Below the pieces are notes generated by a model. That model saw nothing but the letters and a program-made list of their open reading frames with translations, made no database searches and was not told the DNA's origin. Positions 1-33,477 of a DNA stretch of 33,477 bases are shown here, piece by piece. Made by a program: the position numbers and the translations under genes. Position 1 is the first letter of the stretch; the number at the start of each line of letters is the position of its first letter. Source of the stretch: Psammoneis japonica (Eukaryota); NCBI GenBank assembly GCA_008632985.1, contig QPGO01000090.1, positions 310,001 through 343,477 of the forward strand. The letters are read 5' to 3'.

Positions 1-83
1 ACACATAGATCTTGGCTTCTACCGTACGAAACGAGCGCACAAGCCCGGGAATTTGACAGTCAGTGTTGTGTGCCCATTTCTTA

Positions 84-1796
84 TCATGTCCATGGGAGCC
101 AGTTCACATGCATGGCATTCCCAAGAACAATGTAGATTAAACAATAATACAGGACAAGGTGTCCCCTCTCAACCTTTGATTCGTTATCTTTGTCGGTCCC
201 CTGAATAAGGAGAGTTGTCATGTACCAGTAAATGGCAGGGCACGACGAGAAGATGAGTCGTGTCGAAACTTGTACGTGTGCGACCGTTGCTCCAACAAGG
301 GAAAAAGCTGATAATACCGCAAAGTGTGTCAGAACGTGAGGTCCCATCAAAAGGGCGCCTTCCTCGGAGGCCGACGCGGTTGAGGAGGGTGCTACCGAAG
401 CCTCCAACGCAAATATCGCCCATTGTATTATGTGAATGGGACGCTTCCAAGAAACTGCTTCGTATGCGCGCTCAGAGTTCGAGGGAGAAGTTTCTCTGGC
501 TACAAACGACTTCCAACTGGCGTGAATCCATGTCAGCGAACCAGAAAACCCCAACCACAAGACAGGGGTAGCTAGAAAAAGTTTGGAATTTGTTTCAATT
601 CATAATAGCGTAGAAATCCGACGTTCCAATGCTTACGTTGCACGTATCCGTAGAGAGAGAAGGGAAGTAGATTCGTTTCTTCTTGTGCCGTTGCGCACCA
701 AGACGGTTGCATTGTTGAGTCTGACAAACAATGAAACGAGTAGCCTCGCCAGTCATGAAAAATGACTGGTAGAGCGACAATCACTGCTAGCATCAAATAA
801 TATGCTGCTCTGACAAGTGACCATGTCAAAGATGTTCCGCTCTGAATCGACTTTAGAAACGTGGCAACATTCCATATCAAGAGCCACAGAGACGCCATTG
901 TCCCGTTTGAGCGGACAAAGGATGCGATTGTCCACAGGAGAGTAGCCGCCACTACATTGCCTCGAAACGCAACATTGTATCCCAGAAAGGTTAGAAAAGC
1001 AAAGGATGATTCCGAGTAGGCTGTCGAAAAGAAGACGCTAGCCGGATTGATGCAAAAGAGAACGGCGCAGACTAGAGCATGGTGAAGACAGCGTTGCACC
1101 TCGGTGGGAGTCAAGGTGCTTGGGTCATTCGAGGTGTTTCGTGCCGCCACTCTATACGTCAAATCATGCAACACCAATGATGTCATTACGAACAAGATGA
1201 AATTGACAAGGATGGCTGCCAACACCGATACCCCTTCAAACGATGGTGGTAGGGCTACACCAGGAATGATCCACACCAAGAACAAGGCGGTGTAACGAAT
1301 CATCAATGGAAACAGCGGGAAAAAGGCATGTGCCTGTTCCGACAGGACAAAAAGATCGTCATTTTCACAAGTCTTGTCGTCTCCGCAATGGCTTTCCACA
1401 TCCACCAGAACGGGTATTGGTTTCCGCGCATCCGGATGCACCGCAAGTCTCAGAAAACGAGCAGCGTCCCATCTTGTAAAGGGCGTCAGCATAACATTGT
1501 AGATTTGTGTTAAGAATTTTGACGACTCCATGTGCGTTGTATCTGTGGCGCACTCCCTGAACAATGGATCCCAATGCCGGTCGTGGTGTGCTCGTTTGTC
1601 ACAAGCGTCTCCGTGGAGGCAAAAGCACGGGGGACCGTCGTTGAGCGGAGGTCGAAGCGAAGTACGTCTTTCCCGGGGTCAAAAAAGTCGCCAACAACAG
1701 CAGCTGAAGCAACCATACCCAAACAGATCACAAGACGTGATGCTATTGAAAATCGAACTATAAATGTCGGGAATCTTTCATTGAATCGGACGGCAT
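84..1796 (-). CDS. PIGV: GPI mannosyltransferase 2 (PIG-V/GPI18), split by three apparent 1-nt deletions (~1762, ~1645, ~577)
   Basis: Motifs 'FSIASRL', 'FTRWDAARFL', 'HAFFPLFP', 'FCINPASVFFSTAYSES', 'YVQRKHWNVGFLRYYELKQIPNF', 'HVQVSTRL', 'HVNWLPWT*' lie across ORFs 1510-1731, 572-1564 and 84-560. Adding one base at each junction (two A-runs; the ~1645 site is only approximately placed) joins them into one frame. Confidence 0.88.
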
Positions 1797-1996
1797 TTTA
1801 GCAGCCACTGCCGGAGATTCGTCATGATGAGCCTTTTACTGTGCCGTAGGAAGAGAGTCAATTCTGTTTCGCAACCTTAAGGGATTGTTCTAAGCTGCAA
1901 TGTCGAGCTCAATATCTATTGCCAACAAGCAACCATCAACTCTGGGTGCCACCTCATATCTTTTGCTCATGGTGGTGCCGCACTCTCCATCACTCG

Positions 1997-2017
1997 CTCG
2001 CTTCTCGCTTCTCGCTT
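1997..2017 (+). repeat. (CTCGCTT)x3 short tandem repeat at the left edge of the Copia remnant
   Basis: ctcgcttctcgcttctcgctt read directly. Confidence 0.8.
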
Positions 2018-2039
2018 CCTCGGTGTAGTCACGAGTCGA

Positions 2040-4220
2040 ATCACGGATGACCCTCTGTGTCAGGTGTCAGGCGGTCTCCACAGCTGTGACTGCAGCAGCG
2101 CATCCACACACAGCAATCACCAAAATGGAAGCAAAGAAACAGAGGCAATTCGCTTGTTCAGTGGCCAAGAAAAAAAAACACAGAAGGGAAAGATTGTGAG
2201 GTGCACGCAGAAGGAATGCACTCAAGGCATGCATCTGGCGAGGTCCGCTGAAGATGTGGCACGCAACGACTTCAGCAAAGAAGAGCTGAAGCTGGGAATG
2301 GAGATGAGGACAGCAATGCCAAAAGATGACAAATCAGACTGCCAGGAAATGTTGCTGCAGAAACAACAAAAGGAAAGGGAGCTGGAGTTCCAGCACAAGG
2401 CAAAGCTTCATGACTGCAATGACAAAGTGAGGCAGTTCAAAAAGAGCAAGATTGCAGCACTTGCCAAGACATTGGATGAGACTGCTGCACCAAGCAAATG
2501 AAACAGAGAGTGCAAGCTGATCCCACCCATGCAAAGATTGGGGACAATCTGATTGGCAGCAGGAAACTGGATGCCAGGGGACAAAATCATGTGCAGAAAT
2601 GAGATGAAAAGATGTCTTGTTGGTGGATGGTGACAATGCCAGCGCAGATGGCTGCCACCAGATCTGATTGATCTGCCCATTGAAGCCAAAGCAGAGGAAC
2701 TGCATGGCGTGGATTGCAGCTGGTCAACAATCAACCAGAGACAAGCATGAACCAAGTCAATGAAGACTTTGGTGTGCAGATGAAATCATCCTTGACAATG
2801 GTCCAACCCCCTCAGCGTGGCAGCTGGCCGAAGACCAGTGCACAATGTGTGCAGCTGGCAAAGGTCAAGACAGACCTTTCCATGAGTGCAGGAGCAGACA
2901 CTTTAGACAAGGACTGCACCATGCCTGGATGGGGGATGTGAAGCTTGGATCACAGAACGCAGCAGCAAACATTTTAAGTTTGAAGGATGTGAAGAGCAAG
3001 TGTCGTGTTGCACATGACAACTGAGTGGTGGATGAGTTGCAGTTGCTGGAGGAGAAGACCAGCAAGAGAGCTGCGGTGTTCAAAGTTGATGACATTCTTG
3101 GACTGCATGCCTTTGAACCAAGCAAGAAGTTCTTTGACTGCACAAAGAACTCCAAGAAAGCAAGTTTCATGTGAGCATGCTGTGTCTAAGACAGAGAAGA
3201 AGCTCAACAAGAAGAGCAACAAGAGCAACAAGAAGTGCAGGAGTGCATCCAGTCATTCTGATGGTGGAGCAGGACTCTGCAGGCTGCTCCAAGAGGGCCA
3301 AGCAAGCACTCAGGCTGTGCTGCAAGGCTGGAATCCCCAGCGTGAGAGATTGAAGCTGTTTTTGCAATCAAACCAGGTGAAGAATCTGTTCATGGCACCT
3401 GAAAACATGGACAAAATGGTGGACAATCAGGGGGCACCTGTTGACATGCTGAAAAGAAAGACCAAACACCCACATCAATCCCATGACATGACAACATTGT
3501 TGCAATCTCACCTGAGACATGTGAGAACAGAGAGAAGGTGCAACCCCACTCTGTGCTGACACATTGTGAAAGCAAGCAGAGTGAAGATCCTGCATGTGGT
3601 TGTCATGACAATCAAGTGTCAATCAAGTGCAAAACTGCAATCCAAGAAAACATGCTGATGTGTGCAACACATTGGACACGACACTGCGCCAATGCAACAT
3701 GGCTTTGTTCAAGCAGATTGACTTTGTTGAGTGCAATCCTGGGTTCAAGCTGTCTGCAAATGCCACCAGCAACCATGTTCCTGAAGTTGAACAAAGTGTC
3801 AAGACCATCAAGGAGCAAACTGGAGCCACAGTGCACCACATGCGGGTGAGGCAATGCCCAAGCTGATGTGCAAGTGTGCCATGATCAAGAATGCCATGAT
3901 GGCAAGCATGTGCCCACAAAAGAAAAAATCTTGTCTGATGCATGCAGTCCACACACTGTCATGCAAAGAAGAAACCTTGACCATGACAAGCACTTTGCAC
4001 ATGGATTTGGCACATTTGTCGGACTCCTGTTCAACATTGAACACAATGGACATGCATGGTGTTGACAGTGCACACCTGCAACCACATCTTGATGTTCCCA
4101 AAGGCAGTCACTGCACAATGAACCTGCACACAGACAAGCAGCTGAATCCCTGCAAGTGCACTGCCACACCCCTGACCAGTTCTTGATGAACTGACAAAGT
4201 TGAGGATGAGGCCAGCCATT
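2040..4220 (+). mobile_element. Degenerate, 3'-truncated Ty1/Copia LTR retrotransposon of the diatom CoDi type (gag, protease, pre-integrase, integrase; no RT/RNase H seen)
   Basis: Collinear frame-hopping remnants: 'MPGWG..ANILSLKDVKSKCRVAHD' (~2920-3018, protease region), 'RAKQALRLCCKAGIPSVRD/LKLFLQSNQVKN..GAPVDMLKRKT' (~3293-3463, GAG-pre-integrase), 'TLDTTLRQCNMALFKQIDFVECNPGFK', 'HVPEVEQSVKTIKEQ' (from 3774), 'SDACSPHTVMQRRNLDHDKHF..FGTFV', 'NTMD..AHLQP..GSHCTMNLHT'. These match the order and wording of diatom Copia polyproteins as recalled. Confidence 0.85.
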
Positions 4221-7200
4221 TTCCTTTGGATCTTTGCAGTTGAAACTTGCTCTCACAGCAACACATCTGAAGGTCAAGAAAAGCCTTGACCTGCCAGCAA
4301 CCCATTCCTCACTTCCTTGTTCAGGCACCTGGAGAACTGGATCTTGTTTTTCTCATGTGCAACTGAAAGATGCATGGTGACATCCACTGAAGTGCCAGTT
4401 GTTTGAACACAAAGAGAAGGACTCTTTTTGTCTGATGCAGAGGCAAATTTTGATGTGCTCCAGCTCCAGGTGTGACCTCACAGTGCTGAACTGTGACATT
4501 GAAAGTGTTGTGAGACATGCCACATGTTGCACGTGCACATTTCTGCATGACTTTGGTGGAATTTTGCATCATTCTTTTGCAGTGCAGTTGTTGAGCTGTT
4601 CATCAAACAATTCTTTGAAGATGTCTGCAGAATGGCACAGGCACAGATGGAATTTTCAAAAGTTTTGGCTGTGCAGACCTTTGATGTGCCACAAACTTGG
4701 TTGGTTGTTCAAATGTAAAAGGGCTGGAGCATGTTTTCTTTTCCTCCATTTGCCTTCCAGGGACTTGGCTTCTGCCAGTGTTCTTCAGCCACAGTGCTGG
4801 CAAAGAAAGAGAAAGACCAAGTTCCCAGTTTTTTGCAAATCAGTGCAACAGCTGCTCAAAAGCTTCAGGGGGAGGAGGACAATTGAGAACCTGGTTGTCA
4901 ACAACTTTGGCTGCAGAGATGACTGGGTCAGGGCAGTTTTCTCTAAAGTCACAACAAGAGAGGGGACCACTTGGTCTTGGGAAGAAGCTTGATGGCAGGA
5001 AAATGTGGGTCATGTTGCTGGCATTGAAAAAATGAGTTCCTTGGTCACTCCAGGCACACAGACAAGGGTGCTCCAAGAATGTTCTCAGGCAAATGACTGT
5101 GCAAGACACTGCAGTTGAAGATTGTCATCATTGGACAATGGCATTTGACAACACAGAAACAAAGGGGTCAAGCAGTTTGAACATGGGCCCCATTTTGAAA
5201 GTGAGCCTTTCATGCAGAAAGCACAAAATCCAAAGCTCCATCATCTCAATGGAAAAGAAGTGCTGCAATGTGTCCACAGACATGGTTGCAGGTGAACATT
5301 TAAAGACAAAGCAACTGGCGGTCGAATGTTCAGTGTCAATGACCACACAACAGAAAAGTGGTCAATCAATTGACCAGGAGTCAATCACGAGGCAGATCTA
5401 AATCCAGAATGTCATGTTTGGTCACACAAAGCAATTTGTGTCAAGTCCCATGGCCTTCCAAATTCATTGGACACTGTTTTGTGTGCAAAGACCACTTGCA
5501 ATTTTGGTCATTTTGAAAGTGGTCATCCCCAAACCACAACTTCATCTTGTCTGTGTGCCTCCAGTCTGGGTGAGGGCAGGGCAGGGGAGTGACACAGATG
5601 GATGCTGGTCAAGCCAACATTTGCTTGTGATTTTTTTGGAATCATGGTGGGTGCCACTGCTTTTCAAAGAGGACCTGCACAGGGCTTGGGTGGCTTCCTT
5701 GGTTGATTGACAAAAAGTTCTTCAATGACACAGAGCCAGGCCCCCACAAGCAACCACCGAGAGATGATCTTGGACAAAATGTTAAAAGTGTTGCGGAGGA
5801 CAGGAACGACTGGATGGCAGAAATGAGCTGAGTGCAAAGGCAAAGCCGCAAACATCATTGGACATGATGCCATGCATTCTTTCAATTTCTTGCACATTCA
5901 ACACTGGCAGGGCTTGCTTTTTGGTGCTGCATGTGTCCACTCTTGGCCAAGGAATCTGAGAAAAGGCCTCAACTGAGCTGCAGGCCAGGGGTCATCTGCA
6001 AGAAACAATGTTCCTGCAATCATCCCCACCTTCTTGCACAGCTGCACTCAGCTCACTCCAAAGCAGATCAAGCAGAATGCCGTGGCCTGTCAGCAGCAAC
6101 AAACCGGGGAAATGGCACACTCCTCATGAGAGCAGCATCCCAGCTAGAAACACTTGATGGCACAACATCATGACATCAAGTGTTGGGTTTTAAAAGTTCT
6201 GTTTGAGGCTTGCCAAGTCAACAGTGTCTTGGAAAAGATGTGTCACATCACTTGCATTTTTTGCACAGACAAAACAACTGGACCTGGGAAACCTCTCCTG
6301 TCACACACAGTTAGAGTGTTTCCTTGGTGTCTGCTTGTAACTGAGAAATGGTTCACTTTGCCACACACCACTTGCCTCAAATGACCAAACCAGCCATGAA
6401 AGAAAAGGCATGAGCCAACGCCACCAACAAGGCCACCAAAGGCTTCATCTGGGATGCAAAAAATGAACCAATCATTTGTTGTGTCTGGGGCAAAAATTTG
6501 CTCTGCAAAGTTTGACTGAGAACAGCCCACATCATTTTGTGAACAGCCATCATGTCCAAAATCCTGTGCTGCCTGCAAGCTCAACCCACAATCCATCTTT
6601 TTGAGTTGTTGCTGAGATCTGGCCTGAAATCTGCCTTGCTGGCAGAGCATGCAACAATTGCAGGGAACAGTGTGGCTGCATGAGAGAGAGAGAAAGAGAG
6701 CATGTGCAGGATCCTTTGACTGTGAGTCAACAAGTGTTTCTGTGCCTGTCAAAGCCGCTGTCAACAACAGAGTGGTCTGCGTGCAATTGTGAATGTCCCC
6801 TTCCCTTGCTCTGACACATGTGATTTTTTCTAGCCAGGCATCAACAAGAGACAAATCTTCCTGTTGGAATGATGGAAAACACCCCTGACAGATCAACTTG
6901 TGCCTGTCACACATTGAGCCAAGAACAGCAGGACGAACCCAGCACTTCGCCAGTTCTGCATCCCAGCATTTTTAACAAATGGTTTTGAATGGTCAGGGCT
7001 TGGGGCTTTTGGGTCAGGGGCCAGGGAGTGGAACTTTTAGCAAAGCTCCTGTTTGGGATGACATTAAAAGCAGGTGTGACTGATCTAACAGTTTATCTGT
7101 GACATGACCGAGTCAACCCATGAGGAGTTGGCGCCCTGGGATGAAGTCGCTATTCTCAGAACAGCCACCTTGGAAGGTGTAACAGAGATTGAGCTGATGG

Positions 7201-7330
7201 CCAACCCAAGCACAAAAAGAAGAGCATAAAAAGATTTGGACCAAACAGTGGAGAACAGTGCATGAAATGTTCTTGCTTGTCTCATGTGTGAGCACATCGC
7301 CATCAACAGCCTTGTGATCCAACACGACAC
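2050..7330. other. Island 1: CpG- and TpA-depleted, TpG/CpA-rich DNA
   Basis: Hand count 2041-7080: 16 TA and ~35 CG in ~5 kb, versus 23 TA and ~32 CG in bases 1-600. No TA between ~3190 and ~4715. Confidence 0.95.
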
Positions 7331-7391
7331 GGTCCCACTTGCCTGCACAATTGTTGTGTGACTCTTTTTGGCAATTTTTCTCCGGCGCCAT
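4300..7391 (-). mobile_element. Degenerate Crypton-like (Ndc10/GCR1-type tyrosine recombinase) element or pseudogene
   Basis: Minus-strand remnants in the expected order: ATG at 7391, 'LVGGVGSCLFFHGW' (cf. CPVGALAFYLFxRF), 'SDVTHLFQ' (VTHLFQ at 6229-6246; HxxR if CAA derives from CGA), 'ALMRSVPFP' at 6107-6133 (cf. MRSIAGFP), and C-terminal 'PSVPVPF..FKELFDEQ' (~4590-4650). Pattern recognition only; left boundary approximate. Confidence 0.45.
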
Positions 7392-7554
7392 CGTCCTGGG
7401 TTCGCGGAAAGACGACGCTTTCTCCTATTGTCGACACGACTCTCATCATGGTGGATACTCTGCCGCACAAAAAATATCGAACAGAGGCTTCCGGCCGCTA
7501 CGCAAAGTTGTGAACCCTAAGTATCCATGTTACCGAAAGACTAATAACCCAAAC

Positions 7555-7571
7555 AACACACACACACACAC
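7555..7571 (+). repeat. (CA)n microsatellite just downstream of the CWC15 stop
   Basis: aacacacacacacacac. Confidence 0.85.
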
Positions 7572-7601
7572 CATTCGAATTCCTTTTGTTCCTTCTTGTT
7601 T

Positions 7602-8538
7602 TCAACGAACGAACTTGTTGAGGAAGCGCTTGTGAAAGTCGTTACGAACGGTATCATTGATGAACCGCTTCTTAAGTTCGGGTTCTCCCTTGGCCTGATT
7701 TCGAAAGACGACATCATCATTCCACCTTCGCTTCATCTTTCCAGAAGAGGCGGCGCCGGCATTAAGCAGAGGATTTCCCATGAGTGCAGCTTCTTCAAAC
7801 CTCCCCTCTTCTTCTTTTGCTTCCTGCAGATGCAAAGGGGGCAGAAACAGTGGGACTTGATTGGCTTACGGAACAAAGCAAACACCACAGTTTCTCAAAG
7901 TTCGTACTTACCTCTGTTTCAGCAGCAGCCTTTGCAGCTTCCCGCTCGGCACGTATTTTTGCAAGCTCCGCCTGAAGGGCCTCTTCATCGTCGTCATCAT
8001 CATCCTCGCTGGATTCCGAGTCTGAAGCATCCAAGTCAGAATCATCACTTCCCACGTCGTCATTCCACCCGTCCGAGTCGGGGCCATCCCCGCCATCGTC
8101 ATCAGCGTCATCGTACTTTTTTCGTATTCTGGTAATTCATTTCAAAGAGATAACAGAGAACACAATTAGTTACAAAAAGAACAAGAAAGACGAGACATGC
8201 ACAGCCGTAGAGGCGATAGTTAGCAGCAATACGACTGAACTCACTTCTCTTCGTCTACATCTGCCGTTTGTTTCAATAGCCTCCGCCGCCCTTCTTCTTC
8301 AATCTCGGGTACAATTTTCGTTTGGGTGGCGCAACCTTGGCTTCGGCTTGTTCCAGCTTACGAAGGGATTCTTCGAGCGCTTCCTTCTTGTCAATGACTT
8401 GAGACCGAAGCTTGAGTTTGGTATGGGCAGCAGCGTCCAGAGCCGACCGCGACGCGGAAGGAGCACCACCAGCGGTCCATCCACCTCCTGAGCTTGACCT
8501 ACAGCGGCCTTCCATGTCGGTCGATGTGCGGTTGTCAT
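7602..8538 (-). CDS. CWC15: Spliceosome-associated protein Cwc15; introns 8129-8244 and 7824-7911; two apparent 1-nt deletions (~8485, ~8315)
   Basis: 'MTTAHRPTW', 'HTKLKLR', 'ALQAELAKIRAER', 'GNPLLN', 'KRRWNDDVVFRNQA', 'FINDTVRNDFHKRFLNKFVR'. GT-AG introns restore the frame. Confidence 0.93.
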
Positions 8539-8936
8539 GTCTTCAGGCTATTTCCAAGTCCACAGTGTTGCTGTTTTCCAAGTTTCAAAGTGAGCTGTGT
8601 GGTGCTCCGTGCCTCGTGCCGCTCGGCTTCGTGCTTCGTGCTTTTCGCTTTTTTGGTGGTGATGAACGTTTTCAGTTTTGGTCGCTGTGCTCTTGCAAAG
8701 CGTCTATCCTTCAACCGACGGTTCATCGCCAATTTTGAAGTGATGACGTGGATCGAGAAAGTGAGAACTTTTTGACACGAACACGCAACTCACCCTTTCA
8801 AAAATGGCGGTCGGTTTGCGGTCTTGTGGGAGCTGCAGAGTTGACGCTTCTTATCTCTTTGCCCCCATACTGCTACAGGCTGCAAACGAGTGTCGTTATA
8901 TTCCGTACACCAAAACATCCAGAGAACAAAGGCATT

Positions 8937-10145
8937 ATGCTTGGTTTTAAAGCTGCGGGAGAACTCTTACGTTCACTTGCTGAAGAGAGGAAGAGGGCAC
9001 GTGAAGAGAGTACTGAACAATCCGCAGGGGGCAAGAAGGTTAGCTTCGCTCAAGGTGGGGAAGCGACTCCACTTTTGGAAGCTAACCATGCTACTGCAAC
9101 AATCAGAGACTTGGAAGCAGGAAGTGAAGGCGACAGCAAAAGTTTGTCAGGAGTCTTTCATACATACGAGCAATCCAGAGGCGCAGCTGGACTTTGTGCG
9201 CTCCTCTTCCTGACGTACGTGCTGGTGGCAATTATTGCGTTCAGTTTCTGCTTTGAAAAGTGGCCGATCCTGGACTCAGCATATTTTGCCGTTACTACAT
9301 TCACAACAATCGGATTTGGAGATATCGTGCCGACCAACCCGGCAAGCAAGATCTTTACAGTTATCTTTACCTTGTACGGTGTTTGCATCTTAGGGTTCCT
9401 ATTTGGAATCGTAGGGCAGGCAATATACGAAACACAACGAGAGGCACGACGCGAAACCAAACGAAAATCGCAACTACGGGTAACTCGAATGTTTACAATT
9501 TCAGATGATGGGTCGTTTGATCCAGAGCATCTACCCCCCGGTATCCTCGACGATGATCAGCCAAGCGAAAAGCCTCTCTACAAGGAAATTCTTGAAATAG
9601 TTTGGCTTGAAACACCAATGCTTGCCTTTATTGGCTTGTTCACAGCACTTATCGGCATGATCGAAGGGTGGTCACCCGTGGATTCTCTATACTATTGTGT
9701 TATATCTCTCACAACATGTGGCCTGGGAGACGTCCATCCAGACACTCCGGTCTCCGTGTTTGCAAATATATTCTTCCTCCCACTTGCAGTTGCAATGTTT
9801 GGAGAGATTCTTGCTCGGATCGCCGGTGCCTATATCAATCGTAAGGCGAGGCAAAAGGAAGAAGAGTTTTTACAACGTGAGCTAACCCTGAGTGACTTGG
9901 AAGCAATGGACGAAAACCTTGATGACAAGGTTGAACTACACGAGTTTCTATCCTTCATGCTTGTTGCAATGCAAAAGGTCGACAAGAAATCTATTGACGA
10001 ACTGAAAGAGATCTTTTACAAGCTGGACCTGGACGGGAATGGAAGTCTAGACAAGGGAGATTTGATCATGTTGGCGCGACGAAAACGAGAAATAATGGTT
10101 GGGAACGGGTCTTCTCATAGCTTTCGACGATCTCACACGCACTGA
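8937..10145 (+). CDS. Two-pore-domain (TPK/KCO-like) K+ channel with two C-terminal EF-hands
   Basis: 4 TM/2 pore layout, 'DSAYFAVTTFTTIGFGD' and 'DSLYYCVISLTTCGLGD', EF loops DENLDDKVELHEF and DLDGNGSLDKGDL. First in-frame ATG at 8937. Confidence 0.9.
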   Translation: MLGFKAAGELLRSLAEERKRAREESTEQSAGGKKVSFAQGGEATPLLEANHATATIRDLEAGSEGDSKSLSGVFHTYEQSRGAAGLCALLFLTYVLVAIIAFSFCFEKWPILDSAYFAVTTFTTIGFGDIVPTNPASKIFTVIFTLYGVCILGFLFGIVGQAIYETQREARRETKRKSQLRVTRMFTISDDGSFDPEHLPPGILDDDQPSEKPLYKEILEIVWLETPMLAFIGLFTALIGMIEGWSPVDSLYYCVISLTTCGLGDVHPDTPVSVFANIFFLPLAVAMFGEILARIAGAYINRKARQKEEEFLQRELTLSDLEAMDENLDDKVELHEFLSFMLVAMQKVDKKSIDELKEIFYKLDLDGNGSLDKGDLIMLARRKREIMVGNGSSHSFRRSHTH

Positions 10146-10246
10146 CAAGATGATTAGGGTTGGACTTGCAGATTGCTGCACTTTATATGAATATTACGTC
10201 AAAGATGAAGCTACGGTTTCCACTCTAGAGAAAGCGATTTCATATG

Positions 10247-12532
10247 CTACCTCTTGCTTGACGATTTGTGCTTCTTTCGCCTTTTCTTTTCATGCTTTCT
10301 ACGTTTCTCCTTCTTCTTTCGTTTCCGTCTCTTGTATGAATCCACGCTACTGTCCACAGAACTACTGTCATGAGAGTTGCTTCGGTGTCGCCTCTTTCTA
10401 CGTCGTTTTCTTTGTTCAACACTTCCAAGATTGTCCTCAACGGATTTGTCATCCGATTCGTTGTCGACTTGGGGCTTGTCAAGTGGTTCGGATTCGGTCG
10501 TGTCCTGTGCTCGATCGATTCTGGCGCTAGCGGCTGGAGGGCTTGGTGTAGCAGCCTTATCAGTTTCATTTGCCGTAGCTGGTTGCGTTTCAGTGTCCCC
10601 GATTTCGTCCATGTGGGATTCTTCGTCGGATTCTGAAGAGGCAGAGTCCGGCTCAAATATTGATTTAAAAACGTCCATGGATGGACGATTCTCTGTCTCC
10701 AGTGGAGGCTCCTTGTCCTCATCTGGTCCATGCATAATATCTTTTGAGCTTGGCGGAGCTTTGCGTTCTCTGTCGGCAGCAGATGTCTTGTTGAGAATTT
10801 CATTCTTGAAGAATTCAGCTTCACTTCCTTGTGTCGGGACGTTGTCAGTTGATAACACAGTCGACGACGGAGCAGCTACGTGAAACCTCTTACAAAGCAG
10901 CTTTGTAGGAACAAACAGTTGGACCGTCCGAGTTATGACAATCTCAGCTTCTTTTGTGTCCTTCGTGTCACCTGCTGTGTCAGTCTTTGGTCCTTCAGCG
11001 GCTGCTTGTTTCTCTCCTGGAGTGGGCACGTGGAGACCGACAGGGCGCGCTGTTCCGCCTTCAGTAGTTGGAGCGCGGCTGTCGCCTGTCGTAAATCGAT
11101 TCTTCATTGCTATTGCGAGCCCAGAAAAGGCACTGCCTGCCATGGGTGTCTGAGAGGATCGATCTTCCGTGCCGATGTCGTTGGTGTTTCTCGTTGCTGG
11201 AAGAAGCGATTGGACTGAAGCAGCGTGTTTTTGCTCTACCAATGTTTCACGTTGCATAACCCTTGACATATCCCCAAATAACGCTGGATGTTCGTCCTCT
11301 CCAAATTCATGGCGCTTCACTGTGTAGTCAAACGGCACATCTGGACCTGCATAACGAAGGGCTTGTACGGCCGATGCCTCCTTGTTCCCGGTCGTTTCTT
11401 TTTTCGCAACGGTACTGCTACCGAGAACAAAGCCTGCAAGCGGAGGACGTCCATCAGAGGTAACTCCCTTGCTAGCGCTTGTCGTGCTTGAAGCTTTCGC
11501 TGTATTGTCCAGGGATGCCCATGAGGCAAAAACTCCGCCAAAGTCATCTCCCGGTTTGTTGGCACCGTCGCCTTCTTCCTCATCGCTGTGGTGATCATGA
11601 AGCACAGTGTCGTATTCGTCATCATCCACTTTTAAAGGTTGACCCGTATTACGATCCGAGGGATTGTCATCGTAGACATCATCCTCGTCCTCTCTCAACG
11701 CAAAGCCCCCAACCGTCCTTGAACCGATGAAATCTTCCACCGTCTCATAAGACACATTATGATTGTCATCGTCTCCCATAGGATGTGAATGCTGTCTTTG
11801 TCTTTCGTTTTTTTCATTGTCTTCGGTATCTAGTAAACTAGACATGCGGTATGTGTTGTGCCCCGAGCCACTGCCCGTGGCCGCCCGAGCACGCTGTTGT
11901 GCGAGCTTCTTTCGCTTCTCCATGTGCCGCTGAAATTCTGGAGCATCTCGATGCGGACTAAAGCCAATTCCACAGACATCTAGCTTTGGAGTCGGTATAT
12001 GAACTCGAGACTGCTGCAGACGAATCCTTTTCAATTTTTTTGCCGACAGGAGGTTCTGCTCTTCGAGAGCATCATTAGTTGTTGTCGCAGCATCAGTGTC
12101 TCCATCCAGCGGTACAATTGCGGTTGCTGAACCGTCTCTCCATCCCATGACTCGTAGCAGCTTAAGCCCGACATTTTGAGGCGGTTCTGTGGATGCAACC
12201 ACTCGTTCCAAGTCGTTCAAAGATGAGGTCTTCCGCATTTTCTGGGAATCATCATATTCTCTCTTGACCGACGATGGACCTCCCCACTGATTATGATCGT
12301 CTTCATCCATAAAGTCTTCCTTTCGCTGCTGTACTCGTTTCGGTTTCCTTTTCGGTTGTTGCACATTCTGAATCGCATCGTTTTCCTCTTCTTGATTTGA
12401 CGGAGTCCAGCCTTCTTTGGAACCCACCGTGTTGTAATACCCAGCGCTGAAGCCACCTGTAAAAGCACCATGAAAGTACGGCTTCTTTTGCCGTCGTTTG
12501 TTCCTCGGAACAAAGAGAGGTCTGCCCGACAT
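10247..12532 (-). CDS. GPATCH1: G-patch domain-containing protein 1 (GPATCH1/TOUGH-like)
   Basis: 'FHGAFTGGFSAGYYNTVGSKEGWTPS', 'EDFMDEDD', G-patch 'VGLKLLRVMGW', 'PTKLLCKRF', 'RPSMDVFKSIF', basic K/R tail. Intact 761-aa ORF. Confidence 0.92.
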   Translation of the reverse strand: MSGRPLFVPRNKRRQKKPYFHGAFTGGFSAGYYNTVGSKEGWTPSNQEEENDAIQNVQQPKRKPKRVQQRKEDFMDEDDHNQWGGPSSVKREYDDSQKMRKTSSLNDLERVVASTEPPQNVGLKLLRVMGWRDGSATAIVPLDGDTDAATTTNDALEEQNLLSAKKLKRIRLQQSRVHIPTPKLDVCGIGFSPHRDAPEFQRHMEKRKKLAQQRARAATGSGSGHNTYRMSSLLDTEDNEKNERQRQHSHPMGDDDNHNVSYETVEDFIGSRTVGGFALREDEDDVYDDNPSDRNTGQPLKVDDDEYDTVLHDHHSDEEEGDGANKPGDDFGGVFASWASLDNTAKASSTTSASKGVTSDGRPPLAGFVLGSSTVAKKETTGNKEASAVQALRYAGPDVPFDYTVKRHEFGEDEHPALFGDMSRVMQRETLVEQKHAASVQSLLPATRNTNDIGTEDRSSQTPMAGSAFSGLAIAMKNRFTTGDSRAPTTEGGTARPVGLHVPTPGEKQAAAEGPKTDTAGDTKDTKEAEIVITRTVQLFVPTKLLCKRFHVAAPSSTVLSTDNVPTQGSEAEFFKNEILNKTSAADRERKAPPSSKDIMHGPDEDKEPPLETENRPSMDVFKSIFEPDSASSESDEESHMDEIGDTETQPATANETDKAATPSPPAASARIDRAQDTTESEPLDKPQVDNESDDKSVEDNLGSVEQRKRRRKRRHRSNSHDSSSVDSSVDSYKRRKRKKKEKRRKHEKKRRKKHKSSSKR

Positions 12533-12972
12533 TCTCAGATTTTGCAGTTTTGTGGCCTCCTGTTGATGTTACGCGTAAATCGCCATGGTCACAGCCTCCC
12601 GCTTGCTGCCGCTGTTCACCACGGTCAAAGCAGCGAAATAATGCGAAAATAAAAAAATTGTTGCTCATTCGCCTGTTAGTCGTCAGTGTTGAAAGCTTGA
12701 CGCGAGTTAGCTATTTTATATATTATCTACGGCACTGAGGTATTTCATACCTATCGGTGTTCGCGCGCATCCGAGTCGTGGTTCTTCGTGCCACCACAGC
12801 GAAGCGCGAAAACGCTCACACTAAACTCGTGATTCACTGTCTTCTGCTTATAATTTTTTTGTTATCTTTATGAGAACTTCGCGGTGTGTTTCGGCTGGCT
12901 GGGGGTCGCACGACTCTAACCGCGTTTGCATAAATGAGAGCATAAGATTTTTCATTCGAAAGTGAACCAACA

Positions 12973-14703
12973 ATGATACAACTCCCGACTGCACATTCGC
13001 CACTCAATCATCTCTCTGTCAATCAGATGCCACACGGGATCCCATCGAGAAACAGTCCCCAAAGCCAATTGAAGAAAGGAGCTCCAGCGAAAAGAAGGGG
13101 GCGAGCGTCCAACCTCTATCAGGCGATTTCACAGCCGACTACTTCCCGTGATACCAGGCACGATACAAGCAACCACGACCAAAGTAGTTCACAGTCAAGA
13201 TCTCCATTGCTCCTATCAAGAACCAGGAAAACCCCAGAACACTCTTCAAACCGGGTCCGTAGATCGAGTCGATCGCAGGACGATGGATCGGACCAGCCCA
13301 TGGTTCCGGGCCGTCGTGTCGGCCAGCCAAAGACGCTTTTGAGTCCGAGGTACGAACATTCGATTTCTTCTTCTCCTGTAAGCCTGGTGCCTACTTCGTC
13401 TCTGTCATCCGCCAGCAGCGATGAGGACGAGTCAACTGTAGACGGCGCATTTGTCTACAATCACAACGGCCAAAAGATCGTACATGTGGAAAGCAATGAA
13501 ATCAACCATGACAAAAGTAAAAACTCACACGGACCAGGCAACGATTCGTACGAGGGTGAGAGTGTCGACTCTGAAGAAGACGACTCTGTCTCCACAAGCA
13601 CCGAAACAAGCACCGAAAGCAGCCGCGATGAGGACGACTCAACCATAGAAGGCGCCTTCGGCAACCGTAACGTACGTGTTGAAAGCAATGATACGACCAA
13701 TGATCACCGTCAATGGTCGAATGGAGTAGACAACGATTCCTATGAGGAGGAGAGTGTAGACTCTGAAGAGGAGGACTCTGTCACCGCGAGCCCGACCGCA
13801 ACGCCGGTAAAACAGCAAGATCTCCGATCGGCCTTTAGAAGCACTCCGCGAGAGCACTCTTCAGAGTTTGAAGCGCTGTGGGCACGAGACCATGAAATGC
13901 CAAACTCAAAGGTGGCGGTATCGATGGACCATGCAAACGACGCTGATTGTCCGACGATACGAGAAGACACTGACGTTCCCCTCAATATCGTTGTGAATAT
14001 CATCGAATCTGAAGTGGAAAGCATCAGATCGTCAATCACGGCTGTGCTGGAAGAGGACGAAGTACCCGAAGCTCCGATGTTGGATAGTCAATCCCCTCCA
14101 CAAGAAAGACGCGTTGCATGTTCAAGGCCAAAGCAATACAAAATCAAGACTCCTCCCGCGCATAAAACGTCCTTTCTTGAAGGAAATCTCAGCAAAATGG
14201 GGACCGACTACTTTGGTCAAAGACCGCGCTTTGTGGAATCCAAAACGGGTGGGAAGCAGCTGTCCATGACTTCCAACCGAGACCCCCGAAAAGTGATTGA
14301 TAAGCACCTACGGACGTTGGGAACGGCTGTTGGACAGTCGCTTTCCCTAAACACCCGGAATGCCTGTTATTTCTATTTTGAAGACCTTCTGGTTAACGTG
14401 CACATTCCAAAGGATGATGAGAACGTGTTTGTGATTAGTTCCACTGTGCATCAAGCCGTTCCTGCTCAAGACAGCAATGTGATTCTTCAAGATATGATCA
14501 AATCAGAGTACTTTGGTCGCGACGCAGAAATGCCAACCATTACCATGAAGAACCAATTGCAACTCAACGTGTCTTGTACCGTGGGCGTACAGCAAACATA
14601 TGTGGAGTTCAAGAAATGTATGAAAGAGTTTAGGGACATGGTGATGGGCATGAAAGAACGGATAAGGGCGTCAAAGTTTCAGAATACACAATGTATTCGT
14701 TGA
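12973..14703 (+). CDS. Hypothetical protein: long S/D/E-rich disordered region plus C-terminal CesT/Tir-chaperone-like domain
   Basis: Intact 576-aa ORF. Last ~130 aa ('IDKHLRTLGTAVGQSLSLNTRNACYFYF..VHIPKDDENVFVISSTV..FKKCMKEFRDMV') resemble the type III chaperone fold pattern. Confidence 0.7.
   Translation: MIQLPTAHSPLNHLSVNQMPHGIPSRNSPQSQLKKGAPAKRRGRASNLYQAISQPTTSRDTRHDTSNHDQSSSQSRSPLLLSRTRKTPEHSSNRVRRSSRSQDDGSDQPMVPGRRVGQPKTLLSPRYEHSISSSPVSLVPTSSLSSASSDEDESTVDGAFVYNHNGQKIVHVESNEINHDKSKNSHGPGNDSYEGESVDSEEDDSVSTSTETSTESSRDEDDSTIEGAFGNRNVRVESNDTTNDHRQWSNGVDNDSYEEESVDSEEEDSVTASPTATPVKQQDLRSAFRSTPREHSSEFEALWARDHEMPNSKVAVSMDHANDADCPTIREDTDVPLNIVVNIIESEVESIRSSITAVLEEDEVPEAPMLDSQSPPQERRVACSRPKQYKIKTPPAHKTSFLEGNLSKMGTDYFGQRPRFVESKTGGKQLSMTSNRDPRKVIDKHLRTLGTAVGQSLSLNTRNACYFYFEDLLVNVHIPKDDENVFVISSTVHQAVPAQDSNVILQDMIKSEYFGRDAEMPTITMKNQLQLNVSCTVGVQQTYVEFKKCMKEFRDMVMGMKERIRASKFQNTQCIR
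13414..13788 (+). repeat. Intragenic diverged tandem duplication (unit starts 13414 and 13621)
   Basis: SSDEDESTVDGAF..HVESNE..NDSYEGESVDSEEDDSVS versus SRDEDDSTIEGAF..RVESND..NDSYEEESVDSEEEDSVT. Confidence 0.9.
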
Positions 14704-14949
14704 TAATTGCATCTAAAGTTTACATATTTCTCTTGCCGTTCTGCTCTATAGTAGTGTCACGTAGTCAGGAGGAAATTTGAATTCCTAAAGATAGTCTACG
14801 GAAGACTTGAAGCGAGCGAATGAATGATTGAGACACCGCGCCGCCGCCGGTAAAGTCGTGGGTCGTCTGTCCAGCCAGCGACCCGGCATTGTCGGCTTCC
14901 GTCTACTCTCTAGAGTCGAAATTCTTTTCACGCCATGCGTTGACCCGCT

Positions 14950-16430
14950 GTTGAGGTGATCGCTTTGAACAGAACCGGTTGTGGACCTGTGCACTGTTGG
15001 AGCAGCAACTGCATTCTGGTCATCAAAGTTGGGTTGACTGTTGTGGAGTTGGGCACCCCCATGGTGTGCTGGTTTCTCCATCAAAAGGTGCTGCGAGGAG
15101 AGAAAACAGTCTTTTTCACAGCACTTGCCAGTGGCCCGGAGGCCCAGAAGGCAAAGTGTGGAAAAGCTTGCTTGGCGCTCGCTGGCGCCAATTGATGTGA
15201 AAAGAAGTGCTGGGTTGGGCAAACAATGACAAAAAAAGCAAAATGGCTGATTGTTTTTTTTTTTCAATGTGTTGAGTTGTTGTTTCTGGATTTTTTGGCG
15301 CCTTCTTGTTGCATGACCACAGCAAACAGCTTTGGTCACATGAGGCATGGTGTCAGCAGATGTCACAATCATTTGAGCACTGCAGAGAAATGCACACAGT
15401 TGCGGGTTTCTCTGTGCATGTGTGCATGTCTTTCTTCATTGATGTCCTTTGCTGCAGTTGACAGTGTGGATGAAAGGACCTGGAGACACTCATTTTCACC
15501 CTTGCCGCACACACACACCAAAAACAGCAACAGCACTTGACTGAGCAACTCATCAGGCCAGCTGGGAACTCCACCCATGATGAGGACCCAAGCAGGTGCT
15601 TGTTGCTTCCAACTGGTGTCTCTCACAAAACTGGGGATGTTTTGTAAATTTTGTGAATCTGGCATGAGAAATCAATGTGAGAAGGGCAGAGCACCCAGAG
15701 CAAAGCTTGTGTTCTCAGCCTTCCTGCTGCAGTGAGCAGCCAAGAGCATCTTGTAAGACTGTGGGAAGAACAGCAAAAAAACAAGAGCAAGAGCTCCCGC
15801 TGTGTGTCTGCTTGAACTCAATTGACAGCAGAAGCAGCTGGGTTGTTGGTGGCAAACAAAACAAGGGGCAGCAGCTTTCCTGTGACAGCCACATGTGGGG
15901 GGAGAGGGGGTGTTGGAGAAACCTGCCTGGCTCCAACAAAAACAAGAAGAGAGCAGCACGCACATTGTGCACAGAGCCGCAAATCTGTGGAAACAGATTT
16001 TTCAGTTTTTGAACCTTCGCTGTGAAGGTGCTGACAAGGAGATGTGCAAAGGCTCAGGCCAAGGTTGCTGACAATGGCACAGGTGGTGCACCCTGTGATT
16101 TGCAGGGACCAGGGGTGCTGTGGCATTGGGAGAGGAGGGTGGTCGGGGAAAATTCTTGGTGGTGGAGCAGGTGCGTGCACGGTGGTCAAGGAAAATTGGT
16201 GGTGGAACAGGTGTGCAAAGTGCTCTTGGCAATGGAAAAAAGAAAGAGGGAACCAAAGTGTGGACAGACGGTTGGAAAAGGGAGTTGTCGGTGGCGGTTG
16301 GGTGGCGGAGCAGAGGGGTTTCTTGATGTGCGGAGTGGTGGGTGGCTGGGTGGAGAGGGCCATGGCGAAGTTTAGGCTGAGGATTTGGGAGGCCCAGCTT
16401 TGGGATTGGCTGTGTGGTGGGAGATGCCGA
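14950..16430. other. Island 2: CpG/TpA-depleted unclassified (probably repeat-derived) DNA
   Basis: Only 3 TA found by hand (GTAA ~15644, GTAA ~15754, TTAG ~16373) in ~1.5 kb; CG sparse; CpG-rich flanks. Confidence 0.9.
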
Positions 16431-16447
16431 ACCGGTCAGGGGAGATT

Positions 16448-16540
16448 CCATCGCATCTACCGCGTCTATCTATCCGTCCGCGACGTCCATCCACGGATCT
16501 ATCTACCGGCATCCATCGCTGTCCGTCCATCGATGCATCG
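16448..16540 (+). repeat. Degenerate (ATCY/GTCC)n simple repeat at the right border of island 2
   Basis: catctaccgcgtctatctatccgtccgcgacgtccatccacggatctatctaccggcatccatcgctgtccgtccatcg. Confidence 0.6.
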
Positions 16541-16734
16541 CAGTAAAGCATAAGCGCCCTTCCAAAATAATTCGATTCTGAGCGAGGACAGACTGTACCG
16601 GGCTTCTACGTGATTGAGTTACTGTACCACACTGTACGGCCACACTTGCACAGAGAAAATCGCCAAAAATCGAATGCCGCCAATGCAATTCAGTGTGACA
16701 ATGAGATTCTGGATTGTGTGAGTCTGACCCGACC

Positions 16735-19095
16735 ATGAGAGTGACTGGCCTAGAATTAGCAGCATGGGGCGTTGTGGTGTTTCTCATTCTTCTCCAGCTT
16801 ACTCGGTTTGGCTTCAAGTCTCACAACAAGCACCAAGCCTTCTCCTCGGGTGGCGCTTCGATTATCAGTGAAGCAACGCACAACGAGACCGTCAAAAGCA
16901 ACAGGGACTCGATAAACCTTATGTCGTATCCTGCTTCCCGAAACGATCCTCTTCTTCGTGTCTATGTCTACGAAAATCTTCCAGCAGAGTTAACTACAGA
17001 CATTGAGCAGTGTCAGTTTGTAGAAGGAATTCAAGGTGTTTGGAAAAAGCGAAGCAACTTTATGGCCGACATTCCAATCATTAACCTTTTTAAGAATTAC
17101 CATGGCCGGACACTCGATCCTTCCGAAGCGGATATATTTGTTGTACCATACCCACACAAGAGCCATTGTATTTGCAATTTGAAGCTTCAACGCCCCCAGA
17201 AACTTGCAGGACTACACTGTCCTCAGGTTCCAGAAAAAGACATTGACTTGCTGATATCGAGCCTAACATTTTTCAATGAAACAACGGCAAACAGGCACCT
17301 TTTCATCCTTTCTGGCGATTTCGGTTGGAGCAACAAGCATTTGGAAATGATGCCACTGCTATTGACGCTTGGCCCAAAACCAGAAAATAGACCGGGAGCG
17401 ATTGTTATTCCTTACCTAAACGACAGACCTGAATTTCAACCCTCAGCAATACAGCAACGAAGCGATGCCTGGTGGACGACAAGGCCGAGAAAATATTCGT
17501 TTGTTTACTTCTTTGGAGGAGCCGATATTCGCAAAATTCGTGGAAACTTTCAACGTTTGGTTCGCGACGAATACAACTTGACTCTTGGAGGTTTGCCATT
17601 TGTGATGAAGTCGATTAGAAATTGGACACCAACTGAACAAGACTTTGTCTACGAAATGTATCGACAGTCGATTTTCTGTCCTTGCCTCGCAGGAGACAAT
17701 GCTCGTGAGTTTTTTATCCCTTCGTGACAGATTTATTTCCAGTTCAACCTCTCACTTTTCCCTTTGCTGTGTTTCCTTTGCTGGACACGAGTAGCCCAGA
17801 AGCGTTTCTTTGACGTTGCAATGAGTGGCTGCTTGCCCGTAGTAATATCGTATAACCAATCTCGGCATCCAGACTGGAATAGTTGGTTTCGACAAGGTGG
17901 ACCGTCAGTGAAGGCGAGCTATCCGTTTTCCAGAGGAAACTTCAATGGCGATGGTTCTATGGAAATTGACTATGAATCATTTGTTGTTCAAGTTCCGGAT
18001 TCTATTGCCAACATTAAAACGGTTTTGGAAGGAATTCTTGCTGATCCTGAGGATCTGCGCCGACGCCAAAAGAGCCTTCAAAAGTACGCGTCCTTCTTCA
18101 GCTACGGGACCACGAGCGACGGTTCGTATCAATATCATGACGCCTTTTCTGGCATTATCCACTCATTGAGGCAGTATCAGAATGCAGTGGAGAGTGGTGA
18201 AATCGCGTATGCTCCGTTAGGTCTTGCAAAGAAGTCTCTACCAAATATGCAGGATGGACCCAGGAGACCTCATCTGTCGCGTCACCAGCTGTCGCGCTTT
18301 ATTGTTGTTCCCGAATTCAAACTCTTATTTTGTTACGTGGAAAAAGTGGGCTGTAGCATGTTCAATCACCTCTTTCGCATGCTTCGAATTCATCAACCGG
18401 AGGTGTTTAATAATCCGAACGAGCTAGAACGTCAAGCCAATCATACCTGGAAGAGGAACACCCCGCGCAGTCACAATATTACCAAGGAGGGACTGGAAGA
18501 GTTGCTGGTTGACCCAAATTGGACAAAGGCTGTGTTTTATCGTGACCCTGTCTCTCGCTTTCTTAGTGCTTATCGGTCAAAGTGTGAGTCAGGGCATGAC
18601 CATTTGTACTTCTGCAAAAAGTTGTATGGAAACCGCTCCGTGACATTCGATGATGTGTTGACGTATGTTAAGAACAAAAAGCTTCGTCAAAATGTACATA
18701 CATTGCCCATGAGTCGCTTCTGTGGAGGGCTCGGCAGTACAATCGACTACTATGACTTTGTTCGTGAGCTGGATCCCAGAACGGCGCCAAACGATGTCAC
18801 GGAACTGCTGAACAAAATCGGGGTCGACAAAATGTTGACGAATCAGCTCGTTGAACGTATTGTTCGCAGCGGTGGGACAAATATCACGGAAGACGAAGAC
18901 TTTGTTGCGAAACTGGGCGTCCAGCTGAAGCATGATGCGACTCAGAATCCGTCTCACAACACAGGATCAAGCAATACATCCGGCGTGTGCGAATATTATC
19001 GATCAGACGAGAATATCAACTTGATCCAGGAGCTCTACAGTGTGGACTATGAAACGTTTCAGTTCACTCCGAAACAATACCAATGCTCGTTTTAG
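16735..19095 (+). CDS. Type II membrane GT47 (exostosin-like) glycosyltransferase fused to a carbohydrate sulfotransferase (Sulfotransfer_2/CHST-like); intron 17705-17794
   Basis: N-terminal TM; 'LRVYVYE', 'RTLDPSEADIFVVPY', 'RHLFIL', 'SIFCPCLAGDNA|PQKRFFDVAMSGCLPV'; then in the same frame PAPS-binding motifs 'KLLFCYVEKVGCS' and 'AVFYRDPVSRFLSAY', ending 'ELYSVDYETF'. Confidence 0.88.
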
Positions 19096-19328
19096 TAGGC
19101 CCTACTAGAGAGAAGTATTAGCCATATCTCTGCTGCCAAACCGCTTCAGTCGTGTCATAACCGCAAAACGCCACCATCGAAAACAGATATATAGTATTTG
19201 GCATGTTCATGATTATTTTTAATGTTTTGCATTCGTCATCGGCTCTTCATTTTTTTCTGCTCGCACAGCCTCATAATAAACTCAACTTGAAATGCGCTGC
19301 ATTGTTTCGGAGAGGTCTGGTGCACCCA

Positions 19329-20954
19329 ATGAAGAAGTTACTGGCCTTGTTGGAAGTCTGTCTCTTGACACAAGTGACATCTTTTATCGCACCCTTGACT
19401 CCGTTGCCGCGTCGGCATGTCACTTTTCACGGTCCATTGTTAGGAGATGTACATTCTAGCTATCAAGGGGATGATCAAAATGAGGAAATGGCTGATAGCT
19501 CGCGTCGACGAGACTTTCTTTCATGGGGGGTTGCTTCAGCCGCAGCAACTCTGGTTGCTCAGCCTGCTTTGGCAGCAAGACCCAAGAACCTTTACCTAGT
19601 CAGAGGCAAGAACGCCACATCAACTGAGGTTGGAAGAGAGCCGGTCAAAGTTGAAACCAAGGCACTAAGCAGTGAAGAGTGTCTTCTCAAGCTCCTACCG
19701 GTGAAAAATCCTGTTTTTCGGACATTGGAAAAGAATATCAGATCACTGTCGTCGCTTCGAAAATCAGGTATGGTTGCATTTTCGGAGGTCGTTCTTTTGA
19801 CTGATTGATATGCTTTCGTTCCTTACGCTCTAGGCGACGTTGTTTTAAATCTTTAAGATAAGGATGCAGAAGCATGGAAAAATGCACAGAAAGACGCCGA
19901 AGCAGCGCTAAAGTTGCTTGACTCCAAACGAAACAGGCTAGAACCGGTGTTTAACCCCGAAGACAATTCTTTAATGCAAATTACGAAGGCAGAGAGAGGG
20001 GAACAACAAATCGAGTCCTTAAGAACAGAACTCGTAAAGCTAGTCAGATCGACATTTGAAAAGAACGAACAAGTGACTTTTGAACAGCAACGAACTGCCC
20101 TGCTGGCGCTCAATGAGGTTGGCGAGCTAATGGTCGAGTCGTTTCCTTATGAAGTTCCGGCGGAGGGTAAGTTTTCGTTTCTACCGCGCTTATTGGGTCG
20201 GACGAGAGTCACCTTTCGATTTAAACGTGGAAAAGAGATTCTGGGAAATGTGACAATGATAGCCGACGGTTATGCGGCACCGATTACAGCGGGAAACTTT
20301 GTCGATTTGTGCAATAGACAATTTTACACGGGGCTTCCAATCAAGACCTTTCGAAAGAAACTTGGCGTTACACAAACTATGATGGGAAGTTTTCGAGAGG
20401 GCGGCTTACTGGCATTAGAGAATGAGATAATCGAAACCGAAAGAGCGCCGGCAGTACCCATACCAATATTAGGATCGTTTCAAGAAGAAGGATTCTACGA
20501 TCCTCTTACAGCGAAGCCACGTCGAATTCCGTTGGAAATTCTTCGTCTTGACAAGTCTACGGGCATACCGGAGCTGTCGTACTCTCGGGACTTTTGGGAT
20601 CTACCAGAATCGGAAGCTAGTGTCGATATCCCACAGGTAAACAAGCCCGTTTTGAGCTTCGACATTCCGGGTCTGGTTGCATTTAACCATCCCGACAAAA
20701 ACGCTGACGGGGGATCCTCTGAATTCTTGAGTCTTCAAGAAGAGCTTATGACTGAAGACAAAACGAAGCTTCTAAATGGACAATACGCGCCGTTTGGATA
20801 CATTGTTGGTGGATACGATCTTTACCAATCACTGAAACCTGGTGATGTAATTGAATCTACGACAGTTAGTGAATGGGGCATCTTGAATCTTGTAAAGATA
20901 AGAGGTACGAGCTTTACTGACGTAATGCAAGGCGGCGGTGGCAACGAAGAATGA
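19329..20954 (+). CDS. Thylakoid-lumen cyclophilin-type PPIase (CYP37/CYP38/TLP40 family); intron 19768-19857
   Basis: Signal peptide with 'VTS-FIAP' (ASAFAP-like), twin-Arg 'SRRRDFL..PALA', then 'LPRLLGR', 'ADGYAAPITAGNFVDL', 'IPLEI', 'GSSEF', 'GQYAPFGYIV', 'LKPGDVI'. Confidence 0.88.
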
Positions 20955-21031
20955 TACAACTAGCTTGTGCTCTAGAAAGTTAAAGGACAGCTTTGACTGT
21001 CCGAAGTTATGCTTTGAATCCCTCTATACTG

Positions 21032-24000
21032 TTAAAAATTAGGTAATGATAAAGCCGACGATTGTCGCGACGCAAACGATTGTCGAGACGCAAGCACGAC
21101 GCTCCCATCATCATTGAAGCATAAGTGCTCATGAGGTGTAGAGGATCTCGAGTTCATGCTACGTGTAGACATGCTAACGCGACGTAAGGAAGCCCCAAAT
21201 TGAGAAGGGTCTTTGCGTCCATGAGAAATTCCCTCCAGTAACTTCTGGAGTTCGTCCTTGATGTCGGCCTGATGGACATCCGGTATTTCATCTCCCGTCA
21301 AACTGCGAGAAGGGAGAACTACGTCATTGGGGTGAGGAATAACGACGGCCGGCTCCGCTGTCAGTGTTTTCCGCCCGTCATCGCGGCCCGCAATACACAC
21401 AGGAACATACGAGGCCTTGTGTGCATCGACCAAGAATCTGCGGAACTCCTCTCTCCTTTCCAGCGACGTTGGATGGTTCAAATCCCACATATCAAGATTG
21501 GAGGTTTGAAGTAACGCCGCATCCATGAATGCCCTATAAAACCTCTTTCGTATCGAGTAACGATACATAAGTGTTGGGACAAAGGGAATTGCTGCAAGTA
21601 ATGACGGGCCAAATGCCTGCTTGAGACCCATCATAATGCAAAGCAGCACTTGTCCTAGAAGCATGCTTGCTATCATTGCGTCGAAGAGAAAGGGCCATCG
21701 GACTCCGCCAGCATCAAATTTAGGTCTGTACATGAATATTACGTTTCGTCGCAGCAACGGCTGGCAATAAAGGAAGTAAATAAGCACTAGTGGAGCCACA
21801 AGAGGCGAGGCCGGTGCAAGAGCCACCAGGCATAGAAACGCTACCCCGGAGTCCACATATACACGATACGGGACGGGACCGCCTGGTCCACCGCCCATCA
21901 CAAGACGCTGGCAGCAATTCCATCCGAGGAACGAGAATATAAACGTGTTGATCTGCAGCATGTAGTTTAACGGAAGTGTCATGGTGAAACGAATGATGAT
22001 CCAATTAATCCACGAAGCGGCGATCTGGAAAATCTTCGTGAGAAAATGGAAACCAAGTTCAACCTCGTGATTACCTCAAGACTTACCTGTGTCGGAATCG
22101 TGGCTGCGATCTCAACTAGGACTCTTTGGAGTTCGCTTCCAAGTGTTATGCCACCGCTTTGTTCGACTTGTAACCCATTTATGCTAGTAACAATAACGGA
22201 AATATATAGTGTAAGAATCGTGGAAGAATCTCAGTACACTCATCAAAGTTAACGAACTCACACCATAGTCGAGAGAAGGTTCCCAGAAAAGGCAGTGATC
22301 AGCATGAACCACCAAAAATACTGTAGAGCTCGGAATTCTGTGTGTCGACAAAAAGGTAAAATGCCTTAGACTGAGAACTGCAAAGATAAGAAGGCTCGTG
22401 ATTTCAAATCCTAGGGCCCTACCTGCGGCTAGCACACTGGTAGCGTTGCTGCCGAAATTTGAAATAGTCTTGAACATGACCGGGCACAACGAAAAGAAAA
22501 ATGTCCAGATAAGAGCTGCGATCATTCCTGACAAAAGACCATAAACATTCTCGAAGTCATCTTCTAAATTCTTCAACACAGGGAACCATTCCTCCAGGTT
22601 TTTAGGGTTTGCAAGGCTTGACGCGAAGCTGCGTGCACGAATGTGGGCGAAACGATGGTGAGGAAACGGTACCTAGAAGAATGTTTATGGGTCGAAACGC
22701 TTACGTTAGAGGGATGGTATAGAATATGTAAATGACAGCGAGAAGAACAACGGCGCTGAGAAAAGACGAACGAGGAAGTGAGTGATGATGAATGCGACTG
22801 CGTAAGATACACAGAGATACCAAACTTACATGGTCCTGCGAATCATTTTCTGCTTATCGGGGATAGTAAGCGTAACTGGACGACAGCAGCCTCGACATGT
22901 ACAAAGGTCAAAAGCAGCGGCGTCTGCTAAAGGTGGAACTGGTACATGTTTTTCTCCCAACCAACGCTTTTGCCCTCTCCCATCTGCAAGACAGTTTCTG
23001 GCGGCTACAGCAGCTTGACGAGATGTAAACGTGACAACCGCCCAAGTCGACTCACGAGCCAAGTCATCAACAACATGCGTAGTCTTTGAGAAAGCCCAAT
23101 TCCAAATCTTTTTGGAACCTTTCTTAATAGAGTCCGCGATGTCCTTGCGAGAAGGCAATTTCCATGCGCCTAAAGTCGCATGACGGCCTTTGACTCTTCG
23201 AAACCCTTCCCACTCTCCATTGTTGACGATGCGTTCAACTTGTTCCCATTCGTCACTCTTTTGATACCCTCTCTGACGAATACCTTGTGCTGCCGAATCG
23301 ATATGTCCATTGCTACGGGTAGACAGAAGCGCATTCGTGTATGGATTGCCAGTGTGCTCCTCGCCAAGAGCGGACGGTGGAACCTGGGTGTCAACGTGAA
23401 GGCTTTGGTTGTTCTGAGTAAATTTTTCGAGAGCCTCGGCTTCCATTCTCAGATCATCTGGCAAATTCTCCATGGTCTGCGAAGTGCTAGTGCCGTCAAA
23501 TAAATCGGCTGCCGAAGAGGCTTTTGGATCTGTGTTTCTTGAGGCGACCTTATCACGAGCCTCTTGAAGCTCCTTGTAGGCATGTTCAAGATTGGCGAGC
23601 GCCTCGGCTTCCAACTCGAGCAACTCGTCGATTGGGGCTTTTCTTAACCTCTCTTCGCCGCAACCGTTTGGACAACATTGTGCTGCACTCTGCGCAAGTT
23701 CACGACTATAAATGGCTGTTTGTTCTGGACCAAACTCGAGGTGAACCAGGAAGAGATCTTCTACTTCCTCGTCTTGGTAAGAAGTGAGGATTTCTTTGTA
23801 ATACTGCGCATTTCGTACTGAATTTCGGTAAACGGATCGAGGTGTCATTCTCTTAAACGTTGTGGTCTCTTCCATTTGTCCATCGTCAGCAACCTCCAGC
23901 CCCTGGTCCTGTGGGACCTCTTCTTCTTCGTCGTCTTCGTTTTCGATATCGTAAAAACGAAGGTCAGCAATGAGACGCCGAATATATCTTAGTCGTCGTA

Positions 24001-25253
24001 GCGCGGCGGCGTGGGCATACCACTTCTTCCACGCGGTAGCAATCGCAGGTGCACTGGGCAAAATCGTCACCGCCGCCACGGAAGAACTGAATCCAGGTTG
24101 GTTTGGAACACACTGGTCAAAGAATGCGGTCGTCACACTAAGCTGCCAGTCGATACTTTGTCGTTTCGAGAATCCAATGGCGGACTCGACATCATCCTCG
24201 TCGACGACTTGAGCGGGCAAGCTGGGCAAACTTCCAACCAGCACCTGCAGGACAAAAAGTAAAAGAAACTGTTGAGCACACAGGCGCACACTGATACACT
24301 CCTTCCGTATGACTTCATCTACTCACCGAGTAGAGTGAAATATTTGGAACTGTTTCTCGCTGTTCTGGATGTGGTATCCAAGGATCTCGGCCATAGCGGG
24401 GATCGACCTTTTGCATTTTCCTTCGCCTTTTCGGAGAGATGCGTGGTGCGTCCAAGGAAGGTTCTGATTCTTTCAATAGAGTTTCTGCCAACTCCCTCTT
24501 TCTCTTTTCCCATATATCAGGTTCCAGATAATAAACGCGTCTCATGGCCAAAAGGTCAAGCCATTCACGACGGAGAGTATAACATGCATAAATAGTAATG
24601 ATCCACGAGCAAAGAACAATTCCATACAGTCGCCCCAGCAGCCCCTGAACATCCTGACCCCATACCGAATTAGACACGGTTGAACTTTCTCCTTCAGACT
24701 TTGTTTCGTTTAAGTTTGCTTCAATCCCCAGCGAAGGAATATTGGCAAGGGTCGTCCGTTCATAATTAGTCAAATTGTAGGCATTGGTGAAACAAACAAC
24801 TTCTGATGGATCAGACGCTGAAGCCTCATCGATATTTGCACATCTTGTTGTCCAGTTCAGGGGAAGGATTACTACAATACACAAAAATGTAGCAATCACT
24901 GCTATTCTCAAACAAGTGGCATGAAATCTTAACAATACCACTCCATCTAAATTCACAGTCAGATTGCTCCCCTCCAATCCACCTTTTCTCGTCCCAGTGC
25001 CGGGTACGCCGTCCAACATGGTCGGATATGTCAGTCCCAACGTCCATCGTATCCACCCAAACATTGGTGTTCCGCGTTTCTGACTTGGGTGGGTCGGGTG
25101 TGGATTGTAAATGACATTGCGAGGACGAGCCGTACAACGAGGAGCAATGTAGATGCATCTCGAGCGAACCGCACACCCGAAAAGCGACAGGGCCGTCACA
25201 AAAACAACACTACCACCGGCAAATGCAAAGCCAATCGATTCGAGAGTTGTCAT
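21032..25253 (-). CDS. OSCA/CSC1 (TMEM63/ERD4-like) calcium-permeable stress-gated channel, 7 exons
   Basis: 'IYIAPR', 'LDGVVLLRF', 'ILPLN', 'YERTTLANI', 'AVVTFTSRQAA', 'FYTIP', 'ALAPASPLVAP', 'YRPKFDAGGVRWP'. GT-AG introns 24245-24326, 22756-22829, 22629-22704, 22338-22422, 22184-22261 and 22025-22086 give one continuous frame. Confidence 0.9.
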
Positions 25254-25659
25254 AGTTTCTTCCTCTTCCTTCTTATGCGCTTTACAGATTCAGCAGTTCG
25301 GCAAGAATGATTATTTGTCTTCAAATTCTGGCGAGAACCATATAGCACAGGGAAAGCAATCTGAAATCTCGCAGAACAATTCAAGATCTCCTTTTTTACG
25401 CAGCCGCTGTGGATGAAGCTGCCTCTTGTTCCTGCGTATGAAGCGCAATACAGAAACTATAACATCAATGATAAGTACAGTAGCACATGCCGGAGAGGAG
25501 AAAGCAAGTCAGAAGGTACCGGTAGCTACTATTATAGGAGACGCAACGGGGGATGAAGTGGTCGACGACTACGACTACCGGTACTCCGGAAACCCAAAAC
25601 CGGATTTGAAATGGCCATAACCCAATTTCATGGATGTTTATTCTGAATGTTGACGTCAT

Positions 25660-25830
25660 CGTCTTGAGACTGTTGAGCCGAGCGCGCGCGCGCGCGGAAT
25701 CCCACGAGGTCCGTCTGTCTGCCCACGCACCACCCCGCACCACGGCGAACCCACGAACGAACAGCGAACCGCACGCACCACGAACCACGACACAATGACG
25801 GGCGAAGCGCGCTACGGTTTCGACGATTTC
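25660..25830. promoter_or_regulatory. CpG-rich divergent promoter region (OSCA / TPR gene) with a (GC)7 tract at 25682-25696 and repeated CGAAC/CCACG words
   Basis: gcgcgcgcgcgcgcg and ccacggcgaacccacgaacgaacagcgaaccgcacgcaccacgaaccacgac between head-to-head genes. Function inferred from position. Confidence 0.5.
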
Positions 25831-25887
25831 GTAAGCCGTAAGCACTGTCAGAACTGTTCTCAGCCTACTCTCTAGAGATTCTTCACA

Positions 25888-27557
25888 ATGGCAACTGGTT
25901 CTAATAGTGGAATTGCAGGCAAAACTGATTATGGAAAATGGGATCGTGTGGCTTCTGATTTGATTGAGGATGCAGAGGCGGAAGAAGCACAGGAGGTCCA
26001 AGAATGTTCCAAGGCCTTGGGCTTGGACGGCAAGTATGCTCGAAGTCAAGCGGAGGCCGACGAGCGAGAGAAAGCAAAAGATGCTCTAGATACAAGGAAA
26101 CGCTTGGATCAGTATCAGCAGAGGCAAGAAAGTGTTATGCAAAGTCTGGAGGGACTTTTGTTGGAATGCTCAGAAAAGCCTGAGAAAGACAATGCTTCAG
26201 ATACAACTTCAAAGAAGGAGCCGCCTCATGTGGTTCGTGTCACTCGCGAAATGATGGATGCCTACAAACGCGTTATTACCATATCTAACACGAGCGGTAC
26301 CTCTCCAAAAGACATGATTGTCTTGACGCAAGACTTGAATCATTTGGAATCTGCCATGCCTGCCAATTCCATGCAGCAACCCAAGCAGTACAAGGACGAC
26401 GCAGAAAACTCGGTTCCAAACGAACAGACCCGCAAAGTCTTTGGACTTATCAAGGTATTTATAACCAATGTTCACAATTGCACTATTGTAGTACGATGCA
26501 AGCTCATTGCCGGTATGGTGGAAATGAGTCACTGCAGCAACGTGACTCTACGAATTGAAAAGGAAGCCACCGTTCCAACCCTGCAAGTGGATCTATGTCA
26601 AGATATTCATGTTCAATACCACGACTCACCGAGTGGCAAGCACATACCCAATCCTACCAGCAATAACATTATGTATTGGGGTGAAGGCAAGGATGATCGC
26701 ATCTTTCATGCGGGTGTAAGCAACATGAAGATTTCACTTTGGCGTGATGGTTTTGTCGAAATGGAAACAACCACGGATTACGAAAAGGATGGTGCGGTAG
26801 CTGTGGGTAACGCTTCTGCCGAGGAGTATCAGTTTGTCACCTCGGTGGTGGACGGTGACTTAGTGACTGAAAACGTCCTTCGTTGGGGTGCCTCCACGGG
26901 AAAGAATGTACGAGCCATGACGCAGCGAGAAGCAGATGCTGAAAAGGCCAAGCGAGAAAAGGCCGCCGCCATGGCAATCGATATGGCTGAAAAGTCGATT
27001 CGTTTTGAAGAAAAGAACAAAAGTAGCAAGGTACCGCAAGCATCACCCAAGCCTCAAGTAAACGAGACAGAAGTGGTGGAAGAAATTTATACATCCATGT
27101 CAAAGCAAGAAATCGAAAGTATTGTGAAAGAATGCGAAGAGAACAAGGCCCGCGGTAATGAGGCGTTTGGCTCTGGAGAGTATGCTCAAGCCGTCTTACT
27201 CTATACGCTTGCCCTTGACAAGGCTGAAGAACTTCCGGACCAAGATGAAAACTCTGCTGTGCTCCACTCTTTGCTCGCCACATTGTTCTTTCCAATCGCT
27301 CCGCGTCCTTTCTCAAGCTTGGTCACCATGAAAAGGCATTGGCGGATGCTTCGCGTGCTGTGGAACTGGAACCAACCTACGTCAAGGCTGTCTTTCGAAA
27401 AGGACTTGCGCTTCACGCCATGGGAAGGTACCAAGAGGCCATGCCTGTTCTGGCAAAAGCCCAAGAACTCGAACCAAAGAACAAGCAGATTGCACAAGCG
27501 CTTCAGTTTTGTGAAGTTCGTTTGACGCAAGAAATGAGAAAGCGTATGCAAGGTTGA
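25888..27557 (+). CDS. TPR protein with N-terminal DYxKWD motif and central CAP_C/cofactor-C-like beta-helix; apparent 1-nt deletion ~27258
   Basis: 'TDYGKWD'; 'VFITNVHNCTIVVRCKLIAGMVEMSHCSNVTLRI..PTLQVDLCQDI'; TPRs 'KARGNEAFGSGEYAQAVLLYTLAL', then shifted frame 'VLSNRSASFLKLGHHEKALADASRAVELEPTYVKAVFRKGLALHAMGRYQEA'. Confidence 0.85.
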
Positions 27558-27687
27558 ACCCGGTAACTCTAAGCCTTAGTTGGTTTAACTAGAAATCCTT
27601 CTAAGCAAAGAGGATTTTACCTGAAAATTAAACGATCATTAAGAGTCTAATTGAGTTATTCACAAAACTCGATGTGACATTGATAAC

Positions 27688-28950
27688 TTAATCTTTAGAT
27701 GTCTTTTTTCTGTCTGATTTTGCCATTTTCTTTGCAAGAGCTATTTCTAATTCTTGGCTCTGCATGGCTACGGCCAAGGGATTGTCAGCTCTGGTGCTAG
27801 TAGTATTGTTCCTTGTTGACCTTGCTTGTAAAATGGTATCAATGGGCGTAACGCTTCCGCATTTACCGCAGTAAACGAGTTTTGCCTTGGATCCAACTTG
27901 CAGAAAGGTCTGGCAAGCGGGGCATTGGACTACTGTTGCGTTGCCCTTGGCGATTTGCTTCCAGGTGTGGTCTGTTCCACGAATGAGGAGTTTCTTGCCA
28001 TTGTATACGCCCACTTGCTGTTCACGCGTCGGACACTTCAATGGAGGATCATTTCTCGTTGTAGTATTTACTTTGAGATCTCGAGGAGCCGAAGATACAC
28101 TAGCCTTGTTTAAAGAAGGCTTGGTGGTGAGCTTATTGAGAGATGGAGGTTTAGTGGGTGCTGGTTTTCGTTTGTTCCTTGGAGGAGGAGATAGTGCGAT
28201 ATCTTCATCATTCTTTTCGGGGCGATTGTTGAGACGTTGTGATTCCTTAACCACATTCGAATATAGCGATTTAAGATCGTTGTTTTCGACAATGTTCTCG
28301 TGGTGTTTGCTGGAGGACGAAGTCTTTAGATCCCGTTGAGAAGCGGCAATCTGTGCCATAGCCTCTTGCTGCTCACGAAGAAACTCCGGATCATTCATAC
28401 AGTCTAAGAAACCGCCATCAGAATCATCCGATCCAGTTGTATTTACGCTGAAGTTAGTTGATAAAGATGCGGTGGTGCATGTTGCTTGGTCTTGAGCGTA
28501 AGAACTGGGTTGAGAAGCAGAAGAACCATGAAGCTCCTTGTCAGCACCACATGTGGATGATGAGCTGTTGAATTGCTCCATAATCTCCTGCTGTTGGCGA
28601 ATGAAATCCTCGTCTTCAAACAAGTTAACAAAACAAGTGTTGGAACTCATGTTCGTTGCATTTGCGCTTTCGTCTCCGTCATAGCTGCAGCTGCTGCTCA
28701 GCAGACTCGACGATGCCGCAGAATAGTGCTTCTTACGATCACCCCTGGCGGATGATTTGGAAACTTTCAAGGGTGAAAAGCTTGTACACTTTGCATCAAT
28801 ATTTCTTCTCGGCCTTCGGATCGGCTTAACGTCGCAATCCACAACAGTTCTTGGTACTTTTGAGTCACTTCCACTGCTGTCACGCCATGTCTTCGTAGTA
28901 TGGACCTGGTGTCTTTCGGGAGCTTCGTCTTTGTAAGTTGGAGATGCCAT
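27688..28950 (-). CDS. Hypothetical protein with C-terminal CxxC-x14-CxxC (LSD1-like) zinc finger; ORF open to 29040, probable start 28950
   Basis: Intact 450-aa ORF; 'QCPACQTFLQVGSKAKLVYCGKCGSV' at 27859-27924; two 'F..Q Q E.M.Q' helical repeats. Confidence 0.75.
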   Translation of the reverse strand: MASPTYKDEAPERHQVHTTKTWRDSSGSDSKVPRTVVDCDVKPIRRPRRNIDAKCTSFSPLKVSKSSARGDRKKHYSAASSSLLSSSCSYDGDESANATNMSSNTCFVNLFEDEDFIRQQQEIMEQFNSSSSTCGADKELHGSSASQPSSYAQDQATCTTASLSTNFSVNTTGSDDSDGGFLDCMNDPEFLREQQEAMAQIAASQRDLKTSSSSKHHENIVENNDLKSLYSNVVKESQRLNNRPEKNDEDIALSPPPRNKRKPAPTKPPSLNKLTTKPSLNKASVSSAPRDLKVNTTTRNDPPLKCPTREQQVGVYNGKKLLIRGTDHTWKQIAKGNATVVQCPACQTFLQVGSKAKLVYCGKCGSVTPIDTILQARSTRNNTTSTRADNPLAVAMQSQELEIALAKKMAKSDRKKTSKD

Positions 28951-29010
28951 TTCTATTAGCTGTAGATTGTGGCCGGAGTTTCCGTGACCTTCGACCTTGC
29001 CGTGAGAAAA

Positions 29011-30805
29011 GTGAAAGTGGTCGCGCAAATACCTTCGCATTTTGTGATGTTATGATGTGACTTGCGGGAATATCGAGATCGCGGTTACAAATCGAATTTT
29101 GTCATTTAAAATGAAACAAAAAGTGCGAACATTAAGTAAAATTGCAAGGGACATGCTAATAAGTAATTTTGAACTGATTTTCAATAGTAATTCGATTGCT
29201 TTTTTTATGCTTTTTCTTAAGAGACATAGATTCATTGGGATGACACGCTCGAACCATCAATTCGCAAAAAGACATGGAGTCGGGGGGCTGTACATCAAAC
29301 AACACAGTGTATGTAATGTAAGGTACAATTCTCAACGCGACATCCGACAACCTCCCATCTTGGTGGAGTGTGCCTGCAAAAAAGGCTGAAGGAATTTAAC
29401 TGTGGAGTGGCAGCAACTCGGAAACGAAAAAGAAAAAAAGAGAGAAAGAAGAGGAAAAGTCAAAAACAAAAGGGCCGGCACCACCAAGAAAAATGAGGCA
29501 GGAAAAATCCTGCTTGTTTGGTGCAGTTTTTCTGCACCAAAAGCTGACATTTGTTGCAGTTGTGTTGGAGTTTCACGACTTGCCGACCAGCAGCACATGT
29601 TCAGCCTCATCAACCCCAAACCCTGAACTCACTGTGTGGCTTGCAAACACATTGTCGGTGCTGTCAACCGCCGTTGCCATGTCAACTCGGGTGTGCAGAA
29701 ACTGGAAGTGTGAGAGCACAAAAAACCCACACAACTCAATCTGAGTTGCAGCACAAAAAATTTGCACATTGTCCACAATCACATCAGCATGTTTTCCACT
29801 GAAACTTTGTGCATCTGCACCATGAAAACCACCTCTGGCCTGATGCTCCAACACACTCCTTTGCACAAGCCGTCAACTGCTGACTTGCCGTGTGTGGTGC
29901 TGCACATGTCAAGCATCCGAGGGTGACACTTGGAACCCATGCCACCCAACACCATGTCAACCACTCTTCTGTTGATTCCCATGGGTGCATCTTCCACACT
30001 GCAAAAACTTTGTCTGTCTTTCCTGTGAAAACTGCCTCCAACCCCAATGTTCCAAAAGGTTGTGCTGCACTGGGTGTGCCATCGGCTGGATCAGGAGGAC
30101 TCAAGCAGGTCTCTCTTGATGCCCCTGGATGACACTCTCCCTGCAGGTCCCCCCTGCACACAAGTCAACTGCTGTCCAAATCTTGTGTGAGACCCTGTGA
30201 CCAGGTTTTTGCTTTTTCTGAGCATGCACAGCCACAGCCAGTCTTGCAACAAGCAGCGCTGTCCAGACAACTCATTTCCTGCAGCCCAGTTGCCAGCTGT
30301 TGCTGTCATGCAATGGCCCTTTTTTACCCAGCACAGGTCTGTGTTTTTTGCTCCTGGTCTGGTGTCATTTTTCCCTTGCTTCTGCTCTTTTCATTCTGGC
30401 TGTTGCTTGGGTTTTTTGTGCATTGACAAAACTTCTTCTGGCAGAGCTTTTCTTCAACCCAGCTTTTGTTGCTGGCTTGCCCCACTCCATTTGTCCTTTT
30501 TGCAACTTTTTTTGTCAAAAAAGCTTGGCGCATGTCTCAATCTGCCTGTCTTTGTTGCTCCACCCCTTGCGCTGTTTCTCCATGCTCAGAAGAGCTGTGC
30601 TCAACACAGCTGTGACCTTTTGCATGCATTTTTTGAGCCCATCTTGAGCAGCTCCCCAATCTTCTTATTTGCCTCACTCAACTCATGGCTGAAATCATGT
30701 CCTGACAACAGCCTTGTTGGCTGTTCTCTGATGCCAATGAGCCAAAAGGCCCCATGTCTGTTGTGTTGGTGGCAAAGTTGGCAAGGTTGTTGTTTGTGCT
30801 CACCC
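29011..30805 (+). repeat. Direct tandem duplication, unit A (CpG/TpA-retaining ~330-bp head, converted body)
   Basis: Shared blocks with unit B: gaaagtggtcgcgc, gcgggaatatcgagatcgcggtta, caattctcaacgcgacatccgaca, tgtggagtggcagcaactcgga, ttttctgcaccaaaagctgacattt, ttcattctggctgttgcttggg, ttgcctcactcaactcatggct. Confidence 0.92.
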
Positions 30806-30808
30806 AAC
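29345..30808. other. Island 3: CpG/TpA-depleted DNA
   Basis: 3 TA by hand count (TTAA ~29397, TTAC ~30325, TTAT ~30666) in ~1.46 kb. Confidence 0.92.
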
Positions 30809-32226
30809 GTGAAAAGTGGTCGCGCGAATACGTTCGGATTTTGTGACTCGCGGGAATATCGAGATCGCGGTTATAAATCGAAGTTTGTCATTTAACGAAA
30901 CAAAAAGTGCGAACACACTGGACATGCTGATAATTGATTTGAACTGTTCGTGTCGATAGTAACTAGTGCGTTTTTTATGTTTTATCTTAAAAGAGATATA
31001 GAATCATAGCGCTGACACGCTCGAAGCATCAATTCGTAAAAAGACATCATTTGAGTCTGGGGGCTGTAGGCCTTACAGCAGCACGGCACAACACGCACGA
31101 AGGGTGGTGTTTCAATTCTCAACGCGACATCCGACAGACCTCCAATCTTGGCCCTGTAAAAAATGCTCAAGGAATTTTAATTCAACTGTGGAGTGGCAGC
31201 AACTCGGAGAAGAGAAAGAAAAAAGAGAGAAAGAGGGAAAAGCAAAAAGAAAAGGGCTGGCATCACCAAGAGAAATGAGGCAGAGTGTGCAACACACATC
31301 ATGGCAGGGCACCACCACCACCAGGAAGGGAGCAAACTTGGGTCACATGTCGCCTGTGTGGCAAAATCCCACTTGTTTCATGCACTTTTTCTGCACCAAA
31401 AGCTGACATTTTTGGTGGTTGCACTGCTGGGCTGGTGTGCCATCATTGTCCAGGTCTGTGGGGTGGGCTCCAAGTGGGCAAGTCTCTCAGTGCTGGGTGA
31501 CTCTCTCCCCACAGATCTTCCTCCCTGAACATGAGCCAACTGCCCAAATCTTGTGTGGCCCTGTGGTCAGGCTCCTGCTTGTTTTGAGCATGCACAGCCA
31601 CAGTTGCTCTTGCAACAAGCAGCACTGTCCAGACAACTCATTGTTTGTGGCACCCTGTAAAATGCTGCTGCTGCTTCTGCTGGCACTGCTCTGACAACAT
31701 TGCCAGTTGTTGCCATTGTGTGCAATTGCCAGTTTTTCTGCCCACAGGTCTGTGTTGTTTGCTCCCAGCCTGGCTTCATTTTCCTTGTCAGTGCCCTGCT
31801 GCAAACCATGGCATGCTTCTGTGCCTTTCATTCTGGCTGTTGCTTGGGCTCTTTTTGTTGCACACCAGCTGACAAACTTCTTCTGGCAGAGCTCTTCTTC
31901 AACCCAGCTTTTGTTGATGGCTGCTTGCCCCCCTCTATTTTCCCTTTCTTCAACTCTTTTTTTTTTAACAAGCTCTGTGCATGTCTCTGTCTGGCAACCT
32001 GCTTTGTTGCTCCACCCCCCTCATGTGGTTTCTCTGTGCGCACCACCCCCCATTTCCAGCAGAGTGGGTGCCCTCAACACTGTTGTGACCTTTTGCCCTC
32101 ATTCTGCAAGACCTTGATCAGCTCCCCAATCTTGTTTGCCTCACTCAACTCATGGCTAAAGTGTTCATCTGTCATGGTGGCAAGGCAGTTGGCAAGGCAG
32201 TTGGCAAGGTTGTTTGTGCTTGCACC
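30809..32226 (+). repeat. Direct tandem duplication, unit B (converted sequence continues beyond it to the window end)
   Basis: Same blocks in the same order as 29011-30805. Confidence 0.92.
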
Positions 32227-33477
32227 AGTGGCAAGAAGGCAGCCACACATGCATGTGGTGTGAGCATTTTTGCACACTCTTCCTTGTTTCCAACACACAG
32301 CAACAGGAATTGTTGTCTTAAAACAGCAGGGGCACCTCATTTCTGGTTTGGTCCAAACAAGCTGTGGGGAGTTCAGAGATGGGCAAAAACGCAACTTTTG
32401 GTTGGAAGGGGTTGTTGTGTTGACTCTCCTGTTGCTGGTGTCTCTGCTCACAAGAAACTCTTTCCTCAGCTCTCTGCCCCACAACAAATGCACCACTGTT
32501 GCATCTCCTGGTTGTGCTGTGCTCACCACCTTTTTGTGGGTTTTTGTTGAGGTGGTCTCAAAGACCATTGTGTGAGCCACATGTTCATCACTCATCATGG
32601 CGTGTGCTGGCATGCTGGCTGGCTTCTGTTCTTGACAATTCTGTTTTTATTTTTCTGCACTGCAAAGGGTTCAGCAAATCAGAGGGTTTTGACAGTGTCA
32701 ACAAAAACTGTCTTGAGTCACCCTGTTCAAATGTCCATGAACTGCAAGACACAACCAAACTTGGGGATGCCTTCTTAAAACTTGTTGTGCTGTGCCAAGG
32801 GTCTGGCATCAAAAGATTGTCAGATTGCCTTTGGTGGCTAAGTTCAAAAAAGCAAGTCCTTTCCAAGATTTGAGTTTTGCATGATTTTTGTGCTGGTTCA
32901 CACCTTGGCCCCTGCTTCCTCTGAATGGGTGTTTTGGTGTGCAGAAGAGGAGTTTGGCATGTGTTTGCTGAGACAACAGAAGCTGAGTCATGCACAGGGA
33001 GCACAACCTTGTGAAACATCAATGAGAGGAAAATTTGTGAAAAGTCACCTCAGCCACCAAATGCTCACCCCAAAACTGCTTTCTCTGCCATCAGGTTTGT
33101 GAAAATTCTCCTGACCCTTCCTCCCCATGTGCAACTCATGCCAAACTTGCACCAACCACCAATCTGCCAGACATCCCCATTTACTGCAGCTCTCAACCAG
33201 AAATCATTTTTCACAATGCCAAAACCCTGCACCAACAATTGTTGTCTTTCTCAGCAGTGTTGCATCACAACAACTGCAGCATGCACAGAGCAGAGTCTGG
33301 CCACATGTCTCGGATGACTTCATGTGATCTGCTGATCTGTGCTGCAAAAAACAGCTGTGCAGAGTGTGCTCCAAGAAAGAGATTTTTGATTGTGGCAAAA
33401 GCCAGCTTTTCTTCCTCCTGTGCAGCTGTGCAGCAGTTGACAAAGGTCATTTGTTTGCATTGTGGAGGTGCACCCCC
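31140..33477. other. Island 4: CpG/TpA-depleted DNA, runs off the window
   Basis: About 11 TA and very few CG by hand count in ~2.3 kb. Confidence 0.92.
32179..32209 (+). repeat. 12-bp tandem repeat (GGCAAGGCAGTT)x2.6
   Basis: ggcaaggcagttggcaaggcagttggcaagg. Confidence 0.85.

Follow-up and report, generated by a model that had tools for sequence, protein, structure and literature searches.

Putatively silent islands nearly free of CpG and TpA in a diatom genome: a case for two mutational activities, one of them directed at TpA

The window analysed here, a stretch of 33,477 nucleotides of Psammoneis japonica DNA (assembly GCA_008632985.1, contig QPGO01000090.1, positions 310,001 to 343,477), raises the question of what can deprive whole blocks of DNA of CpG and of TpA at the same time. 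Four such blocks could be observed, the first from about 2030 to 7295 and the last from 31135 to the window end (Table 1); the three islands which an earlier note had claimed besides the first were found by sliding windows and by zone mapping. The TA-free zones together (10108 bp) contain 26 TA against approx. 390 expected at the host density, and the CG-poor zones (9390 bp) contain 55 CG against approx. 540. The recount of bases 2050-7330 gave 21 TA and 40 CG in 5281 bp (4.0 and 7.6 per kb), thus the extreme depletion was borne out, while the hand count reported before for the first island (16 TA and about 35 CG) was too low. Bases 1-600, with 23 TA and 32 CG, indeed have the 38 TA and 53 CG per kb given for them previously. 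In sliding windows the interior of island 1 had observed/expected (o/e) ratios of 0.00-0.11 for TA, 0.00-0.21 for CG and 1.7-2.25 for CA/TG, compared with 0.3-0.9, 0.6-1.4 and 0.8-1.4, respectively, outside it. For the four blocks, 1.3-5 kb each, the TA o/e was 0.01-0.06 and the CA/TG o/e 1.7-2.0; the CG o/e was 0.04-0.19 across the islands, and the loss shows up as TG/CA. The host genes were free of the pattern, as had been stated: all 13 of the 13 long host ORFs were normal (TA o/e 0.39-0.77, CG o/e 0.79-1.26).

The frequency of pyrimidine-purine (YR) steps is 237.5 per kb in the islands and 235.5 per kb in host DNA (sd 9.1 per 1-kb window). Conversion of every CG and TA of the host DNA would predict 235.5 CA+TG per kb; 227.6 were seen, together with 6.8 CG and 3.2 TA. 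Since the YR total is unchanged, the islands correspond to normal DNA whose CG and TA became TG/CA through transitions; as strings of purines and pyrimidines they look ordinary. The convergence on TG/CA proposed in the earlier note fits these values. The two outcomes are balanced (TG fraction 0.48-0.55) and no strand-coordinated runs were present. The simple conversion model left some residuals: ApT (47.6 per kb, predicted 65.4) and GA/TC (114.2, predicted 135.8) were too rare and GpC (72.1, predicted 55.7) too frequent. They reflect either an extra A:T to G:C pressure or ancestors whose composition was unlike that of the mostly coding host reference. AA/TT was not depleted (170.8, predicted 172.9). 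That TA was lost, and not simply never present, we infer from the conserved YR total together with the precedent of Bigelowiella natans, not from a polarised alignment; the TA versus TG/CA differences between copies (five in the flanks, three in islands 3/4 and one, at 7152, between the window and the contigs of sequencing run X1) are unpolarised.

The borders of the zones were placed by likelihood change-point analysis of the YR steps. The TA-free and the CG-poor zones overlap largely, are offset by 60-330 bp and have gradual edges. In island 1 the CG-poor zone lies approx. 250-330 bp rightward of the TA-free zone, and at four of the five measured edges the TA-free zone extends 64-292 bp past the CG-poor one. 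The offset indicates that two activities are at work, and it gives a direct handle for separating them. CpG decay alone is unable to explain the TA loss, and a second, TpA-directed activity on the same stretches, as suggested before, is the best reading.

Table 1. Coordinates of the islands, their zones and the associated segments within the window
Feature	Coordinates	Description
Island 1, TA-free zone	2030-6967	13 TA among 1183 YR steps (change-point and sliding windows)
Island 1, CG-poor zone	2273-7295	30 CG among 1194 YR steps (change-point)
Island 1, left edge	2030-2273	TA gone (0 vs 9.4 expected, P 8e-5), CG kept (11 vs 14.0 expected)
Island 1, right edge	6967-7295	CG gone (3 vs 18.9 expected, P 8e-6), TA kept (8 vs 12.7 expected)
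55-base segment in island 1	4459-4513	Very many contigs stack; summed word depth of the bin 5568 vs about 60
Island 2	14917-16366	TA-free zone 14917-16366 (2 TA among 339 YR steps), enclosing the CG-poor zone 14980-16265
Flank copy 1	29008-29480	Normal composition; forms with island 3 a tandemly duplicated unit of about 1.8 kb
Island 3	29401-30825	TA-free zone 29401-30825, 2 TA among 336 YR steps; CG-poor zone 29692-30805
Flank copy 2	30806-31262	Normal composition though between islands 3 and 4 (windows 30751-31250)
Island 4	31135-33477	Paralogue of island 3, continuing past the window end; the CG-poor zone begins at 31135 and the TA-free zone at 31183

Six-frame Pfam searches of all islands (18 of 18 translations, stops read as X) gave no protein family at E ≤ 0.05, and no reverse transcriptase, integrase or transposase domain. 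No recognisable RNA family was found in any island, the three island ORFs searched had no homologue, and the two ORFs compared with IMG/VR had no relative there. The window has no inverted repeats of at least 40 bases, terminal repeats were not found, and direct repeats occur only as the duplication of islands 3/4 and as a single pair unrelated to it (13413/13620). In R/Y space no repeat exceeded the reversed-sequence control beyond the island 3/4 matches and one within island 3; the R/Y period-3 signal did not exceed 3.7 in windows inside the islands, compared with up to 16.1 in host genes. The islands lack these domains and the terminal direct or inverted repeats of an autonomous transposable element, and their designation as transposon DNA is not supported; many look-alikes were found for island 1 only. 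Islands 1, 2 and 3/4 are mutually unrelated; only 3 and 4 are alike, in ACGT as well as in R/Y space. Thus the depletion is not a family trait.

Islands 3 and 4 share 68-90% identity as ACGT and 82-96% as R/Y, therefore transitions dominate between these paralogues. Their YR steps comprise 74 concordant CA or TG and 5 CA-versus-TG cases, and independent conversion after the duplication was seen rarely only. Between the flank copies, transitions were present at 11 of the 148 YR-step sites and at 4 of the 199 other sites (P 0.014), the eleven being divided into five TA-type and six CG-type cases. Flank copy 1 overlaps the minus-strand ORF 27688-29040 over its first 33 bases and also holds the region upstream of it. 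Of the 11 discordant steps, 9 point to a greater CG/TA loss in the gene-adjoining copy, a result that a simple rule of action on silent DNA only does not predict.

On balance we consider it probable that the islands are putatively silent intergenic DNA in which nearly all CpG and TpA were converted by two activities, adenine deamination being the likeliest for TpA. The near-complete conversion struck at least three unrelated sequences. The two activities would act on the same chromatin domains, one of them turning CpG into TpG/CpA through deamination of (probably methylated) cytosine, the other turning TpA into TpG/CpA by an A:T to G:C transition confined to TpA. The most likely chemistry of the latter would be an enzymatic deamination of DNA adenine, the inosine so formed being read as G. 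The enzyme would probably be a relative of ADAT2/TadA, targeted to chromatin that is silenced or foreign, where single sites would be hit in many separate events spread over a long period. A34, the natural target of ADAT2/TadA, always follows U33, and this matches the TpA rule. A DNA adenine deaminase is our leading guess for the TpA enzyme, and the process would presumably serve genome defence. The earlier statement that such a process was undescribed is outdated, since a 2026 preprint measured TpA to TpG/CpA hypermutation in B. natans (Mettrop et al., bioRxiv 10.64898/2026.01.13.699255).

A TET/JBP-type dioxygenase might instead act in silent chromatin and oxidise the T of TpA at its 5-methyl group, and perhaps the 5mC of CpG likewise, although we hold this to be unlikely. 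The resulting 5-hydroxymethyl- or 5-formyluracil would pair with G and lead to T to C changes at TpA, with the same TpG/CpA outcome, a route which seems similarly improbable. 5-formyluracil mispairs with G, base J occurs at TpA of trypanosome telomere repeats, and 5hmU prefers TpA in dinoflagellates. Since TpA is self-complementary, the outcome of thymine oxidation is indistinguishable from that of adenine deamination, and if CpG is methylated then both purged steps would be 5-methylpyrimidine-purine palindromes. However, the offset footprints of the TA and CG losses speak against one enzyme for both, and the authors of the B. natans study prefer a deaminase.

It is quite unlikely that the TA loss is a by-product of repair, in which T:G mismatches derived from 5mC would recruit Pol eta-like patch synthesis with A to G changes at nearby WA motifs; that TA decay merely trails CpG decay deserves just as little credit. 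The TA-free and CG-poor zones do mostly coincide, and the extension of the former at four of five edges is what patches might produce. However, Pol eta also targets AA, and AA/TT is not depleted in the islands, while the right edge of island 1 lost its CG yet kept TA. The hypermutation of B. natans is, in the available text, purely at TpA. The Pol eta candidate of the earlier note is thus a poor fit, since AA/TT is undepleted and the TA and CG losses separate at the island edges.

We give very little weight to the islands having been poor in both steps on arrival, as descendants of CpG/UpA-avoiding elements such as RNA viruses or retro-elements. The o/e values of viral CpG/UpA suppression are roughly 0.2-0.8, and the depletion observed here (0.01-0.19) is far deeper. 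In addition, the trait is common to three unrelated sequences that have neither coding periodicity nor a protein family, the YR total of the islands equals that of the host, their edges are gradual and offset, and the copies vary at the very same steps. The idea draws on the joint suppression of CpG and UpA that is known from RNA viruses and mRNAs (PMC3829696, in its available part).

Still harder to accept is an artefact, in which a long-read basecaller miscalled heavily modified bases and the true sequence keeps its CG and TA. The island bases were checked against exact-word contigs of X1, a public run from one sample. Its library type is not on record and this sample may be the source of the assembly, which leaves room for such an error; X1 is therefore not an independent biological replication. 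The contigs reproduced the islands, differing in 2-13 letters per piece, and bridged into the host DNA; their word depth (56-62) equalled that of the flanks, thus an assembly-only artefact is unlikely. Noisy long reads would not be expected to yield 31-letter words at such depth, and miscalling of palindromic steps on both strands should spare some CG/TA by tie. Island 1 is covered by contigs at 1128-2508, 2732-4177, 4544-5005 and 5472-7201 (3-13 other letters each), and a single contig (record 7, 8489-16179, with 2 other letters) runs from host DNA into island 2. The summed word depth of island 2 (64-65) is as in its flanks, and no stack of look-alike contigs at 80% likeness was found over 14675-16008. 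Many look-alike contigs are present in the sample for approx. 2.0-6.0 kb of island 1, the only island with such. Among the differences listed between the window and X1, all nine in island 1 are transitions, while host DNA has 16 transitions among 31 differences (Fisher P 0.007), and seven of the nine lie in CG/TA/TG/CA steps, for example TG versus CA at 4682-4683 and TA versus TG at 7151-7152. The six listed loose-end consensus sequences of X1 beside island 1 (180 letters) hold no TA and two CG, which means that related copies elsewhere have the same look as the island.

ADAR-like A-to-I editing of double-stranded retroelement transcripts, fixed by reverse transcription, is disfavoured and hardly credible: ADAR favours a 5' U (Mettrop et al., bioRxiv 10.64898/2026.01.13.699255, available text), but TG and CA are balanced without strand runs, the islands contain no reverse transcriptase or other domain, island 2 has no look-alike stack, and the hypermutable NCLDV region of B. 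natans is described in the same text as single-copy and transcriptionally silent.

TpA-specific hypermutation has so far been reported once, in 2026, in one unrelated alga. A second and far stronger instance, found in a diatom, would mean that the process is no peculiarity of one species, would offer a clean read-out in islands with a TA o/e below 0.06, and would shift the question to organisms for which genetic tools, methylomes and many genomes exist. The islands are also an annotation trap: they hold long spurious ORFs because TAA and TAG are gone, and their origin is beyond recognition by protein searches. It is possible, if rather doubtful, that diatoms and chlorarachniophytes share a chromatin-directed defence by TpA A to G editing of DNA, which would stand beside cytosine methylation, would be saturating in diatoms and would predate the stramenopile-rhizarian split. 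If this were true, it would be a eukaryotic genome defence built on DNA adenine deamination, in which silenced inserts are stripped of every TAA/TAG stop, TATA-like motif and CpG site.

Among the known systems, CpG decay through 5mC accounts for part of the pattern. Diatom transposable elements carry DNMT5a-dependent CG methylation (PMC9998398, available part), and the islands resemble the products of such decay in being CG-poor, non-genic and partly repeated and in their gain of TG/CA; its hallmark, a CpG depletion with a matching excess of TpG/CpA, was found, as the CG counts and the conserved YR total show. However, it covers only about half of the extra CA/TG and cannot remove TA. Fungal RIP is likewise a blockwise transition hypermutation of non-genic or repeated DNA in sharp contrast with the adjoining genes. 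It turns CpA to TpA and leaves strand-coordinated runs. A fungal-type RIP was rejected, since TpA is nearly absent from the islands whereas RIP would raise it; the coordinated runs are absent as well. RIP also needs duplicated sequence: islands 3/4 are duplicates and island 1 has look-alikes, whereas island 2 is at flank depth with no such stack. Relatives of RID/DNMT4 are mentioned for diatoms in the available part of PMC9998398. Joint under-representation of CpG and UpA is also found in RNA viruses and cytoplasmic RNAs (PMC3829696, available part), but there it stems from selection on expressed RNA and goes to a moderate depth, while the islands are non-coding and their depletion is near-complete and strand-symmetric. 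The tRNA adenosine deaminase family offers a likeness in its A-to-I (and C-to-U) activity on DNA. Amphioxus ADAT2, a tRNA adenosine deaminase, is said to edit DNA (PMC10354150). For the process in B. natans such an enzyme is so far a candidate only, Bn78255 being the ADAT2 candidate in the available text (bioRxiv 10.64898/2026.01.13.699255).

The closest parallel is the TpA to TpG/CpA hypermutation of integrated viral DNA in this chlorarachniophyte, which is described here from the available text of the preprint (Mettrop et al., bioRxiv 10.64898/2026.01.13.699255). In mutation-accumulation lines 230 of the 231 de novo mutations of two integrated viral regions were A>G/T>C changes, the GC-biased ones were all at TpA, and the rate was approx. 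1000-fold above that of the rest of the genome, which holds 124 TpA-depleted, CpA+TpG-enriched clusters, mostly unannotated. Both cases show, as a long-term trace, clusters of a few kb in which TpA is depleted and CpA+TpG is gained while the host genes are spared, and they would share the change of TpA to TpG or CpA by strand and its confinement to discrete, putatively silent, mostly unannotatable regions. They differ in that the diatom islands are known from their end state and the B. natans process from de novo mutations. The TA o/e of the islands is 0.01-0.06, compared with a Rho of 0.45 for the NCLDV region and a cluster cut-off of 0.43. CpG loss is near-total in the islands, while the available text on B. 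natans does not mention CpG. The B. natans targets are integrated viral DNA, and such an origin would be conjectural for the islands, whose two ORFs compared had no IMG/VR relative; the host is a stramenopile here and a rhizarian there. With these differences, the diatom islands would fit the saturated end state of a TpA process of the B. natans type, combined with CpG loss.

Four blocks of the window, referred to as islands 1 to 4, stood out in sliding windows, with TA and CG almost gone and CA and TG doubled. In island 1 (2100-7100) there were 18 TA and 33 CG, with observed/expected ratios of 0.05 for TA, 0.12 for CG, 1.78 for CA and 1.92 for TG. In the other three blocks the ratios were 0.01-0.06 for TA, 0.04-0.19 for CG and 1.71-1.97 for CA/TG, and in the rest of the window (22.6 kb) 0.56, 1.02 and 1.11-1.13, respectively. 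The hand counts of the earlier note were upheld both in island 1 (21 TA and 40 CG in 2050-7330) and in its reference stretch (23 TA and 32 CG in bases 1-600), as was its claim that host genes are spared, since TA and CG were normal in all 13 of the 13 long host ORFs. Zone borders were set by likelihood change-points. Summed over all zones, 26 TA were found where about 390 were expected and 55 CG where about 540 were expected, and chance is ruled out as the source of the shortage. The surviving TA were mostly TAA (30 of 52 pooled had A as 3' neighbour; host DNA 24%; P 8e-8), and among the surviving CG a 3' C was enriched (43/110, P 2e-5). Either the activities prefer certain contexts, or other mutations have created such steps anew.

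Change-point borders of the depleted zones, and X1 contigs over island 1 with the number of letters in which they differ from the window
Feature	TA-free zone	CG-poor zone	Contig span	Other letters
Island 1	2030-6967	2273-7295		
Island 2	14917-16366	14980-16265		
Island 3	29401-30825	29692-30805		
Island 4	from 31183	from 31135		
X1 contig over island 1			1128-2508	3
X1 contig over island 1			2732-4177	13
X1 contig over island 1			4544-5005	4
X1 contig over island 1			5472-7201	5

Rewritten as purines and pyrimidines (R/Y), the islands are ordinary DNA, and transitions within CG and TA steps suffice to produce them. The islands had 237.5 pyrimidine-purine (YR) steps per kb, with single islands at 233.6-241.7, versus 235.5 in host DNA (sd 9.1, 39 one-kb windows). 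If each CG and TA of host DNA were randomly converted, 235.5 CA+TG per kb would be expected, and the islands contained 227.6, plus 6.8 CG and 3.2 TA; about 850 transitions per 10 kb are needed to make them from normal DNA. Conversion of normal DNA at CG and TA is a very probable origin of the islands. The residuals of this model (observed/predicted per kb: ApT 47.6/65.4, GpC 72.1/55.7, GA/TC 114.2/135.8) may stem from an A:T to G:C pressure acting less strongly in further contexts, or from ancestors whose composition was different.

Sequence comparisons were made between islands 3 and 4, and with three runs of one public sample containing the stretch (X1, X2 and X3), over bases 1-20000. X1 has no recorded library type, and the sample, possibly the assembly's own, does not represent an independent culture. 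Where the window and X1 differ, transitions accounted for 9/9 of the listed cases inside island 1 and for 16/31 of those in host DNA (P 0.007). Of the nine, seven fall in CG, TA, TG or CA steps, among them TG versus CA (4682-4683) and TA versus TG (7151-7152). Islands 3 and 4 were 68-90% identical as ACGT and 82-96% as R/Y. Since 74 of their YR steps were concordant and only 5 showed CA versus TG, most of the conversion is older than the duplication that gave rise to them.

At the margins of the islands, the loss of TA and the loss of CG each occur alone. At 2030-2273 TA was absent (9.4 expected, P 8e-5) and 11 CG were present (14.0 expected), and at 29401-29692 there were 0 TA and 9 CG (11.3 and 16.8 expected), while at 6967-7295 it was CG that was scarce (3 versus 18.9 expected, P 8e-6), with 8 TA against 12.7 expected. 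These zones argue against one enzyme for both losses, and also against TA loss as a mere by-product of CpG-mismatch repair. The chemistry of the TA loss would, tentatively, be adenine deamination by a candidate enzyme, which is attractive because tRNA deaminases act on A after U. Thymine oxidation by a putative TET/JBP-type enzyme is an unlikely source of the TA loss. Still less probable is a putative Pol eta-like patch repair, offered as a candidate in the earlier note and disfavoured here because the two losses come apart at the margins and AA/TT is not depleted in the islands.

Relatives of island 1 are present in the sample. On the 20-kb stretch 541 X1 contigs were placed, 284 of them less than 90% alike, and the summed depth over 2002-6003 was 307-5568 versus about 60 in the flanks; over 6004-7337 and island 2 it was near flank level. 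The six X1 loose-end consensus sequences listed beside island 1 (180 letters) contained 0 TA and 2 CG, so related copies look the same. The contig pile-up reached its summed word depth of 5568 on a 55-base segment (4459-4513; flanks about 60). Loose ends of X2 and X3 beside this segment include CG and TA, the match being 55 bases at about 80%, and it may be a piece common to an abundant relative of normal composition. A search of metagenome contigs for intact relatives, using a degenerate pattern of 4459-4513 (CA/TG written as YR; 55 and 36 letters), gave 0 matches. The right edge of island 2 (16001-16500) was unusually G-rich (GC 0.56, GC skew about 0.25), and look-alike contigs piled up there as well (summed depth 176 versus about 60).

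Islands 1, 2 and 3/4 were mutually unrelated: the sole match, both as ACGT and as R/Y, was that of 3 with 4, and the best other R/Y match between islands was below the reversed-sequence control (73.8 bits). A tblastn search with the window's host proteins tied none of the islands to a host gene (best E 0.22); islands 3 and 4, in particular, are no decayed duplicate of the adjacent ORF 27688-29040. Therefore the composition was imposed on different sequences and is not the inheritance of one family. An intrinsic composition of the islands is thus highly improbable, since mutually unrelated sequences share the same state.

The island letters and junctions are backed by exact 31-letter words, since the X1 contigs run at single-locus depth: word depth was 56-60 on island 1 and 47-62 on host genes. 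A single X1 contig of 7687 letters spans 8489-16179 with 2 other letters, and leads from host genes through nearly all of island 2. These contigs exclude an assembly-only artefact and, in our judgement, a basecalling artefact of noisy reads as well; a sequencing or assembly artefact therefore has next to no likelihood. CA and TG outcomes were balanced (TG fraction 0.48-0.55), and strand runs of CA versus TG in the four islands (z 0.26, -1.97, 0.28 and -1.15) were like those of host DNA, with no coordinated deamination bursts visible. Thus the islands were built by many single-site events on either strand. An origin in a few strand-coordinated bursts and one in the editing of one RNA strand are both ruled out by this balance and the missing runs, and RNA editing hardly merits consideration.

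The earlier note had taken the islands for transposon DNA, a label which is left unsupported since nothing recognisable was found in them. No Pfam family was detected in 15 island ORFs (matches at E 0.01-0.1 lay below the cut-off and were taken as chance) or in all six frames of the islands (18 full-frame translations, stops as X). ORF 1881-2501 had no homologue at E <= 10 among proteins of near length, ORF 6243-6971 (minus strand) had 0 homologues among 1.84 billion representatives, ORF 4381-4992 had none among longer proteins, and two island ORFs had no relative in IMG/VR. The Rfam scan gave 0 matches, the tandem-repeat scan short, trivial repeats only, and no terminal repeats were found in the islands. 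An R/Y period-3 signal cannot be erased by transitions, and the scan for it left the islands without coding signal, with values no higher than 3.7 in windows inside them versus up to 16.1 in host genes. Open frames of up to 242 codons (6243-6971, minus strand), without homologue anywhere searched, arise because TAA and TAG are lost, and are easily mis-annotated as genes.

The right end carries a tandem duplication (29008-32290) of a unit about 1.8 kb long. This unit takes in 33 bases from the 5' end of ORF 27688-29040, about 440 bases of normal composition upstream of that ORF, and then an island. A purine-only (A/G) tract of about 45 bases (29425-29470 and 31205-31250) lies exactly at the flank-to-island transition in both unit copies. 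Both flank copies (29008-29480 and 30806-31262) retain normal TA and CG, including the one now between islands 3 and 4, from which we infer that the flank seems to be spared through some property of the promoter-like sequence itself, beyond the adjoining gene. Between the flank copies, transitions occurred at 11/148 YR-step sites versus 4/199 other sites (P 0.014), 5 of the 11 being TA-type and 6 CG-type. In these flanks, not yet saturated, TA and CG steps seem to mutate about equally readily. The gene-adjoining copy was the one without the CG or TA in 9 of the 11 cases, a pattern which a simple rule confined to silent DNA would not predict.

The window comes from the nuclear genome of a pennate diatom. 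A host protein of 761 residues with a DUF1604 domain (a G-patch-protein family) had its best named relatives in Amphora, Seminavis, Fragilaria, Cylindrotheca and Nitzschia (34-41% identity), and one unnamed relative at 54%. Three minus-strand ORFs in a row (21032-25253), two with RSN1_7TM and RSN1_TM pieces and the middle one without Pfam family, look like exons of a single CSC1/OSCA-type channel gene. Run X2, labelled 'DNA?', had contigs on genes only, at very uneven depth, and is RNA-derived, since in one contig an 88-base gap at 7822/7911 has the minus-strand ends GTAAGT...CAG; the gap marks an intron of a minus-strand gene at 7570-8128. There were zero X2 contigs on islands 1 and 2, and several genes likewise had none.

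As for known systems, CpG loss is the familiar outcome of cytosine (5mC) deamination, and fungal RIP is not a model for the islands because it creates TpA, whereas they are nearly without it. In diatoms, CG methylation of transposable elements depends on DNMT5a, and in some species DNMT4 enzymes occur that are relatives of RID, the enzyme of fungal RIP (PMC9998398). In a literature search, TpA loss in diatoms turned up nowhere, and the TA process was matched solely by a preprint on Bigelowiella natans. In its accessible text, 231 of 302 nuclear point mutations of mutation-accumulation lines fell in two integrated viral regions, at about 6e-7 per site per generation; A>G and T>C changes made up 230 of the 231, and every GC-biased one lay at TpA and yielded TpG or CpA (Mettrop et al., bioRxiv 2026). 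The genome has 124 TpA-depleted, CpA+TpG-enriched clusters, in which 81% of the predicted proteins are unannotated, and DNA adenine deamination by an ADAT2-like enzyme was proposed; CpG and diatoms are nowhere mentioned in that portion of the text (Mettrop et al., bioRxiv 2026). Thus the process, which the earlier note had thought undescribed, was already reported as far as TpA to TpG/CpA is concerned, and for the TA half we rather favour a B. natans-type hypermutation targeted to silent chromatin. The window is accordingly filed as a further case of this recently reported process and not as a separate kind: it has the signature given in the accessible part of the preprint, but near saturation, in a stramenopile host and with CpG loss added.

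Follow-up and report, generated by a model that had tools for sequence, protein, structure and literature searches.

Predictable contexts of surviving TpA sites in TpA- and CpG-poor islands of a diatom genome point to directed DNA editing

The window analyzed here, a stretch of 33,477 nucleotides of diatom DNA, carries four islands poor in TA and CG (positions 2027-7085, 14912-16372, 29398-30828, and 31079-33477, where the window ends), which together cover 10,350 bases; the neighboring DNA is mostly coding. One open reading frame (ORF) of the window encodes a cyclophilin, whose named relatives are all from diatoms at 50-55% identity; a search for proteins identical to five of the ORF products found none. 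Pooled over the islands, the observed/expected ratio (o/e) is 0.04 for TA (n = 31) and 0.16 for CG (n = 97), while CA and TG reach 1.76 (n = 1136) and 1.83 (n = 1176); the corresponding values for the window background are 0.56, 1.01, 1.11, and 1.13. Converting all background TA and CG in silico yields a CA/TG o/e of 1.9. The G+C content is 0.483 in the islands versus 0.475 in the background, the fraction of pyrimidine-purine (YR) steps is 0.237 in 18 island windows versus 0.235 in 45 background windows (p-value 0.92), and R-YR-R contexts sum to 63.9 versus 63.3 per kb. Since the purine/pyrimidine skeleton is the same as in the background, the island changes are transitions. The dinucleotides AA/TT are not depleted (o/e 1.30 versus 1.19).

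Island 1 (2027-7085) has a TA o/e of approximately 0.03-0.1, a CG o/e of approximately 0.1, and CA/TG at approximately 1.7-2.1; 16 TA are left in it, 14 in the context YTAR and two in GTAA. Its left margin (2027-2270) contains no TA and keeps most of its CpG (11 CG, o/e 0.67). Its right flank (7086-7400) is partly converted (TA o/e 0.24, CG 0.49, CA/TG 1.5-1.7), and the five TA there, with contexts judged by eye, are one YTAR, four half-sites (contexts such as GTAA or TTAT), and no RTAY. Island 2 (14912-16372) has two TA left, both GTAA, and its margins (14912-14980 and 16141-16372) are without TA and retain CG. Two TA (TTAC, TTAT) are left in island 3 (29398-30828) and 11 (six YTAR, five half-sites) in island 4 (31079-33477), which runs past the window end. 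At four island edges the TA-free zone reaches 70-300 bp past the CG-poor zone, which fits two processes, or one process with two efficiencies.

Positions 2011-5587 form a multi-copy repeat, with a summed contig depth of 347-7158 versus approximately 60 in single-copy flanks and copy-number hot spots in bins 4055-4565 and 5077-5587. The family analysis of this part matched 536 contigs, most of them less than 95% alike; positions 5588-7120 lie at single-copy depth (80% likeness threshold). Island 3 and the first 1.1 kb or so of island 4 are the island parts of two tandem units, A and B. The head of unit A (29015-29397), upstream of a minus-strand ORF (27688-29049), keeps its TA and CG and has an ordinary composition, and its duplicate, the head of unit B (30805-31078), is likewise unconverted. 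When the two units are aligned, ten of the 653 dinucleotides compared in the island part are CA in one copy and TG in the other, versus none of 254 in the head, and transitions relate to transversions as 86:49 versus 20:27. Conversion was active after a local tandem duplication and, within the duplicated unit, did not go beyond the island part. The contexts of single transitions between the two units, with 29 usable sites, were uninformative. Paralogues within the islands are approximately 80% alike and differ by many indels.

Read-derived k-mer contigs from one public sequencing run (X1; up to 315 kb, approximately 60x) contain islands 1 and 2, differ little from the window there, and are as deep as over the neighboring genes; one of them covers 8489-16179 with two differing letters. 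The islands are therefore not an assembly artefact, and, as X1 may be from the same sample as the window assembly, what this excludes is assembly error rather than a platform-wide bias in base calling. A second run (X2) is RNA-like, with spliced contigs over genes; islands 1 and 2 are bare in it except for one contig at approximately 4455-4513, a bareness that we do not count as evidence.

Do the islands retain recognizable coding content? A six-frame Pfam search, with stops read as X, found no family in island 1 and two chance-level matches in islands 2-4 (E-values 0.22 and 0.66, far under the cut-offs), and Rfam at gathering thresholds gave no match in the whole window. Frames at approximately 2764-3171, 3609-3863, and 3850-4062 had the look, by eye, of integrases or transposases, for which searches gave no support: phmmer with the 380 amino acids of 3850-4989 returned no hits among 1.84 billion representatives, and 3609-3863, compared with longer proteins in a word-indexed search, gave none among 20 candidates. 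Around island 1, terminal repeats amount to short chance-like matches, and a degenerate pattern modelled on the high-copy core had no matches in metagenomes. With no protein domain found in any island, it is the copy number that suggests a possible transposon origin.

We are interested in the contexts of the TA that remain. A first-pass annotation of this DNA had listed 16 TA between 2900 and 7070, 14 YTAR and two GTAA, and our recount is identical (TTAA 6, TTAG 3, CTAA 3, CTAG 2, GTAA 2). For all four islands it had given 33 survivors, namely 22 YTAR, 11 half-sites, and no RTAY; we find 31 (20, 11, and 0), so that the half-site and RTAY figures stand and the YTAR count and the total each drop by two. 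Its two additional YTAR probably correspond to TA at 29397 (TTAA) and 7086 (CTAA), each one base beyond our bounds. The 11 half-sites are six GTAA, two TTAC, two TTAT, and one CTAT. Its chance expectation of roughly a quarter each for YTAR and RTAY is only approximate, the measured nulls being 17-35% for YTAR and 17-29% for RTAY. Against the NTAN contexts of the window background (158 YTAR, 478 half-sites, and 258 RTAY of 894; 17/54/29%), the 31 survivors differ with a p-value of 1E-11 (χ2 test). Against non-ORF background (45/135/51 of 231), the probability of at least 20 YTAR is 5.5E-8 and that of no RTAY 4.4E-4. A first-order Markov model of the island dinucleotides (35/48/17%) is rejected as well (χ2 test, p-value 9E-4; no RTAY, 0.0035), as are models in which TA is remade by transitions from island NCAN/NTGN (p-value 9E-8) or by transversions (p-value 2E-7). 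All nulls tried are thus rejected, at 1E-3 to 1E-11. No pair of survivors reaches at least 65% identity over 26 nt, so they count as independent sites. On these 31 sites from one window, the context rule, an excess of YTAR and an absence of RTAY, is confirmed.

The survival of TA is graded by its flank. Relative survival by 3′ neighbor, both strands counted, is 2.54 for A, 1.03 for G, 0.47 for C, and 0.17 for T (62 survivor versus 1,788 background half-sites; χ2 test, p-value 1E-10). Enrichment for A among survivors is 2.5-fold at +1, 2.2-fold at +2, and 1.7-fold at +3; most survivors open an A-run or close a T-run, and 22 of the 31 lie within TT-TA or TA-AA. The enrichment at +2 and +3 could reflect A-tract structure or regeneration of TA, rather than the nearest-neighbor preference of an enzyme. 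The rule also holds for the nine tract-free sites, which comprise five YTAR, four half-sites, and no RTAY (p-values 0.004 and 0.024).

The products of conversion are also directional. If TAY becomes TGY and RTA becomes RCA, purine flanks on both sides should lead to CA and pyrimidine flanks to TG. In the islands, RCAR outnumbers RTGR (394 versus 229) and YTGY outnumbers YCAY (375 versus 212); the background counts are 472/391 and 469/399. Presuming that the islands started at the composition of the neighboring DNA, as every gain or loss given here does, the predicted products (RCAR/YTGY) gained 33.9 per kb and the opposite ones (RTGR/YCAY) 9.0. RCAR exceeds RTGR in 17 of 18 island windows versus 24 of 45 background windows, and YTGY exceeds YCAY in 16 of 18 versus 25 of 45; the predicted products make up a fraction of 0.632 in the islands versus 0.546 in the background (Mann-Whitney U test, p-value 1.5E-4). 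The rule is seen in purine-rich and pyrimidine-rich windows alike, whatever their strand skew. These products, hundreds of sites in number, show the flank dependence independently of the survivors. Three adjacent CA/TG pairs occur among the 25 best-supported copy differences listed within island 1, and in both half-site cases among them other copies bear the form that the rule predicts. CA and TG are about balanced in most windows, and at symmetric flanks they are not clustered by strand (runs test, z -0.3 to -1.0); conversion is local, without long-range strand bias. The shares of TA and CG in the product asymmetry are not fully separable, and the small gain of RTGR/YCAY would be inexplicable unless CpG half-sites are directional too.

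CpG sites obey the same logic. In the island cores 41 CpG survive (82 half-sites), with relative survival by 5′ neighbor of 1.68 for G, 1.26 for C, 0.85 for A, and 0.50 for T (p-value 0.0012); TCG is the most depleted context and GCG survives best. RCGY accounts for 15 of the 41 versus 20% expected (p-value 0.011). The context rule thus extends beyond TpA. The proposal of the first-pass annotation that TAY (RTA on the opposite strand) is preferred, is hit on either strand, and does not reflect drift is supported by two independent lines, the graded survival and the directional products, with the amendment that the preference is graded, reaches +2/+3, and applies to CpG as well. Its further step, to sequence-specific enzymology, is an inference, and the interpretation as a whole is partly supported.

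Taken together, the islands are probably silenced repeat DNA in which deamination-type changes, A to G at TAY and C to T at YCG, have led to hypermutation. In silent, repeat-derived intergenic DNA of this diatom, nearly all TpA and CpG would be turned into CpA/TpG by transitions that leave the R/Y skeleton and G+C unaltered, the immediate flank selecting which base of the pair changes. The mutated base (A of TA, C of CG) would be the one on the strand where its outer neighbor is a pyrimidine, T being best: TAY to TGY (RTA to RCA on the opposite strand) and YCG to YTG (CGR to CAR). YTAR, which reads TAR on both strands, may be a poor substrate twice over and so survive, chiefly at the junctions of T-runs and A-runs. 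The chemistry would be deamination, of A to inosine read as G and of C or 5mC to U/T, presumably by an enzyme directed at silenced chromatin. A candidate is a TadA/ADAT2-type or other protein of the deaminase fold (signature HxE...PCxxC), possibly acting on both A and C. It is tempting, if distinctly more tentative, to hypothesize a RIP-like genome defence of diatoms with a new chemistry, in which natural DNA deamination of silenced chromatin targets the A of T-A-Y and the C of Y-C-G, whichever strand they lie on, and erases both self-complementary YpR steps while G+C and the skeleton stay intact. The activity could reside in a single enzyme with dual A/C specificity, of the TadA/ADAT2 fold or a different deaminase fold, or be shared between two enzymes.

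Might the survivors say little about the target, TA having been remade by ordinary mutation, or protected in A- or T-tracts, after unselective erasure? The A enrichment downstream and the many sites in TT-TA or TA-AA would suit this reading. We nevertheless consider it unlikely, as regeneration nulls give 20-24% RTAY and 23-25% YTAR where 0% and 65% are seen (p-value 1E-7), the rule holds outside tracts, and the directional products depend on the flank on their own. It is quite unlikely that the conversion reflects error-prone patch repair like the second phase of somatic hypermutation, with mismatch repair of deaminated (methyl)C at CpG drawing in a Pol eta-like polymerase that makes A to G changes at WA. 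TA is indeed a Pol eta hot spot, the losses of TA and CG overlap in space, and the overhang of TA loss beyond the CG-poor cores is patch-like. However, WA includes AA, which is undepleted; Pol eta also makes many transversions at A, for which the unchanged YR total leaves scant room at approximately 38 TA per kb; and TA conversion is approximately 96% complete. A link of the signature to Pol eta is speculative and, here, disfavored.

Oxidation of 5-methylpyrimidines is very unlikely in our view, despite its economy: a single TET/JBP-like dioxygenase acting on the T of TpA and the 5mC of CpG, with formyl products that mispair, would account for exactly both self-complementary YpR steps and for reciprocal T to C and C to T transitions. 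Read pyrimidine by pyrimidine, though, the flanks are opposed (T to C likes a 5′ purine, C to T a 5′ pyrimidine), which is awkward for one enzyme, whereas in terms of deamination both changes share the pyrimidine-flanked strand. In some viruses selection can produce extreme avoidance of dinucleotides, and selection against TA and CG (avoidance of a nuclease or sensor, or a structural role) could in principle replace mutation pressure. It is highly improbable for DNA that is non-coding, without a Pfam or Rfam match, degenerate, and partly high-copy, and in which the graded edges and the CA/TG flips from copy to copy are in keeping with mutation rather than function. Heavily modified DNA can cause systematic errors on some platforms, but a sequencing or assembly artefact is scarcely credible, given the X1 contigs and given that miscalls from mixed strands would be expected to make TA and CG, not remove them.

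Under the deamination reading, how do the islands compare with known systems? RIP in Neurospora and other ascomycetes is similar in its near-saturating transitions in repeated silent DNA, its dinucleotide context, its diagnostic skew, and its destruction of coding capacity. However, RIP changes C:G to T:A only, mainly at CpA, so that TpA accumulates and G+C falls, whereas the islands have lost TpA and are rich in CpA, need A:T to G:C changes, and show no fall in G+C. In the tandem units, the duplicated heads are unconverted. RIP acts over the whole length of a duplication; in island 1, 2011-5587 is multi-copy and 5588-7120 is at single-copy depth at the 80% likeness threshold. RIP needs a RID/DNMT4-type protein and acts before meiosis. 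Diatom DNMT4 proteins related to RID are described in PMC9998398. The CpG-type hypermutation of basidiomycetes (TCG to TTG) and passive 5mC decay share with the islands the CpG loss, the TpG/CpA surplus, and TCG as the most mutable context, but they leave TpA alone, in contrast to an island TA o/e of 0.04 and TA-free margins that retain CpG. A related algal locus (L008, approximately 16.5-18.7 kb) has such ordinary CpG decay with TpA intact (CG o/e 0.09-0.2, TA 0.44-0.59). ADAR hyperediting of retroelement RNA likewise produces A to G clusters in repeats and tolerates or prefers a 5′ U; it is strand-asymmetric, however, whereas CA and TG are balanced here and CpG is hit too. ADAR prefers a 3′ G, while mutability in the islands falls in the order T, C, G, A of the 3′ neighbor.

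The footprint of TadA/ADAT2-type enzymes, T before the target and C at TCG, is found in the islands, where A to G occurs only at TA and TCG is most depleted; the likeness is one of footprint. In the natural substrate of these enzymes A34 comes after U33, in keeping with the T-A requirement seen in the islands. Amphioxus ADAT2/3 acts on C as well as A in DNA; its C motif is TCG, as here, and the A motif of its ADAT2 on DNA is GAA, not TAY (PMC10354150). One deaminase fold, also used in engineered adenine base editors, can act on both bases in DNA. These activities are reported from in vitro work or from E. coli, and not as something that runs genome-wide in the native organism. Any link to TadA is speculation.

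Among 3,655 windows from 63 metagenome algal loci (394 kb, with the orthologous cyclophilin gene; gene-rich contigs, rarely with repeats), none has a TA o/e below 0.2 with CG below 0.5, versus 89 of 330 here, a hint that the trait is lineage-restricted. Full-text literature outside subscription journals, diatom papers included, yielded no account of TpA and CpG being erased together. To our knowledge, known repeat-directed hypermutation (RIP, its CpG-type variants, APOBEC editing) alters C:G pairs only; in the islands A:T pairs at TpA are converted as fully as CpG, under a flank rule that mirrors the CpG rule. So predictable a survivor context points to directed DNA editing, not random decay. 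Saturation with CA/TG while the R/Y skeleton stays intact accounts for the failure of homology-based annotation to recognize such repeats. The rule would be an enzyme footprint, with T-A-Y and T-C-G as the specificity for assaying candidate deaminases. If the more tentative genome-defence reading is true, the islands would reveal the first A:T to G:C DNA hypermutation system to operate naturally on the scale of a genome, nature's equivalent of adenine base editors. If enzymatic, the rule implies a natural activity that deaminates adenine in genomic DNA, with a bearing on genome defence, on the silencing and decay of diatom repeats, and on base-editing technology.

The window is diatom nuclear DNA. 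Its cyclophilin ORF (19857-20954) has 382 relatives, of which all the named ones are from diatoms at 50-55% identity (Fragilaria crotonensis, Seminavis robusta, Attheya, Mayamaea, Fistulifera) and the closest overall is 74% identical; the relatives of an exostosin-like ORF give the same picture. The genes are ordinary and intron-poor, and interspersed with them are four islands: 2027-7085, 14912-16372, 29398-30828 and 31079-33477, of which the last continues past the window end. The islands make up 10,350 of the 33,477 bases. They keep 31 TA and 97 CG dinucleotides, with observed/expected ratios (o/e) of 0.04 and 0.16 against 0.56 and 1.01 in the background, and are rich in CA (1136; o/e 1.76 vs. 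1.11) and TG (1176; o/e 1.83 vs. 1.13). Every long non-genic stretch in the window is an island, while short promoter- or UTR-sized spacers are not. Over the gene at 7570-8422, a contig from run X2, labelled “DNA?”, skips 7823-7910 and 8129-8244, and the depth of this run is very uneven over genes; it thus behaves like RNA and marks two introns. The long ORF 12946-14703 contains an internal repeat (13479-13604 and 13671-13795, 76% alike) coding for acidic segments rich in Ser/Asp/Glu. A degenerate G-rich repeat of the GGTGG type (16080-16360, GC skew 0.40) lies within the right margin of island 2, where TA is absent and CG is kept.

Which TA sites survive in the islands depends on their flanks. 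The first-pass annotation had claimed that YTAR survives and RTAY never does, counting 16 TA in 2900-7070 and 33 over the four islands. The 16 are confirmed exactly (TTAA 6, TTAG 3, CTAA 3, CTAG 2, GTAA 2). Over all islands the 11 half-sites (GTAA/TTAC, TTAT and CTAT types) and the absence of RTAY also stand, but the total is 31 with 20 YTAR; the count of 33 probably includes the YTAR sites 29397 and 7086, one base beyond the island bounds. The pattern of these 31 TA departs from all the nulls that we built. It differs from background NTAN in the window (YTAR/half-site/RTAY 158/478/258, n = 894; χ2 test, p-value 1e-11) and from the non-ORF background (45/135/51, n = 231), which takes out the coding-DNA bias from in-frame stop codons: P(YTAR ≥ 20) = 5.5e-8 and P(RTAY = 0) = 4.4e-4. 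The p-value is 9e-4 under a first-order Markov model on island composition (YTAR 35%, RTAY 17%), 9e-8 if TA is regenerated from island CA/TG via transitions and 2e-7 if via transversions. The survivors have no common local sequence and are thus independent sites.

A TA contributes a half-site on each strand, which we classed by its 3′ neighbor. Relative survival is then 2.54 for A, 1.03 for G, 0.47 for C and 0.17 for T (62 island vs. 1,788 background half-sites, p-value 1e-10). The excess of A carries on at +2 (2.2-fold) and +3 (1.7-fold), so the typical survivor is a TA where a T-run meets an A-run. The refuting condition of the first-pass annotation called for a correction for A/T tracts. 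When each TA with TT before or AA after is dropped, nine island TA remain (5 YTAR, 4 half-sites, 0 RTAY), and these differ from the non-tract background (YTAR 14%, RTAY 34%) with p-values of 0.004 and 0.024; the flank rule still holds after this correction, although the counts are small.

Survival of CG in the island cores (41 sites) depends on the 5′ neighbor (G 1.68, C 1.26, A 0.85, T 0.50; p-value 0.0012), and RCGY is enriched among the survivors (15 of 41, p-value 0.011). In deamination terms the TA and CG flank rules are one rule: the base changed would be A in a TA or C in a CG, on the strand where its outer neighbor is a pyrimidine, best T, giving T-A-Y > T-G-Y and T/Y-C-G > T/Y-T-G. 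Among RY steps, AT falls from 0.260 in the background to 0.199 in the islands (p-value 4e-5) and GC rises from 0.245 to 0.297; GA/TC is depleted in the islands (p-value 1.5e-7). These shifts may reflect weaker A>G change at A-Y and C>T change at T-C, outside TA and CG, or may go back to a different ancestral composition.

Are the products directional as well? Since transitions keep the purine/pyrimidine class, a converted site still shows its ancestral flanks, and the rule predicts that the half-site RTAR becomes RCAR, not RTGR, and YTAY becomes YTGY, not YCAY. The products bear out the proposal that TAY is the target: the islands contain 394 RCAR vs. 229 RTGR and 375 YTGY vs. 212 YCAY, compared with 472 vs. 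391 and 469 vs. 399 in the background. The predicted class makes up 0.632 of products in the islands and 0.546 in the background (p-value 1.5e-4). RCAR exceeds RTGR in 17 of 18 full 500-bp island windows and 24 of 45 background windows, YTGY exceeds YCAY in 16 of 18 and 25 of 45, and the excess is alike in purine-rich and pyrimidine-rich windows, which makes it a local flank effect rather than a strand bias of the region. Runs tests find no clustering of CA versus TG (z −0.3 to −1.0). Per kb, the gain is 33.9 in the predicted class and 9.0 in the other, from half-site source pools of 19.6 (TA) and 26.9 (CG). The latter gain is less than either pool would give at 50:50, so TA and CG half-sites must both be directional.

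Several lines of evidence, including the tandem units and repeat copies described below, indicate that the islands arose by mutation from DNA of formerly normal composition. Converting all background TA and CG in silico brings CA/TG o/e to 1.9, near that observed. The fraction of YR steps is 0.237 in the islands and 0.235 in the background (p-value 0.92), and the purine/pyrimidine flank classes of these steps have similar densities per kb (islands/background 63.9/63.3, 59.4/63.7, 57.1/52.0 and 55.5/56.6), which leaves little room for transversions. Island edges are graded, TA loss extending beyond CG loss: there is no TA in 2027-2270, 14912-14980, 16141-16372 and 29398-29700, where CG o/e is 0.53-1.44. 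Islands 1 and 2 are present in contigs of the public sequencing run X1 (up to 315 kb long, about 60x), differing there in few places and having the depth of the neighboring genes; one contig covers 8489-16179 with 2 other letters. X1 is possibly the sample behind the window assembly, so an assembly error is ruled out, whereas a base-calling bias across the platform is not. In the single-copy island part (5472-7201), all five differences between the window and an X1 contig are transitions, three of them (5808, 6549, 7152) at TA/CG<->TG/CA sites, which hints at polymorphism from a still-running process.

Islands 3 and 4 belong to a tandem duplication (29015-32160) with a unit of about 1.8 kb (about 29015-30800 and 30805-32160). 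Each unit begins, upstream of the minus-strand ORF 27688-29049, with a head of about 270-380 bp of normal composition, and continues as island DNA. TA and CG are retained in the heads, which are 77% alike, although 11 of the 20 transitions between them are still at TA/CG<->TG/CA sites. When the units are aligned, their island parts show 49 double differences at 653 dinucleotide positions, and the commonest kind, with 10 cases, pairs CA in one unit with TG in the other; about 2 such cases would be expected, as estimated from the transition rate. At 254 positions of the heads, none of the 12 double differences is of this kind. The ratio of transitions to transversions is 86:49 for the island parts and 20:27 for the heads. 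These flips show that the process continued after duplication, and the sparing of the duplicated heads speaks for a process directed by chromatin state or region, not by duplication as such.

Part of island 1 belongs to a multi-copy family (2011-5587; summed contig depth 347-7158; 536 contigs, mostly less than 95% alike), whose differences are mainly transitions (224 places vs. 119 with transversions). CA/TG flips occur in other genomic copies at 3982/3, 4682/3 and 4920/1, and both half-site flips have the rule-predicted form there. Copy number and tandem duplication lead us to read the islands as repeat-derived. Pfam searches in all frames found no credible transposon protein in the islands, protein searches with the two most ORF-like island stretches found no matches, and an Rfam search found none; an impression by eye of integrase-like motifs in island 1 is unsupported by these searches and should be disregarded. 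Copy number peaks at 4055-4565 (depth 7158) and 5077-5587 (1262), against about 60. Contigs of X2 and of a further run, X3, match island 1 only at about 4459-4513 (the 55-base X3 match has 11 differences); CG and TA occur in the flanks of these contigs, and a normal-composition relative, possibly active, may therefore be transcribed.

The specificity, locality, symmetry and timing of the process can be seen in the sequences themselves. Patch repair of the Pol eta type is disfavored as its cause, since AA is undepleted in the islands and transversions are few. Pyrimidine oxidation is likewise disfavored, given that T>C and C>T show opposing 5′ preferences. The simplest account is deamination-type DNA editing in silenced regions, and it is from the pattern that we infer the chemistry and enzymatic nature. 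Adenine would be converted to inosine, which is read as G; this change would strictly require T on the 5′ side, with 3′ neighbors preferred in the graded order T>C>G>A. Cytosine, probably 5mC, would become U/T at CpG, with 5′ T preferred. A plausible candidate for the enzyme is a TadA/ADAT2-fold deaminase. According to PMC10354150, both A and C in DNA are substrates of amphioxus ADAT2/3, with a TCG motif for C, and in its tRNA substrate U33 always precedes A34; its A motif on DNA is given there as GAA, whereas the diatom islands point to TAY. Diatom DNMT4 proteins are described, in the available text of PMC9998398, as related to the RIP factor RID and as unassigned in function.

The islands resemble RIP and its CpG-type variants in that silent repeats are hypermutated almost to saturation, by transitions in specific contexts. 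They lack the features that define RIP: changes confined to C:G>T:A, CpA as the target, a gain of TpA and a fall in G+C. A related algal metagenome locus offers a contrast: its stretch 16500-19100 (CpG o/e 0.09-0.2, TG up to 2.1, TA 0.44-0.59) is ordinary CpG-only decay that spares TpA. Joint TA/CG depletion is absent from all 3,655 windows examined at 63 related loci, compared with 89 of 330 in the window, and no description of joint TpA/CpG erasure was found in the full-text literature outside subscription journals. There is a substantial chance that the adenine-directed DNA editing that would underlie these islands is categorically new.

Follow-up and report, generated by a model that had tools for sequence, protein, structure and literature searches.

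A mutational process that acts locally in silent intergenic DNA and alike on both strands, replacing the dinucleotides TA and CG by TG or CA, and that was still running after part of that DNA had been duplicated in tandem, is the probable origin of four unusual blocks in the window analysed here (the whole stretch of 33,477 nucleotides). Together these intergenic blocks make up about 9.1 kb of the 33.5 kb, and they are depleted in both CG and TA. The window itself appears to be gene-dense, intron-poor eukaryotic DNA, most likely from a pennate diatom. Its long uninterrupted open reading frames (ORFs) carry Pfam matches to the eukaryotic families PIG-V, GT47 exostosin, DUF1604 and RSN1. The named relatives of a 761-aa ORF are from Amphora, Seminavis, Fragilaria, Cylindrotheca, Nitzschia, Fistulifera and Pseudo-nitzschia (best 54% identity), and the nearest Atlas clusters of the ORF beside it are from Bacillariophyta.

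Composition of the converted blocks

The 9,137 block bases were compared with 22,099 bases of normal DNA from the same window. CG accounts for 0.59% of the blocks versus 5.69% of normal DNA and TA for 0.28% versus 3.81%, while CA/TG stands at 22.94% versus 14.03%. Relative to this reference, which is mostly coding DNA, the blocks have lost 8.62 points of TA + CG and gained 8.91 points of CA/TG; GC content is the same (0.480 in blocks, 0.476 in normal DNA). The gain is strand-symmetric, as TG and CA counts are balanced block by block (519/569, 152/125, 143/138 and 240/214). Long runs of conversion on a single strand are rejected, since TG and CA show no patchiness within blocks at the 250 bp scale.

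The borders of all four blocks are sharp to within tens of bases. Block 1 lies at 2027-7037, and block 2, which is single-copy (contig depth 62-65), at 14912-16372. A block tail (32237-33477; 5 TA and 3 CG in 1241 bases) extends past the duplicated part described below and runs off the window end. At three block edges TA is absent yet CG is kept: at 2027-2270 (11 CG), TA being gone from 2027 on and CG rare only past ~2270; in the right part of block 2 at 15959-16372 (0 TA, 12 CG); and at 29398-29920 (12 CG). Because these edges without TA keep their CG, TA loss and CG loss would seem to be two processes of different reach.

Such composition is rare. In this stretch, 28 of 132 windows of 500 bases have at most three TA and at most five CG, compared with none of 2806 windows from 80 metagenome loci (732 kb in all) that surround relatives of the DUF1604 gene; a second window criterion gave 34 of 132 versus 0 of 2806. 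As the 80 loci are short, gene-rich contigs of varied eukaryotes, these figures serve as a control for rarity; they do not prove that other diatoms lack such blocks.

No coding remnants were recognised: in a Pfam scan at E≤0.1, none of 90 block ORFs of at least 70 aa reached the curated cut-off, and a 213-aa ORF (30191-30829) had no protein relatives at E≤0.001 among 301 candidates. DNA free of TA is also free of the stop codons TAA and TAG, and so carries long spurious ORFs on both strands, which gene callers may list as orphan genes. By sequence comparison, the converted blocks are not related to one another. Low-stringency blastn among five block pieces found a sole match, between the tandem units A and B. 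When six pieces were recoded as purines and pyrimidines and aligned locally, only one of 15 pairs was clearly above shuffled sequence (again A/B, scoring 109 versus at most 28); a further five pairs beat the best of their 10 shuffles by just 1-4 points.

A tandem duplication across a block border

Units A (29007-30807, supported by the direct-repeat families D1-D6, D8 and D9 and by alignments) and B (30808-32236, supported by contigs of run X1) each consist of a head and a converted body. The best explanation is that a promoter-like head, together with part of a converted block, was long ago duplicated in tandem. The A head (29014-29460) has normal composition (21 TA and 19 CG in 447 bases) and spans the first ~30 bases of a minus-strand ORF (27688-29040, ATG at 29040) plus its upstream DNA; in the B head, the copy of this gene end has ATC in place of the start codon. 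As the duplicated unit holds host promoter DNA and a host gene start, it arose by chromosomal duplication. The A body (29461-30807) contains 2 TA, 14 CG, 161 TG and 146 CA in 1347 bases, and the B body (31243-32236) 4 TA, 2 CG, 125 TG and 105 CA in 994. Within the A body lies an insert (29563-30061) that the alignment does not find in B and that belongs to a multi-copy family. It is TA-free and keeps ~10 CG, and the summed contig depth is 442 in the bin 29486-30152 versus ~60 elsewhere, with several internal joints.

The B head (30813-31242) is an island of 430 bases that has stayed unconverted (20 TA, 27 CG) despite the converted bodies on both sides of it and 12% divergence from the A head. 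Its sparing is at odds with a process that does no more than spread across silent DNA.

The units were aligned piecewise, head and body separately. The heads align over 441 ungapped columns with 88% identity, and the bodies over 713 columns (seg2, 70 at 76%; seg3, 643 at 83%). The converted part is bounded at a homologous place in both copies, the last TA before it being at 29397 in A and 31178 in B. Transitions outside YR steps are three times higher in the body (26 of 275) than in the head (6 of 190), thus part of the A/B divergence lies outside the TA/CG process.

Contigs of run X1, assembled from 31-letter words, show 0 base differences from unit B and from the block tail, and one 1-base gap in the latter (word depth 33-62), although this run may be the window's own assembly data and so is not independent confirmation. 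The longest contig is 315 kb, a length that indicates accurate reads. Unit B is probably on one haplotype only: one contig spans 30779-32475 with 0 differences at depth 37.6, and another joins 30808 to 32320 at depth 31.1. That A and B are two alleles misassembled in tandem is ruled out, as depth over the A head is not reduced (57) and the A/B junction lies inside one contig. Other contigs of the run carry variants of the converted sequence: CATG is read as TGCA at 29788-29791, TG as CG at 29522 and 29694, CA as TA at 29749 and 30233, and CA as CG at 30228.

Opposite products in the two copies

The first-pass annotation of this DNA had pointed to aligned positions where one copy has TG and the other CA, and had proposed counting these against other adjacent double transitions. 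Body columns at least two positions from a gap comprise 578 sites with 57 transitions and 50 transversions, and 550 dinucleotide columns. They hold 13 adjacent double transitions, eight of them TG/CA swaps and five of other types (two CC/TT and one each of AA/GG, AC/GT and CT/TC). With CA/TG making up 22.5% of body columns, eight of 13 has a binomial P of 0.0028, and TG/CA swaps are commoner than chance. With a gap guard of 4 the count is five of nine (P=0.026), and in an independent MAFFT alignment five of 10 (P=0.039). The excess is genuine and survives a change of alignment, though the sites behind it number just 5 to 9.

Nine swaps are counted when the gap guard is dropped. At five of these, at least 15 of the 20 flanking bases are identical: TG at 29511-29512 in A against CA at 31370 in B (17/20), TG at 30142-30143 against CA at 31510 (15/20), CA at 30161-30162 against TG at 31532 (17/20), TG at 30355-30356 against CA at 31766 (16/20), all four clean, and CA at 30239-30240 against TG at 31605 (18/20, but inside a mismatch run). 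The remaining four (29557, 29563, 30102 and 30634) have weak flanks or lie within mismatch runs. Of the examples given in the first-pass annotation, the pairs 29511/31370 and 30355/31766 are thus among the well-flanked swaps. A double example, 30304 and 30307 against 31714 and 31717, is plausible but depends on how gaps are placed at two extra B bases, and was left out of the count. The last, ~29305 against ~31085, lies in a part of the head that three indels interrupt, and finds no support.

Copies A and B agree in 90 of the 98 TG/CA columns of the body and are swapped in eight. Half-converted sites, where TA or CG is left in one copy, number 13 in the head and five in the body; at these, both TA and CG are found opposite TG as well as opposite CA.

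Timing of conversion

Conversion after the duplication is required by these counts. Simulations without it yield a mean of 0.06-0.50 swaps, 0 of 4000 runs reaching five at either tested rate, and leave an average of 7.3-20 half-converted sites versus five observed. Together with the finding that both TA and CG give both products, this supports the earlier proposal that conversion took place on the chromosome itself, on both strands and after duplication. The accompanying proposal, that each swap goes back to a CG or TA still present at duplication, finds no support in that form and is not required. A recurrent route was simulated from a fully converted ancestor, in which mutation turns TG into TA or CG and half of the re-conversions go to CA, with 80% re-conversion. 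Depending on the background rate, it yields means of 4.1-10.0 swaps and 2.6-5.3 half-converted sites, where eight and five are observed.

Most of the body conversion probably preceded the duplication, given the shared boundary of the converted part, the 90 agreeing columns and the fit of the recurrent route. The direction of every A/B change is presumptive, being read from the two copies. The strongest competing scenario, which is possible but rather unlikely, is that the swap sites had not yet lost their TA or CG when the duplication happened, and were then resolved separately in each copy; at least a third of the body would in that case have been unconverted. Eight swaps would imply ~16 independently resolved sites, and the density in the head predicts ~45-50 TA + CG per 550 columns. 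The five half-converted sites left in the body would also fit, as would the ~10 CG kept in the A-only insert, which show that conversion is gradual. However, the same numbers are obtained from a fully converted ancestor, the converted part starts at a homologous place in both copies, and nearly all TG/CA columns agree. The two scenarios differ in timing only, and an outgroup would be needed to separate them.

Alternative explanations

That the swaps are chance pairs of ordinary transitions, or misaligned columns in sequence rich in TG and CA, is improbable. In its favour, four of the nine swaps are weakly flanked or sit in mismatch runs, and P weakens to 0.03-0.04 under the stricter guard or MAFFT. 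However, random scatter of the 57 transitions gives a mean of 1.20 swaps and reaches eight or more in 1 of 20,000 runs, five swaps are well flanked, and the head has no TG/CA swaps in 346 columns. A like double swap is moreover seen in another contig, at 29788-29791.

Still less probable is selection, whereby the blocks would be functional, or tolerated only without TA and CG (through avoidance of a nuclease or binding protein), with the TG/CA differences neutral. Depletion that is almost total and sharply bordered would suit this reading. The equality between TA + CG loss and CA/TG gain, however, is predicted by a mutational route and not by avoidance alone; the blocks are mutually unrelated and have no recognisable coding content, and the same type of mutation has been measured directly in another alga.

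A single-stranded intermediate edited once during transposition (RNA by an ADAR-type A-to-I enzyme, or cDNA by an APOBEC-type one) and then inherited by all copies is very hard to reconcile with the data. In its favour, part of A is a multi-copy element, and ADAR-type enzymes favour U before the edited A, according to a recent preprint (10.64898/2026.01.13.699255). Such editing predicts strand asymmetry, but TG and CA are balanced and TA and CG each give both. In addition, the duplicated unit carries host promoter DNA and a host gene start, the simulations call for conversion after duplication, and single-copy block 2 is converted as well. The first-pass annotation had likewise argued against one-off editing of a single RNA or cDNA intermediate, and this view stands.

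A sequencing or assembly artefact, in which modified bases at real TA and CG sites are miscalled as TG or CA, could appeal to the CpG methylation of diatom transposons described by Hoguin et al. 2023 (PMC9998398), but it is just as remote, as run X1 contigs repeat unit B and the tail without a single base difference and the blocks hold no protein remnants, which fits old decayed DNA and not intact miscalled elements.

Proposed mechanism

In the favoured reading, that of a local and strand-symmetric mutational process in silent intergenic DNA, the self-complementary steps TA and CG would each become TG or CA, through an A:T to G:C transition in the case of TA and a C:G to T:A transition in that of CG. 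The A/B body would have been largely converted ahead of the duplication, and the process would have continued in both copies, where TA and CG that remained or were remade by mutation would be resolved at random to TG or CA, so that one copy ends with TG where its partner has CA. Loss of CG may be the usual decay that methylated CpG undergoes in silenced DNA. Loss of TA may be a separate and faster process, such as has been measured directly in Bigelowiella natans; its chemistry could be deamination of adenine within TpA, or modification of thymine to a form that pairs wrongly with G. The heads may be spared as open promoter chromatin, in the manner of CpG islands.

More tentatively, diatoms or this lineage may possess a chromatin-targeted DNA-editing defence that erases every TpA in silenced DNA beside CpG decay, spares promoter islands within tens of bases, and flips TG and CA so that erased DNA diverges unusually fast. 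Together with Bigelowiella, this could point to an old defence shared across stramenopile, alveolate and rhizarian algae, although such an extension is more speculative than not.

Comparison with known systems

A literature search outside subscription journals found no published description of joint TA/CG erasure or of TpA hypermutation in diatoms or other stramenopiles, and no natural editing of chromosomal A:T pairs at TpA in print besides one 2026 preprint on a chlorarachniophyte. If the present reading is true, a second, unrelated algal lineage shows the process with a far more complete footprint, and it is not a curiosity of one species. Notable in this footprint are the spatial coupling with CpG loss, the sharp edges at promoter-like islands and the activity after an old duplication. 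The blocks would then be a clean system in which to look for the enzyme and the rule that directs it to its targets, and would provide a natural counterpart of laboratory adenine base editors.

The closest known case is that preprint's TpA-to-TpG/CpA hypermutation in B. natans. In mutation-accumulation lines, two integrated viral regions gained 231 new mutations, 230 of which were A-to-G or T-to-C, all at TpA, at a rate ~1000 times background (Mettrop et al., bioRxiv 10.64898/2026.01.13.699255). Both cases involve A:T to G:C changes at TpA giving TpG or CpA by strand, read here from a footprint and not from observed mutations; both affect discrete regions of chromosomal DNA; and both leave TpA-poor clusters rich in CpA + TpG, mostly without annotation. 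They differ in host, the present one being diatom-like. TpA still makes up 3.3% of dinucleotides in the B. natans giant-virus region, a partial depletion, whereas TA here is at 0.28% with sharp borders. CG is also lost here, while CpG has 0 occurrences in the text of the preprint. The targets reported there are recognisable viral genes, in contrast to blocks in which none of the 90 ORFs reaches the Pfam cut-off and one 500-base part is multi-copy. Finally, the mutations in B. natans were watched as they arose, whereas those here are deduced from footprints, with activity dated only as later than the duplication.

Diatom transposons are CpG-methylated by DNMT5a, according to Hoguin et al. 2023 (PMC9998398). 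As in the decay of methylated CpG, the blocks have lost CG and gained TG/CA, and the promoter-like heads keep 19 and 27 CG; methylation of the blocks themselves is presumed. However, such decay spares TA, and here TA loss is fuller than CG loss and extends 240-520 bases further at three block edges. Decay of methylated CpG alone thus fails to account for the whole footprint.

Two further systems share features with the blocks. Fungal RIP converts CpA/TpG to TpA in duplicated DNA and so enriches TA. The resemblance lies in transitions made in place, on both strands of the chromosome and at a preferred dinucleotide, that ruin non-genic or repeated DNA. The outcome is the opposite, as TA is erased here and CA/TG enriched. 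RIP also needs duplication, whereas here conversion has reached single-copy block 2 (depth 62-65) and has left out the duplicated heads. When ADAR or APOBEC enzymes hyper-edit retroelements, they act before integration, on one strand and once, leaving an asymmetric footprint common to all descendants. Such editing likewise produces clustered transitions with a neighbour preference, there in mobile DNA, but the footprint described here is symmetric and continued to accumulate past a chromosomal duplication.

Blocks converted from TA and CG to TG or CA

Sliding dinucleotide counts delimit four blocks (~2027-7037, 14912-16372, 29398-30807 and 31179 to the window end), all intergenic, in which CG and TA are almost gone and TG and CA are about twice as frequent. 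In 9,137 block bases compared with 22,099 normal bases, CG makes up 0.59% versus 5.69%, TA 0.28% versus 3.81% and CA/TG 22.94% versus 14.03%, with G+C at 0.480 and 0.476. The loss of TA plus CG (8.62 points) thus approximates the gain of CA/TG (8.91 points), as predicted by conversion of TA and CG to TG and CA. Avoidance alone would not lead one to expect such a match. Among 500-base windows, 28/132 have at most 3 TA and at most 5 CG, versus 0/2806 in 732 kb of metagenome DNA around relatives of the DUF1604 gene (34/132 versus 0/2806 with a second window criterion). Such windows are therefore not commonplace.

No kinship among blocks was found with blastn or purine/pyrimidine-coded alignment, except between the tandem units A and B described below. 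Where TA is absent, neither strand can carry a TAA or TAG stop, and the blocks therefore hold 90 ORFs of at least 70 aa, the longest of 242 aa, that overlap across all frames. None of the 90 has a Pfam family at cut-off, and gene callers could list them as orphan genes.

The 33.5-kb window is gene-dense, with long uninterrupted ORFs of eukaryotic Pfam families (PIG-V mannosyltransferase, GT47 exostosin, sulfotransferase, DUF1604/G-patch and RSN1 channel). The 761-aa DUF1604 ORF, whose own sequence is absent from the protein collection searched, has its named relatives in the pennate diatoms Amphora, Seminavis, Fragilaria, Cylindrotheca, Nitzschia, Fistulifera and Pseudo-nitzschia (best 54% identity). 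For the ORF adjoining units A and B, the nearest Atlas clusters are Bacillariophyta hypothetical proteins (scores 0.87-0.88), which serve as a lead only. The DNA is accordingly taken to be from a diatom or a near relation of one.

A tandem duplicate with matching borders

Units A (29007-30807) and B (30808-32236) each consist of a head of ~440 bases with normal composition (21 TA and 19 CG in A, 20 TA and 27 CG in B) and a converted body (2 TA and 14 CG in 1347 bases of A, 4 TA and 2 CG in 994 bases of B). Beyond B, the converted block continues to the window end. Unit A carries ~500 extra bases (29563-30061) that are absent from B. Within the A head lie the first ~30 bases of a minus-strand ORF (27688-29040), together with its upstream DNA. 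The B copy of this 5' end (30813-30841) has ATC as its start codon, a non-functional gene start resulting from the duplication. A perfect 12-base tandem repeat (2.7 copies, 32178-32209) lies at the end of B, near the duplication boundary.

The duplication is old. At sites guarded by a minimum distance from alignment gaps, the heads differ at 42/365 (17 transitions, 25 transversions) and the bodies at 107/578 (57 transitions, 50 transversions). Transitions outside pyrimidine-purine steps are threefold commoner in the body (26/275) than in the head (6/190); constraint on the A head is one possible cause of this difference, a general rise of the rate within the blocks another. Between the heads (29014-29460 and 30813-31242), 11/17 guarded transitions set TA or CG in one copy opposite TG or CA in the other; without the gap guard there are 13 such sites, with A, the head of the intact gene, holding TG or CA at 9.

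The point at which conversion begins is homologous in the two copies (last TA at 29397 in A and 31178 in B), and the B head is unconverted although it lies between two converted bodies. TG/CA columns are concordant between A and B in 90 cases and discordant in 8. The common border and this ratio suggest that the bulk of conversion preceded duplication.

Conversion after duplication

The first-pass annotation had noted aligned sites with TG in one copy and CA in the other (swaps), and had taken each to come from an ancestral CG or TA resolved independently in place. The observation is partly confirmed. Its examples at 29511/31370 and 30355/31766 are clean swaps (17/20 and 16/20 flanking bases identical), the pair at 30304 and 30307 has a two-base length difference alongside, so that its reading depends on gap placement, and the example at ~29305, in an indel-ridden part of the head, has no support. 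Further swaps at 29557, 29563, 30102, 30142, 30161, 30239 and 30634 bring the total to nine, five of them with at least 15/20 identical flanks. No swaps were found in the head. Over 550 columns at least two from a gap, 8/13 adjacent double transitions are TG/CA, against a CA/TG share of columns of 22.5% (binomial P=0.0028). When 57 transitions were scattered at random, the mean was 1.20 swaps, and at least 8 occurred in 1/20,000 runs. With a stricter gap guard the proportion is 5/9 (P=0.026), and with a MAFFT alignment 5/10 (P=0.039). The excess is real, on few sites.

Two copies were simulated from a TA/CG-free ancestor, with rates from sites outside pyrimidine-purine steps in the body (26/275 transitions, 9/275 transversions) or the head (6/190, 9/190). 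With no conversion after duplication, means were 0.06-0.50 swaps and 7.3-20 half-converted sites, at which one copy still has TA or CG, and 0/4000 runs reached at least 5 swaps at either rate. When each newly arisen TA or CG had a 0.8 probability of re-conversion, with TG or CA chosen at random, there were 4.1-10.0 swaps and 2.6-5.3 half-converted sites, with at least 5 swaps in 1548-3898/4000 runs. The observed values are 8 and 5. Thus, chromosomal conversion after duplication is needed to explain the data. In-place action on double-stranded DNA, as the annotation proposed, is upheld by the simulation and by the presence of both products; an ancestral TA or CG at each pair is not needed, as a cycle in which TG mutates ordinarily to TA or CG and is then converted to CA accounts for the swaps equally well.

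An edited RNA or cDNA intermediate is rejected, since it predicts one product per parent dinucleotide and here each gives both: opposite CG the other copy has TG at 6 sites and CA at 3, and opposite TA it has CA at 6 and TG at 4 (13 sites in the head and 5 in the body, with one head site, 29310/31096, in a poorly aligned stretch). TG and CA counts per block are 519/569, 152/125, 143/138 and 240/214, and no TG versus CA heterogeneity was found within blocks at 250 bases.

Reads of run X1

X1, the one public run that contains the stretch (word depth about 60), may be the source of the assembly, and is supporting evidence only. Its contigs match unit B and the block tail with no base differences; the tail shows a single 1-base gap. 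In other contigs, which may be alleles or paralogues, the 40 of 119 differences listed include TGCA for CATG at 29788-29791, CG for TG at 29522 and 29694, TA for CA at 29749 and 30233, and CG for CA at 30228. One contig joins 30808 straight to 32320 at depth 31.1; the unit-B contig has depth 37.6 and flanking single-copy DNA ~60. Given this joint and the roughly halved depth, unit B plus 84 bases seems confined to one haplotype. A 59-base skip from 32386 to 32446 has the same depth as the joint. The bin 29486-30152 has a summed contig depth of 442 (~60 elsewhere) and contains several joints and loose ends, which indicates that the A-only insert is a member of a multi-copy family. In its other copies, six loose-end consensus strings (180 bases) contain just 1 TA and 3 CG, and these other loci look likewise converted. 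In two ORFs without a Pfam family, X1 contigs 90-95% alike show clustered differences from the window (27126-27366 and 28024-28657); allelic divergence or paralogy of these diatom-specific genes may account for them.

Unequal loss of TA and CG

Three block edges have no TA and still hold CG (11 in 2027-2270, 12 in 15959-16372 and 12 in 29398-29920), and the A-only insert is TA-free with ~10 CG kept. Thus, TA conversion is faster or farther-reaching than CG loss. Assuming a steady state, the ratio of CA/TG to residual TA (22.94/0.28) would put the removal of TA, as a rough estimate, at ~80 times its rate of re-formation; the figure for CG is ~40. In the available text of Hoguin et al. (2023, PMC9998398), diatom transposons are CpG-methylated via DNMT5a. 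CG loss here would be ordinary decay of methylated CpG, and TA loss a distinct process.

In the proposed mechanism, two chromatin-targeted processes would act in silent DNA. One would be deamination of methylated CpG, the other a conversion of A:T to G:C specific to TpA and acting on either strand, and the promoter-like heads would be shielded. Since TpA is self-complementary, adenine deamination and a G-mispairing thymine modification are inseparable by sequence; 5-formyluracil pairs with G, and dinoflagellate 5-hydroxymethyluracil favours TpA. Two features may be informative on the enzyme. The 26 residual TA (counted in 2300-6950, 15000-15950, 29480-30800 and 31260-33477) are strongly biased to TTA/TAA, with TAT and TAC nearly absent; the symmetrised 5' neighbour is T in 58% (~30/52 readings, which are not independent) versus 24% in normal DNA (P about 2e-7). 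This may be a neighbour preference of the converting activity. A/B transversions cluster at TG/CA steps (41/303 sites versus 9/275 elsewhere, 29496-30812 against 31355-32236), the commonest pairs being TG/TT (12), CA/CT (6) and CA/AA (4). Speculatively, the TG/TT and CA/AA pairs could arise when deaminated adenine is excised and an A is then inserted opposite the gap.

Comparison with known systems

Fungal RIP makes TpA and needs repeats; here TA is lost, single-copy block 2 (14912-16372, contig depth 62-65) is converted and the duplicated heads are not, so the process is not RIP. No account of a TA/CG-erasure footprint in diatoms or other stramenopiles was found in the literature covered, which takes in few subscription journals. 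In the available text of a 2026 preprint on Bigelowiella natans mutation-accumulation lines (10.64898/2026.01.13.699255), two integrated regions, one from a giant virus and one from a virophage, yielded 231 new mutations, of which 230 are A-to-G or T-to-C, all at TpA, at ~1000x the background rate; 124 TpA-poor, CpA+TpG-rich clusters are described genome-wide, and an ADAT2-like adenine deaminase is proposed. The dinucleotide, products, strand symmetry, in-place action and patchy distribution are alike. However, the host lineage differs, and depletion here is near-total, with sharp borders at promoter-like heads, joint loss of CG (the available preprint text has 0 occurrences of CpG) and blocks without recognisable viral or transposon genes. 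The process is a variant of a very recently described kind, new in this form, and the finding merits genome-scale follow-up.

Follow-up and report, generated by a model that had tools for sequence, protein, structure and literature searches.

In the genome of the diatom Psammoneis japonica, TA dinucleotides in transposons change to TG or CA, and this erasure is confined to repeat blocks, with host DNA spared. A slower decay of CG to TG/CA follows the loss of TA. The window, the whole stretch of 33,477 nucleotides that was analysed, is the end of contig C90 in the 91.4-Mb assembly and holds a tandem pair of units, A (29011-30808) and B (30809 to ~32230), each consisting of a ~385 b head with normal CG and TA followed by an erased body. 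We consider it likely that two processes act on silent repeat blocks and that the two heads are spared edges of such blocks, lightly touched.

Organization of the duplicated locus

Erasure sets in at the same homologous point in units A and B (Table 1). From its position, head A is probably the promoter and 5' UTR of the neighboring minus-strand gene. The 420-residue product of this gene gave Pfam matches that were all below the curated cut-offs, and a search of the assembly gave a single copy of the protein and two weak domain matches. The gene is strongly heterozygous over 27742-28660, with 23 differing letters in a 486-b short-read contig, versus one in 627 b for head A. A cyclophilin encoded elsewhere in the window has named homologues from diatoms, among them Seminavis, Fragilaria and Mayamaea.

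A DNA search of the genome itself returned the head sequence in two copies only, A and B. Both retain a GCGGGAA motif (29065-29071 and 30851-30857) inside a long identical block, which we take to resemble an E2F site. The sequence of body B is likewise single-locus, its two assembly matches being itself and body A. The ~500 b repeat within body A has 42 matches on other contigs at 67-91% identity, every fetched copy of which is TA-poor, and erased block 1, presumably related to a Copia integrase, has 73 matches in the assembly.

Table 1. Features of the window, in window coordinates (b, bases)
Feature	Coordinates	Strand	Remarks
Erased block 1, built of dispersed repeats; old-repeat control	2250..7200		20 TA, 32 CG, 0 RTAY in 4951 b
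Erased block 2	14950..16250		2 TA, 17 CG
Host gene, 420 aa, frame open from 29040	27688..28950	-	Low complexity, C-terminal zinc-ribbon-like stretch; normal CG and TA
Head A, upstream region of minus-strand gene	29011..29400		CG and TA kept (17 CG, 21 TA, 5 RTAY in 390 b); 61 b from ATG at 28950
Eight listed sites and omitted counter-sites	29026..29378	+	CG class 29027, 29063, 29112, 29183; TA class 29088, 29225, 29265, 29377; counter-sites 29157, 29164
Body A, erased block	29401..30808		2 TA, 16 CG, 0 RTAY in 1408 b
Dispersed repeat within body A, missing from body B	29545..30070 (ends approximate)		Unaligned in B
A/B junction	30808..30809		Departure point of short-read contig, depth 31, rejoining at 32320
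Head B, second head copy, between two erased blocks	30809..31190		CG and TA kept (26 CG, 20 TA, 3 RTAY in 382 b)
Body B and ~90 b, erased	31191..32319		Alignable to body A up to ~32230
Erased block running to contig end	32320..33477		Within the block at 31170-33477

Composition of the erased blocks

Four erased blocks were delimited, at 2250-7200, 14950-16250, 29400-30800 and 31170-33477. Compared with the rest of the window, they hold 0.09 times the TA, 0.12 times the CG and 1.6 times the CA/TG, at unchanged GC content. The loss depends on the following base: TAT and TAC stand at 0.02-0.04 of their level outside the blocks, TAG at 0.10 and TAA at 0.22. When 133 kb were divided into 266 bins of 500 b, 73 of the bins contained four or fewer TA. 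Two haplotig-like contigs (C324 and C270) allowed alleles to be compared over 53 kb of aligned sites, and here TA-class differences number 6 at 1940 TA positions in ordinary DNA versus 15 at 215 in the blocks.

At the edge of body A (29400-29700), TA ends sharply at 29397, while CG thins over ~300 b. A sharp TA edge beside a gradual CG edge is as expected of two processes with different reach.

Erased DNA also contains long reading frames rich in C, H, Q and W, at 30224-30895, 31808-32263, 32074-32613 and in block 1. A Pfam search of 18 six-frame readings of the erased blocks matched no families. These frames are likely false, opened by the loss of TAA and TAG.

Direction and context of TA change in Copia elements

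An RVT_2 profile gave 150 matches in the genome, 90 of which were examined. In a Copia family of 16, TA ranges from 5.0 down to 1.1 per 100 b, with CG steady at 4.5-5.0. Changes were polarised at sites where four TA-rich siblings agree, and five partly erased copies were scored. In these copies, which share one reference and whose pooled counts reuse the same sites, TAY had become TGY at 224 of 804 sites and TAR had changed at 44 of 488, with other A>G at 22 of 6503; over all TA strand-sites, 268 of 1292 had changed. The preference for TAY over TAR (TAC/TAT versus TAA/TAG) is about threefold, the TAY rate is ~80-fold that of other A>G as a relative measure from the copies, and TAC is the most-hit triplet (126/397). 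Six further copies carry 1-9 TA changes each.

A second Copia family gives the same picture. At 93 TA sites common to two TA-rich copies, the erased copy reads CA at 40, TG at 36, TA at 13 and another pair at 4. Survival again follows context, with none of 37 RTAY and none of 16 YTAY sites retained, as against 5 of 26 RTAR and 8 of 14 YTAR. TA to TG/CA is the direction of change in the transposons of this genome. The substitution types, the direction for both TA and CG, and the TAY preference, all of which had been proposed from the two heads, thus hold for the genome, with sibling copies as outgroups in two families; the head pair, which lacks an outgroup, does not establish them.

In a separate Copia family of 17 (L142, L148 and L151-L165), the copies are 97-98% alike, hold 1.0-1.9 TA per 100 b and have 1.9% discordant CA/TG pairs. 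The source element of this family may already have been TA-poor, a possible escape.

Strands, timing and extent of TA erasure

Hits fall on both strands, 33/33 in one comparison and 16/11, 11/16, 23/27, 38/31 and 48/47 in the five scored copies, with no strand runs in any of the five. They are patchy along the copies. Where a site was hit in two copies, the product was the same at only 190 of 312, so that the hits must be independent and later than insertion. In four of the five copies the terminal 1.1 kb has been spared (1/41, 1/40, 3/41 and 1/40), while the fifth has 24/41. The spectrum, context, strands, timing and spared ends are thus all read from the copies themselves. Both strands being hit, the patches, the timing after insertion and the erasure of single-locus DNA together fit a process that works on chromosomal DNA, and we infer that it is guided by a chromatin domain; they do not fit reverse transcription or duplication alone.

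CG decay is a separate, slower process

In the five copies CG changed to TG at 22 of 1580 sites, exceeding other C>T (4 of 3469; p=3e-8). The rate of decay is ~12-fold above background and ~20-fold below that of TAY loss. The sequence-only reading had treated the TA and CG changes as one pattern; they are two processes, as young elements lose TA with CG almost untouched. By analogy with the known CG methylation of diatom transposons, we suggest that the CG decay may arise from deamination of methylated C. Diatom transposon islands are described, in the available text of the source, as CG-methylated in a DNMT5-dependent manner within an unmethylated genome (PMC9998398). Isolated CG-methylated islands would give both a slow CG>TG/CA decay and a block layout, but such methylation leaves the TA loss seen here unexplained.

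Differences between the two heads

Neither head is depleted in TA or CG, and both lie outside the erased blocks. Sites of the form RTAY, the most sensitive context, number five in head A, three in head B and zero in the three erased stretches counted. The eight A/B differences from which the sequence-only reading started are all present, with the CA/TG form in A: for TA (B/A) ttataa/ttacaa, gagata/gagaca, ttcgta/ttcgca and ctgtaa/ctgcaa, and for CG gcgcga/gcgcaa, ctcgcg/cttgcg, aacgaa/aatgaa and gtcgat/ttcaat. That A has the TG/CA form holds for these chosen eight only: full alignments contain 2-4 opposite TA sites. A reads TA and B reads TG at 29157/30928 and 29164/30935 in every alignment tried; some alignments add counter-sites at 29310, 29319, 29206 or 29324, in a poorly aligned stretch. 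The A:B direction of the TA class is accordingly 4:2, 4:3 (three of five alignment settings) or 4:4 (BLAST and MAFFT), and that of the CG class is one-sided at 4:0, 5:0 or 6:0, depending on the alignment. Taken together the two classes give 8:2 (p=0.11) or 9:3 (p=0.15), and the one-sidedness of the pair is non-significant once the omitted sites are added. All four TA cases are RTA versus RCA, which the sequence-only reading matched to the survivor rule, but four of four has a chance probability of 0.10, and including the two TAA counter-sites lowers the likelihood ratio of that rule to 0.86.

The expected excess of TA- and CG-class transitions was borne out on full pairwise alignment, in five of five settings. 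Pyrimidine-purine steps (TA/CG/CA/TG) make up 48-49% of head sites and contain 10 of 11 countable transitions (two settings) or 12 of 14 (three settings), an excess with p about 0.005. Between alleles, the corresponding share is 23/45 in ordinary DNA, 22/29 at edges and 79/96 in blocks. The heads therefore resemble block edges in their transition share, and they exceed the allele differences of ordinary DNA at p=0.016-0.020. In the host gene, on 29 rows out of 40 from a table of 102, 12 of 21 allele transitions belong to the class, not far under the heads. TA and CG changes are about equal in the heads, whereas fresh targets have far more TA than CG changes (95 versus 3 in copy L150). Across 342 aligned columns the heads differ at 39, with 27 transversions and 12 transitions; this surplus of transversions means that alignment error is present in the pair. 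In the MAFFT alignment, nine adjacent columns (29307-29315 versus 31091-31099) are all transitions, alternating TG/CA and TA/CG, a run for which a micro-inversion or misalignment is as likely a source.

The own-genome search with head and body gave only A and B, and the same two copies alone were found with a 24-b conserved head block allowing two mismatches. Metagenome scans gave no matches to the head motif and no relatives among 66 candidate stretches. As no third copy or orthologue was found, the direction of change in the pair cannot be polarised. The process is real but weakly shown by the head pair, whose value lies in marking a spared edge and which says little on direction.

History of units A and B

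The two bodies are discordant, CA versus TG, at 7 of 101 pairs, compared with 21% and 16% in old dispersed repeats that were erased separately (p=2e-4 versus the first) and 2-7% in families erased of TA only. Such low discordance indicates that most of the erasure is older than the A/B split, although 7% may leave room for some later erasure. None of the five discordant body sites listed lies in R..Y context, which points to late CG decay.

Head B is flanked by erased DNA and ~11% diverged from A, yet it has escaped erasure, whereas in Copia copies half of the TA is gone at less than 1% background divergence; head B is in fact the less changed copy despite lying between erased blocks. The short-read contig of depth 31 listed in Table 1 departs exactly at 30808, and from this single contig joint, whose short side spans 30 letters and whose two sides are separated by unread letters, one haplotype appears to be without unit B. 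Short-read contig depth is 37.6 over unit B and 57.2 over head A, where contig depth is no copy number. A further contig joint of depth 31, at 32386-32446, skips 59 b, and past 32500 the second haplotype seems strongly divergent.

The absence of B from one haplotype exactly from the junction suggests that unit B represents a divergent allele of this upstream region. On this basis we put at somewhat short of even the chance that head B occupied a gene-side edge for the greater part of its history and came to lie behind unit A recently. The alternative to recent arrival is that the head protects itself, in which case the pair would be a natural test of what blocks the editor. A broader version of this idea, which we regard as speculative and rather improbable, is that a chromatin-guided DNA adenine editor erasing TpA is common to diatoms and an unrelated alga as an old SAR feature, serving as a RIP-like defence of opposite polarity whose reach is set by a boundary carried in promoter DNA, the 380-b head B being self-insulating.

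Proposed mechanism

The two-process explanation can be outlined as follows. In the fast process, which the copies show directly, the A of TpA becomes G on one strand or the other (TA>TG, or TA>CA when seen from the opposite strand); it works on chromosomal copies after insertion and fades toward block ends. The slower CG>TG/CA decay comes later in the silent blocks. The heads would represent the spared gene-side edge of a block, receiving few hits of both kinds and never being full targets, and these few hits would produce the excess of TA- and CG-class transitions. The bodies would have been largely erased before the A/B split, and an unerased head B would need an extra step, recent arrival or self-protection.

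As the likeliest chemistry for the fast process, we put at about even the chance that a TadA/ADAT2-type enzyme, directed to its targets by repeat chromatin, deaminates adenine in DNA to inosine. The adenosine deaminases TadA and ADAT2 prefer TA and TAC. The A>G outcome with a 5' T and the ranking of TAC as most-hit triplet are alike here, but the known substrates of these enzymes are tRNA, and G after TAC is not preferred in the copies (26/80 versus 34/85 for T). The genome encodes ADAT2-like, TadA-like and dCMP deaminases and a deaminase-dioxygenase fusion. A candidate ADAT2 homologue (L172) carries HAE, EPCIM and GCRND motifs across an intron, to be set beside the HxE, PCxxC and conserved Asn looked for in such a candidate; its presence assigns it no role. 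Since ADAT2 and TadA are universal tRNA enzymes, finding them says little. In the fusion (L171:319-1791, minus strand, contig C79), a single open frame holds both a zinc deaminase domain and a DIOX_N/2OG-Fe(II) dioxygenase; it probably serves nucleobase salvage. A repeated element at L178, L179, L180 and L184 (contigs C301 and C297; 91-95% identity), which is poor in TA but retains its CG, encodes a C5 DNA methyltransferase domain. Errors of the polymerase-eta type, which hit AA as well as TA, were considered and rejected, non-TA A>G being found at only 22 of 6503 sites.

Alternative explanations

The head differences could be ordinary drift between old copies, the pattern arising from site picking and the heads never touched by the block processes. 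The 2-4 counter-sites left out of the original list, the direction and context probabilities (0.11-0.15 and 0.10), the 27 transversions among 39 mismatches and the retained RTAY sites all agree with drift, but the transition-class excess in all five settings and its departure from ordinary-DNA allele differences do not, and we consider this reading a minority possibility. Far less probable is a reverse change in B, CA>TA as in fungal RIP together with TG/CA>CG. The heads lack an outgroup that would oppose it, and one polarised comparison, the L073 branch, did show CA>TA at 22 of 305 sites. This excess is spurious and comes from taking an erased copy as the witness: among 41 apparent CA>TA sites, that copy has the same product at 25, the opposite at 13, TA at 1 and another pair at 2, and 25 of 41 is much the same proportion as the 61% of independent hits that share a product. 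CA>TA in the young Copia family stands at 2 of 2161, and RIP would not produce CG.

For the genome-wide signature, the polarised data come from retrotransposons, and a change made during retrotransposition, in RNA or cDNA, or selection on the element sequence, might thus be envisaged. Against this, the strands are equally hit without runs, the copies are hit independently and patchily, and the single-locus DNA of bodies A and B is erased too, which makes the idea very unlikely. A sequencing or assembly artefact, such as a modified base misread as G or C, is the most improbable of the explanations considered. The short-read contigs come from a run that may be the same sample as the assembly, the only run holding this stretch; a second run (X2) covered 7 of 30 bins, none within the duplication. 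The contigs agree with the assembly over head A (28931-29557) save for one differing letter, at 29522, and throughout unit B (30779-32475), where all 1697 letters match. Erasure is moreover graded by copy, patchy and discordant between copies, and, according to the available text of the preprint (bioRxiv 10.64898/2026.01.13.699255), lines of Bigelowiella acquired this signature de novo. A more serious rival, though one we still think unlikely, is that the modified base is T and not A, with thymine oxidation or T-removing repair following CG methylation and turning TA to CA. Sequence cannot separate A>G from T>C in the same pair, the blocks lose CG also, and the genome has 27 C5-methyltransferase matches as well as a deaminase fused to a 2OG-Fe dioxygenase. 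TA is lost long before CG, however, so the loss is not tied to T:G mismatches from methyl-C decay. A Tet_JBP search of the genome was blank, but its control was silent too, so absence is not implied.

Comparison with known systems

So far a single report, on the integrated viruses of Bigelowiella, describes a targeted A>G mutator of nuclear DNA; the same signature in a diatom would point to a widespread defence. As diatoms allow gene knock-outs, a near-saturated signature on their own transposons would make both enzyme and targeting testable. The process also matters for annotation: once its TAA and TAG stops are lost, erased DNA presents long reading frames that are false, and TA erasure inflates transposon ages.

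In the RIP of ascomycete fungi, CA/TG in repeats is changed to TA. As in the process described here, the transitions of RIP are dense, specific to a dinucleotide and found on both strands, and they ruin repeats that have already inserted, but the polarity is opposite, as RIP makes TA and the process here removes it. RIP-type CA>TA shows no excess over other C>T in the scored copies (2/2161 versus 4/3469). Unlike in RIP, duplication alone is no trigger here, for the duplicated heads keep TA and CG and the bodies were mostly erased before the split, a test that is weak if B arrived recently or if the copies are too diverged. RIP has been linked to DNMT4/RID in the available text of the source (PMC9998398).

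The closest system is that of Bigelowiella natans, as presented in the available text of the preprint of Mettrop et al. (bioRxiv 10.64898/2026.01.13.699255). There, two viral regions acquired 231 de novo changes, of which 230 were TpA>TpG/CpA, at a rate raised ~1000-fold per generation and active in some lines only, and an ADAT2-type deaminase was proposed, not shown. The main text, as available, contains none of the words 'diatom', 'CpG' or 'trinucleotide', and the literature searched, which left most subscription journals outside its coverage, yielded no diatom report of a TA-erasing signature. As far as that text describes, both systems involve only TpA>TpG/CpA, on both strands and in foreign or repeat blocks, leaving TA-poor, CA/TG-rich clusters with transposon domains enriched among TA-poor genes. 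They differ in that Bigelowiella is a rhizarian with integrated viral DNA, whereas the targets here are host transposons and adjoining single-locus DNA in a diatom, a stramenopile; on the preprint's account the rate was measured in lines there, and here it is deduced from copies. Erasure here is near complete, and the TAY preference, the spared element ends and the later CG decay were measured here. TA erasure in this diatom bears the same signature as that of Bigelowiella, a kind described once before.
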